Source of the DNA: an uncultured virus (IMG/VR IMGVR_UViG_3300035181_002953)
Taxonomy: Duplodnaviria; Heunggongvirae; Uroviricota; Caudoviricetes
DNA length: 64,000 nucleotides
Direction: 5' to 3' (one strand)
Virus record (IMG/VR): IMGVR_UViG_3300035181_002953
This document shows positions 1 through 64,000 of this stretch, piece after piece. Numbering within the stretch: position 1 is the first letter of the stretch; each line of letters begins with the position of its first letter. The position numbers and the translations under genes were made by a program. The notes beneath the pieces are model-generated. The model saw nothing but the letters and a program-made list of their open reading frames with translations. It had not been told where the DNA came from and ran no database searches.

Positions 1-72
1 CATTGAGCATTGGGCTTAGATACCAAAGAGGCCATCGCGACACGATGCGCCACGTGGTACCGTGGAGCTCCG

Positions 73-867
73 ATGGCACGAGGGAGCCCCGACTACGCAC
101 CGGCAATGTTCTGGGGATCGATCGGACTGATCGGCCTCTCCGGCTACGCGATCTACCGCCTGCGGAAGGCTGCGGCGCCGGCCAACCCGACGGCGAACCC
201 GCCGCCGCTTGGCGCCGATCCGATGCTGCCGATGCCGAGCACGTTTCCCGTTGCCGGATCGCCGATCATCGCGGCGCCGATCGCGGGCAAACTCGACCTG
301 ACGCAGGGCACGCTGCAGACGAGCGGCATCAAGTTCCAGGGCGGACACGCGCCGTTCGTGCGCGCCCTCTACACCGTGCGCTGGGACGGCGACAGCTGGG
401 GCCAGTGGTCGGACCCGCTGTTCTACGAGGGGCACATCATCGACACGATCCAGCATTTCGGCGCGGATCCGACGCCGGTCTGGTCGTCGCCCGACGATGA
501 CCTGCTCGCGTACCTCGACGCGATCACGAAGAGCGCCAACATGCCCGCGCCCGGGTTCTGGGCCTCCTACCAGGTGCCGATCGCGAACGAGCCCTACCAG
601 AAGGGCGTCTGCGACAACTTCACGACGGCCGGATGTCAGCGCACGTGGGGGCCGGCGAGCACGTGGACCTCGGGTCGATTCGGCTCGATCACGGACGCCA
701 ACGCCGACCTGCCGCAGTGGTGGCGCGACACCTTCCACGTGCCGACCTCGGGCCACATCACCGAGTACCGGAACGACGGGAAGTACAACTACGAGAACGT
801 CCTCGCGTTACACGAACAGGCCGTGCTTGCCGGTCGACATCCGAAGCACGGCCCGATCACCGAGTAG
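73..867 (+). CDS. hypothetical protein with N-terminal membrane anchor
   Basis: Long ORF with GC3-biased codons; hydrophobic segment FWGSIGLIGLSGYAIY followed by a Pro-rich linker; start uncertain (ORF open from 10). Confidence 0.7.
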   Translation: MARGSPDYAPAMFWGSIGLIGLSGYAIYRLRKAAAPANPTANPPPLGADPMLPMPSTFPVAGSPIIAAPIAGKLDLTQGTLQTSGIKFQGGHAPFVRALYTVRWDGDSWGQWSDPLFYEGHIIDTIQHFGADPTPVWSSPDDDLLAYLDAITKSANMPAPGFWASYQVPIANEPYQKGVCDNFTTAGCQRTWGPASTWTSGRFGSITDANADLPQWWRDTFHVPTSGHITEYRNDGKYNYENVLALHEQAVLAGRHPKHGPITE

Positions 868-995
868 CCGCGTCAGGTCCGCCTCGACGATAGACCTCTT
901 CGCGACGATCTCGGCGGTTACGATGTCGAGGTGCTCCGAGTCGATGACCGTCCGCGCGCGAGCATAGGCGAGCTCGATGAGCGCAGTGATGTCGG

Positions 996-1421
996 TCATC
1001 CGTGGATGAAGCATTTGTGTGCGGTGTCGGTCGACGGCTTCGTGAAGATGAGCTCGACGAGCGAGTCGCGCTCGTCGAGCTCCATCGCCTCCTCGTCACC
1101 CTCTTCGAGCCGCGTAACGATCAGCGGCGCGCGCGGACCCATGTAGGGCAACGCTCGGATCGAGTTAAAGTCGACCCACTCTTGCGCGCCGATGAAGCGC
1201 TCTTCGTCGTTCGGGTCACCGTCGAGGCCGGCGTAGATCTCGATGAGCTTCTCGTACTCGTAGACCAGAATGCGCTCGCCCGCGTCGTTGAGCGTCGAGC
1301 CAAGGATCGCACCGTCGAGCTCGACCGGGTCGAGCACGATGGTCTCCTCGAGCGCCTCGATTTCGACTTCCGTGAGCTTGTCCGCCGGCAGCTTGCGCAT
1401 CTCCCCATTCCCCTCACTCAT
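996..1421 (-). CDS. conserved phage hypothetical protein
   Basis: Motif LDGAILG...VYEYEKL...EWVDFNSIRALPYMGPRAP recalls a widespread uncharacterised phage family; start overlaps stop of upstream gene. Confidence 0.65.
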   Translation of the reverse strand: MSEGNGEMRKLPADKLTEVEIEALEETIVLDPVELDGAILGSTLNDAGERILVYEYEKLIEIYAGLDGDPNDEERFIGAQEWVDFNSIRALPYMGPRAPLIVTRLEEGDEEAMELDERDSLVELIFTKPSTDTAHKCFIHG

Positions 1422-2191
1422 GAAGCGTCCTCGTCTTTCATGCGGTCCGGCCCCTGCGTCGCGTCGGCCACCGCCGCCGCCGCGTCGACTTCCTCTTGAG
1501 ACTTCTCGAAGCTGTAGAGGATCTCGCCCGTACGAGGATCGATACGGCTGTGAACGGGTCGCCCGCCGCCAGACGGATCGTCGGTGAGCTGAGGCCCAAG
1601 CGCGATGCCTTGCCATTCCTCGCCCCTCGCCTCCGTCGCCGCCTTGTCAGCGTCGGCGACTGCGAGGAGTCGGCCAAGCCCACGTGCTGCTGCTAGGCAT
1701 TCTTCGTCGTCGCAGACGGGGGAGCCGGCCGGGGTAACGGTCACGTTGACCTTCGAACAGCAGAACTCGCACTCGACGGGGGCGCCGCCCTCAGGCTCGT
1801 AGACGATCTCACCCTCGAGCGAGGCGGGGATCTCGTGGGCCGCCGCGATGGGCTCTGCCGGCGCGGCAGCCTTCTTCCGCTTCACCGGCGGCGTTCGCAC
1901 GCGCTGGTTCTGTTGCAGGATCGACTGCGTGGCCTCATCGGGCCACCCCTTGATCCGTCGGATCTTGATCTGGTAGCCGAGAAGCCGGAGCAGCTCGAAG
2001 ATCGTGTTCGCAGACGGGTTCGCCGTCTTCTCGTAGCGGCTGACGAGGTGCTGGGGATGTACGATCTTCTCCCCATCCGCCCGCGCATTCTCGATGAGGG
2101 CCCCGAACTGCCGCTGCGTCAGCTCACGCTCGACACGGCGCCGCTTCAAGAACTTGCCCCAGTGCAGACCCCCAGGCAGCTTCGCGCTCAT
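1418..2191 (-). CDS. XRE/Cro-C1 family HTH transcriptional regulator with C-terminal Cys-rich segment
   Basis: LKRRRVERELTQRQFG...VSRYEKTANPSANTIFELLRLLG is a typical HTH_XRE; CEFCC...CDDEEC in the tail. Confidence 0.75.
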   Translation of the reverse strand: MSAKLPGGLHWGKFLKRRRVERELTQRQFGALIENARADGEKIVHPQHLVSRYEKTANPSANTIFELLRLLGYQIKIRRIKGWPDEATQSILQQNQRVRTPPVKRKKAAAPAEPIAAAHEIPASLEGEIVYEPEGGAPVECEFCCSKVNVTVTPAGSPVCDDEECLAAARGLGRLLAVADADKAATEARGEEWQGIALGPQLTDDPSGGGRPVHSRIDPRTGEILYSFEKSQEEVDAAAAVADATQGPDRMKDEDAS

Positions 2192-2430
2192 CGTTTCCCT
2201 TTCGGAGCCCGGACGATGCGGATCTCCACCTTCTGATCGCGCTCATGCGCAGCGATCAGGTCACGAGCCGTCTCGGGCGCCACCAGGAACGTGAGGCTTG
2301 CGCCGCCACGTTCGCCGCTGACCACCACCTCCACCTCGCCAGTGAGGCGGCGCTTCGGGTCGTTCGGCTCGCCGATGTACAGGATGCGCCCTCGGCTCGC
2401 CCAGAGCGACGGTAGACCACCAAACGTCAT
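2188..2430 (-). CDS. hypothetical protein
   Basis: Overlapping start/stop junctions on both sides within the leftward operon. Confidence 0.55.
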   Translation of the reverse strand: MTFGGLPSLWASRGRILYIGEPNDPKRRLTGEVEVVVSGERGGASLTFLVAPETARDLIAAHERDQKVEIRIVRAPKGKR

Positions 2431-2702
2431 GAAAATCTCCTCGTGGACAGGTAGCTGGCGAGCTTGCGCAAGACCCAGTGGAGCCTCGACTTGTCCTGGA
2501 AATACTTCCGGTCGGCGTAGACCTTGACCCGGTTCCACTCGACCGTGCTCCGAGCGCCGCTGAGTCGCAGGGCGTCGGCGCGAGCCTTCTCATGGACGGC
2601 GTGAAGACGGGAGCGCTCGGCCCCCGTCTCCGCGTGCTTCGCCTCGTTTTCGAACAGCCGGCTCATCCACAGCCGGACAACGACAGGGTTCGGGCTACCC
2701 AT
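2427..2702 (-). CDS. hypothetical protein
   Basis: Operon-coupled ORF. Confidence 0.55.
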   Translation of the reverse strand: MGSPNPVVVRLWMSRLFENEAKHAETGAERSRLHAVHEKARADALRLSGARSTVEWNRVKVYADRKYFQDKSRLHWVLRKLASYLSTRRFS

Positions 2703-2705
2703 GCG

Positions 2706-3623
2706 TCACTTCACACACCGGCTGACCGTGGTCTTCTGCGCGCCGCTGACCACCTTCCACAGCGGAACCGACCAGACGACGCGGACGCCCATGTCGAGAT
2801 CGTTCGTGTAGAAGACGTAGTCGAAAGACACGTCCGGGTCCTGGAAGGCACCCTCGCGGTTCGACGACAAGCCCTGCCACTGTGCCACGGTCGGAGGCTT
2901 CCAGCCGAAGCCGAAGTGCTGCGTGCAACCGAGTGGCACGGCCTGGAAGTCGACGAAGTAGTCGCGCTCCCACGTGATGCCCGTCTTCAGGTCGTGCGCG
3001 AACGTGTCGTCGCACCAGAAGTCGGTTGCCAGCGGGCACGCGCTCGGCGCCCCACCCGCACCGCCCGCGCCTGCGACCCCGGAGCCGCCGCTGCCGGCCG
3101 CCCCGCCCTCGCCAGCACCCGAGCCACCGCTGCCCGCGGAGGCGCCCGCCGCGCCCGCCTGGGAGCCGCCCGCGCCCGTGGAGGAACCAGCCGCGCCGCC
3201 GGCCATCGTCGAGCCAGCCGCGCTGCCACCGGAGCCCGAGCCGGCGCCGCCGGCCGTAGAGCCCGCCGCCCCTGCAGCCTGCGTCGACCCCGCCGCGCCG
3301 CCTTTGCCAGCCGTCGTGGCGCCAGCTGCGCCCGCCGAGGAACCACCGGCCGTCGAGCCACCAGAACCGCCGCCAGCGCCCGCCTTGGAGCCGCCTGCGC
3401 CAGCGGCGAGTGACCCCGCCGCCCCCGCCGCCTGCTCGGCGCCAGCAGCACCCGCCGCGCCTGCCCCGGGGTGCCCCGCGGTCGCAGGGTGCCCAGCGCC
3501 GCCCGCCGTGCCGCCGGAAGAGCCCGCCGCACCAGCATGAGCCGAAGCGTCGAACGTGAACTCGTCACCACCGCTGCAGGCGGTGAGCAGGACCAGGATC
3601 AGGGCGAAGACGATGTTGTTCAC
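2706..3623 (-). CDS. lipoprotein with Gly/Ala/Ser-rich linker and C-terminal DUF1566 (Lcl)-like domain
   Basis: Signal peptide with lipobox LLTAC; long AGAAG/GGSG low-complexity tract; C-terminal HDLKTGITWER...GWKPPTVAQW...RCVK fits the DUF1566 pattern; SD AGGAG upstream. Confidence 0.75.
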   Translation of the reverse strand: MNNIVFALILVLLTACSGGDEFTFDASAHAGAAGSSGGTAGGAGHPATAGHPGAGAAGAAGAEQAAGAAGSLAAGAGGSKAGAGGGSGGSTAGGSSAGAAGATTAGKGGAAGSTQAAGAAGSTAGGAGSGSGGSAAGSTMAGGAAGSSTGAGGSQAGAAGASAGSGGSGAGEGGAAGSGGSGVAGAGGAGGAPSACPLATDFWCDDTFAHDLKTGITWERDYFVDFQAVPLGCTQHFGFGWKPPTVAQWQGLSSNREGAFQDPDVSFDYVFYTNDLDMGVRVVWSVPLWKVVSGAQKTTVSRCVK

Positions 3624-4240
3624 GGGGATTCTCCTTTTGCGACGTCGGTGGGATGAGGACTACACCCCTTGGACGGAGCCGACCGCTTCATCTCAGCGTT
3701 GATCCTGGATTCCACCTCCAGCAGAACCAGGCGGTACGCATCCACCCGCACCAGCGCGTCATGACGCGACGCGGCGTCCGGGTGAATGACAGCGGACATG
3801 GCGTTGAGAGCGATGCGACCCCTCACCGCGTCCGCCAGCTCCACCAGGACGCCCACGGTCGAGTCCTCGTCGAACAGGGGCGCCGCCGGTGGCACAGCCA
3901 CGACGCGGCCGTGCGGATGATGACGCGGGTCCGTCCAAAGGCAGCGGGCGCCCCCCGCGGCGGTGTCGCCCCCGTCGCCGAAGGAGCCCGCCAGGCGCGT
4001 CACGGTATCTGCGTGGGCGCGGAACCGAGCCTCGCGCGCCCCGGGAGCGGTCGTGCCATCAGGCAGTTCGAGCGTCTCGCCCTCGACGGGCGCGCCATGC
4101 TCGGCGCGAAACGCCTCTGCCGTCGGTGCGAGAGCGAGGTTCCGGTTCTGGTGCGTCAACAGCAACCCCCGCAGCAGCCCCTCGTCTGCTTCGGCGCCGG
4201 CCACCTGCCATCCGCATTTGCACGCGATGTTGAGAATCAT
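3620..4240 (-). CDS. hypothetical protein
   Basis: Operon-coupled ORF starting MILNIACKCGW; SD GGAGAAGG. Confidence 0.55.
   Translation of the reverse strand: MILNIACKCGWQVAGAEADEGLLRGLLLTHQNRNLALAPTAEAFRAEHGAPVEGETLELPDGTTAPGAREARFRAHADTVTRLAGSFGDGGDTAAGGARCLWTDPRHHPHGRVVAVPPAAPLFDEDSTVGVLVELADAVRGRIALNAMSAVIHPDAASRHDALVRVDAYRLVLLEVESRINAEMKRSAPSKGCSPHPTDVAKGESP
3672..3697 (-). promoter_or_regulatory. GCTGAG-N16-CGTC motif (putative phage promoter)
   Basis: Exact motif on the minus strand, 49 nt upstream of the lipoprotein start. Confidence 0.6.
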
Positions 4241-4530
4241 CGGCCCTTCTCCCCCTTCGGAAACAGCGCCCTCGACAGCTCGACCATGCGATCGAGTCGG
4301 ACCGCCTGCACGGCGCGCTTGCGATCGGCGTCTGCGATCAGCTCGGGCAGCATCGTCTGCACCGCCTCGCCAACCGTCTCGCCCGCCCCCATGATGCCGT
4401 TGCAGCTCACCGTGACCCAGGCTGCCCCGTCGCCGTTCGGCTTGCCGCCCCAACGGATCGTGAGGCCCGCGCCCTGAAACTCCCGCGCCAGAGCGACGAG
4501 CGTATCGTCCAGCCGCGCGCCCGCGCTCAC
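4237..4530 (-). CDS. hypothetical protein
   Basis: GTG start overlapping upstream stop; operon-coupled. Confidence 0.5.
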   Translation of the reverse strand: MSAGARLDDTLVALAREFQGAGLTIRWGGKPNGDGAAWVTVSCNGIMGAGETVGEAVQTMLPELIADADRKRAVQAVRLDRMVELSRALFPKGEKGR

Positions 4531-4940
4531 GAGGTAGCCGCCTTTACCGGGCTGCCGAGGATCGCCGTGGCGGCGCGAGCGTTCCCGTCGGCGACGCGAA
4601 TGGCGCCGTCGAACAGGGCGAGCACGTCCGCGTGCGTCGCCGTGAAGTCGTTGTAGTCCCAGACCGAGGCCGCGTCGTCGGGCAGCGCGCGCTCGAGAAG
4701 CACCACGGCCGCATCGACGACGCCGGCGGCCCGCGAAGACGAGCCGCACGAGGCGCGCACGGCGCCGATCGGATCGTAGGCCACCGCCTTCTGCATCGAG
4801 CAGGGCAGGCCCTTCTCGTCGCGATAGAACGTCTTGCGCGTCCAGCGCGCTTCCGGCACAAGCAGCTCTCGCGCTTTCCGCAAGGCCTCGGCCACCTCGG
4901 CCGGGCTTCCCCACTGCAACATCCACGGTCCCGTCTTCAT
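4527..4940 (-). CDS. DUF6197-like phage protein
   Basis: ALRKARELL...W...YDPIGAV...WDYND..ATHADVLALFDGAI pattern. Confidence 0.55.
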   Translation of the reverse strand: MKTGPWMLQWGSPAEVAEALRKARELLVPEARWTRKTFYRDEKGLPCSMQKAVAYDPIGAVRASCGSSSRAAGVVDAAVVLLERALPDDAASVWDYNDFTATHADVLALFDGAIRVADGNARAATAILGSPVKAATS

Positions 4941-4963
4941 CGTTACCCTCGCTCTCGAGACCC

Positions 4964-4989
4964 GACGTGGCAGCTGCGTCAACCTCAGC
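4964..4989 (-). promoter_or_regulatory. GCTGAG-N16-CGTC motif heading the leftward operon
   Basis: Plus strand GACG(4964)-16 nt-CTCAGC(4984-4989); first ATG at 4940. Confidence 0.65.
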
Positions 4990-5002
4990 GACGCCGGCGC
5001 GG

Positions 5003-5070
5003 ACCATAAGATACCTGTTGAGCGTTGTCAACTGACAGCAGTTGACATGTGAGAAATCGCGCCGTATACG
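5003..5070. promoter_or_regulatory. back-to-back sigma70-type promoters sharing the inverted repeat TGTCAACTG-ACAG-CAGTTGACA
   Basis: Plus strand TTGACA(5042)-17-TATACG; minus strand TTGACA(5031-5026)-17-TATGGT; at the strand switch point. Confidence 0.6.
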
Positions 5071-5625
5071 ATGGTTCGTGGTGAGGGACGTGGCGAAAAG
5101 GCACTCGGTGACCATGTATGGCGTCACGTTCATCCACTTCGCGACCCACGACCAGCGTGTGTCCCCTGGAAAGAGCTTTGCGATGGCCAGAGCGAGGCCC
5201 TCGGTCGCGCCGTGTGGGCTCGCCTGAACATGCCCGGACTCATGCCCGAGGAAGTGCCGGGCGTCCTCAGGGAAGCCATCGCACGCAGGGACCGAGAGCA
5301 CGCCGCGTTCATGGGCCGATTCGACGGCGGGGCCCATTCTCCCGCGGCAAGATGCCTATCAACGGTCCTTGGTTGGTCTTTTTGGCTTCTGCGGCTCGTT
5401 GACCCGCTTTTATTGCCCACGAACCAGCTCGAGCGCCGCTGCGGAGGCCCCTAGGCTTCACACCAGGGCTTTCTACTACTCTTTCCGCTGCGTTTCGCCC
5501 TGTCTTTCTCACAGCGTTGCGTGCTACCGAGCAAGAATCCTCACGCTAGCGAAATCGCCAGCCCTCACACCACAAAGCGCCGAGAAACGAGATGTTCGGC
5601 GGCGCCGAAAGGACCCTCTCACGCC

Positions 5626-6624
5626 ATGATGACCATCCGTCCGCTGAGGAACCAAGTCGTTTTCCGCCGCGACCCGCCTCCGACCCACGTCGGACCCGTC
5701 GAGATCCCCGAGGCCCAGCGGTCCAAGCGGACGCCCACCGCGACCGTGGTGGCCGTGGGGCCGGGTGGTCGGGTGGCCAAGACCCGCCTCCGGCTCGTGG
5801 AGAAGGCCGGTCAGGTCACGAAGGAGACGGTCCGGACGGAGATCGGGCGCGAGGAGCCGACCCTTCTCCGCGTCGGCGACAGGGTGATCGTCCACGAAAT
5901 GGTCGGGTGGCCCCTGCTCGAAGAGGATGGGGTGGTCCTGGAGACCGACGAGGAGCGACTTTTCTACGGACGCCTCACGTCCCGTGGCCCCGAGGCCATC
6001 GGTGATTGGTTGTTTGTCGAGCGCGAGAAGCCCGAGGAGAAGGTCGGCGCGCTCGTCGTCCCCGAGAGCGCGCGCTCGGTGCGATCGATCGTCAAGGTGG
6101 TGAGCGCGGGTCCTGGGCACATGCGAGGGGGCGAGCTCGTAGCCAACCCGTACAAGGTTGGTGATCGGCTTCTGGTGAACGACCACTCGTCCGCCGTGGC
6201 ACCGGTCGACGTGGAGGTGGGCGGCACCAAGCTGACCATCCTGCGCGCATTCGAGGTCATCGCGCGGGTGAACGAGGACGATTCGCTCGAGGCGGAGAAC
6301 GACTTCGTGCTCATCGAGCGAGACCCCCCGGTCGACAAGGTGGGCAGCATCCACGTGGTGCAGTCCATCGCGAACATCCCGTCCACCGGAACGGTCCTGA
6401 GCGTGGGGCCTGGTCTCGTCCTGTTCCACGACATCGCCCTTCGGCCTCACGTGAAGCACGGCGACCGCATTGTCCTCGACGACTGGTGGACGCGCATCGA
6501 CCAGAAGACCCCGCTCCCGCGTGGCTGGAAGCCGGCCAACGTGTCCTTTCGGCACGAGGTGAAGCTCGGCGGGAAGACCTACACGATCGTCCACGACGCA
6601 GACGTGCTCGCCGTCCTGGAGTGA
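5626..6624 (+). CDS. groES: co-chaperonin GroES/Cpn10-like protein with three tandem GroES domains
   Basis: Three repeats of the GroES pattern: IRPLRNQVVF..IPE..VVAVGPG..RVGDRV; AIGDWLFVE..VVPES..VVSAGPG..KVGDRL..EVIARV; AENDFVLIE..GTVLSVGPG..VKHGDRI..KLGGKTYTIVHDADVLAVLE. Confidence 0.88.
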   Translation: MMTIRPLRNQVVFRRDPPPTHVGPVEIPEAQRSKRTPTATVVAVGPGGRVAKTRLRLVEKAGQVTKETVRTEIGREEPTLLRVGDRVIVHEMVGWPLLEEDGVVLETDEERLFYGRLTSRGPEAIGDWLFVEREKPEEKVGALVVPESARSVRSIVKVVSAGPGHMRGGELVANPYKVGDRLLVNDHSSAVAPVDVEVGGTKLTILRAFEVIARVNEDDSLEAENDFVLIERDPPVDKVGSIHVVQSIANIPSTGTVLSVGPGLVLFHDIALRPHVKHGDRIVLDDWWTRIDQKTPLPRGWKPANVSFRHEVKLGGKTYTIVHDADVLAVLE

Positions 6625-6625
6625 C

Positions 6626-6985
6626 ATGGGCGACGTCGCGACGAAGGTGGTGAGCGTCACCTGGGCGTGCCCGGAGTGCGGCGCCACGGCGAACAAGCAC
6701 GGCTCCGGCGAGTGCCGGAGCCCGGGCAGCGGATGCAGCGGCTTCGTCTGCGACTGCGATGCCGACGTCGAGGGCTTCGACGACCCCGAGCACGGCACGA
6801 CGCTCGAGAAGCCGTGTGAGTGTGCCGCTTGCTACCACTGCGGCTGGGGCGGCACGTTCCCGGTGACGCCGAAGGGGCTCGCGCCCTGGGAGAAACAGGC
6901 GCTCAAGGCCGGCTGGGCGCCGCCGGCGAAACGAGCCGCTGAGATCGCGAAGGCGGCGGCGTCGAAGGCCTCGAGAAAGAGGTGA
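6626..6985 (+). CDS. Cys-rich (Zn-binding) hypothetical protein
   Basis: CPEC, CDC and CECAACYHC motifs; coupled to groES. Confidence 0.65.
   Translation: MGDVATKVVSVTWACPECGATANKHGSGECRSPGSGCSGFVCDCDADVEGFDDPEHGTTLEKPCECAACYHCGWGGTFPVTPKGLAPWEKQALKAGWAPPAKRAAEIAKAAASKASRKR
6938..6963 (+). promoter_or_regulatory. GCTGAG-N16-CGTC motif
   Basis: Exact motif just upstream of the 6982 start. Confidence 0.55.
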
Positions 6986-7430
6986 TGAGCATGGGTGTGA
7001 AGTTCACCATCGACGACGTGCGGCGCGCCACGTACCTCGCCCGCGAACGCCGGGAGACGACTCTCCGGCTCGCGCTCGAGATACATGTACCCGAACACGG
7101 GCACGCCGCGACTCTGCTACGCGTGCAGCGAGCGCTACTCGCTGTGCGTGGGGTGCGGGGCTGACCTTTCGCTGGCCCCCCGAAACAAGCTCGCCATCGA
7201 CCCGCGTCCACGCCGAAAGAAGGCCACGTGATCGGCATGATCCGCTCCGGTCGCCACCTGTACGGGTCGACCGTCGGGCAGTCGTACCCGGCGACGATCC
7301 CGTGCGAGCACTGCGACGGGGTCGACTCCATCCTGGTACGCGTGGACAACCTGCGCGGGCACGTGTGCCCGCCGTGCGACCTGGTGATCGACGAGATGTT
7401 CGGGCGCCCCGAGCTGCAAGGAGAGCGGAC

Positions 7431-8132
7431 ATGACGACGATCCACGCGAAGAAGCTGCGCCGCGGCGAGCTGGACGAGCACGGCAACCCGCTGGTGGAGG
7501 TCCTCGCCGAGGATCTCCGTGCCGGCGACGGCTCGCCCGAGCACCCGTTCCGCACGCTCCGGCAGGCGGTGGCGGCGAGCGGCCCGGGCGACACCATCGT
7601 GCTCGGCCCGGGGCGGTGGCGCGGGTCCGTCTGCGTCGCGCATCCGGTGAACCTCGTGTCGGAGCGCGCGTGGGCGGGCCGGCCGAGCTCGATCCCGCAC
7701 GAGACGATCGTCGAGGCACGCCTGCACGTCGCGCCTTCCGACGCCGCCGATCGCTTGGGCCAGCAGACCAGCGCGCGCTCGGTGTTCGCCGCTGGCTTCG
7801 GCATGAACCTCCGCGACGTCGAGCTCGCCATGCCCGCGCGGCCGGCGCGCGCGGCGCGCCCGGTGGAAGTCGAGGGAACGCATGAAGAAGCTCTGGGAGA
7901 GCGCTCGGATCGAGGGCGTCGACCCGGATTGGACCTGCGCACGCACGAGACGCAGATCGACATGGACGCACCGCTGCCCCTGACCGGGCTGGGCGAGGAC
8001 TTCGAGGATCTGTTCGCCATCGAAGAGAACGAGCGCGCCCAGGAGGAACTGCAGGCCCAGCTCGCCGCCAACATCGACCGGGCGCTCGAGGAAGAGCGCG
8101 CGAACCTCGACTTTCTCCCGGAGGATCCATGA
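7431..8132 (+). CDS. DUF1565-like N-terminal domain protein
   Basis: GDGSPEHPFRTLRQAV...PGDTIVLGPGRW; SD GGAGAG upstream. Confidence 0.65.
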   Translation: MTTIHAKKLRRGELDEHGNPLVEVLAEDLRAGDGSPEHPFRTLRQAVAASGPGDTIVLGPGRWRGSVCVAHPVNLVSERAWAGRPSSIPHETIVEARLHVAPSDAADRLGQQTSARSVFAAGFGMNLRDVELAMPARPARAARPVEVEGTHEEALGERSDRGRRPGLDLRTHETQIDMDAPLPLTGLGEDFEDLFAIEENERAQEELQAQLAANIDRALEEERANLDFLPEDP

Positions 8133-8895
8133 CCACGCTGTTTGTGCGCAAGCGCGCTTTCGGCTCGATCCACGGAACCACGAGCCCGTTGATGCCCTTC
8201 TCGCCGAGCTCGCCGCCATCGAGGCGATCGATTGCGACGGCACGAAGGAACGGCCGTTCGTGACCGTGCGTCAGGCGATCGAGCGGAGCGCCCCGGGTGA
8301 CACGATCGACATCGGCCACGGCACCTGGGTCCTCGGCAAGGTCGAGATCAAGCACCCGCTGTTGCTCCGCGGCTCGACCGAGCCGACTTTCCCCGGCGTC
8401 GACGGCGCCCCGACGATCAACGACCTGCTCGGCGAATGGCCGAATCCGGTGAAGTCCATCACGACGGTCCAGGGGTACCTGCAGGTCGCGCCTCACCTCG
8501 GGGTCGGGTTCTACGCCGGCCGCATCGAGGAGATCCCGGCGGCGGGCCAGTTCGGGACCTGGAACGCGCTCGTGCTCTCGGCCATCCGGTTCGAGACGCT
8601 GCCCCCGCCGCCGCCCCGTGGCCGGAAGGCGCGGCGCCGGCGCGCGCGGGAGGACAGCGCGCGCGGCTGGGGTCGGAACACCAGCACCACCGGCTGGGCC
8701 TCGACGGCGCCGGCGGCGAGCATCGGCAAGGACACCATGGGCCACAGCGGCGTCGCCGAGGCCGTGGCGAATCTCCTCGGCCGACCGACCCCGCGGATGC
8801 CGATCGGCTACCACGTCACCAGGAGCCTCGACGAGGCCGGTGCGGAGCGGTCGGCTGCCTTCACCCCCAACGGCCACGACGGAGGCCCGCTATGA
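8129..8895 (+). pseudogene. paralog of the preceding DUF1565-like gene with an apparent frameshift near 8150-8165
   Basis: MTTLFVRKR (frame of 8129) joined to RLDPRNHEPVDALLAE..DGTKERPFVTVRQAIERSAPGDTI (frame of 8260) aligns with the 7431 paralog. Confidence 0.55.
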
Positions 8896-9445
8896 CCTCC
8901 GGAGATGCCCTTTGAAACCCTGCCACGCCTGCGACGGCGAAGGAGCGATTAGCTGGGGCGTCCCGCCCATCCCGTGCGGGGCCTGCAAGGGGTCTGGCCG
9001 GGCGAGCTCGCCCGCTCCCACGCCCGACCCCGACTTCGACTCGATCCCGCTCACGGAAAGCCCCCACGAGCGCTGGCTGAACGATCACTTCGCCGAGCTG
9101 CCCCAGTACGCCGGGGAGACCATCGCGGTCCACGGGACCCGCGGGGTCGTCGCGCACGGCCGGGACTTCGCCAAGCTCTGCGACGATGTGCGCGCCATGG
9201 GGCTGCTGTCCGAGGTCCTGCTCTCGGACGTGCCCGAGGCGCCACCGGGCGCCCAGGACACGATTGGCGGCCCTCGCGCCGCCGCCATGGGCCAAGAGTC
9301 GTCCGAACCCGTTCTCGGCGCGCCTTGGCGGCCCTGTGAGCTCTGCCGGGGGCGTCCGGTGGTCTCGAGGCCCGCTGGCGACCCGCCGGCCGTCTTCCCC
9401 TGGTGCTCTCGTTGCGGTGGCACTGGAAACGAGAACGCTCGCTGA
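8892..9445 (+). CDS. DnaJ-type Zn-finger (CxxCxGxG) plus DUF5678-like domain protein; apparent frameshift near 8910
   Basis: CHACDGEG, CGACKGSG, CSRCGGTG; ERWLNDHFAELPQYAGETIAVHG; the ATG at 8892 with SD GGAGG is out of frame with the body. Confidence 0.5.
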
Positions 9446-9466
9446 GACGGCGGAGCACGCCCCGTC
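9441..9466 (+). promoter_or_regulatory. GCTGAG-N16-CGTC motif
   Basis: Exact; its TGA is the stop codon of the upstream ORF. Confidence 0.65.
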
Positions 9467-9509
9467 TGCCCTTCGAACCGCAATCGCTCACCACCGAGGC
9501 CCGACCACG

Positions 9510-9923
9510 ATGCCCCCGCTCACGCTCTCGCTGCCCGCCGTCACCGTCACCACCAAGATCGACGCGATGTCCCCGAAGCGGGTCGAGTTTCTCGCCGACT
9601 TGATCACGACGGCCGTCGAGGGCGGCATCAACTACTGGTCCTCGGTCGCGAACTACCAGTGGCGGGCGGGCCCGGCGACCACGAGCGTCACGGTCCGCGA
9701 CGACGAGGGCGGCGAGGGAAAGGCGTGGCACCTGGACGTCGAGGTCATCGGCGCGGCGCTCGAGAAGCTCCTCACCGACCCTCTCGCCTGCAAGGTCCAC
9801 GTGAACAACGTGAAGATCCTGTGGGCGGCGTCGGCCACGAACGGCGAGGCCGAGGTGCCCGATGCCGGCGCGGCCGACCTGGTCGTTCAGGTCGCGTGCT
9901 TCGGAGAGGTCATCTACGGCTGA
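9510..9923 (+). CDS. conserved phage hypothetical protein
   Basis: TAVEGGINYW...ADLVVQVACFGEVIYG pattern seen in phage proteins. Confidence 0.65.
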   Translation: MPPLTLSLPAVTVTTKIDAMSPKRVEFLADLITTAVEGGINYWSSVANYQWRAGPATTSVTVRDDEGGEGKAWHLDVEVIGAALEKLLTDPLACKVHVNNVKILWAASATNGEAEVPDAGAADLVVQVACFGEVIYG

Positions 9924-9925
9924 CC

Positions 9926-9951
9926 GCTGAGGCGCAGCACGAGGGCCCGTC
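9926..9951 (+). promoter_or_regulatory. GCTGAG-N16-CGTC motif
   Basis: Exact intergenic copy. Confidence 0.65.
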
Positions 9952-9997
9952 CACCGGTGCGGGCCCTGAATCTCTCGGGTCTGAAAGGCGACGAACG

Positions 9998-10732
9998 ATG
10001 GTGCAAGTGACGATTTCAGGGGCGGACGACAAGGTGAACCCGGATGACATGGTGGCGCTCGCGGCGGAGTTCCCGTTCGTCGAGTGGGGCATCCTGTTCT
10101 CGATGTCGCGGACGGGGACGCCGCGCTACCCATCGCAGCGGTGGATCGACGACGTCGCGATGCGCGGGCTGAAGCTCTCCGCCCACCTCTGCGGGCAGTA
10201 CGCCCGCGACCTCGGGCGTGGCGAGCTGACGGCGCCGATTCCACCGGGCTTCTCGCGGCTGCAGATCAATACTTACGACCCGGCGTGGTTCGAGACGATC
10301 AAGGCGCTGACGGCGGTGTCGCCGCTGTCGAAGCCAGGCGCGCCGAGCAGCGTCGGCGAGGGCCCGCTCCGGCGGTGGGAGATCATCCTGCCGGCGCGAA
10401 CCCTCTCGACCTGGGACACCGTCGGCTACCAGTCGACGCAGATCTACAACGGCCGCGTCCTGTTCGATCCGTCGGGCGGGCTCGGCTTGGCGCCGACGGA
10501 GTGGCCCCGGGCGCGCGCGGCGAATCGCGGCGCCGGCTACGCGGGCGGCATCACGCCGAAGACGTTCGGCAAGGTGGTCTCGATGGTGCTCGGTCCGCGC
10601 ATGAACACCGTGCCGGCCCACGTCTGGCTCGACATGGAATCGGGCGTCCGTGACGCGAACGACGCGCTCGACCTCGACCTGGTGCGCGAAGTGCTCAAGG
10701 TGGCAGCTCCCTACAACCGAGGGGCGTGGTGA
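9998..10732 (+). CDS. phosphoribosylanthranilate isomerase (TrpF)-like TIM-barrel protein, phage type
   Basis: VTISGAD..VEWGIL..PRYPS..AHLCG..LFDPSGGLG..GYAGGITP..WLDMESGVR. Confidence 0.7.
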   Translation: MVQVTISGADDKVNPDDMVALAAEFPFVEWGILFSMSRTGTPRYPSQRWIDDVAMRGLKLSAHLCGQYARDLGRGELTAPIPPGFSRLQINTYDPAWFETIKALTAVSPLSKPGAPSSVGEGPLRRWEIILPARTLSTWDTVGYQSTQIYNGRVLFDPSGGLGLAPTEWPRARAANRGAGYAGGITPKTFGKVVSMVLGPRMNTVPAHVWLDMESGVRDANDALDLDLVREVLKVAAPYNRGAW

Positions 10733-13700
10733 CCGACATGAAGAAGCGCAAGGGGAACGACCTGCTCAGCAAGGCGAGCCGGGCGCCGCTGCTCGAGGCC
10801 ATCGGCATCTGGGAGATCCGCGGCATCGAAGCCGACGGGCTCATCCGCGGCTTCGCCGTCAACAGCCGCACGGGCTCCGCCATGGCGCTCCCGCCGGCCC
10901 CCTCACGCGAGGCCTTCGTCGCCGGCGCACGGCAGCGGGTGGCGGCGTGACGGCCGCGGGAGCGCCGCGCGCCAAGGCGCCCGGCTTCAAGATGCCGATG
11001 ACGAACGTGGCGTGCCCGCGGTGCCTGCCCCTCGCGCTCGCTCACAAGATCCAACTCGAAAGCGTGCAGCGGCTCCCCGAGGGCGCGTGGGCGCCGCGCT
11101 CGAAGGATCCCGAGTCGAAGCCGTGCTGCATCGACTGCAGCGCCGCCGACCTGCTCGTGCGGATGCAGACCTACCAGCGCGGCGCGAAGAAGGGCGAGCC
11201 CTGGGACGACGACGTGCGCACTGGCCGGGAGTCGATGCTGACGTTCGAGATGGCGCGCATCGCCGTGAGCAACGACCGGTGCGAGCAGTACCGCCTCCCC
11301 GGCGTCCGCATGGGCCTCGTGCTCGCGGGCATCACGAAGCCGAGCGAGCGCGGCGACCTCGAAGAGCAGTACGCGTGGCTCGAGACGCAACCCTGGTACG
11401 CGGAGCGCACCCCGGCATCGACGTCGTGACCACGTAACGGAGAGGACTCGAATGGCGACCAAGAAGCTCGCGCAGCTCGCGCCGACGGCGAAGTACATCG
11501 TCGAGGGACAGCGTGCTTTTTCCTCAAGGGCGGCCTCCAGCTGTCGTCGGGGCGCACGGTGCAGATCGAGGTGTGGCTCGCCGCGCCGGACGACCTCACG
11601 CCGAAAGAGCAGCGGGAGCTCGAGTCGTTCCCGGTCGCCTTTCACGACCTCACGCCGAAGCAGCCGAAGAATCAGGCGAAGGTGGCAACGAAACATCGAA
11701 AGGAAGCCAAAAAATGAGCACGGATCCGCCTCGCGGCCTGATCGAGCCTACGTACTACCCGCCGGCGCCGGCACCGCTGCTCACGCCCGAGCAATCGGTG
11801 CGCGCGATCAACATCCTGCAATCCGCGCACATCAACGGCTCGTGCTCGTTCATGAGCGATCGGGACGCCTACGCCCGCCGGAAGGGGGAGCGCTTCGGGG
11901 ACCGTGGGTGCGCCGAGCAGAACAGCCTCGACTTCGACTGCATGTACTGCGCGGCCGAGAAGCTGCTCACCGAGATCGGGAAGCTGCCCCGGCGCCGGTG
12001 ACTCGCTGAGGTCGCGAACAGGAACACGTCAGGGGATGGAAATCGAGGGAACGATGGGACGAGACGAACAGCGGGGGACGGCAACGTGACCGACCGATAC
12101 AAGGGCTTCATCGTCACGCTGAGCGACGACCTTCGCGACGACGACGCAGCGGCCACCATCGCCGCGATCAAGCAGATCAAGGGCGTCATCGCCGTCAAGC
12201 CCGTCCTCAACGAGGGCATCGGCGACGAGATGGCTCAGGACCGCGTGCGCCACGAGCTATGGGCGAAGGTCCACAAGGCCTTCTTTCCGACGGGTAAATC
12301 ATGAACCGCCGCGTCCTCGCAGCCCTCGTCACGCTCGCCGACCTGCACCGGGCCGAAGAAGACCCGACCGCGCAGCTCGAGATCAGCACGCTCTACGGCC
12401 GCCATGGCGTCGCCCTGCGCGCGCTCGAGGATGCCGACGAAGAGCTCTACCAGTCGCTCGCCAAGCAGCTCTGTGAGAAGCGCGAGACGATCGAAGACGA
12501 CCCGGTCGGCGCCGAGCTGCTCCGCCGCGCGTGCTCGGGAACGCTCCCCTACCAGGTCACCGGCGCGGAAGCCTGCGAGCGGTACGCACACCTGCTCGCG
12601 CCGCGCGTGGCGAAAGGACAGCCGTGAAGAAGAAGCCCTCGGCGAGCCCGAAAAAGACCATGTTCGGCGCCACGAAGAAGCGGCGGGAGCTCGGCGCGCG
12701 CGCCGAGCGCCTCGAGCGCGATGTGAATAGGTGGCGGCAGCGGTTCGAGGACTGCCGCTTGGAAACGTGGAATCAGGCCGCCGAGATGGAGCGTCTCCGC
12801 GGTCGCCTGGTGCAGAAGGAAACGGAGCTCGTCGCCGAGCGCGGGCGCACCTGGTCGCTGGTCGAGAAGGCCCACGCGCTGCAGGGCGCGGTGGATCGCC
12901 AGGACCGCGATCTCTCCCAAGGGAACGAGGTCCTCCGCCGCTACATCCTCGACGAGGCAGCGCGGCAAGAGTCCGTGAATGCCACCGGCGCCACGTTCGT
13001 CGGCCAGATCGCTTCCTACGTCGACCAGGCACGCGCGCTGCTCGAGCGGTGGTGCCGGTTACGCCCGACGTCGAGCTCGCCAAGGTCGCGCCCTTTCCCG
13101 CGTCTTCGAGCTACCGCTCCCGGAGCAGCTGAAGCGGAAGGCGGCGGGCTGGTCGTGGGCGCCGGGCCTGTCGCCCGGGCTCGTGGTGCTCAGCGCGTTC
13201 GGCCTGGTCCGGAAGCCATGAACCCGCGTCGCCGCCGTCGGCTGCGCTTCCAGCGTGCGCATAACCGCCCGTGCTTCTGGTGCGACATGACCGGGACCCG
13301 GCGCGCGAGGCCCTGGTACAACGCGCCGCTTTGCGCCTTTCGCTGCGCGACCTGCAACGGCACCGGCGCCTGCGGGGAGAGCAACTGGATGCCGGGCCAC
13401 TTCATGCTGTCCCAGCAAAACCAGCTGGCACGGTCATTTTTCAAGGCGTACCCGAACGCGCGATCGTTCCGCGCGCCGGTCATCCCGAGGAGGCAAGCAT
13501 GGGCAGTGGCAGCATCATCGTCAGAGGCGTGAAGGCGGTCGTGGACGCGGAGCGGAAGAAGGAGTTCGCGCTCGGTGAGATGGTCATCGAGGACGTCGTC
13601 GACGGCGACTGGCGCGCGGCGACGCTGATGGCCGAGCACCTGTCGTTCGCAAAGGAGCGGCCCGAGGTCCAGGCCGCCTATGGCCCCCTCTGGGCTCGGT

Positions 13701-14456
13701 TCCGGGAGATCGTCGAGACGGAGGCGCTGCTTGCGCGGAAGCGCGAAGCGGACCCCATGGGCTGCCAGAAGAAGGACTGAGGAGACCAACCATGAACAGG
13801 TACCTGGTGACGCTCGACCACGGGGTGAACCGGTTGCCGAGGGTCGGGGAGGTGGTCGAGCTGAAACCGACCGACGAGTGACGCACGCAGCAACGGGGGT
13901 AGCAACGGGGAACAGGTAGCGGAAAGGGAACGAGGAACAAACGATGACGACGAAGGCGAAGGCGACGATTCCGGGGATGTGGTCCGACATGTTTGCGCAG
14001 CTCCCCTCGACGAGCGAGGCAGCGCGCGTCGCCGGTGGGCTCATTGCCGGACGGTCTGCGAAGCGGGTGCAGGAGCCGGCGACCTGGACGACGACGCGCG
14101 AGCGGACCGACCACCTGGGGTGCGTGCTCGAGATCTGGGAGCGCGCGAACAAGACGGCGACGAGCTGGCACTGGAAGACGAGGGGTGTGATCACGATCTC
14201 GGGCACCGCGGAGAGCGAGGAACGCGCCCGGTGGTTTGCCTACACGGCGGCGCGCATCATCGACGCGATGTCGAACCAAGCGCCGACCACCACCGACGGC
14301 GGCTCCAAGCGCTCGCGCATCGTGACGACGATCGGCGGCGACACGTTTCACAGTCACGGTCGCGGTCGCGGAGGTGCCAAACAGCGTCGCATGACCCAGA
14401 CGGAGCTCGACCTGACCCCGAAGCGCCCCGCGCGCACCGGTCGAGCCACCACCTAG
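10729..14456 (+). other. run of small hypothetical phage genes (about 10738-10950, 10947-11429, 11452-11717 frameshifted, 11714-12001, 12086-12304, 12301-12627, 12624-13221, 13218-13532, 13499-13780, 13944-14456)
   Basis: Co-oriented ORFs with overlapping start/stop codons and several Cys-pair motifs; no family recognised. Confidence 0.55.
12005..12030 (+). promoter_or_regulatory. GCTGAG-N16-CGTC motif
   Basis: Exact intergenic copy. Confidence 0.65.
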
Positions 14457-14520
14457 AAGAGGAGGAGGACACCCCGCACACGCCATAAGCAACGTATGTG
14501 CCAAGCATCCAAACAATCGC

Positions 14521-14548
14521 CTGTCCGATAATGCCGATTATCGGACAG
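14521..14548. other. putative tyrosine-recombinase core site (11-6-11): CTGTCCGATAA-TGCCGA-TTATCGGACAG
   Basis: Perfect 11-bp inverted arms around an asymmetric 6-bp spacer in non-coding DNA; Cre-like recombinase elsewhere in the window. Confidence 0.6.
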
Positions 14549-14571
14549 CGTAATATGGACCGGTCGGTAGG

Positions 14572-14785
14572 GTTACCGGGGGCTCGGCCCCTGGAAGCTG
14601 AGACCGGGGTATCGCGAGTGGCGGTCGCTCGGCCCCTCGAAGCCGAGACAGAATCCGCGCCACCTCACGCCGGCCTTCAAGGCCAGCCTTCACGCCAGCC
14701 TTTGCCAAAGCGCGCTCTTGGCACGCTTATCGCCGAGACCTGCATGTAAACACCAAGCGGGCGCTCGGCCCCTCGAAGCCGAGAC
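14572..14785 (+). CRISPR. degenerate mini-array A (four type V-like repeats ending at 14604, 14649, 14739, 14785)
   Basis: GCTCGGCCCCTGGAAGCTGAGAC, GCTCGGCCCCTCGAAGCCGAGAC, CTTGGCACGCTTATCGCCGAGAC, GCTCGGCCCCTCGAAGCCGAGAC; end-to-end spacing 45, 90 and 46 nt. Confidence 0.7.
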
Positions 14786-14810
14786 TGGGTCGATGGTTCC
14801 TCTGAAAACC

Positions 14811-14836
14811 GCTGAGGACCGGCCGGTAGAGCCGTC
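14811..14836 (+). promoter_or_regulatory. GCTGAG-N16-CGTC motif
   Basis: Exact; ATG 9 nt downstream. Confidence 0.65.
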
Positions 14837-14845
14837 GGAGGGGAC

Positions 14846-15253
14846 ATGGACACCGTGAGCAGCTCGAGCCAGGGGAACGTGAAGTGGACCGCTCGGATGA
14901 TTCGCCGCTCGCGCGGCGCCGTCCGGGGCGTTCTCGCCGAGATGCTCGGTGCCTGGTGCAACGAGCACCGTCAGGCGGACTTCATCGCCCAGCGCGAGAT
15001 CTTCCCCGTCGCGGGCCGAAAGGAGTCCGTGCGCTGGGTGGCGACGTGGGCGTTCTTCGGCCACGGCCCGAGCTGGGGCTGCTGGCCGGGCGATGCCGAG
15101 TATGCGGCGCTTCGGGAGCGGCTCGGCGGTCCTCCGCTCTCGCGGGCCGCGTCGATGGTCGACGAGGCGGCGCGGGAAGAAGGGCTCCGGAAGCGGCGCC
15201 TCGCGCGGACGAAGCGCCGGACCGTCGCGGCGCCTATCACGGTGGGCTGCTGA
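14846..15253 (+). CDS. hypothetical protein flanked by two identical CRISPR-like repeats
   Basis: ORF follows the promoter motif and SD GGAGG; repeats end at 14785 and 15285. Confidence 0.55.
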   Translation: MDTVSSSSQGNVKWTARMIRRSRGAVRGVLAEMLGAWCNEHRQADFIAQREIFPVAGRKESVRWVATWAFFGHGPSWGCWPGDAEYAALRERLGGPPLSRAASMVDEAAREEGLRKRRLARTKRRTVAAPITVGC

Positions 15254-15255
15254 GC

Positions 15256-15285
15256 AGCGGGCGCTCGGCCCCTCGAAGCCGAGAC
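15256..15285 (+). repeat. solo CRISPR-like repeat AGCGGGCGCTCGGCCCCTCGAAGCCGAGAC
   Basis: 30-nt identity with the repeat at 14756-14785. Confidence 0.8.
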
Positions 15286-15315
15286 GTCATCAGAACGATC
15301 GCACGGAGCGGGACC

Positions 15316-15825
15316 ATGGGAACCAAGACCACCTTGAAGGCTGCGCGGGCGAGCGTGTTCGAGCGCGTGATGGCGCTGCTCGCTCCCGCATTCTACCGGG
15401 AGATCGCGGCCGAGTACGGCGCGACCGTGATCGACCTTGGCGTGCTGGGCGAGGACGTCGCGATGCTGCTCGGGAAGAACCAGGGGCTTGCCATTCTTCC
15501 GCTCGGCCGCATCGTGCTCGGCGCACACGATAGCAAGGCAGAGCAGGACGCCACGTTCTTCCACGAGATGGGGCACGTGATCGACGTGCGGAGCGGAAAG
15601 GTCACGGGGCCGGCGTGGAGCGCGGCCGAGCACTATGCCAATGAGCTGTCCGCGTGGCGAACGGGACTTCGTCTCGCCCGGAAGAAGGGCATCACGTTCT
15701 CGAACGCCGCCCTCGCCAACTGCGACAAGCACCTGATGTCGTACGTACGCGGGCCGATGCTCGAGAAGAAGAAGCCCCGATCGGACATCCTGCGACGCGA
15801 GTTCGGGCGGAAGCGAAAGAAGTGA
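15316..15825 (+). CDS. HEXXH metallopeptidase-like (ImmA/IrrE-like) protein
   Basis: TFFHEMGH...ANELSAW. Confidence 0.6.
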   Translation: MGTKTTLKAARASVFERVMALLAPAFYREIAAEYGATVIDLGVLGEDVAMLLGKNQGLAILPLGRIVLGAHDSKAEQDATFFHEMGHVIDVRSGKVTGPAWSAAEHYANELSAWRTGLRLARKKGITFSNAALANCDKHLMSYVRGPMLEKKKPRSDILRREFGRKRKK

Positions 15826-15892
15826 GCGTGTGACTCGCTGAGGTGCTCCTCTGCGCCCCGCCGTCGGCGGAACACCACCAAGGAAAGGCATC

Positions 15893-16501
15893 ATGGCAAA
15901 CGACAACGATCGCTCCATCAACTTCGACAACCTGCTGATCCTCGAGCGCATGGCTGCGGATGCAAAGAACGCCTTCGATCGCCTTCACACGCACGTTCGA
16001 CAGACCGTTGACATGGAGCGCGCAGATCGCATGAAATCGTTGCTCGACGCGGCCGAGGCGGCGCGGGAGAGCGCTCGGGAGATCGAGAGCGGCCCTACCG
16101 TCTCGGCGCGCAGGGAGCCGGGGCGCTCGACCGCGGCGGACTTCTTTCCGCTGCGCAAGCTCACGCCGCGCGAGGCGGAACTCATCGGCAAGCGCGCAGG
16201 CGCAGACATCGATCCGGAGGGCATCCACTATGCTCTGCGCCAGCGCGTCGTAGAATCCGTATTTAAGCACCTCGGCCCCTACCCGTTGCCCTTCGACGAC
16301 CTCACCGAGCTGTCCAAGGCGACGTCGTCGCCGACGACGGACGAGAACCGGTCTGTGCGGCAACGTCTATGCGACGATGGCTATATCTTCGCCGTCGGCG
16401 GGACCACGCCCACGAGCTTCATTCTCAACCCGGTGGCCGTCGACCTGCTCGCGTTGCACGGGATAGGCCCCCTTGCCGCCGGCCGCCGATCGACGCGCTG
16501 A
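15893..16501 (+). CDS. hypothetical protein
   Basis: SD AAGG; preceded by a variant promoter motif at 15837-15865. Confidence 0.6.
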   Translation: MANDNDRSINFDNLLILERMAADAKNAFDRLHTHVRQTVDMERADRMKSLLDAAEAARESAREIESGPTVSARREPGRSTAADFFPLRKLTPREAELIGKRAGADIDPEGIHYALRQRVVESVFKHLGPYPLPFDDLTELSKATSSPTTDENRSVRQRLCDDGYIFAVGGTTPTSFILNPVAVDLLALHGIGPLAAGRRSTR

Positions 16502-16507
16502 TCGTCA

Positions 16508-16758
16508 TGCAGGCCAACCACGTCCCTCGTCGCGAGCGGCTGATCTCGAAGATCCGCAAGCTCGAGCACAGGCTCGAGGCAAGTCGCGAGAAGCCGTACG
16601 CGAACAATCCCTATTGGCGTTGCGTGGAGTGCGGAATCTACGACCCACAGCGCTCGGTCAACGAGGGTCGGCACCATCGCGGCTGTTCGATCGAAGGTCT
16701 CGACCGTCAGATCGTGCACTACCGGCGTCTCCTGTCCGAAGAGGAAGCTAAGTCATGA
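16508..16758 (+). CDS. hypothetical Zn-finger protein
   Basis: CVEC...HHRGC. Confidence 0.5.
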
Positions 16759-18869
16759 CTAGCGACAATGAGCTGACCAGGGTCGACGTCGTCGAGGGCA
16801 CTCGGGCCGATAACATCCACGGTGAAGAGATCGCGATCGGGTACTGGTATCGACGCATTCCCGAGTCGAAGGACGAGGGTACGTCCGACGACGAGGACCA
16901 GCTCGAAGAGCTTCACGTGCTGATGGCCAGCGACGACCAGGAAGACGAAGGCGCCAGCGCTGACGATCAGGATGATGACGACGACTCCGGCGAAGAGAGC
17001 CGACGCGACGACCATCCCGAGCTGCATTTGCATGGCGATGAGCAGCGTGCGGACCCGGACGATGGCTGGATCGGGTGCGTCGTCGAGGTCGGGTCAAACT
17101 ACATCCAGCTCAAGGCCGTCGACGACTCCTCGCTACGTGTCCACCTGGACAACGTCGACCAGCACCTCGTACGCATCCCCGACCCGGGGCGCCTCATCGA
17201 GCGCAAGACGGCGCTTCTGAAGTCGCAGATGGACGGGTACATGCGCGAGGTGGTGGCGCTGACGTCCAGGCTCGGCGTCGCCTCCGCCGGCGCGCTCACG
17301 ACCGGGTCGGAGGTCGCGGCGCTTGCGCTCCGCCCGTCGAGCGAACCCGTCGGCGACTACAAGGCGGCGCTCGAGCTCGCGCACAAGACGACGCTCCCGG
17401 ATCTCTTCTCCAAGATCGAGTCGACCGGCAAGCGGCTCTCGCTGTGGATGAAGGCGCCGATGTTGCCGATGCGCGCGCAGGCGGAGGCGATGAAATCGTC
17501 GCTCAAGAAGATCGAGTCGCGGATCTTCAACGTCGAGCTCTATGCGGGCCTCATCGAGCAGGTCGAGCGCATCGCGGACGGCGAGCCGGCCTCGCTCGAA
17601 GAGCCCATCCGCCTCTTCCAGCGGCGGGCGTACATGGACGAGGAGTGCCTCGCTCGGTACGAGGCCGGCGGAATGGACTTCGCCGGCATTCCCGCGTTCG
17701 ATCGGTGGCTCACGCGCCACGAGAACATCACCCGGCTGCTCCCGTTCCCCCGGTGCGCGCTCGCCTTCCAGGTTCGCCGCAAGGTGAAGGAACGAGAGAG
17801 GCCGAGTGATCTCGGCGGCTTCATCCGCATCCTCGCGGAGGAGAAGGCCGACATGCAGACGTTCCTCTACATGCGCAACGGCGAGCAGGTCTACCGGCTC
17901 GACACGGCGATCGACTTCGGCGAGAAGCTCTTCCCCGACCTCGACCACATCGACAAACTGGGCGGCGGCGCGTTGCTCTGGGCCGAGCATGGCTACATGC
18001 ACGGCACGCGCATCCTCACGGATGCCGAGTACCAGGGCCTTCTCGAGGAAGAGGCGCGCGAGCTGCGCAAGTGGAACGAGCTCCCGAAGAATCGGCGCAT
18101 CTTCCCGCCGCGCAAAGAGTCGACGCGCTTCAAGCGATTCGACAAGGATAACCTCTACTACGACGAAATCGCGCGCCACATCGCGTCCCAGATCGAGGCG
18201 CACAACCGGCTCGTCATCGTCCTCCAGGGCCTTCTCGACCGATCGCCCGTGTTCCACCCGCACCCGCCCTGGTCTCTCTGGTCCGAGAGCGGGATGAGGG
18301 CGCTCGATCTCATCTACGACGACTCGCGCGCGCTCGTTGGCGGTGCCGCCCCCGACTTCGAAGCCTACCGGGCGCGGCTCAACGCCTCGCTCAAGGTCGG
18401 CGACGTCACCGTCGGGCAAGAGCACGCGTGGATGCGCAGCGAGTCGAAGAAAGAGCTCCACCGTCTCCGGAATGGCCGCCACCGGTGGGGTTACGACCAG
18501 GAGCGGTTCCACCCGGAGCTCGTCCGTCCATGGCAGAGCCCTGGCCCTGGCCTCGTCGGGCGCGTCGTCGCCGTGTCGAAGCGGGCGAAGACGTGCAGCT
18601 TTGAATGGGAGCGGAAGCGCGAACGCCAGCAGTACGGGAAGCCGGAGATGATGACCGAGCGCCTGTCTCTCTCGATCGGGAAGATCCTCAACATCTCTGC
18701 CTACACGCCGGGCGACTTTCAGATCTTCTTCTCGGACCCGTGGACGCGCGCCAACTACCTCGAGTGGGCGCCGCTGCTGCTGGTTGCCGAGGAGTACCAC
18801 GCGGGCCAGCGCACCGTCGGCCTCCCCGGCGACGAGCGCGACCCGCTCCGGAAGAAGGACAACCGATGA
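16755..18869 (+). CDS. large hypothetical phage protein (704 aa) with acidic N-terminal insert and coiled coil
   Basis: Long GC3-biased ORF coupled to neighbours; no family recognised. Confidence 0.8.
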   Translation: MTSDNELTRVDVVEGTRADNIHGEEIAIGYWYRRIPESKDEGTSDDEDQLEELHVLMASDDQEDEGASADDQDDDDDSGEESRRDDHPELHLHGDEQRADPDDGWIGCVVEVGSNYIQLKAVDDSSLRVHLDNVDQHLVRIPDPGRLIERKTALLKSQMDGYMREVVALTSRLGVASAGALTTGSEVAALALRPSSEPVGDYKAALELAHKTTLPDLFSKIESTGKRLSLWMKAPMLPMRAQAEAMKSSLKKIESRIFNVELYAGLIEQVERIADGEPASLEEPIRLFQRRAYMDEECLARYEAGGMDFAGIPAFDRWLTRHENITRLLPFPRCALAFQVRRKVKERERPSDLGGFIRILAEEKADMQTFLYMRNGEQVYRLDTAIDFGEKLFPDLDHIDKLGGGALLWAEHGYMHGTRILTDAEYQGLLEEEARELRKWNELPKNRRIFPPRKESTRFKRFDKDNLYYDEIARHIASQIEAHNRLVIVLQGLLDRSPVFHPHPPWSLWSESGMRALDLIYDDSRALVGGAAPDFEAYRARLNASLKVGDVTVGQEHAWMRSESKKELHRLRNGRHRWGYDQERFHPELVRPWQSPGPGLVGRVVAVSKRAKTCSFEWERKRERQQYGKPEMMTERLSLSIGKILNISAYTPGDFQIFFSDPWTRANYLEWAPLLLVAEEYHAGQRTVGLPGDERDPLRKKDNR

Positions 18870-19492
18870 ACCCGCGCTCGATTCGAAAACGCCTCATGTG
18901 CCGACGCGTCGACTCCCTCTGGGGCCCGCGCGCGTGCCTCACGGTGCGAATCCCGCTGTCCGCGCTCCCCGAGCGCCCGCCGGCCATCCCGAAGACGCTG
19001 GGCAAGCAGGTCGACGGCGAGGCGAAGTTCCTGCGAACGGACGACCAGGGGCGTGCGGTCGTGACGACGGTCGACGAGGTCTTCGTCGTCGATGAGCCGG
19101 AGGGCATTGCGTTCCGTGAGGAGGAACACGGCTTCGCCTGGATCGAAATCGTCGAACGCACGTTCGAGGACTATGATGGTCCAAACGAGCAGATTGTCGC
19201 CGAGAAGCGCGGCGACCCCGAGATAGAGGCTTTGGTCTCGGCGCGTGAGGCCTGGTTCGATCGCTACCTGCGATGCTCTGGACAGGGCGTGCCGTTCCTC
19301 GACGCCTTCGTCCGTGCGCGCACCTTCGCCGCGGCCATGTACTCGACGGTCGACGACGATACCGGTTCGATCGTGCTCGACTACCGCGTCCAGTGGTACC
19401 GGCCGAGCTACAAGCGCAGGTTCTGCGCAGACCTCGCCGGCGCTATGGCACAGGCGAGGAAGGCGGGAGTGATCGCGCGCGTGAGTCGCTGA
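18866..19492 (+). CDS. hypothetical protein
   Basis: ATG overlaps upstream stop; ends in the TGA of a promoter motif. Confidence 0.65.
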   Translation: MNPRSIRKRLMCRRVDSLWGPRACLTVRIPLSALPERPPAIPKTLGKQVDGEAKFLRTDDQGRAVVTTVDEVFVVDEPEGIAFREEEHGFAWIEIVERTFEDYDGPNEQIVAEKRGDPEIEALVSAREAWFDRYLRCSGQGVPFLDAFVRARTFAAAMYSTVDDDTGSIVLDYRVQWYRPSYKRRFCADLAGAMAQARKAGVIARVSR

Positions 19493-19513
19493 GGCTCGCC
19501 GCCCCGACCCGTC
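19488..19513 (+). promoter_or_regulatory. GCTGAG-N16-CGTC motif heading the putative cas12m operon
   Basis: Exact; followed 7 nt later by a solo CRISPR-like repeat. Confidence 0.7.
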
Positions 19514-19520
19514 ACACAGG

Positions 19521-19550
19521 ATGTTGCAATCGCTCGGCATCGGCCGAGAC
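19521..19550 (+). repeat. solo CRISPR-like repeat ATGTTGCAATCGCTCGGCATCGGCCGAGAC
   Basis: Same CTCGGC/GCCGAG stem and GAC end; 5' GTTGCAAT is typical of CRISPR repeats. Confidence 0.7.
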
Positions 19551-19568
19551 AGAGAGGACTTGCCAGCC

Positions 19569-20195
19569 ATGGAAGAAGAAACGACGTACGTTGCGGCCGA
19601 GGACCACGTGGTGGGCGAGCGGCTTCTAGAGCTGCGGCGGCGCGTCTACAGCTGTATGCGCGACGAGCGCGCGCCCATGTCGCCGAACGTGGCGCTCGCG
19701 CTGATCGACCGGTGCACCGCCCTGATCAACGCGCTCGACAAGGCCGAGGAGCTGGGCGACCTCGTGTGCGAGGCCGCGCAGCTTGCATGGGCAGCGCAGG
19801 GCGATCAGGTCTCCGCGCAGGCATGGGAGAAGAGAGCCACGGAGATCCTGCAGCGCCTCGGCGAGCCGCTGAACTTGGCCGGAAAGATCCCGCAGAACAC
19901 TGCGCCGTCGATGGGGAAGGAATCGAAGACCATGAAGAAGATCATTGCAGGGGGTGTCATCGATTGCGTGGAGCTGACCCCGGACGGGCGGCTCGCGCAA
20001 GTCGAGATCGACTACTCGCGCTCGAACATCGACGATGGGTTCAGTGTCCGGCACGTGCTGATCGTCACCCCGGAGGCGGCCGATGAGCTGGCGTCGCGCT
20101 TTCGGAAGAAGGTCAAGATCACCATCGAGGAGGACGACTCCATCGATCCATGTGATTTCGTCGGCGACATTGCCGCCGAGGAGAGCGACTCGTGA
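19569..20195 (+). CDS. hypothetical protein co-transcribed with the Cas12-like gene (possibly two genes)
   Basis: SD GAGAGG; stop overlaps the GTG of the Cas12-like gene; possible second start MKKIIAGG near 19932. Confidence 0.6.
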   Translation: MEEETTYVAAEDHVVGERLLELRRRVYSCMRDERAPMSPNVALALIDRCTALINALDKAEELGDLVCEAAQLAWAAQGDQVSAQAWEKRATEILQRLGEPLNLAGKIPQNTAPSMGKESKTMKKIIAGGVIDCVELTPDGRLAQVEIDYSRSNIDDGFSVRHVLIVTPEAADELASRFRKKVKITIEEDDSIDPCDFVGDIAAEESDS

Positions 20196-22045
20196 ACCGC
20201 GTGTTCCGATATGGGCTCCTCTCGCCCGACGCCGAGAAGATCGACGCCATCGAGAGCCAGGCGACGCTACTCCACCGCTACCGCAACATGCTCATCCAGA
20301 TCGAGCGCGCGCGCCGCGCCGCGCTGCGTGAGCTCGAGGGCGGCGGCGGCGGCATTCCTGCCCTCCAGGCGGCTGCCGACGAGGCGAAGCGCTTCGAGGA
20401 CGACGCGGAGAAGGCCGTGAAGGCGGCCCGGAAGAAGACCAGGTCGCGCTCGGAGACCGAGGACGCGCGCGCCGTGCTCCGGGTGCTCCGCATCCGCCGG
20501 AGCAAGGCCGTCGGGGAGCTCAAGCAGGCGATGGCCCTCATCCGGCAGGACCCGGAGATCGCCGCGGCCCGCAAGGCCATCAACGAGCGGTCGGAGATCC
20601 TGCGCAAGGGCGCCCGCGGCGAGTCGGGCTGCTACTGGGGCAGCTACCTGCTCCAGGAAAACGCGATGGAGGCGAGCCAGAAGATGCCCCTCTACGACAA
20701 GACGATGCCGAACGACCCTCGGTTCAAGTCCGCGAGCAAGCGCGCGCAGTTCGGCGTGCTCATCCAGAACGGCATCACGGTGAAAGAGCTCTTCGCCGGC
20801 GCCAGCTCGAAGATTCGCATCGATGCCCCGTGCGAGGAGGCAGCGCATTCCGGGAAGCGACGCGACCGCCGGCACCACGCCGGCAAGATCCACCTGCGCA
20901 TTGCCTCCGACGACAACGCGAAGCCGGTGTGGGTCTCGTGGCCGATCATCATGCACCGGCCGATTCCCGAAGGTTCTCTGATCAAGAGCGCCGTCGTCAC
21001 GCGCTCGACCATCGGTCCGCGCACGCAGTGGTCTCTGGCCCTCAGCGTCGACGTCCCGGACGAGCTCGCGCGCGGCTGCGGCGAGGGCGCGGTGGCCATC
21101 GACATCGGCTGGCGCATCATCGGGAACGATCTGCGCGTCGCCACGTGGCGCGACCAGGAAGGCCACACGGGCGATCTCCGCCTCTCCGAGAAGGTCATCA
21201 AGCAGCTGCGGAAGCCCGAAGAGCTGCGCTCGACCCGGGACCAGAACTTCGACGCCGCCCGCGACAAGCTCGGCGCCTGGATCAAGGCGCAGCTCGAGCT
21301 CGGAGCCATCCCCGCCTGGCTACTCGACCGCGCCAAGAGCATCGCGCAGTGGCGCTCGCAGGACCGTCTCGCAGCCGTCGCGCTCTTCTGGAAGACGAAT
21401 CGCTTCGACGGCGACACGGATGCCTACGAGGCGCTCGAGGGCTGGCGCTACCACGACTGGCACCTGTGGAAGTGGGAGACCTCGCAGCGGATCAAGGCAC
21501 TTCGGCACCGCCGGGAGATCTACCGCATCTTCGCCGCCGACCTGTCGCGCCGGTACAGCACTCTCATCGTCGAGGACTTCGACCTCAGCAAGATGTCGAA
21601 GAAGCAACCGACGGAGGGAGTGGGCGAGAACCAGAATGCCAGGTCGAACCGGTTCCTCGCCGCGACGAGCGAGCTTCGCATCGTCCTGTCCGATGCGTTT
21701 CATGCGCGCGGCGGCGAGATGATCAAGGTCGGAGCGATGGCGACCACCATCGAGTGCCACGTCTGCCACCACGTCGAGACGTTCGACAAGGCTTCGTCCG
21801 TCGACCGGGCGGATCCGTGCCCGAAGTGCGGCGCCCAGTGGGATCAGGACGTCAACGCGGCGATCAACCTGCTCGCCCGCTGGGACGCGATCAAGGATAA
21901 GCCGCGCGCGGAGAAGAAGCCCCGCGAGTCGCGGTGGGCGAAGAAGAAGCGCACGAAGGCCGAGAAGTATGCGGCGGAGCTGCAGAAGCAAGCGGGAGCT
22001 CATCCCTCGGCGCCCGACGAGCACAGCGAACAGCCGTCCCCCTGA
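20192..22045 (+). CDS. cas12m: Cas12m-like (type V-M/V-U1) RNA-guided effector, TnpB superfamily, RuvC triad intact
   Basis: 617 aa. N-terminal VFRYGL..HRYRN and long coiled-coil REC; YWGSY; HRPIPEGSLIKSAVVTR; RuvC-I AIDIGWR (D304); WRSQDRLAAVALFWK; HRREIYRIFAADL; RuvC-II IVEDFDL (E461); Zn finger CHVC/CPKC; RuvC-III WDQDVNAA (D553). Collinear with Cas12m blocks recalled from memory; adjacent matching repeats. Confidence 0.82.
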   Translation: MNRVFRYGLLSPDAEKIDAIESQATLLHRYRNMLIQIERARRAALRELEGGGGGIPALQAAADEAKRFEDDAEKAVKAARKKTRSRSETEDARAVLRVLRIRRSKAVGELKQAMALIRQDPEIAAARKAINERSEILRKGARGESGCYWGSYLLQENAMEASQKMPLYDKTMPNDPRFKSASKRAQFGVLIQNGITVKELFAGASSKIRIDAPCEEAAHSGKRRDRRHHAGKIHLRIASDDNAKPVWVSWPIIMHRPIPEGSLIKSAVVTRSTIGPRTQWSLALSVDVPDELARGCGEGAVAIDIGWRIIGNDLRVATWRDQEGHTGDLRLSEKVIKQLRKPEELRSTRDQNFDAARDKLGAWIKAQLELGAIPAWLLDRAKSIAQWRSQDRLAAVALFWKTNRFDGDTDAYEALEGWRYHDWHLWKWETSQRIKALRHRREIYRIFAADLSRRYSTLIVEDFDLSKMSKKQPTEGVGENQNARSNRFLAATSELRIVLSDAFHARGGEMIKVGAMATTIECHVCHHVETFDKASSVDRADPCPKCGAQWDQDVNAAINLLARWDAIKDKPRAEKKPRESRWAKKKRTKAEKYAAELQKQAGAHPSAPDEHSEQPSP

Positions 22046-22246
22046 TCCGCGCTCGGCCGGCTCTCACCGAGACAAGCAGGACAATCGCTCACACGCGCTC
22101 GGCCGCCCTTCTGCCGAGACACCAAGAGCACGGACCTATCCTCTCACCATACGAGCACCCTATGAACGAACGCCACTCGACCATCATGATGCAGACGCGA
22201 AACGGCCTGGAAGTTCCGTGTCTCGGCCGAGCTTCGGGCCAAGGAC
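22044..22246 (+). CRISPR. degenerate mini-array directly downstream of cas12m (repeats ending at 22073, 22120 and a divergent copy at 22246)
   Basis: GCGCTCGGCCGGCTCTCACCGAGAC; GCGCTCGGCCGCCCTTCTGCCGAGAC; GTTCCGTGTCTCGGCCGAGCTTCGGGCCAAGGAC. Confidence 0.65.
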
Positions 22247-22252
22247 GGCCCC

Positions 22253-22480
22253 GTGTTCGACGTGGAGCATGGGATCCCCATGGCGCGCACGACGTTCCTG
22301 AGATGGGACGTGTTCACCGAGGACTACCGGCACCTCCTCGTCGCCTCGGGCCCGGTACCGGACAAGCCCAGCGCCATCCGCATCGACATCACGCAGACCA
22401 CGATCACGGAGGACATGGATGTCGTGAGAACGGTTCCCGTGACGCACGGGATCATCCGCTTTTTCGTGTATGAGTTCTAG
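22253..22480 (+). CDS. small hypothetical protein embedded between repeats
   Basis: 75-aa ORF; the next repeat begins at its stop codon. Confidence 0.5.
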   Translation: MFDVEHGIPMARTTFLRWDVFTEDYRHLLVASGPVPDKPSAIRIDITQTTITEDMDVVRTVPVTHGIIRFFVYEF

Positions 22481-22675
22481 TTCCGCGCTCGGCCGGCTCC
22501 GCTGCCGAGACCACATCGAACGTGCCCGCTCGGCGGCCTCACGGCCGAGACTCATGGTCAGCGTTCCGACGAGATTCGATTCCTGATCCGCACAACCACC
22601 GCTCGGCGTATCTCTAGAGCCGAGACCTCAGCGCGCTTCACCCGCAATGCCAGCTCGATGGTTTCTCGTCGAGAC
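22480..22675 (+). CRISPR. degenerate mini-array (repeats ending at 22511, 22551, 22626, 22675)
   Basis: GCTCGGC-CGGCTCCGCT-GCCGAGAC; GCTCGGC-GGCCTCACG-GCCGAGAC; GCTCGGC-GTATCTCTAGA-GCCGAGAC; GCTCGAT-GGTTTCTC-GTCGAGAC (compensatory stem). Confidence 0.7.
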
Positions 22676-22694
22676 CTAACCGAAGGATGGACCC

Positions 22695-22961
22695 ATGTCG
22701 CAACGCGAACTGCTCACGATCCTTCGCAAGCTGACGCCGGGGCAGCGAGCCGTGCTCATGGCCGCCGGGCAGATGGACCACCCGGGCGTCGTCCAGGGCG
22801 ACATGGATGCAGCTCGGAAGCTCGCGAAGGCGGGGCTCGTGGCGCTCGATCCCAGCGGGCCTACTGGCGACGGCCGCTGGAAGGTCGACCTCACCGATCT
22901 AGGCCGAGAAGCGGCGGCGCTAGCGACCGAAGCAGTTCGTGTTCTCCCCCGCAAGCGCTGA
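22695..22961 (+). CDS. winged-helix-like small protein
   Basis: LTPGQRAVL...ARKLAKAGLV...WKVDLTDLGREAA. Confidence 0.6.
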   Translation: MSQRELLTILRKLTPGQRAVLMAAGQMDHPGVVQGDMDAARKLAKAGLVALDPSGPTGDGRWKVDLTDLGREAAALATEAVRVLPRKR

Positions 22962-24788
22962 GTTCCGCGGGGCGCGTCCGTCCTGCCCCCATGTCCACCA
23001 CGAAGACGAAAGAGCAGCTCGAGCTCGAGCTGAAAGAAGCGATCCGCCTCATCGGGTGCCTGGTCGAAGACCATTGCTCGTACCTCAGCCTCCGCAACGG
23101 GCGGTGGGTCAACGGCGTCTACAAACACGAGTCGTGCCGGGAGGCAATGACCCGGATGCGGGCGTGCCGCACCCCGGCTGCTACAACTGCGAGGCTCGCG
23201 AGTTCCTCGCCAAGCACCGCTGAGGCTGGCGCGGGCGTCTCGTCCCGAGGGCATGAAGATCATCGCCCGCATCTCCTCCACCTGCCGCTGCTGCAAAGGC
23301 CACATCCGCGCCGGGCAGGTCATCGACTGGGAGCGCGGCATCGGCTCCACCCACGCGCAGTGCCCGCCGGTCCTCGAGACGGTGCCCCTTCTGCCGAAGG
23401 AGATGGCACGCGCCGCCTTTCAGCTGATCGAGGGCATCGCCACCATGGCCGACCGTCGCCGGAGGCCACGATGACGCCGACCGTTCTGGATGCGTTCCGC
23501 TGGTACACGATTCTCGAGATCCTCAAGATCGACCCGAACCTCATCACCGATGCGCGCCGCGTGTGCGGCGGCGAATACGGCCTGAACCTCGGCAACAGCC
23601 TGCGCCTGCATGGCAAGCCCGTTCGCATCGACCTATTCTCCCACTGATTCACTCTCACCCGCCCCGTCAGGACAGCATGACCACCACCGACACCACCGCG
23701 ATCTGGCCGCCCATCACGTACAGCGGCTTCGAAGGCCGCGCCGCCCGCAAGAGCATCGGCGAGAAGGCGGTCGTCATTCTCGACCCCGAGGACCGCTCGT
23801 GCTCGGCCTACACCTTCATCGGGTCCGGCGTACCGGCCAAGGTGTGGCACCACCGGGCCGTGACGATTGCCCTCGTCGCGGAGGCCTCGCTCGAGGCCGT
23901 CGAGTCAGCCCTCCGTGGCGGCGAGAGCACCATCGAGGCCCTCTTTGCCCTCTACGCCGGCAAGGACTGGGACGGCTCGAACCACGTCGGCACGTGGAAC
24001 GACCCCGACGACACCCGCTTCGTGCTGCTCGAAAAGCTCGAGAGCGAGCTGGGCGAGGTGCCGACCTACTGGGACGCGTCGGACTACTTCGCGCCCGTCG
24101 TGGTCGAGATCGCTGGCGACGTCGCCGCGCTGGTCCGTACCGGCGTCCGCCCGGAAGAGGCCGTCGAGCTCATCGCCAAGAAAGAAGTCGACTCGGCCGA
24201 GGACGTCATCCTCGAACTGGGCGACGTCGAAGACACCATCCGCGAGCTGTACATCCACGCGGTCGAGAAGGTCATCCTGGCCGCCGACATCTCGACCGTC
24301 GAGATCACGAAGCGCGACCTCGACTCGATCCTGGTGTGGATCGACGGCCAGCCGGCCCTCGCCGAGGTCGCCATCGCGGCGCTGTGCCTCGACCAGGACG
24401 CCACGAACGACGGTGCCGCCGCCTACTTCGAGTACGACAGCGAGACCGACGCGTCGGACTGTCCGGCGAGCGCTCAGGCGCCGGCGTGAGGGGCTGCCTC
24501 GACTGCGGGGGCACCGACGAGGCCCCGCCCCGGCACACAACGGACTGCCCCCAGCTCGAGCGCGTAGCCGAGGGGCCGCTCGGGCGCGGGTGCCGCTTCT
24601 GCGGCGCCACGGGCCTCGCCACCGGGCCGGCATTCGACCCCGATGGCAGCGAGGCCTGCGGGTTCTGCGGCGCCGTCCCGGGGCAGGCCTATGCGACCCG
24701 CCCCAGGTTCAACCGCGGCGCGGCAGCGATTCCAGGCTTCCGAGTGAAGCCGCGCGCGGGCCGCTGAGCTTCCACGAGAGGCGCCGTC
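22957..24788 (+). promoter_or_regulatory. cluster of four promoter motifs (22957-22982, 23219-23244, 23643-23668 CTGAT variant, 24763-24788), each exactly 8 nt before an ATG
   Basis: ATGs at 22991, 23253, 23677 and 24797. Confidence 0.7.
23677..24489 (+). CDS. acidic hypothetical phage protein
   Basis: Follows promoter motif; WDGSNHVGTW motif; GC3-biased. Confidence 0.7.
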   Translation: MTTTDTTAIWPPITYSGFEGRAARKSIGEKAVVILDPEDRSCSAYTFIGSGVPAKVWHHRAVTIALVAEASLEAVESALRGGESTIEALFALYAGKDWDGSNHVGTWNDPDDTRFVLLEKLESELGEVPTYWDASDYFAPVVVEIAGDVAALVRTGVRPEEAVELIAKKEVDSAEDVILELGDVEDTIRELYIHAVEKVILAADISTVEITKRDLDSILVWIDGQPALAEVAIAALCLDQDATNDGAAAYFEYDSETDASDCPASAQAPA

Positions 24789-24796
24789 CTACCACC

Positions 24797-25066
24797 ATGG
24801 CCACCTACACCGTCTACTACGCCCGCGGATTCGCCGATCGCAACCCTCCCGCGACGCTGAAGCTCGCCAACTATGCGAAGATCACCGCCGTCGAGGCTAC
24901 GGGGCTCGAGGACGTCTTCCGCCAGATGAACGTCGTGGATGGCACCGAGATGCCCGTCCGCATCCACTGCCGCTCGATGAGCGTCGGTGACGTGGTCGTC
25001 GACGAGGCCGGCGCCGCGCACTTCGTCTGCTCGGCCGGCTGGCAAATCGTCGCGCTGGAGTCGTGA
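24797..25066 (+). CDS. YodL-like domain protein
   Basis: LEDVFRQMN...RSMSVGDVVV...HFVCSAGW. Confidence 0.65.
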   Translation: MATYTVYYARGFADRNPPATLKLANYAKITAVEATGLEDVFRQMNVVDGTEMPVRIHCRSMSVGDVVVDEAGAAHFVCSAGWQIVALES

Positions 25067-28000
25067 TGGCCAACTCCGTCAAGTCTCGATGGGCGCACAA
25101 GCTGACCCTGACGTCCTCCGGCGAGCAAAGCCGCGCCGAGCGGTCGTGGACGGCGAGCTGCGTGTGTGGCTGGACGGAAAGCGCCAGCACGAAAGCGCTC
25201 GCGTCCGGGGAGTACAAGGCCCACCGCGACCGCGAATACAGCCTTCACCGGCGCGCCGCGCTGCCGGTGCTTCACCCATGCGGCGACTGCGCGCACGCAC
25301 ACAACGTCGTCGCGGACCCGAGCGGCACGTCCACCTCGGGCCCCGGGTGCCCGCTGACCGGCGACCACGCGACGAAGCGATGCGACGCCTACGCGGCGCC
25401 GGTCGCGTCGGTGGCGAAGATCTGCACGTGCACGCACACGCTCGCGCCGTGGCACGCGCGGGGCGGTCCTTGCATGGAGGTCGGGTGCAGGTGCATCGGC
25501 TTTTCCGATCGGACGCACAGGGTAACGCCCGCGGATCGCGCCGCCCGACTGGTCCGTGTCGATCGGTGCGGCGCGATGCAGGACCACGTGTCGACCGTGT
25601 ACATCGGCGGCATCGACACCCGCGCTCGTCTTCCCCCCGAGAAGGCCGAGGCGCTGGCGGAGAAGCTGCGCCACGTTCTCGAGTTCGAGTTCACGATGGC
25701 CGAAACGGATACCAAATGACCACCGACGCAATCCTGCTCCGCCTGTTCGGTCACGGGAGCCAAGAGGTGTCGATCGTCCCGAAGGGCGACGAGGTAGGCG
25801 CGATCCGCCGGCTCGAGACGAAGGGCCTTCTCGCCGTCCGACGAATGGCCCCGGGCTCCTTGATGGCAGACATGGGCTACTGGAACATCCGCCCGACCGA
25901 CGCCGGCAATGCGGTGCTCGCGCGCGCCGTCGACCGCTACATCGCGCGCCTGAACGTGGGCGCCGTCGACGCCGCGCGCGCCATTCGCGAGGACGTCGCC
26001 GACGAGGCCGACGTCGACCGGTGCATCAAGCTCAAGCTGGCGGTTCGGAGCAGCGGGAAGGTCTTCCTCTCCGCCCTCGGCCGGCGCGCCGTCAATCGGG
26101 AGGACCGCCACTGATGAGCTCGCGCGGCGCCCGTCTTGGATGACAAGGAGCCACCCCATGTTGAGCATGTGCCTTTCCGCTTCGCTGCTGCGCCTCTGCC
26201 CCGTGTGCGGAGACGCGATGGACGACAAGAAAATCACCGACCGTGCGTTCGAGGCCGGTCTCTGCGGCGTCGGCACGCTGCACTCGCTGCTCGAGGACGG
26301 CATTTGCCCCTACTGCTTCTGCCGCGGTCTGCGCGTCGACTCCTTGAAGGACGACTGGCGCCGGTGGTGCGGCGGCAGGCCGGCGAGCGACGACACCATC
26401 ATCTCGAAATCCGTCAGCCTTCCCTTTGACTTGATCTGATGACCATGACCACCGTGACCAAGCCCCGTTTTCTACCCGCGCTCGACGATGCCAACGGCGA
26501 CCCGTACGTGCTCATCCTGCAGCCCAACGTCCCGCCTCAAGAACAGCTGTGGTGTCGGTTGCGCCTCACCGACGCGATGAAGCTGGTCGAGGATACCCGA
26601 GTGGCCCTAAACGACGCCTTGTCACCCGAGCCGAAGAAGGCGTACCACGTTGTCCATTCCATCGACCTCGACGGGTTGATTATCTTCATCGCTCGCGACT
26701 TCCCGAGCATGGCCCTCATCCGGTCATCGGAGCCCATCGGTGACAAAGCGCAGTGGTCCTCCGTGGGGGACGAGCTCATGCGGCTCGCGGAGCTGAACGA
26801 GGCCTGCGAGCGCGCGCTCGGTCTCGCCGCGACCTGGCGCGAGGACCACCGTGACGAGAGGGACATGTGACGGCCCCCGTCGAGGTGACCGTCCCGCTCG
26901 AGGAAGCGACGGAGATCTGCGACGACGTCCCGCTCTCGATCACCACCGTGACCGACCAGGTGCCTTCCCTGAGAATGCGGGAGATCACCGGCGGATCGCC
27001 GCTGGTGCCGATGGTCGCGCTCTCGTTCGACGTCGACCGAGGCGAACAAGGGATCTGCACGATCGAGCTCGTCCTCACGGAAACGAACTGGCGCAAACTT
27101 CACCGAGACCGAGGTACCGATGCGACGTGAACGACTTCTCTCTTCCGCGGGCGAGCCTCTTCTCGGCGAGCTGCGCGGCATCTACATGGCCGAGCGTCGC
27201 CGGCAGGCGTTCCGTGTCGCCTACGGACGGGAGCCCGCCTTCAAGGCCGAGCTGATGCCCGACGACGACTTCGTAAGGGCCTACCGCCTGGTCAACATCC
27301 AAGAGGCCTACCGCGACTTCGACCGGCTCGTGCGGACCGACCTCGACGAGTTGGCGGGCACGCTCCGCTGAGGCCTGGAGGCTATGATCGGGGCGTGTCC
27401 TACATGCTCGACCGGTTCTTCAACATCATGGTGGTCTCGATGGTCCTCTCGGTGGTAGCTGCCGCGGCGCTGGTCGTGGTAGAGCGTGAGAGGGGTAGGC
27501 CGAAGACGCTTTCGATCGTCATCGGGTGGTTCGTGGCGATGTTCTTCGGGTGGGCGTTTCTTCGATGGGGGATGCGGCGATGAGAGGACTTGGACCGGAC
27601 GAAGAGTCGCTCTTGCGGCTCATCCAAGCGGAGAACGACGCGCCGATGGTGGAGTCGACGCTCATCGGCGACGGCGCCGGGTTCGAGCTCGTCGTCGCGC
27701 TCGAGGCCCGAGGGCTCGTCTCGATCGTGCTCGAAGAGCACGTGATCGACGAGGTGCCGCACGACTGCGACGTCGCCCGCATCACGGATCTCGGCCGGCT
27801 CGCGCTGCGCGTCGCCTCGTCCGTCCCGAGCTTGACGGAGGACCTCCGATGCTCGACCTGATCCTGGCCGCCATCGGCCTCGCGCTCGGCATCGTCGGCG
27901 TGTCTCTGCACTGGCGTGGCGTCAGGGCTCGACTCTTCCCGCCCAAGATGACCGAGATCCACGTGGCCCCGGAGCCGCACGCGCCCGACTCGCCGTGCGG

Positions 28001-28759
28001 CCCGTACCGCATGGCGGAATCCCACCGGTGCCCGACGTGCGGGCACGACTCGAGTGAGCTCGCCCCGGTCGTCGTGCCGGTGCCGCCGCCGGCGACGTCG
28101 AAGCGCGTGCCGCCGAAGCCGCCGCCGACGCCCGCGCCGGGCCCCGGCCGCGAGGTGACGTACTTCGAGGCGATTGAGGGGCTCGGGCGGATTCGGCGCG
28201 GGGAGCCATGGTTTCCTTTGCCGCCGACGCCGGGACCCGGTTCACGTCGGGAGGGTGGCTGATGGACGCCCTGGTCGCCATCGTCGCGAGCCTCTCGGTC
28301 GCGTCGCTCATCGCGTGCGTGATGTCTGCGCGGACGGTGTCCAAGCAGGCATTCCAGCAACGGAAGATGCTCAACGAGCTGCAGGACTCGAACCTCGCGC
28401 TCCGCCAAGAGCTCGACGTGATCCTTGCGACGCGGGGGCGGCGTCAGCTGAAGCAGATGTACGCCGCATACCTGATCAACAGCCCCTACCGCACCGCCGA
28501 CGCGCCGCCGCACTGCCACGATTGCGGGCGCCCGCACGAAGAGACGGATCTCGACGGACGAATCGAGCGCGGTGCCGTTCTGGAGCATGTTGGCTATCTC
28601 GCTGCCGGCGAGCGCGCGGCGCTCGAGCGCATCGGCTACCTGGTAGGCGATGCGTCCTATCGAGCCTACCGCCGACGATCCGAGCCGCGTGACGTCGAGG
28701 ACGCGATCGATCCCGCGGACGACGACGAGGGCGGCGATGACATCGGACGCCTTGCATGA
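25063..28759 (+). other. run of small hypothetical genes (25063-25719 Cys-rich, 25716-26114, 26140-26439, 26439-26870, 26867-27130, 27120-27371, 27395-27583, 27580-27861, 27849-28262, 28262-28759)
   Basis: Coupled co-oriented ORFs, several with TM segments; promoter motif variant at 26110-26135. Confidence 0.55.
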
Positions 28760-29838
28760 GACTCCGCCGCGTCGCGGAAGCGCCGGTCGTCATTCACGAG
28801 AACGAAGTCGCGAAAGGATGTGCCATGGGTGGAACCGAGAAGTCCGCGCAGACGACGAAGGCAATCGTGATCTCGAACTACCCTCCGAAGCTGTACGAGG
28901 AGCAGTTCTTGAAGAAGCTCAATCGCTACGGCGTCGACGTCGTGCGGGTGGTGAGCGGTGACCGGGGCGTACTCGGAGACATGCCGCGCGAGGTCACGAC
29001 CGTCATCGCCCTCACTGGGATGATGGCGCAGAACCAGTGTGTGGCCGCGAAGGAGTGGGCGAAGATGCACGGGCGGACGTTCTTGCAGCTGTACAAAAAC
29101 ACGTCCACGTGGGCCGACATCCTCGGTACCCCCACGCTCGCGCTCGTGCCCCAGCGTCCTGCGCCGGCGAGCCAGCCCATCCCGCCTACGTGGGTGGAGC
29201 CGCAGGTCGCCGTGGAGACCAAGCCGGTGAATACGCAGGAAGCGAACGACGCGGAAGAACTCGCGAAGCTCTACGCGATCGAGAATGCAGAGCTTCGCAT
29301 GAAGCTCGAGAAGCTCGACGAGGCCAACGCCAACGGCGTGGACTACCAGGACTTCGAGCAGCTCGCGAAGACGATACAGAAGAGCGGATCGGCACTCGCG
29401 GCCAAGGAAAAGCTGATCACCAAGCTCCAGGAGGAGCTCCTCAGGTTCAAGGAAGAGACCGCCAAGCTCAAGTCGGAGTTGCCGGTGATGAAGGAGAAGC
29501 ACGCCATCGAAGCCGGGGGCTTGCGCGGCGACGTCGAGCGTCTCAGCAAGGAAGTGCAGCGGCTCGAGGCGGAGCTCACCTCCAAACGGCGCACCGCCGA
29601 CACGCTGGAAGCACGTATGAAGCAGATGGTCGAAGAAAAGAAAGAGATCGACCAAGAGCTCGCGCAGGCACGGGACAAGATCGCGATGACCGCTCGTCAG
29701 TCGACGGCACCGAAGGAGGTGCTGGTTCCAGACGTGAAACCTCTGCAACGCCTCATCGTCGGTCTTCAGTCGATGATCGAAGAGGGGATGATGACCCCCG
29801 CCGAGGCTTTCGAGAAGCTCGCGGCGAAATACAAGTAG
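28756..29838 (+). CDS. DUF2325-like N-terminal domain plus long coiled coil
   Basis: VTTVIALTGMMAQNQCVAAKEWAKMHG resembles DUF2325; heptad-rich C-terminal half; true start may be about 28825. Confidence 0.55.
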   Translation: MRLRRVAEAPVVIHENEVAKGCAMGGTEKSAQTTKAIVISNYPPKLYEEQFLKKLNRYGVDVVRVVSGDRGVLGDMPREVTTVIALTGMMAQNQCVAAKEWAKMHGRTFLQLYKNTSTWADILGTPTLALVPQRPAPASQPIPPTWVEPQVAVETKPVNTQEANDAEELAKLYAIENAELRMKLEKLDEANANGVDYQDFEQLAKTIQKSGSALAAKEKLITKLQEELLRFKEETAKLKSELPVMKEKHAIEAGGLRGDVERLSKEVQRLEAELTSKRRTADTLEARMKQMVEEKKEIDQELAQARDKIAMTARQSTAPKEVLVPDVKPLQRLIVGLQSMIEEGMMTPAEAFEKLAAKYK

Positions 29839-29847
29839 AGGTGCGAC

Positions 29848-32800
29848 ATGGGTAACGCTTTCGATTGGCTGGAAGAGACGGTGCAGTTCGAGCGGCAGCG
29901 CGCGAACGATGCGGAGCAGAAGGTCGAGCAGCTCACCCGCGAGCGAGACGATGCCCGCGAGCTGCTTGCGAAGGCGCTCACGGATGCGATCCTCGCGCCC
30001 GCGGAGCTCAAGGCCCTCCGGGACGTCGCCGACGCGGCCCGCGTGCGGAAAACCATCGACGAGAGCGATGAGGCCTCGGACCAAGACGAGCTGGCCGCGA
30101 GCATCATCATGGCCAGTACGATCCGGACGCTCGACAAGATCCAGAGGGAAAAATGAGCGTCACGGTGCTGCGCGCCATGACGCTGCTGCTCATGATCGCC
30201 ACGGTCGTCGTGGTCTGGATGAGCGGCGTGCAGGTCGCGGCAGCGTGCTTCTTCTCGTTCGTGATGGGCCTGATCATGGCGGGGCGCGGGCCGCGGAGCG
30301 CCATCCCGATCTCGACCCGGGATCTGGCCATCCTGCGGGAGATCGACGCCCACGGCGCCGCCGGCGCCTACGGCCTGAGGATCGCCGAGAAGGTCGGGCG
30401 CCCGTGGTGGAAGAGCATCTACATCGACCTGCACGATCTCGAGGATCAGGGCTTCGTCGATAGCGAGCTCGTGGGCAACCGATGACGTCCACGCCGCACA
30501 CGTGGCTCAACGAAGAGCGCGACGGCGGCCCGATGGGCGACTACCGCGCCTGGCTCTGCACGACGTGCGGCGCGTGCGGTGGCTCTGCCGACGACGACTT
30601 CAAGGTCATCACCGAGGCCGATCCGGTGACGGGAAAGAAGCGACGTCGGTGGATCTCCGTGCCGGCGGACCCGACCGGCCCGAGCATCGTTCCGTTCCTC
30701 GCGGGCCCCGCGCTCTCGCTCAGCCGGGACTGCCTCGAGTCGCAGGCCATCATCTGGTCCTACGTCACGGAGCAGATCGCCTACCTCGAGACGCTCGGGT
30801 CGAAGGGCCTGAGCCCGAAGGTGCCGGCGATGATGAAGGACGCGCTCTACCGGGCGCCGGAGAAGACCGACGTGACCGCCTTCGTCGGCATCCTCTACGG
30901 CGTCGACCTGCGCAAGCTCAACGGCCTGAGGGCGCCGACGTCGCTCGACGAGCTCCGCGTGCAGCTGACCGAGGCGGGCTTTCCGCCGGCCGGCTGCTGA
31001 GGCGTATCGCCTCGCCCCGTCGTGGTGCCATGGACATCTTCACCTTCGCGGTCGAGGTAGCGCGTCACCTGTCCGAGGCGCGGCAGTTTGCGTGGCACGC
31101 GCGCCCGTCGCCGTACGATCACATGCGCGAGCGCCACGCCGAGATCTTCCGGATGGACGGCGCGTCGCTCGCGCTGAACATCGACCACCGGTCCAAGACC
31201 CGCGTGACCGTGAAGGCGAAGTTTCCGGCCGGGCATCACCCCTGGGGGGTGATCGAGACCGTCCCCGTGTACCGGGTCAGCGAAGGGTCGGGGTCGACCG
31301 TCAAGACCCGCGACGTCTACGGCGAGATCCCCTTCACGTGCACCGTGGCCATGACGCGCGATCCGAAGGGCGCAGCGGCCTACATCGTTCGGTCCCTGCT
31401 CGCCCGGTACGAGGAGGCCTTCCCCAAGTCGGCACGCGAGGCGGCGGTCGAGAAGCGCGACCAGGAGGACCAGGACCGGTTCTCGAAGGCCGTGCTCGAG
31501 GCCGGCGGGCAGCCGCCCGAGTTGAAGACGAACAGCGGCCCGTGGCAGTGTTCGAGGGTGCACGCGTGCGGGCTCTCGGTCGAGCCCCGGAAGGACGACA
31601 TGTGCGAGGTCCGGGGCGACATCCCCCGCGACCTGGCTCTCGGCCTCATGCGCGAGCTGCGGGCCCGCTACGGGACGCCGGAGGCGGAGGCCGAGGCCGA
31701 TGAGGACGACCCGGAGCCCGCCAGCGGCGGCGTGGAGGCGGCAGAGTGAAGCCGGCGACGCAGTTTCAACTCTACACGACGGTCGGGTGCGTCTTTCTGG
31801 CCCTTTGGTTCCTCGACGGGCTCGACGCCGGGCTTCGGTCGCGGATGCTGCTCGGGTGGGGCCTCTTCACCCTCGCGTTCGCGGCGCACGCCTTCTTCGC
31901 CGAGGACCGCTGAGGCGGGTTGCCCCGACCCGTCGAGGAGCCACGATGAAAAAGATTCAGGGGTACATCGAAAACAGCATCATGCTCGGCGGCATTTCAC
32001 TGCTGCTGTACGTGAACCCGGCGCAGCCATGGCGGCCGTTCTTGATCTTCTCGCTGGTGTCCCTTTGCTGGGCTATCGCCAGCGTCGTTCGCAGCCTCAT
32101 GAAGGGAGGGGTGCCATGAAGGGAGGGGTGATGGACCAGGACAAGGTGGTGCCGCGCGAGAAGGTCGAGCGGCGCTTTCGCCAGATCATGATGAACGCGA
32201 CGCAGGAGCGGGTGCTTCGCGCGCTCGTTGCCAACCGCAAGGAGTACGACGCGGACCCGTTTGGCCACAAGCGGCAGCTGCCGCGAGGCGAATACCCGCG
32301 CAAGGGCGTGGAGACGCGGCGATCGGGCTCGTCGCCTGGGTGGAGTCCCGAGTGGCAACGTGCGCTCGAGATCTCCCTCGACGTCTGTTTCGCCAAGCGC
32401 GACCTCCTCCACCACACCTACGCGACGCTCGGCGGTTGCAGCTACATCGCGTGGCTCGACGCCGGCAACCGGGCGCGCCCCGACGACCGCGGGTTCTGGC
32501 AGAAGCCGTTCAATAGCCGGACCGTGCTGTACGGGTCGCAATGGGTCGAGGAACCGATGCCGCTCTACGACTTCAGCGACCACCTGTGGGAGCCGTGACG
32601 GCGGCGGCTCGCAAGCACGGAAAGCCCGTTTCGGCGCGCCTTCGAAACGTCTCGCGGGTCGAGGCGCTCGCCGTCGACAAGACGATATTCGTGCGGCCCG
32701 TTGGCCCGGGCATGTGCAAGTTCTGCGGCGCGAAGAGCAAGTGCGACATCGACATCTTCTGCTGCCCGCTTGCCAAGGAGAGCACGCACTGTCTCTGGTG

Positions 32801-35355
32801 CGGCGACGATCTCGTCGTCCCGAAGGGCAAGCAGGCGCCGCTCGCGTTCTGCAAGCCGAGCTGCTCGGTCGCCTTCCACAAGGACGTCGGGAGCAATCGG
32901 CAGCTGGAGCCGGCGAAAGACCCCCGCCTGCACATCGAGACCATCCGCCGGGCGACCAACGAGGTCATCAACGAGCCGTGGTTCTGGGAGCAGGGGACGC
33001 ACACGATCAATCACGCGCAAGCTCGGTTCCTGCGCGAGACGCCGCCGGCCGTGATTCGCGCGCTGCTCGAACGCCTGGCCCACGCCGAGCGCGTGCTGGA
33101 CGTCGCCCGCCAAGAGCCCGAGGACACGCGCGTGGGGCGCGAGGTCCGCGACTACGATTCGACCAGGAAGATCTGGGGAAAGAGCTGGAAGTCATGAACC
33201 TGTTCGGTGTCCACGTCTGCATGGACGAGGTGCGCATGGTCGCCCCGTTCGTTCCGCCGGTGCTGCTTACGCTCGTCGCCTTTCGCCAGCGACTCCAGGC
33301 CGCGGCAGCGTCGTGCCTCGGCTCGATCCGAAAGCTGGGCGCCTGATGGCCGAGCTGCGCACGGGGCACATGACGCTTCTGCACGCGCTCACCGAGGCAG
33401 AGCGCATGGGAGATGTCTCCGTCGTCATCCGAGACGACGAGGCGACTCTTCTGCTCTGCCTCATCCGCCACGTTCGCGGCTACGTGCGGTTCGTGGGACA
33501 GATCCCGAAGATGGGCTTCGAGCACGAGCTGAAGGCCGCGGAGCTGCGCAAGGCGCTCGAGGATCTCGGCGTCCCGATGGAAGGCGATCTGTGATGTCAC
33601 TGAACGATGCCAAGGTCATCGCCGGCCGCGTCGCCGCCGGCCTGAATCGAATGCTCTTCGACCCGAAGCTCCGCGAGCTGCGCGCCCTCGAGCGCGAGGC
33701 GATCCGATCGCTTCTCGTCGACGCAAACGCCGTCGCCAACAAGCTCGAGACCATGGGCGCGGTCGACACGTTCAAGGGAGAGCCGCCCCCGACGAGACAC
33801 CCGACCGCAGAGACCGTCGTCGCCAGAATCGCGTCGGCCATCCTGAATGGCTCGGGCCGGTTCGGGTTCGCGACGCTCGACGGCGAGACCGCGCTCTTTG
33901 CGGGCGCGCACCGCGTCGTCCGCGTGGACAACGGCTTCATCGTCGCGCTCGGGCTCACCCGCGCGCACCTCTTGGAGATCCGTGACGCCGTCAATGCCGC
34001 GCTCGACGCGAGCGACGCCGCGGGCGGCGCGCCGTGATCACTCCCGTGTGCCCGTGCTTCACGTGCCAGAACAAGCCCGACTGGGGCTTCAAGAACCCTG
34101 TCCTCATGCACATGGTCGTCTGCCCCGTGTGCGGGAACAAGCGCTGCCCGAAGGCGACGCTCCACACGAACTTCTGCACGGGCTCCAACGAGCCGGGGCA
34201 GCCCGGGAGTCGCTACTCGGTCCGATGGGCCACCGGCCCCAACGACGAGAATGGCGTCCCGATGCACCACCCCGCATCGCCGGCGGCACCTGCGACGTTC
34301 CGCCCGTTCACCGGCGGCAAGATCAGGGTTGGCGTCACGCTCCGCGGCTTCGATCTCACGCCCATCGACGGCGACCGCTGGCGCTTCCGGTACCAGTACG
34401 CCGACGGCTTCGATCCGATCTGTGAGGCACTCATGGCCGCCGCGCACGCGCTCGTCGGACTCGATTTCGACTACTGGGAGCTCGAGCTCGACGACCACAT
34501 CGACCGAGATGACGTGCGCCCGCAGCCCAACTGGTTCGCCCGCGAAGGCGCGTCCCTCGAGTTCATCGGCCCCGCCGCATCCACGGAGGATCTCACGTGA
34601 GCAAGTCGAAAGAGAAGCCGAAGGAAGCGCCGGCCAAGCCGGCGAAGCCGAGTGTCCTGCAGCTCACGGACCGTGTGGAGCCTATGAACCGACAGGACGC
34701 CATCACGACGGTTCTGGTGCGGCTGCGCGCAGACAAACCGGTCATTCTGGTCAACCTGTCGAGCGGCGAGCACGCTCCGGCAGATGCCGCGGGGGAGTTG
34801 ATGTTCCGAACGCAAGAGCACGAGGTGCTCTGGGTCACGGAGTGGGCGGCCGTCACCGAGTGCGAGGCGTGCTTCGCGCTGATCAACCTGCACCGTGGCG
34901 AAGTCTACGGACCGCTGTGGGAATCGGGTGACTGGTTCCTCGACCCGGACGACCGCACGCGGCTGCAAGCGCTGGGCGCCGCGCGGGATGAGGCGGCGGG
35001 GCACGAGCTCGCGCAGGCCGAGCGGATCATCTACCTCTACGACTTCCGGGACCGCGCTGCGCGCGTGCTCGAGTACCTCCGCGAAGGCATTAACCGCTAC
35101 TCGTCGTGGAAGCGGCGCCACGCGGCGTTCTTCGCCGCCATCTCTTGGGGCAAGACGCCCGAGGGGCAGGAATGGGTCGCCCGGCACAACGGCGACGTGT
35201 CGGCCGCGCATGACGCATGGACGGACGAGAAGCGCCGGGAGAACGACATCGTGCTCGACACGTGGAACCGACGCATCGAACGTGTCGAGGTGCTGGCGGC
35301 GTCGGCCGAGAGCGAGCGCAAGGCGCTGCTCGCGCTTCGGCGTGGCGAGCGCTAA
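29848..35355 (+). other. run of small hypothetical genes (29848-30156, 30482-31000, 31030-31749, 31746-31913, 31946-32119, 32116-32598, 32595-33197, 33194-33346, 33346-33594, 33594-34037, 34034-34600, 34597-35355)
   Basis: Coupled ORFs; exact promoter motifs at 30996-31021 and 31909-31934. Confidence 0.55.
30153..30485 (+). CDS. membrane-anchored PadR-like winged-helix protein
   Basis: Two TM segments, then LAIL..AYGLRIAEKV..SIYIDLHDLEDQGFVDS. Confidence 0.6.
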   Translation: MSVTVLRAMTLLLMIATVVVVWMSGVQVAAACFFSFVMGLIMAGRGPRSAIPISTRDLAILREIDAHGAAGAYGLRIAEKVGRPWWKSIYIDLHDLEDQGFVDSELVGNR

Positions 35356-35372
35356 CGGCCCGACGCCACCGT

Positions 35373-36560
35373 TCAGGGCCTTGACCACGACCGCGAGACG
35401 GGTGAGCGCCTCGTCGACGGGTCGGTGTTCTCGCGACCCGTCACGAAGAGCCGGCCACCATCCATCGTGGAAGCGAAGATGTTCCGCCGCGCAGCGTTCT
35501 CGTGCCGGCCCGTCCTCGACACGTGGAAGAGAGAGTTGACGGAGTCGGCGTGCTCACGGCGAAGCGCTTCGGCCTCGCTGTACGAGAGGTCCCGGCCGAT
35601 GATGCGCCCCGCCGTCTCCGGCGGCTTCACGGCGGCGACGTAGTACAGCTGCTCCGGCGGCGAATCGTCCACGGGGTTCTCTTTCCGCTCGGTGCCGTAC
35701 GTCGAGATCGCGCCGTAGACGCCGGGCAGGCTCTCGAGCTTGCTGTCCGTGGTGGTGAAGAGTCCCACGGTGGTCACGCTCGCGCCGGCGAACTTCCCAC
35801 GCGGACCGAGCAGCACGCCGATCGTGATGATCTCGCGCGTGAGCCCGGAGCCCTTCTCGCGCCGCAGGTTCACGTGCGTCCCCATGTCCCGGAAGACGGG
35901 GCGCCACGGCTTGACCTCGACCGTGAACCCATACTTCTCGCCGCTCGCGCGGAGATGGTCGACGAACTTGTCCCGGATGCTGGGGTTCGGGCGACGTTCC
36001 TCGGACGACGCGATCGTGATCGCCGCCGGATCCCAGACGACCGCCCACTGCTCGTCGCCCACGGCCGCGCGCGACTGTTCCTCCCTCACGGTGCTGCCCC
36101 CGCGCACGACGAAGCCCGTGTAGCCCGCGCGCACGAGCACCGCGAGGATTCGCGACGGCTGCTTTCCGTACCACTCGATCGTCCCCGGAAGCTGGTCGAT
36201 CACCTCGATCAGCCACATCGGCGAGAGGAGCTTCTCGACCTCCTTGCGCGCCGCGGCCGGGTTCTCCGTGCCCCAGTTGTACTTCTCCTCGTCCCACTGC
36301 TCCGTCGGCACCTCACGCATGAGCGCCTGGAGCAGCGTCGCCGGAATGCGCTTGTACGGCTGAGCGACTCCCTTCCACACGATCGTCGCCGTCACGAGGT
36401 ACGCACCGTACGCGTGCGCCGTCTGTGGCCTCGTCGTGAAGTAGAAGCCGGGGCCGAGCTGGTCGGCGCCCTTTCCTACGTGCGTGTGCTCGAAGCGGTC
36501 GAACGACGCCGAGTGACCAGCGTACCAGGGTCCCGACGAAGGCTTTCCGGCGACGGTCAT
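35373..36560 (-). CDS. ART-PolyVal-like (ADP-ribosyltransferase fold) multidomain protein with NP linkers
   Basis: WYAGHSASFDRFE...GADQLGPGFYFTT...AYG...AGYTG...WAVVWDPAAI; linkers RRPNP and RKENP. Confidence 0.6.
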   Translation of the reverse strand: MTVAGKPSSGPWYAGHSASFDRFEHTHVGKGADQLGPGFYFTTRPQTAHAYGAYLVTATIVWKGVAQPYKRIPATLLQALMREVPTEQWDEEKYNWGTENPAAARKEVEKLLSPMWLIEVIDQLPGTIEWYGKQPSRILAVLVRAGYTGFVVRGGSTVREEQSRAAVGDEQWAVVWDPAAITIASSEERRPNPSIRDKFVDHLRASGEKYGFTVEVKPWRPVFRDMGTHVNLRREKGSGLTREIITIGVLLGPRGKFAGASVTTVGLFTTTDSKLESLPGVYGAISTYGTERKENPVDDSPPEQLYYVAAVKPPETAGRIIGRDLSYSEAEALRREHADSVNSLFHVSRTGRHENAARRNIFASTMDGGRLFVTGRENTDPSTRRSPVSRSWSRP

Positions 36561-37331
36561 CGCAGGCCAGCCGCGATGAGCCGGTCGAGCGGGTCGACCG
36601 AGATGATGCCGTTCCGGCGCTGCGCCTCGAGTGCGAGCTTGCGGTTCGCCTTCCAGGTCGCGCAACCCTCGCACGAGCACGCCGTGTGGCCGTTCGGGAG
36701 CGTGAACGGCTTGGTCAGGATCGATCGGATGGGCTGCGCCATGCGGTCCAGGATACACCAGCTTGGGTGTCAGATCCCGCCCGGATGCCCTGTCATCAGC
36801 CCGTGCCCCCCACTCCTCGGCAGCTCGCGGACCTTGCCGACCGCGCCTTTTTCGAAACCCTGACCTTCCCCCGCGGAGCGCCCGTGCTGGTCACGGTGCT
36901 TCCCTCGGGCCGGAGCCTGCTCATCGAGCGACGCGACGGGCTCTATTTCTCGCTCGTCGGCGGATGCAGCGGCGACGCCGAGGTGAGCTTCCCCAAGCTC
37001 AAGAAACGGCTCATTCGATCCGTCACCCCGCTCTCCCGCGAAGAGATCTGGGAACGGTAGGCGACCAGGCCCAGCCCGCGTCAGACGCGGGCGTCGAGCC
37101 CGTCCCATGGGTCATGAAACCCACCACCCTCGACCGTCACGACGTTCTCGCCGATGCCCGCGCGTGGCTCGCTGCCCGCTGCAAGGACGGCGTGCTCGTC
37201 CTGTCCCGCGAAGAAGCTGAGCACCTCATCTCGACGGAGTGCGGCCGGGCGGTCGCCCTCGAGCTCGGGAGCCGCATCGATCTGACGGCCGCGGAGCCGA
37301 GCGAGGAAGAGCTCGCCCGGTGCGGCGACGA

Positions 37332-38153
37332 CTAGCTCGAGAGGTACCGGCCGAGCAGGTAGGCGCCCACGCCGATGCCAGCTCCGATACCGGCGCCCTT
37401 CACGCGGTCCTTCTTCGTGAGGACGGCGCCCGCCAGCGCCCCGAGGCCGGCCGTGACGACAAGGACCGGGCCTCCGTAGCGTCCGTCCGCCGTTGCGACC
37501 GTGGTGACGGCCACAGGCGGCGCCGCATACTTCTCGCCGGTGCCCGCGCTAAGGTTGCCGGAGAGGCCGAGCTCGATCGCCGTATTGAATGCCTTCACGT
37601 ACTGGTCGATCGTCGAGACGCCCTTGCTATTGATCGTCTCGCGGTAGCCCCAGGCGCTCTTGGCCATTGGCCACGGCGTGCGATTCTTGTAGTCGAAGCC
37701 GGCGTTGTAGCCGCTCACGACCTTCGGGAAGTCCTCGCCGAGGACCTTGTAGACCGTGCGCATGAAGTCGGCGCCGAGCGCGAGGTTGAGGTGCGCCTTC
37801 GCCTGCACCACGTCGGGCGCGTCGCCCTTCGCCGCGGTGAACTCCGACGGATCGTGCCCCTGAAAGATCCCGTGCGACGTCAGCATCGTCAGGCCGTAGC
37901 CGTGGCCGCCGTCAGGATCGGTCCCGATGAGGTACGCGTTGCCGCGCGACTCCTGGTAGATGGCGGCGGCGAGGGCCGCCTCGGGCACGCCGGTACGCGC
38001 CGACTCGGCCTCGATGATGGGCCGCCACGGGTCGAGCACGAGCGAGGTGAGCTCGTGCTCGGCCGCGGGCGGCAGCTTGAGAACCAGCGCGCTGCCGTCG
38101 GCCGCGGTGACGATCACCGTTCCGTCGACCGACTGCGCGTACTGGTTCGGCAT
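37332..38153 (-). CDS. lytic transglycosylase (SLT-like) with C-terminal membrane segments
   Basis: AAAIYQESRGNA...GYGLTML...NLALGADF...YNAG; hydrophobic Gly-rich C-terminus. Confidence 0.8.
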   Translation of the reverse strand: MPNQYAQSVDGTVIVTAADGSALVLKLPPAAEHELTSLVLDPWRPIIEAESARTGVPEAALAAAIYQESRGNAYLIGTDPDGGHGYGLTMLTSHGIFQGHDPSEFTAAKGDAPDVVQAKAHLNLALGADFMRTVYKVLGEDFPKVVSGYNAGFDYKNRTPWPMAKSAWGYRETINSKGVSTIDQYVKAFNTAIELGLSGNLSAGTGEKYAAPPVAVTTVATADGRYGGPVLVVTAGLGALAGAVLTKKDRVKGAGIGAGIGVGAYLLGRYLSS

Positions 38154-38156
38154 GAC

Positions 38157-40976
38157 TCAGCCCTTCGCCGCGGGAGTGTTTGCCCGCGCGAACGCGCTGA
38201 GGCGCTCCGCGAGCCCTTGCAGCTCGGCGATGAGCTCGGCCGTGCTCTCATCGTTCGATCCGGGTTCCCGGACGTAGCCGCTCGAGCGGTACTCCTGGTC
38301 CGAGAGTTCCCAGTAGATGTAGGAGTCGAGCGCCTCGCTCGCGTCGCGAGCTTCGTGCGCAGTGAGGCGGGCGCCGCTCTTTGCGCGGCGGAGCTTCCTC
38401 TCGAGCTTTTCGAAGGTCTCGACCTCGGCCTCGTACTCCTCGGGGTCGTCCTCTTCCATCGAAGAGAGCTGCTCGGACGTGTGGGTGTCGATGGCGGAGA
38501 GAACAATCTCGACCCCGCTCTTGGTGAGCCCGAACGTGGGCTTGCCCTTCACCGGGTTGCCGCGGTACCAGGCGCCCCCTTCGCGAATGCGGAGTTCGTC
38601 CGCGTCGCGATCGTCCTCTTCCGTGGACAGGGGGTAGCTCCGCGGACGCTTCCGGAGCTCGAGGTCGAGCCGCTTGGAGATCTTCTTGGCGACGATCATG
38701 GCTTCTTCGCCGCTACCGACGACGGCCTGGTAGTCGCTCTCCGGGCCACCTTCGATGCTCACCACCCACTGCTGCTCGCCCTTCCGGTCGGCGTCGCGCC
38801 ACACCTCGAGCCAGCGCGCGCCTTCGTCGCGGCAGCACATGGGACAGCTGACGCCGTGGGCCTCGGAACCTCCGCAGTTTTCGCACTCTGCGGCGACCGG
38901 GTTCGCGCGGCGCGAACGTCCCAGACGACCGGTCTCGGCATCGAACTTCTTCCACCCCTTCGCGTCCCACTTCTCGTACACGCCCATGACGGCGTCCTGC
39001 TCGGGGCCATCGTCGGGCAGATCGCGGTAGTCGAGGCCGGTCATCTCGCGCGAGATCTCGTTGAGCTTCCGCCAGCCGAGGACGGCGTGCGGCGGGGGCA
39101 CCGGGTTGTCCTCGCGCTCGGCCCCGCAGCTCTCGCAATCGTCGTCCTCGTCGTCGTCATCCGTCGGGTTCTTGCGGCGGCCAATCGGGTGACGCTCCTC
39201 GATGAGCACGTAATCGACGCCGCGCTCCCTCGAACGCTCGTCCCGCATGTCGGCAGCCTCGTCGTACGACGTGAACGGCCCGAGCACGCGAACTCCCATC
39301 TTGTTCTCGATCCAGAACTCGGTGCGATACGCAGGATTGCTCTTCCGCTTCTTCGCTGCCTTCGCCTTGCGACGGCGCTCTTCGATGGCCGCCTTCGTCC
39401 GCGCGTAGGCCCCGCGCGCGCCGGCGGCGATCTTCGAGCCGAGCGCCTTCGCGCCGCGGCCCGCGCTCGCGGCGAGCTTCCCGCCGACCCGCTTCGCCCC
39501 GCGGCCCGCGCGGTGCGCCGCGACGAGGGCGCGCGCGTCCGTCATGTTGCGGTTCTTCGAGAGCTCGCTGGCGAGCATCACCGCGTCGCCCTTGTCCGCG
39601 TACTGGCTCTTGAGAGTCGTGATGTGGCCGTCGGGCGTGAGCTTCGTCACGACCCACTCGCTCTCCGGATCCTTCGTCCCGGCGCCGAGGATCGACTCCA
39701 TGACGAAATACTGGTTCCCGGCGCGATCGGTCCCGATCTCGGCGGGATTCGGGTGCCGGATCATGGCGGTGTTCGTGCGACGGGACGGGGGGAGGGCTCG
39801 CATGGTCGTGTCTTTCTCGACGGGGTTGGATGCTCGGTTGGGATGCTCCGCCTGGTATGCGGCGCGAGCGGCGGCAAAGCCGCCGAGGGACTGGATCCTG
39901 GTGAACACGTCGGCGCCGGCGCCGTGGGCCTTGAGCCACGCATCCCAGTGATCGAACGCGGCGCGCTCCTTCGCCTGCTTGGCCGCCTGCTCGGCGCGGT
40001 ACTTCGCGTCGTCGGCGTCCTTCGCCACCTTCCGCACGTCTTTCGCGGGAATGCGGAGCGCGCGCGCCGCGCATACGACGCCGTAGTAGAGGGGATCCCC
40101 GTCGTCGATCGAGAGGGCCACCGTGCTCTTCAGGTCGGACCGGCCGCAGCAGTCGCACGTGGTGACGTCGTCGCTCGTGCCGAGGTAGCGCACGGTGCCA
40201 ACGGGCTGCTCCACGGGGTTCGCGTGGCGCGGCCCACAACGAATCGAGTCAGCCTCTACGACTTCATGCACGCTGTATTCCATGGAGGAGTCCGGCCGAT
40301 TCTCGAACTGATCGGCGGTCGGGTCGAAGATGCTGCCGTCGACGCTCAGCCACGCGTGCCCCTGCTCGTCCTCGCCGTCCTGGTACATCCCGTGGTGAAG
40401 CTCGACGTTGAAGTCATTGCGAAGGGCACAGGCCCACCACGTGCTCTCCAGCTGACAGTTGGCGTGTGGCTTCGATGCGCGGTCACGCGCCATCCTCAGG
40501 ATTGCGACTCGCGTCTCCGGATCGAAACCATCCTCGAACCAGAACTCGGCAGGCTGCTTGATGCTCTTATCGGTGCGCTTCCTGGCGGGGTTCTCCCGTC
40601 GCTCGCGGCGCTCCCCCGGCGGCGCAGCCTCGTCCACCGCGTAGTAGTAGTCGACCCGCACGACGCCCGCGACGCGCGGCCCGCGGTGCACCTTCTCGGT
40701 CGACTGCGTGGCGGCGACCTTCCCCTGCTTGACCAGGGACCGGAGCATCGAGAGCGTGGTGGCGCGGTCGAGACCGAACTTCTGCATCAGCTCCCGGACG
40801 CTCTTCTGCCCGTGCCGGATCAGGTGGATGTGGAGGTGCTCGGCCGTGGGGAGCTCGACGCTGCTTCGCGCGAGCGCGATGGGCGTCTCGAGCTCGCGAA
40901 TCGTGTACCCCGCCTTGACCAGCCGAGGTGGCAGGCGTCGCGTGTGCTTCGAGGGCTTGCCGGGGAGATCGCTCAT
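38157..40976 (-). CDS. 939-aa modular (polyvalent-like) protein with nine NP linkers
   Basis: Linkers RRENP, RHANP, RASNP, RHPNP, RKSNP, RRKNP, REDNP, RRANP, YRGNP separate short unrelated modules (wHTH-like, HAWL..DPTADQF papain/transglutaminase-like, CDCCGR Zn module). Confidence 0.75.
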   Translation of the reverse strand: MSDLPGKPSKHTRRLPPRLVKAGYTIRELETPIALARSSVELPTAEHLHIHLIRHGQKSVRELMQKFGLDRATTLSMLRSLVKQGKVAATQSTEKVHRGPRVAGVVRVDYYYAVDEAAPPGERRERRENPARKRTDKSIKQPAEFWFEDGFDPETRVAILRMARDRASKPHANCQLESTWWACALRNDFNVELHHGMYQDGEDEQGHAWLSVDGSIFDPTADQFENRPDSSMEYSVHEVVEADSIRCGPRHANPVEQPVGTVRYLGTSDDVTTCDCCGRSDLKSTVALSIDDGDPLYYGVVCAARALRIPAKDVRKVAKDADDAKYRAEQAAKQAKERAAFDHWDAWLKAHGAGADVFTRIQSLGGFAAARAAYQAEHPNRASNPVEKDTTMRALPPSRRTNTAMIRHPNPAEIGTDRAGNQYFVMESILGAGTKDPESEWVVTKLTPDGHITTLKSQYADKGDAVMLASELSKNRNMTDARALVAAHRAGRGAKRVGGKLAASAGRGAKALGSKIAAGARGAYARTKAAIEERRRKAKAAKKRKSNPAYRTEFWIENKMGVRVLGPFTSYDEAADMRDERSRERGVDYVLIEERHPIGRRKNPTDDDDEDDDCESCGAEREDNPVPPPHAVLGWRKLNEISREMTGLDYRDLPDDGPEQDAVMGVYEKWDAKGWKKFDAETGRLGRSRRANPVAAECENCGGSEAHGVSCPMCCRDEGARWLEVWRDADRKGEQQWVVSIEGGPESDYQAVVGSGEEAMIVAKKISKRLDLELRKRPRSYPLSTEEDDRDADELRIREGGAWYRGNPVKGKPTFGLTKSGVEIVLSAIDTHTSEQLSSMEEDDPEEYEAEVETFEKLERKLRRAKSGARLTAHEARDASEALDSYIYWELSDQEYRSSGYVREPGSNDESTAELIAELQGLAERLSAFARANTPAAKG

Positions 40977-40983
40977 CGTCAGC

Positions 40984-41280
40984 TCACGGGCACTTGAGCT
41001 GCCCGCACCCGCGGCCAGCTTCCTTCGTGGCCGCCGTCTCCCAGCACGCCACCGGGTAGTGGAGGTTGATCGCGCGCTCGATCGACTGCTGGCACGTGGG
41101 GCGGTCCCCTTCCTCGCACTGGATCTTGCGGAGGTTCGCGCAGACGCGCGCCGGGAGGCCGGCGTCGGGCGGCGGGCAGTCCATGCCGGGGCACGTCGGC
41201 TTCGACGACGGGCAGCCCGGCAGGGCGCTCAGGAGGACGAACGAGACGAGGGCGGCGAGGGAGAGGGAGCGGAGGCGCAT
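40984..41280 (-). CDS. small Cys-rich lipoprotein
   Basis: Signal peptide ending LPGC; SD in upstream region. Confidence 0.65.
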   Translation of the reverse strand: MRLRSLSLAALVSFVLLSALPGCPSSKPTCPGMDCPPPDAGLPARVCANLRKIQCEEGDRPTCQQSIERAINLHYPVACWETAATKEAGRGCGQLKCP

Positions 41281-41290
41281 GGGAGGTCCT

Positions 41291-42169
41291 TCAGGCGGCG
41301 AGGCGCACGTCGAACGCGTAGCGGGCGCCCGTGCAGTTCACGATGAAGTCGGTGGTCACGCCGATGTCGCCGAGCGCGCCCCACAGCTCCGACCACGAGT
41401 TGCGCAGGATCCAGATGATCTTCCCGTTCACGACCTTCCAGTCGTACAGGTAGACGTAGTGGTCCTGCGGATCGCTCGCGCTGAAGTCCGACGCGTCGAG
41501 CACCCGGCCGCCGTCGGCGTTCTGCCATGCCTTGGCGCCGCCCGGGACCGAGAGGCCGATGGGCGCGTCGTTGCCCGGCGCGAGCGCCGTCTGGAGGTCC
41601 GTGATGAGCGCGTCGCCCGAGCTCGTGATCGGGTGGGCGCCCATGAGCACCGACTCCATGCTCGTCTCGATGTCGCCGAGCTCCGGCTTGATGTTGACGT
41701 TCTCGGGCGTCAGGTCCGAGTAGCGTCCGTCGGGCGCGAGCGGCCCCATGGGCGCGACGCCGATCGAGCGGACGACCGTGATGCCGTTCGACGGGTAGGC
41801 GCCGACGTCCTGGATGGGCGCGTCGTCGGGGAGGCCGGCGGCGGCGTTCTCGATGACGCGCTCGAAGCCGTAGCCGATGCGCTGCGACGGCGTGAAGCCG
41901 AGGTTGCGCGCGCCGAACCAGACCGCCTTTCCGCGAAGCGCCGCCTCGACGCAGCCGGAGATCGAGTGGAAGGTGCAGCCGCCCGTCTGACCCTGGTCCA
42001 TCACCTTGCCGATGACGGAGGCGAGGCGCGGGGGCGCGACCTGCACCGCCGACATGCGGGCCGCCATCGTCCGCGTGCCGAGCAGCTTGTTCTGGACGAG
42101 GACGTGGTTCGGGTCCTCGCGGAAGCCCGTGCCCCAGCGGCCAGCGATGACGATCGGGCTCAGGCTCAC
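41291..42169 (-). CDS. C1 (papain-like) cysteine peptidase
   Basis: VMDQGQTGGCTFHS (Gln/Cys), HYVYL (His), RNSWSELWG (Asn). Confidence 0.8.
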   Translation of the reverse strand: MSLSPIVIAGRWGTGFREDPNHVLVQNKLLGTRTMAARMSAVQVAPPRLASVIGKVMDQGQTGGCTFHSISGCVEAALRGKAVWFGARNLGFTPSQRIGYGFERVIENAAAGLPDDAPIQDVGAYPSNGITVVRSIGVAPMGPLAPDGRYSDLTPENVNIKPELGDIETSMESVLMGAHPITSSGDALITDLQTALAPGNDAPIGLSVPGGAKAWQNADGGRVLDASDFSASDPQDHYVYLYDWKVVNGKIIWILRNSWSELWGALGDIGVTTDFIVNCTGARYAFDVRLAA

Positions 42170-42525
42170 TTGCAGGCTCCGGCGCGGGGCGCGGCGGTAG
42201 CCTTCGCGGCCGTCAGGTGCTCGACGAACGTCACGAGACCCGCCTGGCTCGCCTCGATGCGCTCCTCGGCGCCGCCGGCCTTGCGGACGACCACGACGAG
42301 CGGGGTACCCGTGCGCTGCGCCGCGAGGGCCTGTTCGAGCAGGTTGGCGATTCCGTCGTAGACGAGGCAGAGCTTGTGGACGCTGCCCGTGACGTCGAGC
42401 AGGGCGATTTCCTGGCACGCCGCATCGGCCGCGGTCACGACGGCCAAGAACTGAGGCTTCGTGCAGGCGGCGAGCGCGAGCGACAGGGTGGCGGCGGCGA
42501 GCGAGGCGATCAGGATTCGGCGCAT
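42166..42525 (-). CDS. lipoprotein
   Basis: MRRILIASLAAATLSLALAAC lipobox. Confidence 0.7.
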   Translation of the reverse strand: MRRILIASLAAATLSLALAACTKPQFLAVVTAADAACQEIALLDVTGSVHKLCLVYDGIANLLEQALAAQRTGTPLVVVVRKAGGAEERIEASQAGLVTFVEHLTAAKATAAPRAGACK

Positions 42526-43058
42526 GGCCGTGAATCTACCAGCGACGGCACCCCGTGGAAAGCACGCCGGCTGCGTGATAGGGTGCCTATCCCTTGCGAG
42601 GGGCCCCTCCTTCCCCTCGTTCACCCCATCCCCCGGCCTCCCCCGTTCTGATGGTTCGCGGGTGAGGCCGGGGTCCTTTTGTGGGTCACCGCGACGGCGG
42701 GCACACGCGCTGCTGATCTGCGCGCGAAGAACCACGATCTCGTCCTGCAGCCCGCGGATGAAGAAGGCGATGTAGGCCATGCAGAGCGCGGCCACGATGA
42801 TGGGCATGAGCCACATCGCGAGCTCGAGCTTCCGGGCATTCGTCATCTTCCGGTCCCTCGTCATCGCAGGGTAGCGCAGATGCACTTGCCCTCTCTGCCG
42901 AAGTACACCGCGGCCGAGCCGTCGGGGCACATCTGCGATTCGCACGCGCGCTCGCGGTTCCACCCGCTATGCGCAAACCAGATCACCACCGCCCCGAGCA
43001 GCAGAACGAAGGCGAGGACGGGCAGTCCCTCAGCATCCCCCATCGTGATCTTCATGCG

Positions 43059-44399
43059 TCACCACTTCGCATCCGCCGTCTCGAGCAGCAACATTTCCTT
43101 CTCGCCGTGCGGATCCACAGGCTTTCGCGCCTTCTTTTCCGCGCGCGAGAGCGCATTCAGGTCGATCGCATCCTCGGTGAGGCGCACGTAGTCACCCTCG
43201 CGCACGATGCCGTCGAGGCCGCCCAGCTCGAGCATGTCGCCGTAGCCCTGGCCGACGTAGATGGGCTCGCCCTCGTCGCGCGCCATCTGGAGCGCGAGCA
43301 TCGTCGCCATCTCGCGGAACGCCGGCTCGTAGTCGATCCGGTAGAGGAACGTGCCGACGGGCCTGCTGTCCCGGAAGAACCCGTACGCGTAGATCATCGA
43401 CTCATCGATCTCGTCGGCGGTGAGCGCCTTCGCGTCGTAGACGACGAACGAGATCCCCGGGTCGATGAGCACCAGCACCTTCGCCTTCGCCTTCGGCGCG
43501 CGCGGCTCGGGCAGCTCCACCGGCGCCCGGTGGCCCCTGAGGCCGCCGAGGATGTCGCGGATGCGTGCGGCCGTGATCGTGCCGGCGCGGAGAAGGTCGG
43601 AGTACGTCCCGTTCGCGATGAGCTCGCGGACGCGGTTCTCCCACATGCGGAGGGCGGACTTCTGCCCGGCCGGCGTGAAGCCGCCCGACTGGAACTTCGG
43701 GTTGTACCCGTACCAGATCTCGCCGAGCACCTGCCCGAGCCGCTTCCCCTTGTACTCGTCCGCGACGAGGATCAGCGTCGCGCCCCACTCGTTCTCCGCC
43801 CGGGCGACCGTGCGGCCGGCGGCGTCGAGGATGGCGAGGCCGGTGCCGCGGCCCGGCTCCGGCTCGCGGGCCGCGCGGATCTCGAGCGGCTCGCCGTCGA
43901 CCTGGATGCGGCGGATGAGGTACGGGAAGTCCTCGAGATTCATCGCGCGCGGGTCGAGGGCGCGCGCGAGCGGGGCGCGGAGGTACTTGACGACCCTCTT
44001 CTCGGTGACCGGCACCGGCGTCCACTGCTGGTCCTGACGCCTGTGGTCGCGCGTGTACTCCAGGGCGTAGCGCTCGCCCCGCCAGCGAGGTTCGTGGTAG
44101 AGCACGCCGTCGAGGACGACGGCCACCGGCTTCTCCACCTCGTCGGCGTTCTTCTCGTAGAGGACGTAGCCGCCGTCGTGCGTCGAGTAGATGCGCGCGC
44201 CCGAGTGCGTCACGCCGATGGGACTCTGCACGAACTGGTTGAGCGACTCGAGGCTCGCCGAGTAGGCGTCACTCGCGTGCGACTTCCCGCTCGGGTTCCG
44301 GTACTCGAGGAACTCGTCGGCCGTCATGAGGCCGATCTCGCCGGGTCGAATGATCACCGGCGCCGCGGGGTTCGGCCGGCGAAGCCGCATCTCAGTCAT
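43059..44399 (-). CDS. protein with internal GNAT-like acetyltransferase module and N-terminal RRPNP motif
   Basis: LILVADEYKGKRLGQVL...SGGFTPAG resembles GNAT motif A/B. Confidence 0.6.
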   Translation of the reverse strand: MTEMRLRRPNPAAPVIIRPGEIGLMTADEFLEYRNPSGKSHASDAYSASLESLNQFVQSPIGVTHSGARIYSTHDGGYVLYEKNADEVEKPVAVVLDGVLYHEPRWRGERYALEYTRDHRRQDQQWTPVPVTEKRVVKYLRAPLARALDPRAMNLEDFPYLIRRIQVDGEPLEIRAAREPEPGRGTGLAILDAAGRTVARAENEWGATLILVADEYKGKRLGQVLGEIWYGYNPKFQSGGFTPAGQKSALRMWENRVRELIANGTYSDLLRAGTITAARIRDILGGLRGHRAPVELPEPRAPKAKAKVLVLIDPGISFVVYDAKALTADEIDESMIYAYGFFRDSRPVGTFLYRIDYEPAFREMATMLALQMARDEGEPIYVGQGYGDMLELGGLDGIVREGDYVRLTEDAIDLNALSRAEKKARKPVDPHGEKEMLLLETADAKW

Positions 44400-44784
44400 C
44401 GTCGCCCGTGTCGTCGTCCTCGTCGTCGAGCTCACCGAACTCGATCACCACCGCTCGGCCGCCGTCGTCGGGCGTGAGGCGAAAATGCGCAGCGTCCTCG
44501 TCCATGTCCTCGCCGTTGACGAGCATGGCGTAGGCCATGCGCGCGGCTTCCTCGGGGCTGTCTGCCTCGATCTCCGCGTCCCACCGAACCTTGTAGATCG
44601 CCATGACGTCAAGTCGCCTTCCCGGGGACGGGAGCCGGATCGAGCCCGTGGATGTCGAGCACCCAGGACAGCTCGAGATCACGCGGCGGCTCCTCGGGGA
44701 GCGACTCGTGCCTCAGATGCGTCGGCGGGCGTGACGGCGGACAGCTGGCGCGCGCGACGTCGCGTGCGACCTCGATGCCGTTCA

Positions 44785-45228
44785 TCACTTGACCGTGTAG
44801 GGGATCTCGAACGTGTGCTCGTTCGTGCCATGCATATCGTCGGCGAACGTGCCCTTGATCACGTCGGAGCCGGGCGCGACCGCGATGACCGGGTACGCCT
44901 GGACGCCGCCGACCGGGACCGCGCCGAAGTCGAGCTCCGCGCCGGACGAGATCGTCGTCACGATCGCGCCGTCGGGCGCCTTCATGAAGAAGCTCTGGCC
45001 GAGCGGCAGCACGATCGCCGGGGCGCCGTTCGCCTGCGCGATCGGGTAGGCCGCCTGCGTGTTCTTGTCGAAGTCGGCACCCGTGAGCTTTTTGGCAGTG
45101 GTCCCGCCCGCGCCGCCCGCGGCCTGCGCGGTGTCCTTCTTGTGCGTCGCGAAGTAGATGCCGACGCCGACAACGGCAGCCGCAGCGAGACCAGTACCAA
45201 TCATCTGAGGAATGGAGAGTTTCTTCAT
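44785..45228 (-). CDS. membrane-anchored hypothetical protein
   Basis: N-terminal TM IGTGLAAAAVVGVGIYF. Confidence 0.65.
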   Translation of the reverse strand: MKKLSIPQMIGTGLAAAAVVGVGIYFATHKKDTAQAAGGAGGTTAKKLTGADFDKNTQAAYPIAQANGAPAIVLPLGQSFFMKAPDGAIVTTISSGAELDFGAVPVGGVQAYPVIAVAPGSDVIKGTFADDMHGTNEHTFEIPYTVK

Positions 45229-45273
45229 GATGACGGGAGAATACCCGACGATCCGGGCGGTTGGCTAGTCTTC

Positions 45274-45624
45274 GTGCGCGCGGAGGGACTTGAACCCACA
45301 ACCCTGCTGAGCATCTACTTCACGACGCCGGGCGTCTCGCTCGACGAGGTGACGGCCAAGATCGGCGCGCAGACGCAGAAGAAGATCTCGCAGCGCGTGA
45401 TCGACGCCATCAACCCCAGGATGATCACGGTCAGGGCGCCGATGGCGTGGACCGATCCCGATCCCGACGGCAAGCTCGTCCCGATCTACTTCTCGTCGGA
45501 GAAGGGCCTCGACCAGGTGCGCGCCGCCATCACCGCCGACGTGAAGGCGAAGATCGCGAGCGACATCGTCTGGGCCATTCCGACCGCGAAGGCCGTGGTC
45601 GTGAACGATGCGATGAGCTGGTAA
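45274..45624 (+). CDS. hypothetical protein antisense to the tRNA cluster
   Basis: GC3-biased ORF (LLSIYFTTPGVSLDEV...AMSW); start uncertain and overlaps the tRNA remnant. Confidence 0.5.
   Translation: MRAEGLEPTTLLSIYFTTPGVSLDEVTAKIGAQTQKKISQRVIDAINPRMITVRAPMAWTDPDPDGKLVPIYFSSEKGLDQVRAAITADVKAKIASDIVWAIPTAKAVVVNDAMSW
45275..45300 (-). pseudogene. 3' remnant of a tRNA (T-arm plus acceptor strand)
   Basis: Minus strand TGTGGGTTCAAGTCCCTCCGCGCGCA with the same CG trailer as the neighbouring tRNAs; 5' half absent. Confidence 0.55.
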
Positions 45625-45633
45625 GTCCAGTCG

Positions 45634-45719
45634 TGCTCGAGAGTGGGTTCGAACCACCACGTCCCTTGCGGGACACTAGTTCCTGAAACTAGCGCGTCTG
45701 CCAACTCCGCCACTCGAGC
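45634..45719 (-). tRNA. tRNA-Leu(CAG)
   Basis: Cloverleaf with GCTCGAG acceptor, CTAGT-TTCAGGA-ACTAG anticodon arm, long variable arm, GTTCGAA; no encoded CCA. Confidence 0.92.
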
Positions 45720-45732
45720 TTGCTACTCTGCG

Positions 45733-45814
45733 TGCGATCGGAGGGGGTCGAACCCTCACACCTTTCGGCCCGCGGCCCTCAACCGCGGCTGTCTGCCAGT
45801 TCCAGCACGATCGC
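45733..45814 (-). tRNA. tRNA-Leu(GAG)
   Basis: GCGATCG acceptor; CGCGG-TTGAGGG-CCGCG; GTTCGAC. Confidence 0.9.
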
Positions 45815-45837
45815 GAACAAGGCTCCGAAGAGCCCCG

Positions 45838-45920
45838 TGTGTGCGGTTGGATTCGAACCAACGTCGGCATACGCCACCGGAGTTACAGGCCGGCCCCTTG
45901 AACCACTCGGGCACGCACAC
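45838..45920 (-). tRNA. tRNA-Tyr(GTA)
   Basis: GTGTGCG acceptor; CTGTAAC loop; long variable arm; GTTCGAA. Confidence 0.88.
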
Positions 45921-45956
45921 GAAACGACCACCGGCGAGACCAGCTCGCCAACTTCG

Positions 45957-46044
45957 TGCTCGGGCCCGGACTTGAACCGGGACGACCTTTGGGGGCCACC
46001 GGATTTTGAATCCGGCTCGTCTACCTAACTTCCGACACCCGAGC
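45957..46044 (-). tRNA. tRNA-Leu(CAA)
   Basis: GCTCGGG acceptor; CCGGA-TTCAAAA-TCCGG; GTTCAAG. Confidence 0.9.
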
Positions 46045-46320
46045 AGATCTCGACTTAGCCGCACGAAGCGGTAAGTCGATAGCTCAAGCTCATCAGGAAG
46101 CGGGACACGACGGCGAAGGTGTCATGCGCTCTCTAGACGCGCAAGAACTATTTCGCGCGCAGTCGTTCCTGGTGCTCGTGGACGACGTCGAGCGACGTGA
46201 GAATCGCCTCGATCTGCTCGATGTCTGCGGCGGTGAAGCGGCGCTCTTTCGCCTGCCGCACATAGGCCTCGAGCCGACGGAGCGCGCCGAGCTCGAGCTG
46301 CGTGAGCGCCGGCGACTCCA

Positions 46321-46818
46321 TTACGCCTTGATCGACGGCGACGAGCGCGCGAGGAACTCGGCGAGATCTTCCGGCGACGTATCGCTCGGCGTGAGGTCGG
46401 CGGCGCCCGGGTAGTTCGCGGCCTGCAGCACGTAGACGATCGCCTCCGAGCAGAACATCGCGTGCGCGGCGCGCAGCGGGTTGCGCCACTTGCGACCGAG
46501 CCATCGGCCGAGCAGCACGAACGCCATGCCGAAGAGCCCGGTAAAGTCGTAGCTCTCCCCGAGCCACGTAGCGGCCTTCTTCACGCCCTCATCGATCGGT
46601 GCCACGGGCGAGACGACGAGCATGATGTCGTGCTGCTTCGCGAACTGCTCGAGCGGGACGAGGCGGAACCCGTACTGGTCGGCCTCGAGCGCCATGTCGA
46701 CGCCGAAGAACGCGTCCTCGACGATGAGAAAGCAATGGCTGTACTGGCTCTTGGTCACCCACCGGATGAAGCTCGAGAGCGGGTTCGTCTTGTTCGTGGA
46801 GAAGCCGATCCTGATCAT
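46321..46818 (-). CDS. YiiX/YebB-like permuted papain-like (NlpC/P60) enzyme
   Basis: SQYSHC...LGESYDF...MFCSEAI. Confidence 0.75.
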   Translation of the reverse strand: MIRIGFSTNKTNPLSSFIRWVTKSQYSHCFLIVEDAFFGVDMALEADQYGFRLVPLEQFAKQHDIMLVVSPVAPIDEGVKKAATWLGESYDFTGLFGMAFVLLGRWLGRKWRNPLRAAHAMFCSEAIVYVLQAANYPGAADLTPSDTSPEDLAEFLARSSPSIKA

Positions 46819-46836
46819 GGTGGTGCCCTCGTGCAG

Positions 46837-47637
46837 TCAGGGCGTGAAGTGCTCGATGTAGATCGCGAACCGCTTCCGCACGCCCGGCGGATATTTCAGG
46901 ATGAATCGGAGCCGGTTCGTGTGCGGCGCGCCGCCGTACGCGTGGGGCAGGTAGGAGACCGCGCGCCCATCGCTGACGACGCGCGTGGTCGTCGCAGCCT
47001 CGAGATTGACCTCGCTGAGGAAGTCGATCTGACCGAAGTACGCCGGCGGGTAGTCGGGCACGCCGATGGCCGCGAGGTACCACTGATCGGTGGTGCCGCC
47101 CTTGAGGTCGTCGGGCAGGTCGACGTATCCGCCGATGATCTCGTACGAATACGTCGGGTCAAAATCGAGCACGGTCTTCACCGCGAGGCTCACGTCGTCG
47201 CCCGGCGCGAGCTCGGCGCCATCGGCGTTGTAGAGTTTCACGGAGATGTCGCCGTAGTCGCTGCCGGTGATGGGGCTGACGTTGTGCACGTTGCCACGGT
47301 CGGCGCTGTAGAACGTCACGGCTCGGAGCTTGAAGTTCTGCGTGCGGTTCGCGGTCGTGTTCCGGATTGCGAGGCGCCCGTCGGCCGTCTGCAGAGGCTT
47401 CGTCGACGCGAGCGCGAGGATGAATCCGTCCTCTGCCGTGGGCACCTGCCGGCTCACGACGCGGTGAGCATCGAAGTCGGCAACGTCGGCCTCGTCCTCG
47501 ACCGTGCACGTGAACACGGAGCCGTAGATGGCTGCGTAGAGCACGCGGATCTCGGGCGTCGGGAGAAACCAGAAGACCGGGAGGCCGGCGGCGGCGATCT
47601 TGAAGGTGGCGTAGGAAACCTGGGTCTGGTCCATCAT
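46837..47637 (-). CDS. putative virion structural protein
   Basis: Beta-rich ORF in the structural-like operon. Confidence 0.55.
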   Translation of the reverse strand: MMDQTQVSYATFKIAAAGLPVFWFLPTPEIRVLYAAIYGSVFTCTVEDEADVADFDAHRVVSRQVPTAEDGFILALASTKPLQTADGRLAIRNTTANRTQNFKLRAVTFYSADRGNVHNVSPITGSDYGDISVKLYNADGAELAPGDDVSLAVKTVLDFDPTYSYEIIGGYVDLPDDLKGGTTDQWYLAAIGVPDYPPAYFGQIDFLSEVNLEAATTTRVVSDGRAVSYLPHAYGGAPHTNRLRFILKYPPGVRKRFAIYIEHFTP

Positions 47638-49100
47638 TCCTCCGTCCACTCGAACGTGATGTCGAAGTTGTTACCCGCGCTCGTGATGCCGTTGAGGTTG
47701 ATCGCGAGTTGCTCGGCGACGCCGCGGAGCGCCACGGGCTGCGTCGTGCGGAGGGTCGCAAAGTCGATGACCCACAGCTCGGCGGCGCCGGCGGTGGTGG
47801 GGATCTGCACCTTCTTCACCTCGAGCGTACCGACCGCGGCACCGAGCGCCGTGGGGTTGACGGTGTAGCCGACCACGACGGCCGTGGCGGCGGCGTTGAG
47901 CGAGTCCCAGGGCACCGGCGTGGTCGGGACCGTCGTGCCGCCCGTGTCGGCCGTGGAGCGCTTGATAAGCATGATGTCGCGGGTGGCGCCGGTGGTCTGC
48001 GTTCCCGAGATGATGATGCGTTTCGGGTAGATGATCTTCGATGCGCTGCCCGTGATCCTCGCGATGTCCGTCGGCGTCGCCGGCGGCACGAGGCCCAGGA
48101 GCGAGGCGCTGTACGTGGGCGCGCCCGTAGGGCTCACCGCCACGACGACGCCCTTGTCCGTGTTCAGCGCAGGGGCCTTGATCGCGGCGACGTTCACACC
48201 GTCGGTGAGGCCCACGGGCATGACGCCGGCCGCGACCGCGCCGGACGTCGCCGTGCCGTTGACCTCGTTCAGTGCGATGGGCGCGTTCCCGAGGTTCGTC
48301 TGCGTCCCGAGGATGCCGAACGCCGTATTGATGTTCAGCGTCGTCGTCGCGGCGCCGCCGGTGTTCTGGAACGTCAGTTTGAAGTAGTTGCCGTTCGCGA
48401 CGAAGCTGCGCGAGAACCCCTGCCCGGCCGTGATCGCGAAGGACCACGAGGAGATCTTGCGCGTGCCGCCGGCGTCGATGTACTGGTTCAGGATCAGCGT
48501 GCCGGGCTGATCGCTCGTGAGCAGCACCGAGATGGCCTGCTCGTTGTAGATGGTCTCGATCGTGCCGGTGTACGTCGCGCCGGCGGCGAGCTGCGCCACG
48601 GAGCTGTTCAGGGTCGAGAGCGGGAAGTTGGTGCCGGCGAGCGAGACGGCGAGCCCCACCAGACCGGCGCCGTCGGCGAGCGTGCCGACCGGGGTGCCCG
48701 CCGTGTCGGTGAGCTTGGTCGCGCCGGCCTTGCCCACGAGCGTCGCATAGACGCCGCCGAAGCTCGCGCCGGCGCTGACGGCCCACGAGACCTTGACGTT
48801 GCCGCCGTAGGCGGACTCGAGCGAGATGCGCTGGATGCCGCCGGAGATGACCGTGGTCGTCGCCACGGGGCCGATCGGCGTCGTGCCGTCGCCCGGGTCG
48901 ACTTCCTGGATCGTCAGCTGCAGCGTCGGGGCGATGCCAGTCGGCGCCGCCTTGACGTTGACGAAGAGGCTGATCTCCGAAACGCCGTAGCCGGAGAAGA
49001 TCGCAGAGCCGTTGGCGTTGAGCGTGGCGTTCGCGTGGACCGCTTGCTGGTTCGGGTCCTGGAAGACCGGGAACGGCGCGCCGGGGAAGACAGGGGACAT
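47634..49100 (-). CDS. putative tail/fibre structural protein
   Basis: Thr/Gly/Ala-rich beta-sandwich-like sequence ending FEWTEE. Confidence 0.6.
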   Translation of the reverse strand: MSPVFPGAPFPVFQDPNQQAVHANATLNANGSAIFSGYGVSEISLFVNVKAAPTGIAPTLQLTIQEVDPGDGTTPIGPVATTTVISGGIQRISLESAYGGNVKVSWAVSAGASFGGVYATLVGKAGATKLTDTAGTPVGTLADGAGLVGLAVSLAGTNFPLSTLNSSVAQLAAGATYTGTIETIYNEQAISVLLTSDQPGTLILNQYIDAGGTRKISSWSFAITAGQGFSRSFVANGNYFKLTFQNTGGAATTTLNINTAFGILGTQTNLGNAPIALNEVNGTATSGAVAAGVMPVGLTDGVNVAAIKAPALNTDKGVVVAVSPTGAPTYSASLLGLVPPATPTDIARITGSASKIIYPKRIIISGTQTTGATRDIMLIKRSTADTGGTTVPTTPVPWDSLNAAATAVVVGYTVNPTALGAAVGTLEVKKVQIPTTAGAAELWVIDFATLRTTQPVALRGVAEQLAINLNGITSAGNNFDITFEWTEE

Positions 49101-49579
49101 CAGACGTTCCTCGTGTAGGCGGCGGACGTGACGGTCGAGCCGGCGTACGTGTAGACGATGGTGAGCTGTCCGGTCACGGTGACTCCGTCGGCGGCGTATA
49201 CGGTGCGCACCTCTTGGCTGAGCTTGCCGCTCGTGTACGTGTAGAGGACCTTCCTGATCAGCGGGGTGCCGATGCCCGTGCTGTTCCACGTCTCTTGCGT
49301 GATGCGCCCGCTCGCGAAGACGTTCGCGTACGTGCACGTCGAGACGGGCTCGGTCGCGAGCGCGAGGTTGATCGCCGAGGCGCCGTTCGCGTTCAGGTAG
49401 GCGAGGGTGACGAGATCCTGCGCCGCAGCGGGGTCGAGCCCGCGCACGATGACGAAGGCGCTGTCAGCCGCGTTCCGCGCATCGAACGCGCCGCCGTTCG
49501 CCTTCCAGGCCGGCCCATTGGGGCCGCCGACCTGGAAGAACGACGATACGACGCCTGCGATGCGCGAAAAGAAGCTCAC
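49100..49579 (-). CDS. putative structural protein, paralog of the next gene
   Basis: N-terminus MSFFSRIAG..FFQVGGPNGP..ARNAADSA shared with 49584-50117. Confidence 0.65.
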   Translation of the reverse strand: MSFFSRIAGVVSSFFQVGGPNGPAWKANGGAFDARNAADSAFVIVRGLDPAAAQDLVTLAYLNANGASAINLALATEPVSTCTYANVFASGRITQETWNSTGIGTPLIRKVLYTYTSGKLSQEVRTVYAADGVTVTGQLTIVYTYAGSTVTSAAYTRNV

Positions 49580-49583
49580 GGGA

Positions 49584-50117
49584 TCAGCTCAGGGGGAGGG
49601 TGTACTGGATGTTGACACTGCCGGCGCCGGCGACGGGCGCCCCGCCGATCGTGATAAGAAGCGCAAGGGGCGCTGCGCCCCATGCGGTGCGCTGGGGCGC
49701 GTCGTACTCGTTGGCGAGCTGCGGCACGTTGTCGGTGGTCGCCTGCAGCAGGTTGACCGTACCGGTCTGGCCGACGGCGATGGTCGCGCCGGCGGTGTAC
49801 GGCGTGGTCACATTGACATCGGCGCGCAGGATGATGGCGTTGGCGGGGATGGTGGCGACCGAAGAGGTCGTCGCTGCGGTACCGATGGCGACGTCGACGT
49901 CGATGACGGCGCCCGGCGGGACCGCGGCGTCGACGTACGCCTTCGTCGTGAGGTCCGTAGCGCCAACGGGCGGCGCGCCGCGAACGACGGCCATGGCCGA
50001 GTTGGCCGCGTTGCGCGCTTCGATGGCGCCCGCATTGTTGTTCAGACCGGGGCCGTTGGGGCCGCCGATCTGGAAGAAGTTGGCAATATTGCCTGCGATT
50101 CGGCTGAAAAAGGACAT
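49584..50117 (-). CDS. putative structural protein (DLTTKAYVD fibre-type motif)
   Basis: TTKAYVD motif is typical of tail fibres. Confidence 0.65.
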   Translation of the reverse strand: MSFFSRIAGNIANFFQIGGPNGPGLNNNAGAIEARNAANSAMAVVRGAPPVGATDLTTKAYVDAAVPPGAVIDVDVAIGTAATTSSVATIPANAIILRADVNVTTPYTAGATIAVGQTGTVNLLQATTDNVPQLANEYDAPQRTAWGAAPLALLITIGGAPVAGAGSVNIQYTLPLS

Positions 50118-50154
50118 GGGCTAGGAGCTCCGTTCGGGGGAACGTGGCGGGTGG

Positions 50155-50571
50155 TCAGTAGAATCGCATCACGGCGTACCCAGCCCCCTGAGTGCTCGCG
50201 CCGGGCGAGACGGTGATGATTATGTCGCCCGTCGTCGGGACGATGATGAGCTCGTTCGATCCGAACATCGCGACGACGCCGGGCACCGGGTCGAGGAAGA
50301 GGTCCGGCGCGTATGTCATGCCGAGCCCGATCGTCGCGCCCGGGTCGTCGAACGCCTGCGTGATCACGATCGCGGCCACCTGCGCAGTCGCTCCGGCATT
50401 GATATGCCCGAGGCCCACGACGGTGTCCGTGTAGGTGAAGGAAACACGCTGCGCGTCGTTGATGACTCCGGTGCGCAAGATAGTCCTGATTCTAGACGGT
50501 TTATGGTTCGCGTGTCGAGGCGAGTTCCCAGCGGACGCGCCCATCGCGTCCGCTGGTCGCGTCGCGCGCAT
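50155..50571 (-). CDS. putative structural protein
   Basis: C-terminal domain similar to that of 49584-50117 (ITQAFD..ATIGLG..GAG). Confidence 0.55.
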   Translation of the reverse strand: MRATRPADAMGASAGNSPRHANHKPSRIRTILRTGVINDAQRVSFTYTDTVVGLGHINAGATAQVAAIVITQAFDDPGATIGLGMTYAPDLFLDPVPGVVAMFGSNELIIVPTTGDIIITVSPGASTQGAGYAVMRFY

Positions 50572-50573
50572 CG

Positions 50574-51869
50574 TCAGATGCGGACGGTCACGTTCCACGG
50601 GTTCGGGCCCGTGAGCGGCTGGAACTGGAGCATGTCGATCGTGAGCTGCGTCGGCGAGATGAACTTGATGTTCGTGGGGATCACGACATCCTCGCCGTCG
50701 TCCGAGACCGTCACGAAGACGCGGAGCTGCCCGAGGTTGTGGTTGACCGTCAGGATGCCCGCGACGAGGTCGCCGTCGACGAAGGGCAGCGTGAAGGGCT
50801 TCAGCGCATCGACGGCCTGCTGCGTCGTCGGACCCGCGACGCCGGGCGTCTGAACGATGGTCGGCGAGACGGTCGTGTCCGAGTAGCCGACGCCCTGCGC
50901 GATGTCGATGAGGCGGTAGCTGTAGCCGGGCGACGACGCGAACGGCATCGGCACCGACGCGTCGAACAGGTAGGCGATGCTCGCTCCGGCCACCAGCAGG
51001 ACGCCCTGCGTGGTGATGGTCGAGTCGCGCGTGCCGACGACCGTGAGCGTGCCGACGGAGCAGACGAGAGCCGCGGAAGCGCGCGTACCGTCGATCGTCG
51101 ATTCCTGGTCGACGAAGACCGTTGCCGAACCGCCTTCGCCAGCGTTGAGCTGCAGGATGCCGTTGGTACCGGCGGATCCCTCGAGCGGCTTGATGAAGCA
51201 GTTCTCGATCCGCATGTACCCGCCAAGCACGAACGGCGCGGTGTTCGCGGCCGGGAGCGTCGGCGTGATGGTCAGATCTTGGAGTAGCGCGATGTGCGTG
51301 AGCACAGCGCCGTCCTGGATGTCGAGGGTCGCGCGGGACAGCCCGGAGTTTCGCGCTCCGATGAGCCGCGTCATGTGCTTGCCGTCGAGCACGGCCGTGT
51401 TCGGGATCGTGGCGAGAGCGAGCGGGCTCGAGTTGATCTGCACCTCGGCCGCGCCGTGAACCGCGTTGACGGCGGCCTCGACCTCGGGCCACGTCTTGTA
51501 GACGTTGTCGACCGAAGCGACGACGCTCGGATCCCAGACGATTTCCTGGAAGAGCTGCGGCGGAACGACTGCGAGCGCCGTGATCTCGACCCACAGACCG
51601 ACACCGCTCTGCGTCGCGATGAGCGACGTGCCGTTCGCGGGTCGCGCGTCGTACGTGTCGAGCACGAAGACCTTCGTGTCGACGCCGCTGTTGAGCACGA
51701 CGGCGACGGTGCCGTCTGCGAGCGGGTGCGCAGGGTCCGCGTCGTTGATCTGCGTCGTCAGGCCGGCCGAGGGGCCGAAGACGACGTAGGGGTACGCCGG
51801 GTTGAACGCTTCGGTGCCGCCGGGCGCCCGGTTGTCATAGGAAGGCTTGAATAGTTCGCCGCTATACAT
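50574..51869 (-). CDS. tail fibre/spike-like protein, paralog 1
   Basis: LADGTVAVV..W N-module, TWPEVEAAVN module, C-terminal VNHNLG module. Confidence 0.65.
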   Translation of the reverse strand: MYSGELFKPSYDNRAPGGTEAFNPAYPYVVFGPSAGLTTQINDADPAHPLADGTVAVVLNSGVDTKVFVLDTYDARPANGTSLIATQSGVGLWVEITALAVVPPQLFQEIVWDPSVVASVDNVYKTWPEVEAAVNAVHGAAEVQINSSPLALATIPNTAVLDGKHMTRLIGARNSGLSRATLDIQDGAVLTHIALLQDLTITPTLPAANTAPFVLGGYMRIENCFIKPLEGSAGTNGILQLNAGEGGSATVFVDQESTIDGTRASAALVCSVGTLTVVGTRDSTITTQGVLLVAGASIAYLFDASVPMPFASSPGYSYRLIDIAQGVGYSDTTVSPTIVQTPGVAGPTTQQAVDALKPFTLPFVDGDLVAGILTVNHNLGQLRVFVTVSDDGEDVVIPTNIKFISPTQLTIDMLQFQPLTGPNPWNVTVRI

Positions 51870-52018
51870 GGGAGCGCCTCACTTCTCTTTTTCGGGGTGG
51901 TCGATCGGGGACAGAAAGGGCATCGCTCGCAACCGCTGCGCCCCGAGGGGCACAACGCGAGAGTCACGCCGCCCCGAGGGGCGACATGCGCAAGTAGCGA
52001 CGCCCTTACTGGCCGCGA

Positions 52019-53020
52019 TCATCGAACGCGTCCTCCGACGGAGCACGCGAGCTCGAGCATCGTCGGCCGCTGGGCCAGCGACACGTCGTTTGCGGGGAAC
52101 GACCCGGGGAACGCCGGGTTCGTGCCCATGGGGTAGCCCTTGGGGCGCACGTAGACCGGCTCGCTCCAAGGTCCGGAGACCCAGCGCTTGGTCGTGGCAT
52201 CCCAGAAGGCGTACCGGAACGCGAAGATGCCGACCGGCTTGCCGCCCTTGTAGCCAGGGGGGCGCTTCGCGCCGAGGTTCTTCTTGTTCGTGAACGAGAG
52301 GGTCTTGACGGTCGCGCCCGTCGCGATGTCCGTGAGCGTCACGACCTGCGACCAGGGCGCGAAGACGTCGCCGACGGTCACCGTGATGCCGCCGCCGACG
52401 CCGAGGCCCGCCACGGGCCACTCGCTCGGACGGTTCACAGCAGCTCCACCAGGGACGTTCTGGTTGCCGCCGCGCGTGCCGCCCGATCCGGATCCGCCGG
52501 TGCCGGCGATGTACGGGCTCGGGTGATAGAAGCCTTGCGGCATGACGATCGTGCCGGTCTTCCGCGTCTTCTTTTTCCGCTTCGAGGCGTACCGGCCGAG
52601 CTCGATCTGGCACTTGTAGGTCGGGTCCGTCCGAAGAAGCTCGGGCAGCCCATCAATCGAGAGAAGGATGGATCCGTAGCAATCGACGGCGTCGCCCTGA
52701 CGCGTGAGACCCGGCTTCACGGTGCCAATGTTGGTCTGCCGAACGCGGGGCGTGCCGAGTGCGATGCCGGAGACGAGGGACGGGACCGGCGCGTTCCAGC
52801 GACCGGTCCCGCTCTTCGTGGGGATGCAGTACGGGCCGACGGGCTCCGTACTCGACTTGTGAAGAACCCACACGACCTGCGTGTCGAGCGCGACCGCGAG
52901 CGCGCCATCGGACGACAGAGCCGTGTCGTCGATGGTGCTCGTGATCGCGGCCGAGTCGGCGGCCGGCATACAGTACGCCGGGACGCCGCTCTCCGCGTTG
53001 GTCAAGGGGCCCGTTCGCAT
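52019..53020 (-). CDS. tail-associated-like protein sharing the N-module
   Basis: DGALAVA..VWVL..KSGTGRW. Confidence 0.6.
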   Translation of the reverse strand: MRTGPLTNAESGVPAYCMPAADSAAITSTIDDTALSSDGALAVALDTQVVWVLHKSSTEPVGPYCIPTKSGTGRWNAPVPSLVSGIALGTPRVRQTNIGTVKPGLTRQGDAVDCYGSILLSIDGLPELLRTDPTYKCQIELGRYASKRKKKTRKTGTIVMPQGFYHPSPYIAGTGGSGSGGTRGGNQNVPGGAAVNRPSEWPVAGLGVGGGITVTVGDVFAPWSQVVTLTDIATGATVKTLSFTNKKNLGAKRPPGYKGGKPVGIFAFRYAFWDATTKRWVSGPWSEPVYVRPKGYPMGTNPAFPGSFPANDVSLAQRPTMLELACSVGGRVR

Positions 53021-53021
53021 T

Positions 53022-54323
53022 TCAGATGCGGACGGTGATCGTGCCGGTGAGACCGGCGGTGTAGCTCGCGAAGTCGACGTCCGTCTGGTTCGCCGACACG
53101 GCCGTGACGTTGTCCGGGAGGACCATCTTCGGCGGCACGCTGTTGTCGTAGACGGCCACGAACATGAACTCCTGGCCCTTGTTGTGGATGACGCTGACGA
53201 CCGGCCCCGGGCCCACGGGGAACGTGAACGGCTGGTTGAAGGGCTTCAGAACGTCGAGCGCCTGCTGCACTTCCTTGCCGCCGAGCGGCGTGGTCGCGAC
53301 GATCGCGGGCGCGACGAGCGTGTCGTCGAACTTCACGCGGGCCGCGGTGTCGATCCAGTTGTAGCTGACCGTGCCCGCCTGCGCCGCGAGCGTCGGGAAG
53401 TTGACGGACGCGTCGTTCAGCAGGAACACGGCCGTCCCGGCGGGCGCGCGGACGCTCTGGTCGCCGAGCGACGACTGCGTGGTCGAGACGATCGTGACGG
53501 ACGCGGTGCCAGCGCCCGCCTCGAACGCGACGCACGCTGCGGGCTCGACGCCGGTGCCGGCGATGAGGCTGCTCTCGTCGTTCTGAACGAGCAGGCGGGT
53601 GGTCTGGACGGCCATCGCGCCCTGGTTGCTGCCCGCGGTCGGCTGAATGATCGAGCGCTGCAGGTGGAGCGTCTGCGGCTGCGCGACCGTGCCGAGGTTG
53701 AACACGAGGGGCGCCAGGCCGGGAGCCGTGATGCTCGACTCGAAGCTCAGATTCTCGAGGCTCTTGAAGTTCTTCACCTGGCCGCCCGGGGCGATGGTGA
53801 CCTGCGTGAGGACGCCCGTGGCCGAGACGAACGAGAGGCGACCCTTGCCGTCGAGCGTCGACGTCGCGGGGATGGGTGCGGGGAACGTGATCGACGTATC
53901 GATCGCGACCTCCATGTCACCGTTCGCGTAGTTGACAGCAGTCTCGACCTCGGGCCACGTCGCGACGATGTTGCTGTTCGGAACGGTGACGCCGCCCGGC
54001 TGCCAGATGATGGCGGCCTGCGGGAGCGCGACCGAAATGCTCTGCGCCGAGATCAGGATCCAGTTGCCGGCGCTGAAGGCGGCGACGATGGTCGAGCCGT
54101 CCGGCACCGCGGTGCTCACGGTGTCGAGCGCCCAGATCTCCTTCGGGCCGCGGAAGGTGTTCACGACGGCGAGCGTGCCGTCGGCCAGCGGGCTGTAGGG
54201 ATCGTTGTCGACGATCGCGGACAGCGCGGCTGCCGTGGCGACAACGTACTGGAAGGCCGTGATGTAACCGAGCGCGCCGACGCGACCGGTTGCCTGCGTG
54301 AGAAAAAGAGGTCCGCTGTGCAT
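53022..54323 (-). CDS. tail fibre/spike-like protein, paralog 2
   Basis: LADGTLAVV, TWPEVETAVN, VQQALDVLKPF, IHNKG modules. Confidence 0.65.
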   Translation of the reverse strand: MHSGPLFLTQATGRVGALGYITAFQYVVATAAALSAIVDNDPYSPLADGTLAVVNTFRGPKEIWALDTVSTAVPDGSTIVAAFSAGNWILISAQSISVALPQAAIIWQPGGVTVPNSNIVATWPEVETAVNYANGDMEVAIDTSITFPAPIPATSTLDGKGRLSFVSATGVLTQVTIAPGGQVKNFKSLENLSFESSITAPGLAPLVFNLGTVAQPQTLHLQRSIIQPTAGSNQGAMAVQTTRLLVQNDESSLIAGTGVEPAACVAFEAGAGTASVTIVSTTQSSLGDQSVRAPAGTAVFLLNDASVNFPTLAAQAGTVSYNWIDTAARVKFDDTLVAPAIVATTPLGGKEVQQALDVLKPFNQPFTFPVGPGPVVSVIHNKGQEFMFVAVYDNSVPPKMVLPDNVTAVSANQTDVDFASYTAGLTGTITVRI

Positions 54324-54369
54324 GATGTAACTCCGTGATGGGGGGGTGGGGGCGAGGGGGGGTGCTACG

Positions 54370-56148
54370 TCAGCGGCGGATCGCGACGGTCCAGTTGGCG
54401 AAGGCGCCGAAGCTCGAGAGGTTCACGGTCACGTTCTTCTGGTTCACGCAGATGACCTCGTCAGGGATCTGCTCCTTGCCGAGGTCGTCGAACACGCGGA
54501 CGTGGACCCACCGCGTCGAGAGGCCGTGCGAGATCGTGAAGCTCGAGGGGCCGAGGGCCGTGAGAGACTGCACGAACGTCCCCTCGACCAGGAACGTCGG
54601 GACGGCGCCGGCGAGGATCGCGCCGCCGGGCACCCCCGGCTGGTCGTAGTCGAGCGATGCCTCACCATCGAGGCTGATGCGCCCCGACGCCGTGGGCGAG
54701 TACGCGAGCGTCTTGCCGAGGATCTGCGCGTAGTCGTAGGCCTCGATGTCGAGGTTCGCGCCCGGGCCTGCCGCGACCACGAAGCCGGACCCGAGCGTGG
54801 CGTGGTCGTGCAGCGTCACGCGGACGCTCGCGCCCGGCGCCACGGTCAGCAGCGGCGCGGTACCGAGATTCTGGAGGCCGCCGTTGCCCGTGAAGCGGTA
54901 GTCGTTCGTGAAGCTGCCCGTCGTCAGGATGGGCGCGCCCGTCGAGTGACCCCGGACGTAGATGTCCTCGAAGTCGAAGAACCCGCTCAGGTTCACGTTG
55001 TCGGCGCAGTCGAGGATCGTGACGCCGGTGCCGAAGTAGCGGGTCCCGAAGACCGCCGTGGGGCCGCCCGTGGCGTAGACGCCCGCGGGAATCTGAACGG
55101 CGCCGGGCGTCGGCGAGAGCGAGGCGTCGACCCAGATGACACGCGGCCCCTTCTGCGCCTGGTTCGCCGCCGCGCAGAGCGACGCGAGGTCCGCGAACAC
55201 GCGCCCCGTGGGGTTCGGCGTGCCGGGGGCGAGGACGAAGACCTCGGCGCGGCCCACGAGGTTCGCAAGGGCCGCCTGCGCCTCGGGCTGCGCGCCAGCG
55301 AACCAACTCGGCTGGTTCCAGAGGTTCGCGATCGGGTTCGGATCGATCGAGAGGAGCTCGGCGATGTCCTGCCGCTGGATGATGAAGTTCGACGCGGGGA
55401 CGATGTTCTGATTTCGGCCGATCTGCGCCGACGTCGAGACGGTGTTGACGATGACCTGCCCACCGCCCGTGAACACCTGGTCGTCGACGTTGCTCGTCTC
55501 GCCCGCGACCACCACCGTGAAGCTGCCCGCGTCCGCCTGAACGACGGGCAGGCCAGCGTTTCGGAGGCCGCCGCCGAGCTCGGCGACGATGAAGAGCTGG
55601 CCGCCTGCCGGGTTGTGGAAGAACGGCGCGCCGGCCGTCGCATCCGTCGCGAACGACGCGCCCTTCGAGGCGAAGATCAGGTTGTTGAACGGCCCAACGG
55701 GCGCCGTGAACACCGGCTGCGAGCTCTTGCTCAGTAGAACGATCTGCTGCGTGACCGTGCCGATGGCCGTGAAGACGGCTCCGTCGAGCACGTCCACCAC
55801 GATCGGATTGTTCGTGATCTCGTAGCCGGACAGGATCATCTGCGAGGTGTCGAACGACCCCGCGGTGATGACCGGCTGGCCCAGGCTGTCATCGATGATG
55901 AGCAGGCAGAACTCGCCGAGCGAGTGCGCCGCCGCGTAGGCCGAGGCCCACGTCGGGTAGATGTTCCCGATCTGCCCCGGGATGCCCTCCCGGTACACCA
56001 CGACGTTCGTGGCTCCGCCGGGCGGGATGATGACCTTCTTCTGGAGGAGACGACAGATCTCGTAGAGAAGGTCGTACAGCGGCACGCCAGGCCCGCCGAT
56101 AGTGGCCCCCGTACGGAAGAGTTGGGGAAACGGGTTCGGCGCTGCCAT
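54370..56148 (-). CDS. tail fibre/spike-like protein, paralog 3 (duplicated central module)
   Basis: YPTWASAYAAA and VFADLASLCAAA modules; C-terminal ISHGLS module. Confidence 0.65.
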   Translation of the reverse strand: MAAPNPFPQLFRTGATIGGPGVPLYDLLYEICRLLQKKVIIPPGGATNVVVYREGIPGQIGNIYPTWASAYAAAHSLGEFCLLIIDDSLGQPVITAGSFDTSQMILSGYEITNNPIVVDVLDGAVFTAIGTVTQQIVLLSKSSQPVFTAPVGPFNNLIFASKGASFATDATAGAPFFHNPAGGQLFIVAELGGGLRNAGLPVVQADAGSFTVVVAGETSNVDDQVFTGGGQVIVNTVSTSAQIGRNQNIVPASNFIIQRQDIAELLSIDPNPIANLWNQPSWFAGAQPEAQAALANLVGRAEVFVLAPGTPNPTGRVFADLASLCAAANQAQKGPRVIWVDASLSPTPGAVQIPAGVYATGGPTAVFGTRYFGTGVTILDCADNVNLSGFFDFEDIYVRGHSTGAPILTTGSFTNDYRFTGNGGLQNLGTAPLLTVAPGASVRVTLHDHATLGSGFVVAAGPGANLDIEAYDYAQILGKTLAYSPTASGRISLDGEASLDYDQPGVPGGAILAGAVPTFLVEGTFVQSLTALGPSSFTISHGLSTRWVHVRVFDDLGKEQIPDEVICVNQKNVTVNLSSFGAFANWTVAIRR

Positions 56149-57397
56149 TTTGTGCAGCGTACACCCAAAGTGGCACAGCTTCTAACGGTTTAGGACTCAT
56201 CACCCCCTTCGTCGCGTTGCGACTAAACAGAGTTTTCGTGCGGATATACCCCTGCGCCACCTTCGGATCCTTGTGACCGGTCTGTGCCATGATCTGCGTG
56301 AGATCGGCACCGCTCTCGTGCGCCTGCGTGGCGAACCCGGCGCGCAGGCTGTGGCCGGACACCTTCGTCGGGTCGAGCCCCGCGCGCTCGGCGAGGTCCT
56401 TGACCAGGCGGGCGACGTACCGGTCGGAGAGGCGAGTCCCCGGCACGAGGCCGTCCTTGGTCGCGTTGAGGCGCGGGAAAAGGGGCAGCTCGGATCCGAT
56501 GTGCCCGAGGTCCGCCAGCGCTGCAATCCATGCGCGGAGGGACTCGACGCAGCACACGGGGCCGCCGGTCGGCTCGATGCCCTTCTCGAAGCCCTCGCCC
56601 ACCTGGTCGGTCTTGCTGCGGCGCAGGGTGAGGATGATGCGGTCGCCCGCGATGAAGCGCACGTCGGCGAGGTTCAGCCTGACGACTTCGCCGCGCCGGA
56701 AGGCGCCGAACCACGTGGTCAGTGCGAGCGCCCGCTTCTCGGTGGCGGCAAGGCCGTCGCCCTGGAGGACGGCGAGCATCTTCTCGAGGTCGTCGGCTAG
56801 GATCGGGTTCTTCTTGTCCGGGCGGACGCCGAGGCGCCGGCGGATGCTCTCCTTCGCCTCGACGAGCTCGCGCGCCGTCTTGTCGAGGCTGTGGCCGGCG
56901 ATCAGGTTGTGCCGGGCCACGGCGGCCGTCACCTGCTCGATCGTCGAGACCTTTTTCCCCTCGGCGGCGAGGTGCGTGATGTAGCCGGCGAGCACCAGCG
57001 GCGGCGTCGGGAGCGTCGGGAGGTCGCGCGACTCGGCCCAGGCGCAGAACCCCTTCCAGGCTCGGGCGTAGGCCTTGACCGTGTTATCAGCTCGAGAGCT
57101 TCCCACGTAGTCGGCGACGCGCTCGGCGATCTTCCGGTGCTCGATGGCCATCTCGGCCGCGCGCGTGGCGAGCGCATCGGCCGGCCGCTCGTTTCTCAGG
57201 AAGTGCCCGCACGCCTGGCACATCGCCATGTCGTCGTTCGGCCGCGGCACCGGGCACTCGCAGACGATCGTGGCCTGTTTCGTCCAGTCCCCCAGGACCC
57301 GGCCGCAACTGCACCCGCCGCGCACCGGGTCGATGATCCGGTGCGTTTCGTGTCCCTTCCGTGCGATCGGTGCGGTGGGGTCCGGAGCTGCCATCAC
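55889..57397 (-). CDS. Cre-like tyrosine recombinase
   Basis: ADNTVKAY..W..FCAW N-domain; catalytic R (AFRRGE), K (RSKTDQ), HxxR (GHSLRAG), H (QTGH), Y (QGYIR). The last ~100 codons overlap the next gene, so the true end may be near 56190. Confidence 0.9.
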   Translation of the reverse strand: MMAAPDPTAPIARKGHETHRIIDPVRGGCSCGRVLGDWTKQATIVCECPVPRPNDDMAMCQACGHFLRNERPADALATRAAEMAIEHRKIAERVADYVGSSRADNTVKAYARAWKGFCAWAESRDLPTLPTPPLVLAGYITHLAAEGKKVSTIEQVTAAVARHNLIAGHSLDKTARELVEAKESIRRRLGVRPDKKNPILADDLEKMLAVLQGDGLAATEKRALALTTWFGAFRRGEVVRLNLADVRFIAGDRIILTLRRSKTDQVGEGFEKGIEPTGGPVCCVESLRAWIAALADLGHIGSELPLFPRLNATKDGLVPGTRLSDRYVARLVKDLAERAGLDPTKVSGHSLRAGFATQAHESGADLTQIMAQTGHKDPKVAQGYIRTKTLFSRNATKGVMSPKPLEAVPLWVYAAQNGSAEPVSPTLPYGGHYRRAWRAAVRPSLRDLSSPPEEGHHPARRSHERRGVPGGHPGADREHLPDVGLGLRGGALARRVLPAHHR

Positions 57398-58215
57398 TCA
57401 GGGAAGGTGTACCTCAGAAAAAGCCGGAGCTCGGGCGGAATCGAAACAGGCTGGGCCCAGAACCGCACCACCTTCACCGGCAGCATCGCCTTCTCGCGCG
57501 CCCTCTCCGCAGCCGCCGCGGCTTCCGCGTCGCGCGTTGCCTTTCTCCTTTTTTCTTCCGCCGCCCACCGCTCGTTGTCCGCCCTGCGCGCCGCCGCCTG
57601 TCGAGTTCGCTCTCGAGCCATGGTTTCGCTGCGCTCATGGTCTGCATCCGGCAGCGACGTGAACGTCGGATCGATGAAAGGCCGGAGGAGCCGTGCGCGG
57701 TTCCATTCGCGCAACTTTCGAAGAGCTCCCTCCTCCATCTGTCGAGCGCGCTCACGTCCGACCTCGAAGTAGTAGCCGACCTCTTGGAGCGTCGCGATTC
57801 CGTCGGGATGCTTGTGCGCCTCGGCACGGAGACAGTCGCGGCAAATGAACTCGAGGCACTCGATGCAGCCGAGCCCAGATGAATGCCGGGTCTCGCAATG
57901 CACGCACGCCCACTCCCAGTCGCCCGTCAGGTCCGCAATGGGGTAGAGGAACGTGATCAGCTGTTGCTTCACATTCATCTGCGGACGCGTGCCGGGGCGT
58001 CGATCCAACAGATCGCCAACATGGGCCATTTGACAGTCCTCCGGGTTGATCGACTCCGGCGGAAGCTCCCCGAACTCGCGCTCGAGATCGGCGAGGACCT
58101 GCTTGCCAAGCAGCAGCGACGCGCTGAGGGACCACAGCGTCCCCGTCTGCGCGTAGAAGTATTTCCACCACCCGATCTCGCGGTTCATCGGAAGCCGGTC
58201 CTCGTCGTCGAACAT
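57394..58215 (-). CDS. Zn-finger plus sigma70 region-4 HTH protein
   Basis: CVHC..CIEC..CRDC then TLQEVGYYFEVGRERARQMEEGALRKLR (sigma 4.2 consensus); no region 2. Confidence 0.7.
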   Translation of the reverse strand: MFDDEDRLPMNREIGWWKYFYAQTGTLWSLSASLLLGKQVLADLEREFGELPPESINPEDCQMAHVGDLLDRRPGTRPQMNVKQQLITFLYPIADLTGDWEWACVHCETRHSSGLGCIECLEFICRDCLRAEAHKHPDGIATLQEVGYYFEVGRERARQMEEGALRKLREWNRARLLRPFIDPTFTSLPDADHERSETMARERTRQAAARRADNERWAAEEKRRKATRDAEAAAAAERAREKAMLPVKVVRFWAQPVSIPPELRLFLRYTFPE

Positions 58216-58316
58216 CCCTACCCCTTCCACATCCCCATCGTTCCGATCTCGGTCGTCGAGATCGCGATGGCGGCCACGATCACCAGGACGAGGAACGCGC
58301 AGTCCATCAGCCAAGT

Positions 58317-60477
58317 CTATCGCGCGACGCGGTGGAAGATCTCCGGCATCGACGGTGCCGCGGGGGCGCGCGCTGCCGGCGGCTTGACGCCGCTCCCCGG
58401 CACCTCGACGCAGTCGTACGATCGGTCGCCGCAGAACAGCGCCTTGGCGCCCCTGCGCTTCTGGATCGCCATGATCACCATGCGGTTCAGGCGGGGTTTC
58501 TTCGGAAGACGAACCGTCTCGACCAGGCCGCTCTTGGTCCAGCGGACCTTCCCTCGCCGCTTCGCGACTTCGTAGAGCTCGGCGTGCGTCATCACGGCGT
58601 TGCCTCGGGCGCGGCGGACGCGACGGCGGGCGGGTGAAACGGACAGGCCTGCCCGGAGCGCGCGCGGAGCTCGCACACCTTGCACGGACCGTCGTCGAGC
58701 TTCCAGTGCTCGGAGACCTTCAGGACCTCGATCTCGGCCTTCTGCAGCGCATCGTCGACGAGACGCGAGAAGACGCGGATGGCCGGGTCCTTGTTCTCGC
58801 GCTCGATCGCCTTCTTCATGCCGAACGATCGGAGAACGCGGCGGGTGTCCGTCATCGACGGCCGCTTCTCCTTTTTCAGCCCGAGCACGCGGCTCATCGT
58901 GAGGCGCCAGTGCTTCTGACCATCCTCCTCGACGATCGACGAGATGACCCACACGATCCCGTCGCTCCACACGCTGCCCGACCGCGTCGTCCCCTCGAAC
59001 AGGTCCGGCAGGCGCTTCCACGTGTCCTCTCCCTCGCCCGGCGATGCCACCGGCTTCAGCTCGGACAGCTTTTTCAGCACCGCCGGAAGCCGGTCCCATT
59101 CCTCTTTCGTCGTCGCGCGCATCACTCTCTCCCCTCGCGTTCGTACCACTCGTCCCGGATCGCGGTGAACTTGCGAACCTCGCCCCGGTAGATAACCCAG
59201 ATGTTCCAGCCCACGCCAGCGATCCACGCGCCGGCCGCGATGACCAGGGTCGCAATCACCGGCGACGGCCAGATCGCCACGCCAACCGTCATGACCGAAA
59301 TGCCCATCGCTACGAAGGACATGCCCGTCGTCGTATTGTCCCGGCACCGGCCGAGCGCGGCCCGAACGTCGCTGATGGTCTGCCCGCGCATGGCGAGGCG
59401 CTCCGGCTCGAGGGGCGTCGGCTGCTCGCCGAGCCGACGGCGTCGATCCAGGCTCGTCGTGCCGAGCAGGGAACCGAGCCTCACGACGCCGCCCTGTTGC
59501 AGGTGGCGATCTTCTCCTGCAGGTCCTTCACGAGATCGGCGGCCGTCTCGGCCGAGAGCACCGAGATCGACGGCTCCCGCTTCCCGTGCGGATCGACCGA
59601 CACGATCATGATGAACTTTCGGCCGTGGGCGTCCCACCCGATGTCCGTGCGCAAGAGCGCGCACTCGTCGGTGCTCATGACCATATTTCCGTCGCCCGTC
59701 GGCCTCATGACTCACCCATTCTACGACGAGCCTCGGCCGTCGCCTTCGCCCGCGTGATGCCGAGGCATCCGCGGAAGTAGTCGCACTCTTCCTCGGTCCA
59801 CTTGTACCGCCGGCGCGCCTCGACGACGAATCGGGCCGCGTCGTCAGCCTCGTCGGGCGTAGGGGGCGGCGGGCGCGGGATGTCCTCGTCGTCGAAGCCC
59901 GAGCTGTCCCGAGTCGAAGGTGAGATGTCTCGGGACGGAGGCACCCGAGCAGGCATCGAAGCAACGACGGACGTGTCTCGCGAATCAGGCACGCGAGCGG
60001 GCGTTTCAGCGGTCTCTTCCTCCCCCTTTTCGATGGGGCAGCCACGGCAGTGCCCCCGCTCGTCGAAGTTGTCGCAGCTCGGGAAGGCGTCGAATCCCTG
60101 CGCCCGCGCCTCGGCGCACATCCCCCGGAACTCGGCGACGCCGATGATGCGACCGTTGCGGCGAATGCCGGGGAGGACGTGCCGGCGGAGGTACGAGTCG
60201 TCGTGGCGGTCCACGTCGACCGCCATGCACATGTGGATCGTGTACGGAGGCTCGGGCGGCGGAACTACTGCAGAACGTCCAGGCGCCACGTCCAGACCAG
60301 CATCAGCATCCCCGGCTTGTACGGCACCGCCGCTGTTCCGATGAGCTCCCACCTGTCGGGATCGGGCACGTCGTCGGGGCGGATCGGGTTGTCCGGCACC
60401 ATCGTCACGCCCACCGCGTCCGAGTCCCGACGCGACGTCACGAACCCGATCGTCGTCCGGTACTCGCTCAGACTCAT
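58317..60477 (-). other. small hypothetical genes (58317-58592, 58592-59122, 59122-59391, 59481-59708, 59705-60268, 60265-60477)
   Basis: Coupled co-oriented ORFs; boundaries approximate. Confidence 0.5.
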
Positions 60478-61028
60478 GCGCCATGGTGTAGCTCATCGAA
60501 ACGATTCAGGAAAGCCCGCTTTGCGTCGGACGGCGACATCGGAATGATGTGCTCCGGGTACGGCTCGAACGGAATCGACCAGTCCGGGTTCATGACCGCG
60601 AGCAGATCGCGGGCCTCGGTGGCGAGCATCCGGCCATCGGCGAGCTTTACCTCCGGGGGCTCGAGCGGGCGGCTCATCCTGAACGCCGTGCCGATGGCGT
60701 CCATGATCCGTTCCTCCGCGTCGCGGTAGGGGGCCATGATCGGGTGCCGCTTCACCGGCGACGCGAGGTCCGGCAGGTACGCTTCGCTCGCGTCGTGCAT
60801 CAGGCCGTGGAAGGCGAAGGCCGAAGGCACGTAGAAGCTCACCAGGACCGCGTGCTGCGCCACGGAGTAGTGGACCCTCGAGTGCCCGGTGTAACGGCAC
60901 ATGTTGGAGAGCGCGTGCGCGATGTCCCCGATGCACACGTCCTCCCAGCGCGGCGCGAGCGGCCAGAACTTCCGGCCGGTGTAGGTCTGAATCCAGGCGC
61001 GATCGTCGTCGTTGAGGATGCCGGTCAT
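60474..61028 (-). CDS. HD-domain 5'-deoxynucleotidase (YfbR-like, phage type)
   Basis: DIAHALSNMCRYTGH..YSVAQH..LMHDASEAYLPD..VKLADGRMLATEARDL. Confidence 0.85.
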   Translation of the reverse strand: MTGILNDDDRAWIQTYTGRKFWPLAPRWEDVCIGDIAHALSNMCRYTGHSRVHYSVAQHAVLVSFYVPSAFAFHGLMHDASEAYLPDLASPVKRHPIMAPYRDAEERIMDAIGTAFRMSRPLEPPEVKLADGRMLATEARDLLAVMNPDWSIPFEPYPEHIIPMSPSDAKRAFLNRFDELHHGA

Positions 61029-63287
61029 CCGAAGGTCACCTTCTGTTTCAGGCTCGCTGCGAGGCGCAGGCCGTCGATGAACCGGCGCGTGAGGTGCTGA
61101 ATCGTCTCCGGCCGAAAGCCCGCCCGGAGCTCCAGGATGCGAGGGGCGAGCGCCTCGAGCCGATCGGCGATGGGGCCGCAGTCCTCAGGCGCAAGGATGC
61201 CCTGGTCGTCCTCATGCTCGAGCAGAAGCGTGAGCACGTCCGAATCGTACGGCTCCCACGGGATGGGCACGACGCCCTTCCACTTGTTGAAGCACGGCTG
61301 CGCGCGCCGGACGAGCCACTGGTCCGCCGGGTCCCAGCAGCCTTCCATGAGCCACCAGGGCGGGAAGTCGGCGGCTTCAGCGACGATGGAGCGCCACTCG
61401 TTGAACGTGCCGCAGCTGCCGTGAAAACAACCGTGCGAGATCCGAAGGCTCATCGTCGTAGAGTGACACCGGCCGCCACGGCCCGAGTATCGGCCTGCGC
61501 GACAGGGACCGCGTAGGTTTGCCCGTCGACGTAGGCGTACACCACGCTCGGATTCCCTGCGACGGTCAGAAGGGTGATGCGCCACCATTCGCGCGACTCC
61601 GTGGGGCGGAGGCCACACGACGCGAGACGGATCTCGTCGCCGACGAAGACCGGCTTTCCAGCTGCATTTAGCCCATACGACGGCACGGGGTCGCACAGAT
61701 CGCAGAGCACGATGCCGCCGATCCCCTCATGGAGCGCTTCGGTGTGCGTCGTGCTCGTGGGGAGGCCCCTCGTCTCTTCCTGAGGGCGGTTCTCCGGCAC
61801 GAACCTCCGTTCGCCCTTGTACCCCGACGTCAAATCCTCGATGGATGCGCCAGGCACCCAGCACGAGTGCCCACACGAGAAGGTGATCTCCATCTTCACG
61901 GGGCGGATCGCATCATCGGTGTCCGAGGGGATCTCGTACGCACCGGCCGGGCGCTCGATGACTTGCGACATGCGGATGACCTGGACGGGGCGCTTGCCCA
62001 TCTTCGGCTTCCCGATCGGCGGCACCCGCGGCGGCGCCATCTTCGGCTCGAGATCCTTGGCCGTCAGATTGGTCTCCCGGTAGTCGATGTGGACGCCGCC
62101 GCCCTCGCTCGGGTAGAGGCCGGCGGTGTAGATGAGCCCGTTGAAGCAGAAGTACGTGTTCCCCGCGCCGAGGGCCGCCTTCGCCGCCATCTCACGCGTC
62201 CCGGCCCCTTTGAAATCCATCACGTCACGCCACGTCAACGCCTCGGTCACCTCGATCATCGCCCACCACCCGTCCCTTTCTTCTGCTGCTCCCGCCGCTC
62301 CACGCGCTTGTCGAAGTGGGGGTCCGACACCACGACGAGTGCGATGGCCATCACGCTGATCTTTCGCTCGGCCGTGCCCCCGATCTGCTCGAGCAGTCGT
62401 ACCACCTTGGACGCATCCGTGAGGACGTCTTTCGGTACGTCCCCTTCGAGCAGCTGACTTTCTCTGACCACCGCCACGACCGCCGGCCGCGTCTCCCGGA
62501 TGAACCGATCGACGATCCGCTGCCCGGCGTCAGGGAGGCGCCACGACGTGCGGCGCATCTCATCGAAGAACCGCTCGAATGCGGCCGAGAACGGAGTCGG
62601 GTGCGCCACCCGATTACTCGTCGTTCCAGCACTGGCAGCCGGCATCGCCGCCGCAGTGCCGGCAGACGTTCTGATTCATCCACCCGTTCACCTCGGAGAT
62701 CTCTTCGTCCGTCGCATCCTCGAGCCACGCGAGGATGTTCGCCGCCGGGGCGCGCGCCGGGGCGGCGTCGCGCGCCGTGCCGCGGGGCTCGAGCTCACGC
62801 GCCGACTCGTGCGGGATCAGGTCGTACTTCCGAAGAAGATCGACCACGGCTTTCAGGGCCGCCATCTCGTCGCCGTCCGGGAAGCACGCGACGAACTGAT
62901 CCGTGTGACGCACGCCGTCGGGGCCGTTCGAGATCGTGTGGATGTAGTCGATCAGGATCGTCCGCGTGCCGACGTTCTGTCCGATGGCCCGGAACGCCGC
63001 GCGCAGGCGGTAGTTCTCGTCGCGCAGCTCTTTGTTCAGCTGCTCTTGCGTCGGCGCCGCCGTCACGATCCCTCCGGCGGAGGCGGCTCGACGGGCGGCG
63101 GCATCGTCGGCGGGCAGATCTTGAGCATTCGTGCCCGGGCGCGCTCGATCGACGCCGTCAGCTCGTCACGAAGAAACTCTGCCTGGTCGACGGTCAAGTT
63201 GTGGAAATGCCACTCACCATCGTCGGCCTCGAAATCGACCGCCAAGGTTCCATTGGACTGCACCCCGACCGAAATCTCCGATTCCAT
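61025..63287 (-). other. small hypothetical genes (61025-61453, 61450-62259, 62256-62645, 62614-63066, 63063-63287)
   Basis: Coupled co-oriented ORFs. Confidence 0.55.
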
Positions 63288-63400
63288 GCCGACCTTCCCG
63301 AGGGTTCGCCACCAGACGACGACCCTCCGCCATGCCCGCGCCGTCGTTCCCATCCCGCACGCATCATGCACACCGTGCGCATGACGGTCAAGCAAAACGA

Positions 63401-63429
63401 TTGACAGACGGATCTCGGCCCAGCATGAT
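63401..63429 (+). promoter_or_regulatory. sigma70-type promoter TTGACA-N17-CATGAT
   Basis: Perfect -35, 17-bp spacer, ATG 8 nt after the -10; at a strand switch. Confidence 0.65.
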
Positions 63430-63437
63430 GCAGCACT

Positions 63438-63898
63438 ATGAACACGAGGCGCGACACGGGGCGCGACGAGGAGCCCCTCCCGCAGGTAGCAGCGGCGCAG
63501 AAACGGCTGCTCGAGCAGTGGTCTGGATTCCCGATTGGGACGCGGGTGGTTCTCTCGCAGGGAGGCCGCGAGATCCAGACGCAGACGACCAGCTACCCGG
63601 CGATGTTCGGCCCGTTCGCCGTCGTGTGGCTGCGCGGGATCACGGGCGCGCAGCGCCTCAGCAAGGTTCGCGTCGCGCTTGCGAGGGTCGCGTGAGCGCA
63701 GCGCCGAAGAAGGTGCTCGCGTACATCGATCCGCCGCCGTACATGCTCCGGGAGGTTGCGGCGCGGCACCAGCTCGACCCGCGGACGCTCATCCGGGCCT
63801 ACCGGGGCGAGGCGATTCGTGGCGCGGCCGTCATGGGGCGCGCCGAGGTAGCCGTGACGGAGATGCGGAAGCTGATGGCACGGAAGGGGAAGGTCTGA
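63438..63898 (+). other. two small genes (63438-63695; 63692-63898 HTH-like)
   Basis: LREVAARHQLDPRTLIRAYRG is HTH-like. Confidence 0.5.
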
Positions 63899-64000
63899 GG
63901 AATGGCGACGGTCACTCGGAAGTTTCAGCACGCACTCTCGGTCGCCGAGGCGAAGTCCCGGTGCGACAAGGCCTTCGACCACTACCGCTCGCAGTTCCCT

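What the first reader, a model, noticed from the sequence alone, without database searches (positions are those of the whole stretch)
14572..22675. About 13 dispersed repeats conserving structure rather than sequence, with short spacers
Seen: copies end at 14604, 14649, 14739, 14785, 15285, 19550, 22073, 22120, 22246, 22511, 22551, 22626 and 22675, all on the + strand. The stem CTCGGC/GCCGAG and the 3' AC are largely kept, with pairing-preserving changes (CTTGGC/GCCGAG, CTCGGC/GCTGAG, CTCGAT/GTCGAG). Loops vary in length (4-11 nt) and sequence, and the 5' parts differ. Adjacent units are mostly 40-49 nt apart, leaving only about 10-20 nt of spacer. Inference: standard CRISPR finders would probably miss this. 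The array looks maintained by selection on crRNA fold, not by Cas1-2 duplication. Short guides suit DNA binding and transcriptional control of host or competitor genes more than cleavage.
Basis: partly seen in the sequence, partly recalled or inferred. Interest (0 to 1): 0.85.

Follow-up and report, generated by a model that had tools for sequence, protein, structure and literature searches.

The report
Scattered Cas12m guide-RNA handles in phage
A phage-like element that carries a Cas12m gene has a dozen copies of that protein's guide-RNA hairpin scattered between neighbouring genes instead of in a regular CRISPR array, which hints that a virus uses a CRISPR protein for regulation or RNA processing.

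Summary
Twelve same-strand hairpins of the form G, CTCGGC, loop, GCCGAG, AC lie between 14575 and 22675. A 13th, ending at 22246, is degenerate. The exact pattern occurs 8 times against 0.12 expected. ORF 20192-22045 is a Cas12m (type V-M) homolog (PDB 23vw, E 1.5e-78). The hairpins match the published Cas12m2 crRNA handle position by position. They also keep a covarying second helix between nt -27..-25 and the first three loop bases. A covariance model built from them finds ordinary V-M CRISPR arrays beside Cas12m homologs in other loci. All 12 units lie in gaps between same-strand genes, and cas12m itself sits between two of them. The region therefore reads as a broken-up array with genes in spacer positions. 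A complete 86-kb phage (G001) and contig L108 show similar degenerate units. No RNA data were available and no targets were found, so what the units do remains inference. I favour Cas12m binding and cutting the operon transcript at each handle. This is a new variant of a known kind.

The parts
14575..14604 (+). unit 1: handle-like hairpin, stem CTCGGC/GCTGAG (one G-U pair), 8-nt loop, ends AC
   Evidence: model R1 26.8 bits. A stronger alternative hairpin is predicted.
14620..14649 (+). unit 2: stem CTCGGC/GCCGAG, 8-nt loop
   Evidence: 34.2 bits
14709..14739 (+). unit 3: stem CTTGGC/GCCGAG (G-U pair), 9-nt loop. It has T instead of G before the stem, and its upstream-loop helix is shifted by one base.
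   Evidence: 29.9 bits
14756..14785 (+). unit 4: identical over exactly 30 nt to unit 5
   Evidence: 36.5 bits
15256..15285 (+). unit 5: the only unit in the gap between ORF 14846-15253 and ORF 15316-15825
   Evidence: 36.5 bits
19525..19550 (+). unit 6: 4-nt loop, no second helix possible. It ends 18 nt before the ATG at 19569.
   Evidence: (23.8 bits)
20192..22045 (+). cas12m homolog, 617 aa, RuvC motif residues D304, E461, D553. H255/R256 align to the handle-reading H269/R270 of Cas12m2.
22044..22073 (+). unit 7: begins at the cas12m stop codon; the closing pair is a C-A mismatch
   Evidence: 30.4 bits
22090..22120 (+). unit 8: 9-nt loop
   Evidence: 34.9 bits
22218..22246 (+). degenerate 13th copy: C-A mismatch, ends GGAC, 6 nt before the GTG at 22253
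   Evidence: not found by model R1 on the + strand
22480..22511 (+). unit 9: starts at the stop codon of ORF 22253-22480; 10-nt loop
   Evidence: 30.8 bits
22521..22551 (+). unit 10: 9-nt loop
   Evidence: 35.8 bits
22594..22626 (+). unit 11: 11-nt loop
   Evidence: 26.7 bits
22646..22675 (+). unit 12: stem CTCGAT/GTCGAG. It ends 19 nt before the ATG at 22695.
   Evidence: (27.5 bits)
59927..60005 (-). two unit-like hairpins 48 nt apart (stems CTCGCG/CGCGAG and CTCGGG/CCCGAG) that lie inside an ORF; membership doubtful

Best explanation
The repeats are copies of the crRNA handle of the Cas12m encoded at 20192-22045. In other words, they form a broken-up, degenerate type V-M CRISPR array. Its repeat units sit on the sense strand in the gaps of one gene block, so that genes, cas12m included, occupy spacer positions. 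The shown steps are the homology of the protein, the match of the units to the handle, their kinship with true V-M repeats, their selection for structure, and their placement between genes. The inferred steps are as follows. The block is transcribed through the units. Cas12m binds each handle and cuts just 5' of it, as it does on pre-crRNA. The tandem units (period 40-49 nt) then release crRNA-sized RNAs with 12-26 nt of guide. The last unit of each gap leaves the downstream mRNA with a Cas12m-bound 5' handle. I expect the role to be regulatory rather than adaptive immunity. It could be control of these transcripts in cis, silencing of outside targets by short guides, or both. My odds: the units are Cas12m handles, about 0.85; Cas12m binds and cuts them in the transcript, about 0.6; the main role is in cis, about 0.4, against in trans by short guides, about 0.35.
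For: Protein. The ORF matches solved Cas12m structures (23vw_A E 1.5e-78 over residues 7-562; Cas12m2 8hio 5e-19). It matches PADLOC Cas12u1 over its full length at 1.9e-101. H255/R256 align with Cas12m2 H269/R270. In Cas12m2 these residues read C(-1) and stack on the G(-23):A(-2) pair (PMC10442227, passages). Handle. That paper describes G(-23):A(-2), a 6-bp helix from -22..-17 to -8..-3, 8 nt between the arms, and C(-1). The units have G, a 6-bp stem, a loop (8 nt in 6 of the 12) and AC, with A and C invariant. The stem is paired in 98.7% of cells. A second helix (-27..-25 with loop bases 1-3) is paired in 78.9% of cells. Its covariation score is 0.692 against 0.211 +/- 0.088 in shuffles (0 of 500 reach it) and at most 0.274 when slid. 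The same helix in the same register is 86.8% paired in 65 distinct repeats from 30 other loci that hold no window sequence: 28 Cas12m loci, plus L154 and L163 from the pattern scan. Kinship. Model R1 finds periodic arrays just downstream of Cas12m homologs, for example L005 (4 repeats), L007 (11) and L064 (10). The L005 repeat has the same stem and nearly the same loop as window units 2, 4 and 5. Boundaries. Units 4 and 5 are identical over exactly 30 nt, and the identity stops at C(-1). Placement. All 12 units lie in 5 of the 6 gaps longer than 25 nt between + strand ORFs from 13.9 to 23 kb. Units 5, 7 and 9 have their -27 position 2-6 nt after a stop codon; unit 6 lies 31 nt after one. Linkage. 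The next best window hit of R1 scores 15.8 bits, against at least 23.8 bits for the units. Of 80 viral stretches holding a tandem match, only the 5 with 20 or more units carry cas12m. Those 5 stretches come from 3 contigs. None of the other 75 carries it. Recurrence. The complete 86,334-bp phage G001 has 38 model hits, and their strand follows the local gene direction. Seven hits lie directly upstream of its cas12m. In L108 a regular array grades into degenerate units.
Against: There is no RNA evidence at all, because no RNA run was listed. No target was found for any guide. Folding energies are unremarkable, with z from -0.3 to -3.2. For 2 of 8 folded units the predicted minimum-energy fold is not the handle hairpin. 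Unit 6, and most G001 units, have loops too short for the second helix, so they are not full handles. G001 linkers of 6-14 nt cannot serve as 17-nt guides. In L108 the units lie on the strand opposite to the cas12m match. I chose the register of the second helix by eye, knowing the published geometry. R1 was trained on 14 rows that include the two doubtful ORF-embedded copies, and its E-values are rough. About 14 kb of the source contig lie outside the window and could hold a regular array.
Confidence: 0.6

Rival explanations
1. One reading: the units are a working guide array. Its short spacers direct Cas12m to DNA targets in the host or in competing elements, where binding blocks transcription. 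The placement of units between genes is incidental.
For: Tandem units leave 12-22 nt between C(-1) and the next unit's -27 position. Cas12m2 forms only a 17-bp heteroduplex (PMC10442227). The 40-49 nt period is close to the roughly 50-nt crRNA (about 30 nt of it repeat-derived) reported for GoCas12m and below the 50-60 nt reported for Cas12m crRNAs (PMC11013384, passages). Repeat identity stops exactly at C(-1). L003 and L004 carry one standalone repeat with a shared guide start. L154 has three short-spaced units upstream of cas12m.
Against: Guide prefixes match the window no more often than shuffles: 0 ten-mers against 2.2 expected. No listed match in 401 genomes, or in 3.1 Mb of fetched loci, starts at guide position 1 with 17 nt. 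No shared PAM was seen. Five of the 12 units are the last before a gene, so their 'guide' is that gene's 5' leader. In G001 the linkers are 6-14 nt, and neighbouring linkers resemble each other.
Confidence: 0.35
2. Relic: the remains of an old regular array that was broken up by gene insertions and is decaying, with no present function.
For: Repeat sequences have diverged (mean column identity 68%). One copy is degenerate (22246). Spacing is irregular. L108 shows a regular array grading into degenerate units.
Against: Decay would destroy pairing. Here stems are 98.7% paired. Both helices show changes on both sides that keep pairing (5 of 9 pairs; 0 of 500 shuffles reach the observed score). 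G(-23), A(-2) and C(-1) are kept. All units keep one strand and avoid coding sequence.
Confidence: 0.1
3. The hairpins are independent of Cas12m. They would be intergenic RNA elements of the phage, such as terminators, RNase sites or stabilisers, or sites for another protein, and only resemble V-M repeats.
For: They lie between genes on the sense strand, often right after stop codons. Many G001 copies are plain short-loop hairpins.
Against: No T-run follows the units. None of the 4 terminator-like sites in 13800-23200 coincides with a unit. The conserved flanking G and AC are the bases that Cas12m2 reads. Loop sequence is shared with a true V-M repeat. Dense clusters were found only beside cas12m.
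Confidence: 0.1
4. Decoys: repeat mimics, in the manner of RNA anti-CRISPRs, that soak up a Cas12m of the host or of a rival element.
For: Solitary repeat units on viral genomes inhibit CRISPR systems, including type V-A (PMC10651486, abstract and passages). Tandem handle-only arrays such as those in G001 would suit titration.
Against: Described solitary repeat units are not associated with cas genes. Here the element carries its own matching cas12m, and one unit starts at its stop codon. The host and its CRISPR content are unknown.
Confidence: 0.1

Closest known systems
Type V-M (V-U1) CRISPR-Cas12m systems (Wu et al. 2022, recalled and seen only in reference lists; Omura et al. 2023, PMC10442227; Bigelyte et al. 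2024, PMC11013384)
   Same: The effector is homologous. The handle geometry is the same: a G:A pair, a 6-bp helix, AC at the 3' end and a second helix with the loop. There is no tracrRNA-like partner to explain. No adaptation genes were found.
   Different: Known loci, and most relatives fetched here, have a contiguous array of near-identical 36-nt repeats with a 72-76 nt period. Here the units differ in sequence and loop length, are 40 to 4265 nt apart, and are interleaved with genes, cas12m among them.
Myxophage MV-1 Cas12m locus (bioRxiv 10.64898/2026.09.14.751636; abstract and passages)
   Same: A phage-borne Cas12m of similar size (610 aa against 617 aa) with an intact D-E-D motif, no adaptation genes, and no protospacers found.
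   Different: MV-1 is described with one consensus repeat and eight spacers, as found by a standard CRISPR typing tool. I could not see its sequence or supplements, so I cannot say whether it is related to this element or has scattered units too.
Standalone repeat-like elements and mini-arrays in cas loci (crRNA-like regulators; Shmakov et al. 2023, bioRxiv 10.1101/2023.03.03.530964; passages)
   Same: Repeat-like units lie outside a regular array and next to a cas gene. They are thought to act by partial complementarity without cleavage.
   Different: Those elements are one or two units per locus beside a normal array, with a target in the same locus. Here there are 12-13 units, no normal array in the window, and no local target.
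Solitary repeat units / RNA anti-CRISPRs of phages (PMC10651486)
   Same: Repeat mimics carried on a viral genome.
   Different: Those units occur without cas genes and mimic the host's repeats. Here the matching cas gene lies on the same element.

Membership tests
Type V-M CRISPR-Cas (Cas12m) system | Effector homologous to Cas12m over its full length | tested here: met
   23vw_A E 1.5e-78 over residues 7-562; PADLOC Cas12u1 1.9e-101 over residues 3-565; Pfam Cas12f1-like TNB domain
Type V-M CRISPR-Cas (Cas12m) system | crRNA handle: G(-23):A(-2), a 6-bp helix, C(-1) next to the guide | tested here: met
   A and C are invariant, G is kept in 13 of 14 rows, and the stem is 98.7% paired. Geometry is as described in PMC10442227.
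Type V-M CRISPR-Cas (Cas12m) system | Second helix between the 5' part of the repeat and the hairpin loop (pseudoknot-type fold) | tested here: met
   78.9% paired in the window units and 86.8% in 65 distinct repeats of other loci, in the same register. It is absent in unit 6. The papers' figures that list the pairs were not available.
Type V-M CRISPR-Cas (Cas12m) system | RNA-guided DNA binding without cleavage; self-processing of pre-crRNA | not testable with these tools
   Only the motif residues D304, E461 and D553 and the H255/R256 pair can be read.
Canonical CRISPR array | Contiguous, near-identical direct repeats at a regular period with spacers of similar length | tested here: not met
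   Mean column identity is 68%. Intervals range from 40 to 4265 nt, with genes in between. The tandem-repeat finder reports no such array.
Canonical CRISPR array | Adaptation genes (cas1, cas2, cas4) nearby | tested here: not met
   None among the 63 ORFs scanned against PADLOC. V-M loci often lack them.
crRNA-like regulators of cas loci (mini-arrays) | Guide partly complementary to a site in the same locus | tested here: not met
   0 ten-mer prefix matches in the window against 2.2 expected
Solitary repeat units / RNA anti-CRISPRs | Repeat mimic on a virus without an associated cas gene, matching the host's system | tested here: not met
   cas12m lies among the units. The host is unknown, so the match to a host system could not be tested.
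Intrinsic terminators | G+C-rich hairpin followed by a T-run | tested here: not met
   None of the 4 terminator-like sites in 13800-23200 coincides with a unit. The sequences after AC are not T-rich.

The most novel reading that the evidence does not exclude
Some phages have turned Cas12m and its handle hairpin into an operon-level RNA system. Handles placed between cistrons are bound and cut by Cas12m, so the CRISPR protein processes and controls the phage's own polycistronic mRNAs, its own message included. The same loci would then show how repeat arrays can grow and spread by copying a handle hairpin, without Cas1-Cas2.
Probability: 0.3. Interest if true: 0.85.

Novelty: new variant of a known kind. 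Interest (0 to 1): 0.68.

Why it matters
Cas12m is known as a DNA-binding silencer guided from ordinary arrays on plasmids. Its first report on a phage is a 2026 preprint, and that report also shows an ordinary array. This locus, together with phage G001 and contig L108, shows handle hairpins kept by structure alone, placed between genes, with cas12m itself in a spacer position. If Cas12m acts on these transcripts, that would be a natural case of a class 2 effector working on its carrier's own mRNAs. It would also be a system that standard CRISPR finders miss. It bears as well on how arrays arise and are maintained without an adaptation module. If instead the units only give short guides, they define a minimal natural guide format of about 27-30 nt of handle plus 12-22 nt of guide.

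Tried and rejected
Self-targets. Guide prefixes were searched against the window and against G001. The window gave 10 nine-mers against 8.6 expected and 0 ten-mers against 2.2 expected. G001 gave 32 ten-mers against 13.8 +/- 5.4 (maximum 33), mostly G+C-rich words with no common upstream motif.

Host targets. The two unit-rich gaps were searched as DNA against the two Polyangiaceae-titled MAGs that hold L003 and L004, and against 401 genomes of the same class. Only short matches were found, with per-genome E of 1.4e-5 or worse. Such matches occurred in 135 and 216 of the 401 genomes, and many lie on the units themselves. None of the listed matches starts at a guide's first base with 17 nt. The lists were cut (14 and 154 matches not shown).

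Window guides against 232 fetched loci (3.1 Mb). Exact matches reached 13-14 nt at most. One 17-nt match runs into the next unit's stem.

Spacers of related arrays against the window. For 389 spacers the best exact match is 16 nt and does not start at the first guide base.

L003 and L004. No local match was found for their shared guide start.

Expression. No RNA holder was listed. Contigs of 4 DNA runs are nearly identical, with one difference at 14616, so they give no comparative signal.

Other searches that found nothing. No whole genome is held for the window. There was no megablast hit in the phage collection. Rfam found only tRNAs. The promoter scan found none. Flanking genes have no homologs in the other Cas12m loci, except ORF 10650-11429 in L119 and L121. 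The search for relatives of the phage through protein 43059-44444 and its 71%-identical relative found no viral contig, so the test 'relatives without cas12m lack the units' could not be run.

Hairpin 13695-13719 passes a loose regex but not model R1, so I dropped it.

Full report
**What is there.** Between 14575 and 22675 the + strand carries twelve short hairpin units. Each has a G, a 6-bp stem (mostly CTCGGC/GCCGAG), a loop of 4-11 nt, and the dinucleotide AC. The strict pattern occurs 8 times, all on the + strand and all in this stretch, against 0.12 expected from shuffles. The variants keep pairing: two G-U changes and one double change to CTCGAT/GTCGAG. Only 5 of the 12 successive intervals are 40-49 nt. 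The rest run from 75 to 4265 nt. A tandem-repeat finder reports no array here.

**The neighbouring gene.** ORF 20192-22045 (617 aa) is a Cas12m homolog.
- It matches solved Cas12m structures: 23vw_A at E 1.5e-78 over almost its whole length, and Cas12m2 at 5e-19.
- It matches the PADLOC Cas12u1 model at 1.9e-101. Type V-U1 is the older name of V-M (PMC11013384).
- It contains the TNB zinc-finger domain.
- In alignments with 34 and 9 relatives, D304 is nearly invariant and E461 and D553 are invariant.
- No cas1, cas2 or cas4 was found among the 63 ORFs scanned.
- The window looks like a phage or prophage. It has a full-length match to phrog_29287, virion-protein and integrase matches, an SLT-domain protein with a weak endolysin match, and four tRNA genes.

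**The units are Cas12m handles.** The structure paper on Cas12m2 (PMC10442227, passages read) describes the repeat-derived handle as follows.
- G(-23) pairs with A(-2).
- C(-22)..C(-17) pair with G(-8)..G(-3).
- Eight bases lie between the arms.
- C(-1) abuts the guide.
- A(-24) is flipped out.
- A further stem stacks on this helix.
- H269/R270 read C(-1) and stack on the G:A pair.

The window units fit this position by position.
- A and C are invariant, and the G is kept in 13 of 14 aligned rows.
- Stems are 98.7% paired.
- H255/R256 of the window protein align with H269/R270.
- The '5' parts that differ' are not free. Bases -27..-25 pair with the first three loop bases, for example GGG:CCC, GCG:CGC, CCG:CGG and GCC:GGC. 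This helix is paired in 78.9% of cells. Its covariation score is 0.692, against 0.211 +/- 0.088 in shuffles (0 of 500 as high) and at most 0.274 when the partner is slid.

I picked that register by eye with the published geometry in mind, so I tested it on independent data. In 65 distinct repeats from 30 other loci, the same columns are 86.8% paired, with changes on both sides at all three pairs. Of these loci, 28 were fetched through their Cas12m homolog and 2 (L154, L163) came from the pattern scan. Energy-based folding alone is unimpressive. The z-scores run from -0.3 to -3.2, and 2 of the 8 folded units prefer another nested fold. The case therefore rests on covariation.

**Kinship with true CRISPR repeats.** A covariance model built from the units (R1) separates them cleanly inside the window: at least 23.8 bits for the units, against 15.8 bits for the next hit. 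In loci fetched through the protein, it finds periodic arrays just downstream of Cas12m homologs. Examples are L005 (4 repeats), L007 (11), L064 (10), L129, L131 and L144, with a 70-76 nt period. The L005 repeat has the same stem as window units 2, 4 and 5, and its loop differs by one extra base. Units 4 and 5 of the window are identical over exactly 30 nt, and the identity stops at C(-1). This is how a repeat-spacer junction behaves.

**Anatomy.** All 12 units lie in gaps between + strand ORFs.
- Four lie before ORF 14846.
- One lies before ORF 15316.
- One lies before ORF 19569.
- Two, plus the degenerate copy, lie after the cas12m stop and before ORF 22253.
- Four lie before ORF 22695.

Five of the six gaps longer than 25 nt between 13.9 and 23 kb hold units. 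For units 5, 7 and 9 the -27 position falls 2-6 nt after the upstream stop codon; unit 6 lies 31 nt after one. The region therefore reads as one long, degenerate array in which some 'spacers' are 12-62 nt and others are whole genes, cas12m included. Two more unit-like hairpins on the - strand (59927-60005) lie inside an ORF with strong coding signal on both sides. They encode a short protein repeat, and their compensatory stem change is made of two synonymous changes. I leave their membership open. They were part of the training set of R1.

**Linkage and recurrence.** I scanned the viral collection for a unit followed within 5-35 nt by the start of another, which gave 80 stretches. Only the 5 stretches with 20 or more units have a Cas12m homolog in their flanks, and those 5 come from 3 contigs. 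None of the other 75 stretches (1-4 units each) does. Two of the three contigs hold regular arrays (L163, L154). L154 also has three short-spaced units upstream of cas12m.

The third contig is G001, a complete 86,334-bp phage with terminal repeats. It has 38 model hits, clustered mostly between 22.6 and 35.6 kb around its cas12m.
- Stems covary widely behind a fixed G-CTC...GAG-AC frame.
- Loops are mostly 3-9 nt.
- Linkers are as short as 6-14 nt.
- Seven units lie directly upstream of cas12m.
- The strand of the units follows the local gene direction in both gene blocks.

L108 shows a regular array that grades into degenerate, short-spaced units, with further small clusters. There the units lie on the strand opposite to the cas12m match. 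The Polyangiaceae-titled MAG loci L003 and L004 have a single standalone repeat with a shared guide start.

**How it most likely works.** The shown steps are the identity of the protein, the fit of the units to the handle, their descent from V-M repeats, their selection for structure, and their placement in sense-strand gaps.

The inferred steps are as follows.
- The block is transcribed through the units.
- Cas12m cuts its pre-crRNA within the repeat, upstream of the handle. It would bind each handle here and cut just 5' of it.
- Tandem units would then give RNAs of 40-49 nt. This is close to the roughly 50-nt crRNA reported for GoCas12m and a little below the 50-60 nt reported for Cas12m crRNAs. 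The guide portions of 12-26 nt are close to the 17-bp heteroduplex that Cas12m2 uses.
- The last unit of each gap would leave the downstream mRNA with a protein-bound handle 6-61 nt before its start codon.

I favour a regulatory role over immunity. I cannot decide between action in cis on these mRNAs and silencing of outside targets by short guides, and both may hold. The cis view is favoured by the single units before genes, the packing after stop codons, and the G001 linkers, which are too short for guides. The guide view is favoured by the spacer lengths and the sharp repeat boundary.

**What argues against it, and what is missing.**
- No RNA run was listed.
- Four DNA runs hold nearly identical sequence.
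- No target was found in the window, in G001, in 3.1 Mb of fetched loci, or in 401 genomes. The host is unknown, so this weighs little.
- About 14 kb of the source contig lie outside the window.
- I could not find relatives of the phage that lack cas12m.

**Comparison with what is known.** Cas12m systems, their handles and their DNA-binding mode are known. A 2026 preprint reports a phage-borne Cas12m with a regular eight-spacer array and calls it the first on a phage. Standalone repeat-like units and mini-arrays in cas loci, and solitary repeat units on phages, are also known.

My three literature searches and the passages read did not turn up a description of V-M handles scattered between genes, kept by structure alone, with cas12m in a spacer position. 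The searched library is limited, and figures and some supplements were not visible. I rate this a new variant of a known kind.

Noticed in passing
window 45633-46044 (-): Cluster of four tRNA genes (Leu-CAG, Leu-GAG, Tyr-GTA, Leu-CAA) inside the - strand gene block.
   Followed up: no
window 14521-14548: Perfect 12-bp palindrome with a 4-nt loop in the relatively A+T-rich stretch about 35 nt upstream of the first unit. The scan lists it as terminator-like on the - strand. It could be an operator or the end of a leftward transcript.
   Followed up: no
window 14665-14702: A 12-nt unit repeated about three times inside the 62-nt 'spacer' between units 2 and 3.
   Followed up: no
window 59705-60232 (-): An ORF whose low-complexity linker holds a 16-codon tandem repeat. 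At the RNA level the repeat forms two handle-like hairpins, and the stems differ by two synonymous changes that keep pairing.
   Followed up: partly
window 22695-22961 (+): An 88-aa ORF preceded by four units. The Atlas model of this exact protein resembles MarR-type winged-helix regulators (TM 0.65-0.71 by query, under the tool's bar). This is a lead only.
   Followed up: partly
window 15316-15825 (+): A 169-aa ORF with an HEMGH (HExxH-type) motif in its translation. It has no family match.
   Followed up: no
window 5455-6624 (+): A 389-aa protein with two Cpn10/GroES-like stretches.
   Followed up: no
L003:11871-11901 and L004:2258-2288: Two Polyangiaceae-titled MAGs have a single standalone V-M repeat after cas12m. 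The first nine guide bases are shared, and the stems differ by one base. No local target was found.
   Followed up: partly
L154 (reverse view 10001-10136 and 11714-13210): A viral contig with three short-spaced units upstream of cas12m and, downstream, regular arrays built from two repeat variants.
   Followed up: no
window 13695-13719 (+): A hairpin that passes a loose regex (two G-U pairs, 11-nt loop, G before the stem, AC after it) but is not found by the covariance model. Probably chance.
   Followed up: partly
window 28741-29838 (+): Weak matches to SMC-like defence proteins (LmuB 2.8e-6, JetC), most likely a shared coiled-coil or ATPase region.
   Followed up: no

Follow-up and report, generated by a model that had tools for sequence, protein, structure and literature searches.

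A solo Cas12m-type repeat at the inferred transcription start of a phage cas operon

The leader of a phage-borne cas12m operon carries a solo Cas12m-type repeat, followed by an SD-like stretch in the position of a guide and by the start codon of ORF208, the gene leading into cas12m. The solo element is real and non-random. Our preferred reading, to which we give a probability of roughly 0.4, is that it is a crRNA-sized mobile unit lodged at +1 of the promoter, with RNA-level feedback on the operon as a by-product or later use. The DNA analyzed, hereafter the window, is a 64,000-nt stretch of an uncultured virus (IMG/VR IMGVR_UViG_3300035181_002953). It looks phage-like, with small, densely packed genes, an SLT domain, a GroES homologue and PHROG matches to virion proteins and a phosphatase. 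No match to Cas1, Cas2 or Cas4 was found among 102 window proteins; the effector protein is on record on a 77.8-kb contig, which is longer than the window. Features are located in Table 1.

Table 1. Positions of the repeats, promoter motif and genes discussed in the text
Feature	Position	Strand	Remarks
Four degenerate repeats	14583-14785	+	End-to-end spacing 45, 90, 46 nt
Promoter motif and 135-aa gene	14811-15253	+	Flanked by repeats 14785 and 15264 in the manner of a giant spacer
Repeat	15264-15285	+	10 nt past a stop codon, 30 nt before ATG 15316
Promoter-like motif GCTGAG-N16-CGTC	19488-19513	+	13 copies in the window
Solo Cas12m-type repeat, 30 nt	19521-19550	+	At the inferred +1
48-nt unit (30-nt repeat + 18 nt)	19521-19568	+	Repeat-plus-guide size, between two in-frame ATGs
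18-nt segment in guide position	19551-19568	+	SD-like purine stretch 19551-19558
ORF208, 208 aa, function unassigned	19569-20195	+	Overlaps cas12m start by 4 nt
cas12m, 617 aa, GTG start	20192-22045	+	RuvC D304/E461/D553
Two repeats	22052-22120	+	Directly behind cas12m stop, spacing 47 nt
Antisense repeat	22220-22243	-	GAG-AC family end on minus strand only
66-aa gene	22280-22480	+	Between repeat groups
Four repeats	22488-22675	+	Spacing 40, 75, 49 nt; last one 19 nt before ATG 22695
Four tRNA genes (three Leu, one Tyr)	45633-46044	-	
Two repeats 48 nt apart	59927-59997	-	In a 175-codon open frame, 38 kb from cas12m

The cas operon and its leader

The effector is homologous over its length to characterized Cas12m proteins (E = 1.5e-78 to the solved Cas12m 23vw and 5e-19 to Cas12m2; 2e-71 for the family profile against Cas12m2), and its H255-R256 align with the His-Arg pair through which Cas12m2 touches the 3′-terminal part of the crRNA handle. 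Self-processing of pre-crRNA and DNA binding without cleavage have been shown for Cas12m homologues, and phage-borne Cas12m has already been described. Scoring of 8000 candidates gave 73 further relatives, with identities up to 46%, and a search with the exact protein returned no locus; close relatives of this phage did not turn up in any of the searches. The gene starting at ATG 19569, described as coupled to cas12m, overlaps the cas12m GTG (20192) by 4 nt; cas12m has in addition its own SD (20178-20183), which was missed in the first reading. ORF208 received no Pfam, PHROG or Atlas assignment and found no relative in viral contigs. Among other Cas12m relatives, protein P0013 (954 aa) has an extra Pfam domain, PF16003, and is a possible fusion, and the one in Virus Rctr197k (L357; KX853510 112351-114219) is annotated as similar to a transposase and is followed by a regular array, with no scattering of repeats. 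Upstream of the operon, positions 16755-18869 encode a 704-aa protein that belongs to no known family. Eight viral contigs contain relatives of it (44-50% identity), and neither cas12m nor the promoter motif was seen near these as far as examined; a weaker match lies near another cas12m (L077).

The promoter-like motif upstream of the solo repeat is highly recurrent, with 13 copies between 3672 and 31934 compared with 0.51 in shuffled sequence. An ATG stands 7-9 nt past CGTC in 6 of these 13 copies but at only 63 of 1439 CGTC sites; the proportion is 5 of 12 when the cas-operon copy is left out, and four copies have their ATG exactly 8 nt downstream. This geometry suggests that the motif gives rise to leaderless mRNAs and that transcription of the cas operon begins at about 19521-19522, the position that we infer for +1. 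In Bacillus, ECF-type -10 elements with the sequence CGTC are known, and the window motif might be regarded as one by analogy only. It is not enriched in two Myxococcota genomes (3 matches vs 14 control matches, and 17 vs 51) and thus looks phage-specific. A 264-aa protein encoded at 57394-58188 on the minus strand has a marginal Sigma70_r4 match (E = 1.5e-5; 24.8 bits, cut-off 24.1), with region 2 not detected, and is a candidate reader of the motif. Between 13000 and 25000, we found neither a sigma70 promoter nor a terminator-like site at any repeat; a 12-bp perfect palindrome at 14521-14548, just 5′ of the first repeat group, is terminator-like on the minus strand.

The layout given in the original prediction was borne out: the motif is followed by 7 nt, the repeat, 18 nt and ATG 19569. 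The solo repeat has a 6-bp stem (19533-19538/19543-19548) preceded by a G, a terminal AC and a 5′ tail that fits the family consensus. Its loop is 4 nt, compared with 8-11 nt in the other 14 window copies, a difference missed in the first reading; the shortest array loops among relatives are 5-6 nt (L073). In the Cas12m2 structure, the loop begins with three bases that pair with three bases 5′ of the stem. The solo repeat could form two of these three pairs (19530-19539 and 19529-19540), and its A-U/U-A set is found in none of the other window copies, while its loop is too small for the full pseudoknot together with the loop contacts of the solved structure. Its score is 6.8 in a family model for which 311 array repeats from 58 loci served as training set, and several background sites reach 8-16. 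The short loop and a score inside the background range make binding of this repeat by Cas12m uncertain.

Folding of the leader RNA places the SD-like stretch unpaired just 3′ of the hairpin, which does form, although shuffling the leader sequence does not lower its stability (z = -0.44). A further ATG, at 19521, shares the frame of ATG 19569 and was missed in the first reading. The 15 codons between the two have a codon score of 0.30, and each of the 104 called genes scores higher over its own first 15 codons; an N-terminal extension of ORF208 from ATG 19521 is thus unlikely, and the 48-nt unit is probably non-coding. It shares promoter and transcript with ORF208, with no terminator-like site after it, and does not have the form of a separate small-RNA gene with its own promoter; Rfam holds no family for it. 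No empty allele of the 19521-19568 site was found, so the size of the unit and its flanking ATGs are what point to insertion at +1. The 9-nt word CAATCGCTC occurs at 9481, 19527 and 22082, each time in non-coding, leader-like surroundings and in one case following a different copy of the promoter.

Scattered repeats in the window and its relatives

The exact repeat pattern occurs eight times in the window, compared with 0.05 in shuffles, and 15 hairpins are counted when variants are included. As in type V-M repeats, the family has a 6-bp stem, the G, a terminal AC and a 3-bp pseudoknot. Pseudoknot positions are Watson-Crick in 23 of 33 pairs, where permutation gives 12.3 (p = 5e-5; 11 distinct pairings in 15 copies), and this covariation indicates that the family is under selection as RNA. 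The copies do not form a regular array of ~73-nt period beside the effector, being spaced by 45, 90, 46, 47, 40, 75, 49 and 48 nt. The minus-strand pair far from cas12m has family-model scores of 25.8 and 28.3 and was missed in the first reading; two weaker hairpins end at 59545 and 59338, inside the next predicted genes. A search with the repeat pattern gave scattered single matches only, among the matches listed (80 of 120 stretches). Of three further repeats proposed to precede start codons, those ending at 15285 and 22675 do lie 30 and 19 nt before SD-led ATGs. The third, at 22246, does not hold up: its family ending is present on the minus strand only, the plus-strand RNA lacks the fold, and the gene caller starts the gene at ATG 22280 in preference to the GTG at a distance of 6 nt. 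Three of the seven repeat groups in the window precede an SD-led start within 30 nt.

We next consider the related loci, of which 119 were reduced to 102 non-redundant ones, the window included. They hold 420 strict repeats on the cas12m strand and 12 on the opposite strand, against 2-5 in shuffles. Eighty-eight loci have enough upstream DNA for a leader count, and in five of them (L070, L038, L040, L105 and L095) a scored repeat lies within 60 nt of the cas12m start; among other genes, this is so for 8 of 492 on the same strand and 3 of 351 on the opposite strand. The strict rule adds a sixth, L027, leaving 82 of the 88 with no such repeat; by that rule, four loci have a repeat in the cas12m leader where 0.06 are expected by chance. 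Leader repeats are spread over the tree, with four changes, two of them forced by strong branches (FastTree, 86 rows). The closest parallel is L040, in which a sigma70-like promoter is followed by two repeats 8 nt apart and, 28 nt on, by the cas12m ATG, with an SD within those 28 nt. In L012, the gene ending 16 nt ahead of cas12m is itself preceded, at 29 nt, by a repeat, which forms a 48-nt unit (repeat + 17 nt) before the SD of this gene; its close relative L011 is without the unit. An SD falls inside or beside the guide position in L040, L070, L038 and L027. Repeat-to-start distances range from 10 to more than 300 nt, with no clear peak at 17-19. Short-loop leader hairpins in L055, L063 and L046 were not counted, since ~0.6 relaxed hairpins with G are expected by chance.

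Scattering far from cas12m was scanned in 11 viral records out of 31 viral loci and in KX853510; gene calls outside the latter come from a simple in-house gene caller, and G002, the same phage as G001, was counted once. In four of the 12 records, strict repeats are numerous at distances above 5 kb from cas12m (16 in G001, 11 in G003, 58 in G010 and 22 in G012; controls 0-4), and the other eight have 0-3. These four records and the window together hold 75 repeat groups, of which 26 start -8 to 25 nt from a stop codon (~6% at random) and 11 lie within 30 nt before an SD-led start (~4% at random); a "native gap" control was left out because it counted many false gene ends. G001 contains five near-identical units in which a sigma70-like promoter has a repeat at its start and points antisense into gene ends (repeats ending at 1838, 16905, 142152, 156323 and 157768), showing that a repeat behind a promoter does not necessarily mark the leader of an mRNA. 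Further layouts were seen among the relatives: L047 has repeats spread over ~8 kb downstream of cas12m, and G010 has a second cas12m gene, its 72 strict repeats being divided among many separate arrays that occupy both strands.

Turnover of repeats is visible between G003 and G004, which are ~88-93% identical around cas12m. One difference is the presence or absence of a 48-nt unit (repeat + 17 nt) just before an SD; in another, a 105-codon gene between two repeats (G003 81246-80880) is present in one phage and absent from the other. Several segments behind repeats have been replaced, and elsewhere an extra repeat-spacer unit has been added. The 20 nt past repeats, measurable for 13 of the 15, are less conserved than controls that include coding positions (p = 0.015 and 0.037). 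Array periods across the loci are 70-79 nt in 223 of 335 cases, and a second group of 45-49 nt (36 of 335) comes mostly from L108, where the array at 2850-3700 leaves spacers of guide length only.

A feedback model and competing explanations

The functional steps of our preferred reading are all putative. Repeats would move out of the array and lodge between genes as ~48-nt units, a mode seemingly at work in several Cas12m phages, and in the window a 30-nt degenerate repeat with 18 nt would have been placed at +1 of the phage promoter driving ORF208 and cas12m. Cas12m may bind the 5′ hairpin, probably weakly because of the short loop, and the SD-like stretch would then be held in its guide channel. 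PmCas12m is reported to make a mature crRNA of ~33 + 17 nt and to cut in vitro at guide position 17-18. That position in the solo unit is 0-1 nt before the AUG, and if the cut site can be carried over from this one distant homologue, trimming would take the leader off just before the start codon. The outcome would be negative feedback on ORF208, setting in once the effector exceeds the better crRNA handles; feedback on cas12m, which has its own SD, would be indirect, via coupling or mRNA decay only. Under the usual rules for SD-led and leaderless mRNAs, the same cut could also yield a leaderless message, the usual product of this promoter class, which leaves the sign of the effect uncertain. 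Feedback of the effector on the cas operon, as originally predicted, is therefore plausible: the start at ~19521-19522, the unpaired SD, the cut expected 0-1 nt before the AUG, the leader repeats in 6 of 88 loci and the failure to find a DNA target for the 18 nt speak for it, and the short loop, the score of 6.8, the SD of cas12m and the 82 loci with no leader repeat speak against it. A bolder version, in which V-M phages spread repeat-plus-guide units without Cas1-Cas2, a unit at +1 lets Cas12m clip its own mRNA at the AUG and the effector also cuts polycistronic mRNA at gene junctions, seems to us unlikely.

The repeat might instead be a decayed relic or a scar of recombination, lying at the left boundary of an ORF208 + cas12m cassette with repeats on its flanks. 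The cassette would have entered by recombination between repeats, and the loop of the solo copy would since have shrunk so that the effector no longer binds it. The 4-nt loop and low family score would fit such decay, the 105-codon gene gained or lost between two repeats in G003 and G004 offers a precedent for cassette exchange, the leader repeats of L038, L070 and L105 sit directly behind a stop codon, and 82 of 88 loci do without a leader repeat. The stem, preceding G and terminal AC are nevertheless intact, the 5′ tail fits the consensus, two compensated pseudoknot pairs are unique to the solo copy, and it lies exactly at the inferred +1. We consider a relic rather unlikely, if worth keeping in mind. 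We hold it distinctly improbable that the repeats were selected as a purpose-built network of RNA operators covering the RBS of the cas operon and of phage genes. Three of seven window groups and 11 of 75 groups in the five records (~4% at random) do stand within 30 nt before SD-led starts, an SD lies within or next to the guide position in L040, L070, L038 and L027, and DNA targets were not found. Repeats are, however, tied more to upstream stops (26 of 75 groups) than to starts, at 14-17 nt from the stop in 7 of 9 cases in G001, and 0 of 16 groups in G012 precede an SD-led start. The sequence past repeats is less conserved than controls in G003/G004, five promoter-plus-repeat units of G001 run antisense, and cas12m has an SD of its own. 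With repeats coming and going between close relatives as well, the general control of phage genes envisaged at the outset finds no backing here.

A guide role for the solo unit or another of the scattered units, by which a crRNA-like RNA would, in the manner of CreR, bring Cas12m onto the DNA of the cas promoter or of a promoter in the host, appears very improbable. Standalone repeats are known to regulate type I and V-A effectors by this route and Cas12m binds DNA without cutting, but no window segment (0 of 15) matches the cas promoter region (19428-19577) better than shuffles, and none of six leader segments in relatives matches its own upstream region. The segment behind repeat 22626 begins with 7 nt (22627-22633) complementary to the -35 box that the promoter copies of this phage have in common; as one of 15 tests this is not beyond chance, and the match is short, given that one mismatch in 12 seed bases abolishes the activity of a characterized Cas12m. 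Self-targets were likewise absent for 19 window segments (including candidate hairpins dropped later), for 34 G001 segments and, duplicated spacers aside, for 541 segments within their own loci, and searches against the available genomes and loci gave short matches or repeat copies only. The 18-nt segment matches viral contigs exactly at one site, where GGG stands in place of a T-rich PAM, and in 401 genomes of the phylum of G017 it has 11 one-mismatch and no exact matches, against 7 control matches; both were rejected as chance. That no target turned up for it fits an SD role and gives a guide role no help. Finally, the hairpin could titrate a host Cas12m or simply protect the mRNA end. Solitary repeat units have been proposed as effector inhibitors, and the hairpin does fold at the 5′ end. 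An RNA anti-CRISPR would mimic the repeat of a host system absent from the phage, yet here a cognate effector is encoded 640 nt further on by the phage itself, and the leader shows no gain in stability over shuffled sequence. We regard a decoy or stabilizing role as extremely unlikely.

Relation to known systems and significance

The window system resembles type V-M (MmCas12m/Cas12m2, GoCas12m, PmCas12m and the phage MV-1 MvCas12m) in its ~600-aa effector with the His-Arg crRNA contact, in its repeat with a 6-bp stem, 3-bp pseudoknot and terminal AC, and in that no cas1 or cas2 is seen within the window; MvCas12m is likewise phage-borne and has the D-E-D RuvC of the window effector. Unlike V-M, it has 15 divergent hairpins in small groups at 40-49 nt spacing, with genes between them and some copies antisense, and the operon that encodes the effector has a short-looped copy at its head. 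CreR and the mini-arrays of types I and V-A share with it a degenerate standalone repeat upstream of the effector gene and a proposed autoregulation that senses spare effector. Those elements, however, need a spacer that matches the promoter to regulate type I and V-A effectors, CreR acting in trans on promoter DNA via a partly matching spacer, whereas the solo repeat would act in cis on mRNA, has no promoter match that we could find and carries an SD in guide position.

In two further designs, a CRISPR repeat within an mRNA allows feedback through processing. Control of mRNA by Csy4 hairpins reportedly works in this way, and in GENO, an engineered Cas13d circuit, a repeat in the effector's own mRNA gives negative feedback by crRNA processing. 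Both are synthetic and were built for mammalian cells, whereas the window case would be natural, phage-borne and type V. In the PeSL cassettes of T4-like phages, a promoter and stem-loop lie between small genes that are gained and lost by recombination, and comparable gain and loss between neighboring elements is seen in G003 and G004. PeSL hairpins are terminators, whereas those of the window are Cas12m-type handles with a pseudoknot, no U-tract and a cognate effector adjoining, and the PeSL arrangement of a terminator behind a sigma70 promoter was not found at the repeats in 13000-25000.

No published case of cis leader repeats or of genome-wide scattering of Cas12m repeats was found in literature from which subscription papers and preprint supplements, including the MV-1 repeat table, were largely out of reach; a term search of 10.1101/2024.10.29.618823 gave no match. 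Background was drawn from 10.64898/2026.09.14.751636, 10.1101/2023.03.03.530964, PMC10442227, PMC11013384, PMC12607003, PMC5758882, 10.1101/2023.03.10.532045, PMC9809062, 10.64898/2026.03.26.714355, 10.64898/2026.10.26.761838 and PMC2839356.

Known repeat-based autoregulation of effectors works on promoter DNA via a guide, and processing of a leader has been engineered, with no natural case found in the literature searched. Standard array finders would miss layouts of the kind described here, and such loci may therefore be annotated as transposases. The scattered 48-nt units bear on how V-M systems without adaptation genes acquire new guides, and close phage pairs such as G003 and G004 make guide acquisition testable. 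If our preferred reading is true, Cas12m would gain a second job in phages, as an mRNA-processing regulator.

Follow-up and report, generated by a model that had tools for sequence, protein, structure and literature searches.

Does a phage that encodes a Cas12 protein with an intact RuvC triad, and carries no adaptation genes, use it to cut DNA, and what guides the protein? We analyzed a window of 64,000 nucleotides from an uncultured virus (IMG/VR record IMGVR_UViG_3300035181_002953), which covers all but ~13.8 kb of a 77.8-kb contig. Four tRNA genes, integrase and SLT lysozyme sequences, a protein resembling a tail beta-helix, and PHROG matches give the roughly 78-kb element the look of a tailed phage. 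The effector gene and the open reading frame (ORF) that precedes it are as follows.

19569..20195, + strand: 208-aa ORF with no assigned family, translationally coupled to cas12m, its stop overlapping the GTG
20192..22045, + strand: cas12m, type V-M effector, GTG start, 617 aa; RuvC residues D304/E461/D553; zinc ribbon C522/C525/C543/C546

A first-pass annotation had assigned the product to the Cas12m lineage, and profile, full-length sequence, and fold comparisons agree in supporting this. The best phmmer match in the PDB was 23vw_A, "CRISPR-associated DNA-binding protein Cas12m" (E 1.5e-78, residues 7-562), and further matches were found to 23vu (9.5e-27), 8pm4 (1.2e-19), and 8hhl (5.2e-19); a literature search found no paper describing 23vu or 23vw. 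The PADLOC Cas12u1 profile matched across residues 3-565 (1.9e-101), and BLASTP against the Cas12m of Allomeiothermus silvanus plasmid pMESIL02 (MsCas12m) gave 33% identity (E 2e-71), with D274 of that protein corresponding to D304 here. An AF2 model (pLDDT 88.2) has long REC helices (14-145) and agrees with the Cas12m architecture of a REC lobe bearing a long helical insertion, WED, RuvC, and a zinc finger; its top Foldseek matches were 8hhl, 8pm4, 8hio, and 8hhm (TMq 0.75, 0.73, 0.71, and 0.64, respectively); the predicted fold has a TM of 0.75 to Cas12m2, and the next-best structures, Cas12f and TnpB, scored 0.21-0.40. The product of 20192-22045 is thus a full-length Cas12m of type V-M, which was formerly called V-U1. 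The catalytic and zinc-ribbon residues reported earlier can be read directly in the translation, in the motifs AVAIDIGWR (D304), TLIVEDFDL (E461), and WDQDVNAA (D553) and in the CxxC pairs CHVC (522-525) and CPKC (543-546). The start codon of the gene overlaps the stop that ends the preceding ORF (GTGA).

The earlier proposal that the protein is an intermediate between TnpB and Cas12m did not survive these comparisons: the match to Cas12m is full-length and the match to TnpB is partial, with TM values of 0.33-0.39 for TnpB versus 0.71-0.75 for Cas12m. Pfam Cas12f1-like_TNB matched the protein (3.9e-10), and the NCBIfam TnpB models matched residues 437-599 only (~3e-10), with scores far below their cut-offs (NF040570, 39.9 versus 100 bits; NF038280, 39.7 versus 350). 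Identity as an IS200/IS605 or IS607 TnpB was rejected on the basis of these scores, the restriction of the match to residues 437-599, and the lack of any TnpA family in 46 ORFs. Profile and structure comparison place the protein with Cas12m and not with ordinary TnpB. In line with the reported lack of cas1, cas2, and tnpA, no PADLOC model for Cas1, Cas2, or Cas4 matched among 81 candidate ORFs, which were chosen by a codon-position GC filter, and no Cas1, Cas2, or TnpA family was found in the 46 window ORFs scanned against Pfam.

Hairpin repeats had been noted directly 3' of cas12m. The pattern CTCGGC-N6-14-CCGAGAC occurs eight times in the window, always on the + strand, compared with 0.12 occurrences expected, and none of 100 shuffles contained at least eight. 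Five copies lie at 22052-22626, right behind the cas12m stop, and a degenerate sixth ends at 22675. Beyond these, which the first-pass annotation had described, we found further units at 14578-15285 (five), 19528-19550 (one), and 59927-60002 on the minus strand (two). In total, 14 units of 23-30 nt are present at five sites, all between genes and all on the gene-sense strand.

14578..14785, + strand: second array, 5.4 kb upstream of cas12m, with units Ra 14578-14604, Rb 14623-14649, Rc 14710-14739 (bulged stem), and Rd 14759-14785; spacers of 18, 60, and 19 nt
14846..15253, + strand: 135-aa ORF between 30-nt identical direct repeats containing Rd and Re
15259..15285, + strand: solitary unit Re; ATG of a 169-aa ORF (15316-15825) at +31
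19528..19550, + strand: solitary unit Rf with a short 4-nt loop; ATG of the 208-aa ORF at +19
22047..22120, + strand: mini-array of R1 22047-22073, a 19-nt spacer, and R2 22093-22120, beginning 2 nt past the cas12m stop
22253..22480, + strand: 75-aa ORF (GC3 0.89) between R2 and R3; the related contig L073 lacks it
22483..22675, + strand: R3 22483-22511, R4 22524-22551, R5 22597-22626, and R6 22649-22675; spacers of 12, 45, and 22 nt
59927..60002, - strand: weaker units (E ~1e-3) Rm1 59975-60002 and Rm2 59927-59954, with a 20-nt spacer, in a minus-strand gene block

Internal spacers are 12-60 nt long, mostly 18-22 nt, and within clusters the distance from unit to unit is 40-90 nt; the units are mutually dissimilar. 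A spacer of 12 nt, contrary to a guide role, is too short under the seed requirement of 12-14 nt given in the published text available. The arrays are near-identical across four DNA runs (contigs), and the sole difference within them is a G>A change at 14616 in one run. On the + strand, no terminator-like site separates cas12m from the units, and a scan for the sigma-70 consensus found no promoter-like site around either array. Searched with Rfam at gathering scores, the DNA matched three of the tRNAs only and no CRISPR-DR family.

The units share one layout. A 3-nt pseudoknot strand and a 2-nt linker come first, followed by a 6-bp stem whose loop opens with the partner of the pseudoknot strand, and the tail has GAGAC at its end; the stems of the minus-strand units are CTCGCG/CGCGAG (Rm1) and CTCGGG/CCCGAG (Rm2). 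Within 21 units (12 from the window and nine from L073, the related contig), 92.2% of cells were paired, compared with 78.7 +/- 1.9 after shuffling, and none of 500 shuffles was as high; sliding the partners reduced pairing to 25-45%. Two-sided changes were observed at all three pseudoknot pairs and at one stem pair. In the window, the pseudoknot has all three pairs in seven of the 14 units, two in six, and none in one. Among relatives, 41 distinct canonical repeats have the same geometry, and 31 of them are fully paired (mean 2.61 of 3 pairs versus 1.86 +/- 0.10 shuffled; 0 of 2000 as high). Compensatory changes therefore support the fold of the units.

This geometry agrees with the PmCas12m crRNA pairs given in the available part of a preprint (-28..-26 with -17..-15, and -23..-20 with -6..-3; optimal guide, 17 nt), and the repeats of the MsCas12m locus, whose effector is one of the tested D-E-D forms, have a similar terminal hairpin and GAGAC. 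The scaffold features of Cas12m, namely a stem and pseudoknot in the 3' part of the repeat, a tail ending in GAC, and a guide 3' of it, are all present in the phage units, in keeping with the first-pass suggestion of a Cas12m-type repeat. The units keep only the stem and pseudoknot part that mature Cas12m crRNA retains, and they do not form a regular CRISPR array (~36-nt repeats with a period of ~72 nt). Cas12m relatives are encoded at 72 IMG/VR loci, and in 54 of 71 relatives' loci with at least three units, the median spacing is 68-78 nt as estimated by a crude detector.

A search of viral contigs with the single Cas12m protein found no close relative. Among metagenome contigs we found one, the 2.5-kb contig L073, whose Cas12m retains EDFDL, WDQD, and both CxxC pairs; across 229 codons compared with it, dN/dS of cas12m is 0.185, indicating purifying selection. 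When eight neighboring ORFs were compared by tblastn with all fetched relative loci, partners were found in L073 only, apart from an unrelated match in L033, and none of about 100 other loci has a homologue of the 208-aa ORF next to Cas12m. Similar arrays are present in two other viral lineages. In an unrelated viral lineage, L060/L061, the Cas12m is 27% identical and units extend across 20 kb.

Searches for targets found none for any guide. Within the window, matches were only at chance level, both for 18-nt guides with up to four mismatches and for seeds of 12 and 14 nt with at most one or two. The 19-mer after Rc has one exact match in IMG/VR, in contig L104 (55% GC, 59 kb), for which ~0.6 matches are expected by chance according to a rough estimate; of 23 guides, none but this one matched the contig at up to three mismatches. 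L104 was rejected as a target on these two grounds. The guides after R1 (19-mer) and R4 (20-mer) had no match in IMG/VR, and blastn of both whole array regions against GenBank phages at E values up to 10 gave weak matches, the best being 6e-2 and 8e-1. Comparison of a 19.9-kb portion of the window with 401 genomes from the phylum of genome G001 found no prophage, the matches being mostly tRNA-level (~80% identity) with a few short, weak others, and the Rc guide is not present in G001. These comparisons gave no host signal that would bear on the first-pass suggestion of a myxobacterial-type phage.

We propose that the phage probably carries an adaptation-less V-M system in which a non-cutting Cas12m is guided by dispersed minimal units. 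Protein family, fold, triad, unit structure with its covariation, unit positions, and purifying selection are observed, and from these we infer expression, processing, binding without cleavage, and the kind of target. The D-E-D form of Cas12m would be co-transcribed with the short guide units, each of which would correspond to the 23-30-nt part of the repeat that survives in mature crRNA and would be followed by its guide. By analogy with the D-E-D orthologues that have been tested, the ribonucleoprotein would bind PAM-flanked dsDNA complementary to ~17-20 nt of the guide and, without cutting it, prevent its transcription or replication; the likely targets would be rival mobile elements or genes of the host. 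Because there is no cas1 or cas2, the guides would be inherited and not acquired. Duplication, deletion, recombination, and compensatory drift seem to be the ways in which the arrays change; these processes would account for repeats that differ from one another, spacers that are short and unevenly sized, trapped ORFs, and the spread of units to other operons. Type V-M effectors use no tracrRNA and process their own pre-crRNA. This processing has been mapped in the 5' part of the canonical 36-nt repeat, which is missing from the units, so crRNA maturation may differ or fail.

The first-pass annotation took the Cas12m RuvC site to be degenerate and the intact triad here to be a sign that nuclease activity may have been kept. 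Degeneracy holds for some clades, but in the available text of PMC10442227, the RuvC configurations include HEK/HQK, HDD, DED/NED, and DND, and clades 3 and 4 carry D-E-D; the phage triad is thus one of the published configurations, and 30 of 35 aligned relatives have it as well. As far as the accessible part of PMC11013384 goes, none of the Cas12m proteins tested (four D-E-D, two H-D-D, and two N-D-D) cut dsDNA, and the four D-E-D orthologues bind it. Because D-E-D is usual in this group and the tested D-E-D orthologues do not cut, the intact triad cannot be taken as a sign of nuclease activity, and we consider it unlikely that the protein is an active RNA-guided DNA nuclease or nickase with which the phage cuts its targets. 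The three carboxylates and the zinc ribbon are nevertheless all present under purifying selection, the strong conservation of D-E-D suggests that the site has some role beyond what binding alone explains, and Omura et al. write of clades 3 and 4 that they "may facilitate" two-metal DNA hydrolysis (PMC10442227, in the part available). Against cleavage, conversion of HDD to DED in Cas12m2 is described there as not restoring it ("data not shown"), and 23vw_A, the nearest solved relative, whose D, E, and D align with the phage triad, was deposited as a "DNA-binding protein."

The positions of the units raise the possibility of self-regulation, in which Cas12m would grip a scaffold in the 5' untranslated region and process, stabilize, or block translation of the downstream gene, thereby timing phage expression. 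A gene starts within 61 nt 3' of five units, among the offsets being +19 (Rf), +20 (R6, followed by the ATG at 22695), +31 (Re), and +61 (Rd), so that the ribosome binding site (RBS) and ATG fall inside the ~20-nt guide segments of Rf and R6. All 14 units being intergenic and sense-strand also fits, as does an ATG ~17 nt past the last unit of L073 (read from the sequence) and, in L060/L061, the location of two units 19 and 44 nt before an RBS and ATG. However, a packed phage genome puts any intergenic element near a start codon, the last repeat of any array precedes the next gene, and pre-crRNA processing is the only RNA-level activity of Cas12m reported in the sources as available; we regard self-regulation as rather improbable. 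Viral units can also act on the effector of a host. Racr solitary repeat units mimic host repeats and are "not associated with cas genes" (PMC10651486, in the text available), and Cracr mini-arrays have degenerate repeats and short spacers with partial complementarity to a cas or toxin promoter (bioRxiv 10.1101/2024.10.29.618823, likewise). By this precedent the phage units might mimic the repeats of a host Cas12m and soak up or re-aim it, but an intact Cas12m of the phage's own adjoins them and V-M is not among the types named in the accessible Cracr description, which makes a decoy very improbable; identity with Racr was rejected, as the units surround cas12m. It is equally hard to believe that the array is a decaying remnant that lost its function in the absence of adaptation genes. 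The uneven spacing, the 12-nt spacer, the bulged Rc stem, the 4-nt Rf loop, and the ORFs within the arrays would fit erosion, but the dN/dS of cas12m, the compensatory changes that keep stem and pseudoknot between units and between two phages, and the recurrence of the layout in separate lineages argue against it.

A bolder form of the proposed non-cutting system, which we hold only tentatively and think unlikely, is that Cas12m serves as a hard-wired programmable regulator that silences outside DNA and also times or gates phage genes, or excludes close relatives that lack the unit at the site in question. In this reading, units reduced to the mature-crRNA core would be part of phage operons, and among them would be solitary units whose guide is formed by the RBS and start codon of the next gene. 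If this reading is true, the arrangement would amount to a general phage use of type V-M, given that it recurs in at least two further viral lineages with Cas12m. The spread of the units raises the question of whether a binding-only CRISPR effector can be used for phage gene regulation instead of defense. For the proposed guided, non-cutting system, the units suggest that a natural Cas12m guide needs little RNA: with a scaffold of 27-30 nt and many guides of 18-22 nt, the tightest pairs take up ~45-49 nt per guide, versus ~72 nt. Units can differ in sequence while compensatory changes preserve the fold, and they could provide a template for compact, recombination-resistant multiplex arrays for Cas12m silencing and base editing.

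Among known systems, the IS200/IS605 TnpB omega-RNA nucleases share the RuvC and zinc-ribbon core with the phage protein, but TnpB has ~400 aa and uses an omega RNA, whereas the phage Cas12m has 617 aa, the long Cas12m REC helices, and a short repeat RNA, without TnpA. The Racr and Cracr elements, whose guide-like RNAs bind without cutting according to the available texts, resemble the phage units in being short, degenerate, repeat-derived, and single or stacked. They borrow a host Cas protein, and the accessible descriptions cover types I, V-A, and others and not V-M; by contrast, the phage has its own effector beside the units and no cas-promoter or toxin-gene target was found. The phage units have degenerate repeats and short spacers, and neither a partial nor a full match to their guides was found in the window. 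MsCas12m and 23vw_A are like the phage Cas12m in full-length homology, in the positions of D/E/D and CxxC, in fold, and in the absence of cas1 and cas2. The MsCas12m array on pMESIL02 is regular, with repeats of ~36 nt and a period of ~72-73 nt, whereas the phage array consists of unlike 23-30-nt units with 12-60-nt spacers at five sites.

V-M systems of phages and prophages have already been published (PMC11656645, PMC12607003, and bioRxiv 10.64898/2026.09.14.751636, from the text available), and a 2024 review places V-M on plasmids and "some prophages." MvCas12m of myxophage MV-1 is described in the available part of the last of these preprints as phage-borne and D-E-D (D305/E463/D555), with an array next to it and adaptation genes lacking, and its authors present it as the first bacteriophage Cas12m. 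A Cas12m with D-E-D on a phage is thus already known and is not new in itself. MV-1 probably corresponds to our locus L074, as the contig number, the eight spacers, and a similar match length agree. MvCas12m and the present system are alike in combining a phage-borne D-E-D Cas12m with a neighboring array and no adaptation genes; however, the L074 protein is only 40% identical to the phage Cas12m studied here, and nine identical 36-nt repeats with a period of 72 make up its canonical array. What the present system adds is the array, in which the repeats are reduced to their functional core and scattered in phage operons.

The effector encoded in the window is a further member of the known Cas12m kind, and the short hairpin guide units that accompany it, which are compact, unlike one another, and dispersed, constitute a novel variant of type V-M array architecture. 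In the accessible text of the literature searched, we found no description of V-M arrays with such units.

Guide units (located with a covariance model), cas12m, and ORFs between units
14578–14785, + strand: units Ra–Rd
within 14756–15285, + strand: 135-aa ORF flanked by identical 30-nt direct repeats that contain Rd and Re
15259–15285, + strand: unit Re
19528–19550, + strand: unit Rf
20192–22045, + strand: cas12m, GTG start, 617 aa
22047–22120, + strand: units R1–R2, one site with R3–R6
22253–22480, + strand: 75-aa ORF between R2 and R3, with GC3 of 0.89 and a strong coding signal
22483–22675, + strand: units R3–R6, one site with R1–R2
59927–60002, − strand: units Rm1–Rm2, new and outside the training set

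The start of cas12m shares four bases with the stop of the upstream ORF, and its codon-position GC (0.65/0.47/0.91) is usual for real genes of the window. The translation contains the motifs claimed for it, AVAIDIGWR (D304), TLIVEDFDL (E461), and WDQDVNAA (D553), and the zinc-ribbon pairs CHVC (522–525) and CPKC (543–546). The first-pass annotation placed the protein in the Cas12m lineage, and our searches bear this out. The best match among all PDB chains (phmmer) was 23vw_A (E 1.5e-78, residues 7–562), deposited as “CRISPR-associated DNA-binding protein Cas12m,” which has an identical D, E, and D in the alignment; 23vu (9.5e-27), 8pm4 (1.2e-19), and 8hhl/8hio (~5e-19) ranked lower. The PADLOC Cas12u1 model matched residues 3–565 (1.9e-101). 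An AlphaFold2 model built from 35 sequences (pLDDT 88.2, pTM 0.76) has four long N-terminal helices (residues 14–145), and its top four Foldseek matches are Cas12m structures (TMq 0.75, 0.73, 0.71, and 0.64), below which Cas12f, TnpB, and Fanzor score at most 0.41. Pfam recognized only a TNB zinc-ribbon domain. Residues 437–599 were all that the NCBIfam TnpB models matched, with scores of 39.7–39.9 bits where the cut-offs are 100 and 350; as these lie far below cut-off and the best PDB, PADLOC, and Foldseek matches are all Cas12m, the protein is Cas12m and not INTERMEDIATE. The closest non-self protein in a set of 5.8 billion is 46% identical. Purifying selection acts on the gene, with a dN/dS of 0.185 over 229 codons relative to an 85% identical copy on L073, a related 2.5 kb metagenome contig; that copy retains EDFDL, WDQD, and both CxxC pairs.

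An intact D-E-D triad had been read as a hint of possibly retained nuclease activity, on the premise that Cas12m has a degenerate RuvC. From the 71 non-self homologues at E 1e-10 or better, we aligned 34 with the protein, and the triad columns contained D30/N3/A1/H1, E32/D2/A1, and D34/A1; D-E-D was present in 30 of the 35 sequences and is thus ordinary among the relatives. Of the four Cas12m clades described by Omura et al., two include D-E-D (PMC10442227, in the text available); the premise suits the H-D-D clade alone. According to the accessible part of Bigelyte et al. (PMC11013384), none of the Cas12m proteins assayed (D-E-D in four, H-D-D in two, and N-D-D in two) had dsDNA nuclease activity, and their binding of dsDNA depended on a PAM. 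BLASTP aligned D304 with D274 of the Allomeiothermus silvanus pMESIL02 Cas12m (33% identity, E 2e-71), the position that published work on MsCas12m mutated, and MsCas12m D274A still processes pre-crRNA (same partial source). Because D-E-D is common and the tested D-E-D proteins do not cut, the proposed retention of nuclease activity, and with it the mechanism drawn from it, is without support. That this Cas12m actively cuts its targets, as its complete triad would allow, is therefore unlikely.

The motif CTCGGC-N6-14-CCGAGAC has eight copies in the window, all of them on the + strand (0.12 expected; none of 100 shuffles reached eight). Repeats had been noted immediately after cas12m, and five copies do lie there (22052–22626), with a degenerate sixth ending at 22675. 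A covariance model of 21 units identified 14 in the window (E ~2e-3 or better), comprising 12 training units and the two new − strand ones and excluding a weaker match (E 0.01). They occupy five sites, measure 23–30 nt, are all sense-oriented relative to neighboring genes, and are separated internally by spacers of 18, 60, 19, 19, 12, 45, 22, and 20 nt. Each consists of 3 nt, a 2-nt linker (mostly CG), a six-base stem arm, 3 nt complementary to the first three, the remainder of the loop, the return arm, and AC. Pairing was present in 92.2% of cells across the 21 units, versus 78.7 ± 1.9 after shuffling (0 of 500 as high) and 25–45% when partners are slid. Two-sided changes affect all three pseudoknot pairs (variants include GGG/CCC, CCG/CGG, GCC/GGC, and CCT/AGG) and one stem pair (CTCGGC/GCCGAG versus CTCGAC/GTCGAG). 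The pseudoknot is also fully paired in 31 of 41 distinct canonical repeats of relatives, the mean being 2.61 of 3 pairs, compared with 1.86 ± 0.10 after shuffling (none of 2000 reached it) and at most 1.98 at other offsets. The geometry agrees with the crRNA pairs reported for PmCas12m and with its 17-nt optimal guide (a preprint, available in part). Compared with the canonical 36-nt repeat, the units are short of its 5′ third, whose GTNGCAA-like start is present in the MsCas12m locus and in three other fetched loci (L074, L029, and L003), and correspond to the ~30-nt part described as kept in mature crRNA (PMC11013384, in the portion available).

Some other features lie near the units. About 30 nt upstream of Ra, in a low-GC gap, is a perfect palindrome (CTGTCCGATAAT / ATTATCGGACAG; 14521–14548, 12-bp stem, 4-nt loop), perhaps an operator or a terminator for the minus strand. 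At 22220–22237 (−), upstream of the 75-aa ORF, an inverted copy of the stem arms abuts without a loop and matches the covariance model weakly (15.2 bits, E 0.08). The sole within-array difference among four public runs is 14616 G>A in one run's contig, in the 18-nt guide that separates Ra from Rb.

Among 98 loci of relatives, a crude detector found at least three units in 71, with a median spacing of 68–78 nt in 54, less than 68 in 11, and more than 78 in 6; among these six are L005, L006, and L008, where the true spacing is ~48 nt and the stems are unlike and covarying. Of 46 viral loci with at least three like units, 11 carry the unit's 3′ 10-mer at least once more, well away from the array, and only L060 and L061 have many (6 and 8). 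In these two, an RBS and ATG follow solitary units at 19 and 44 nt. Both are large viral contigs (56% GC, 27% identical Cas12m) with full repeat units over at least 20 kb (1610–20250 in L061), including a mini-array just upstream of cas12m. The viral contig L003 has several adjoining Cas12m arrays (11850–13060) with repeat stems TGCAGC, CGCGAC, CTCCGC, and CCCGGT, one of them regular (61-nt period, 28-nt repeats).

The reported absence of cas1, cas2, and tnpA was confirmed among ORFs picked by a codon-position GC filter, which is not an exhaustive scan: Cas1, Cas2, and Cas4 models had no match in 81 candidates (PADLOC), and Cas1, Cas2, and TnpA families none among 46 (Pfam). The contig measures up to 77.8 kb, of which the window represents 64 kb. 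In L073, nine units are packed into the interval from the cas12m stop to the following, conserved gene, with no intervening ORF. The three distal units and the first 12–13 nt of two guides are common to L073 and the window, and the proximal units and guides are unlike. The 75-aa ORF, which has no family match, is absent from L073; the 135-aa ORF, also of no recognized family, resembles with its flanking repeats a gene cassette captured between repeats. These differences, and the ORFs between units, point to turnover in which units would recombine with one another, and not to insertion by Cas1-Cas2.

Judged by its sequence, the carrier looks like a tailed phage.

Other features of the carrier
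5521–6621, + strand: 367-aa ORF with a Cpn10 (GroES) domain in its C-terminal 100 residues (Pfam, E 2.6e-25)
43062–44435, − strand: 458-aa phrog_29287 protein (E 1.5e-97)
45633–46044, − strand: tRNA cluster, Leu-CAG, Leu-GAG, Tyr-GTA, and Leu-CAA (three of four confirmed by Rfam)
55892–57397: tyrosine integrase

The window also encodes a dNMP phosphatase, a sigma-70 region 4 protein, and an SLT lysozyme domain adjoining a 939-aa ORF (the latter two from Pfam). The phrog_29287 protein shares 35–36% identity with hypothetical proteins from the jumbo phages Atu_ph07 and Salicola SCTP-2. For two minus-strand proteins, which are leads only, the closest Atlas clusters are of viral or tail beta-helix proteins. 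The window ORFs analyzed included none named as a terminase, portal, or capsid protein. A minus-strand candidate ORF overlaps the Cpn10 ORF, whose frame is thus a candidate. A 19.9-kb stretch searched against 401 genomes of the phylum that includes the genome G001 gave mostly tRNA-level and a few short weak matches. Near-identical copies of the window DNA occur in four metagenomic DNA runs, of sediment and of microbial mat, two of which may be the source.

We consider it probable that this is a working V-M system without adaptation, in which the protein-RNA complex would bind and silence DNA. Guides had no match inside the window; in IMG/VR, one had an exact 19-nt match, at chance level, and two others none, and GenBank phages yielded nothing convincing. 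Genes start +19, +20, +31, and +61 after terminal or solitary units, an arrangement that would suit embedded units that self-regulate phage transcripts; we think this rather improbable. That the units hijack a host Cas12m is very doubtful in a window with its own cas12m. Decay of the system is set against purifying selection on the gene and paired changes in the units, and we give it very little credence.

Carriage of Cas12m by phage is already known. According to a 2024 review, V-M systems occur on plasmids and in certain prophages. Viral effectors in a landfill virome cluster with Cas12m/V-U1 (PMC12607003), and myxophage MV-1 encodes MvCas12m (610 aa, D305/E463/D555) with an eight-spacer array and without adaptation genes (bioRxiv 10.64898/2026.09.14.751636, September 2026), both according to the parts available. 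A profile scan of IMG/VR found 72 loci with relatives (25–41% identity), and matches occurred in 20 plasmid records and 26 bacterial or MAG contigs. Among GenBank phages, one record had a full-length relative, Virus Rctr197k (KX853510.1, 112411–114168); this 197-kb record was deposited as from an enrichment culture, and the relative (33% identity, E 5e-80) is labeled merely “similar to transposase.” L074, probably the MV-1 contig, encodes a Cas12m 40% identical to that of the window, but its array is canonical, with nine identical 36-nt repeats of period 72, whereas the window units are 23–30 nt and unlike. The repeats of the MsCas12m locus (L108, plasmid pMESIL02) end in a hairpin and GAGAC, much as the window units do, and at 4010–4560 they vary between copies in loop and stem; phage copies are thus not alone in having heterogeneous repeats.
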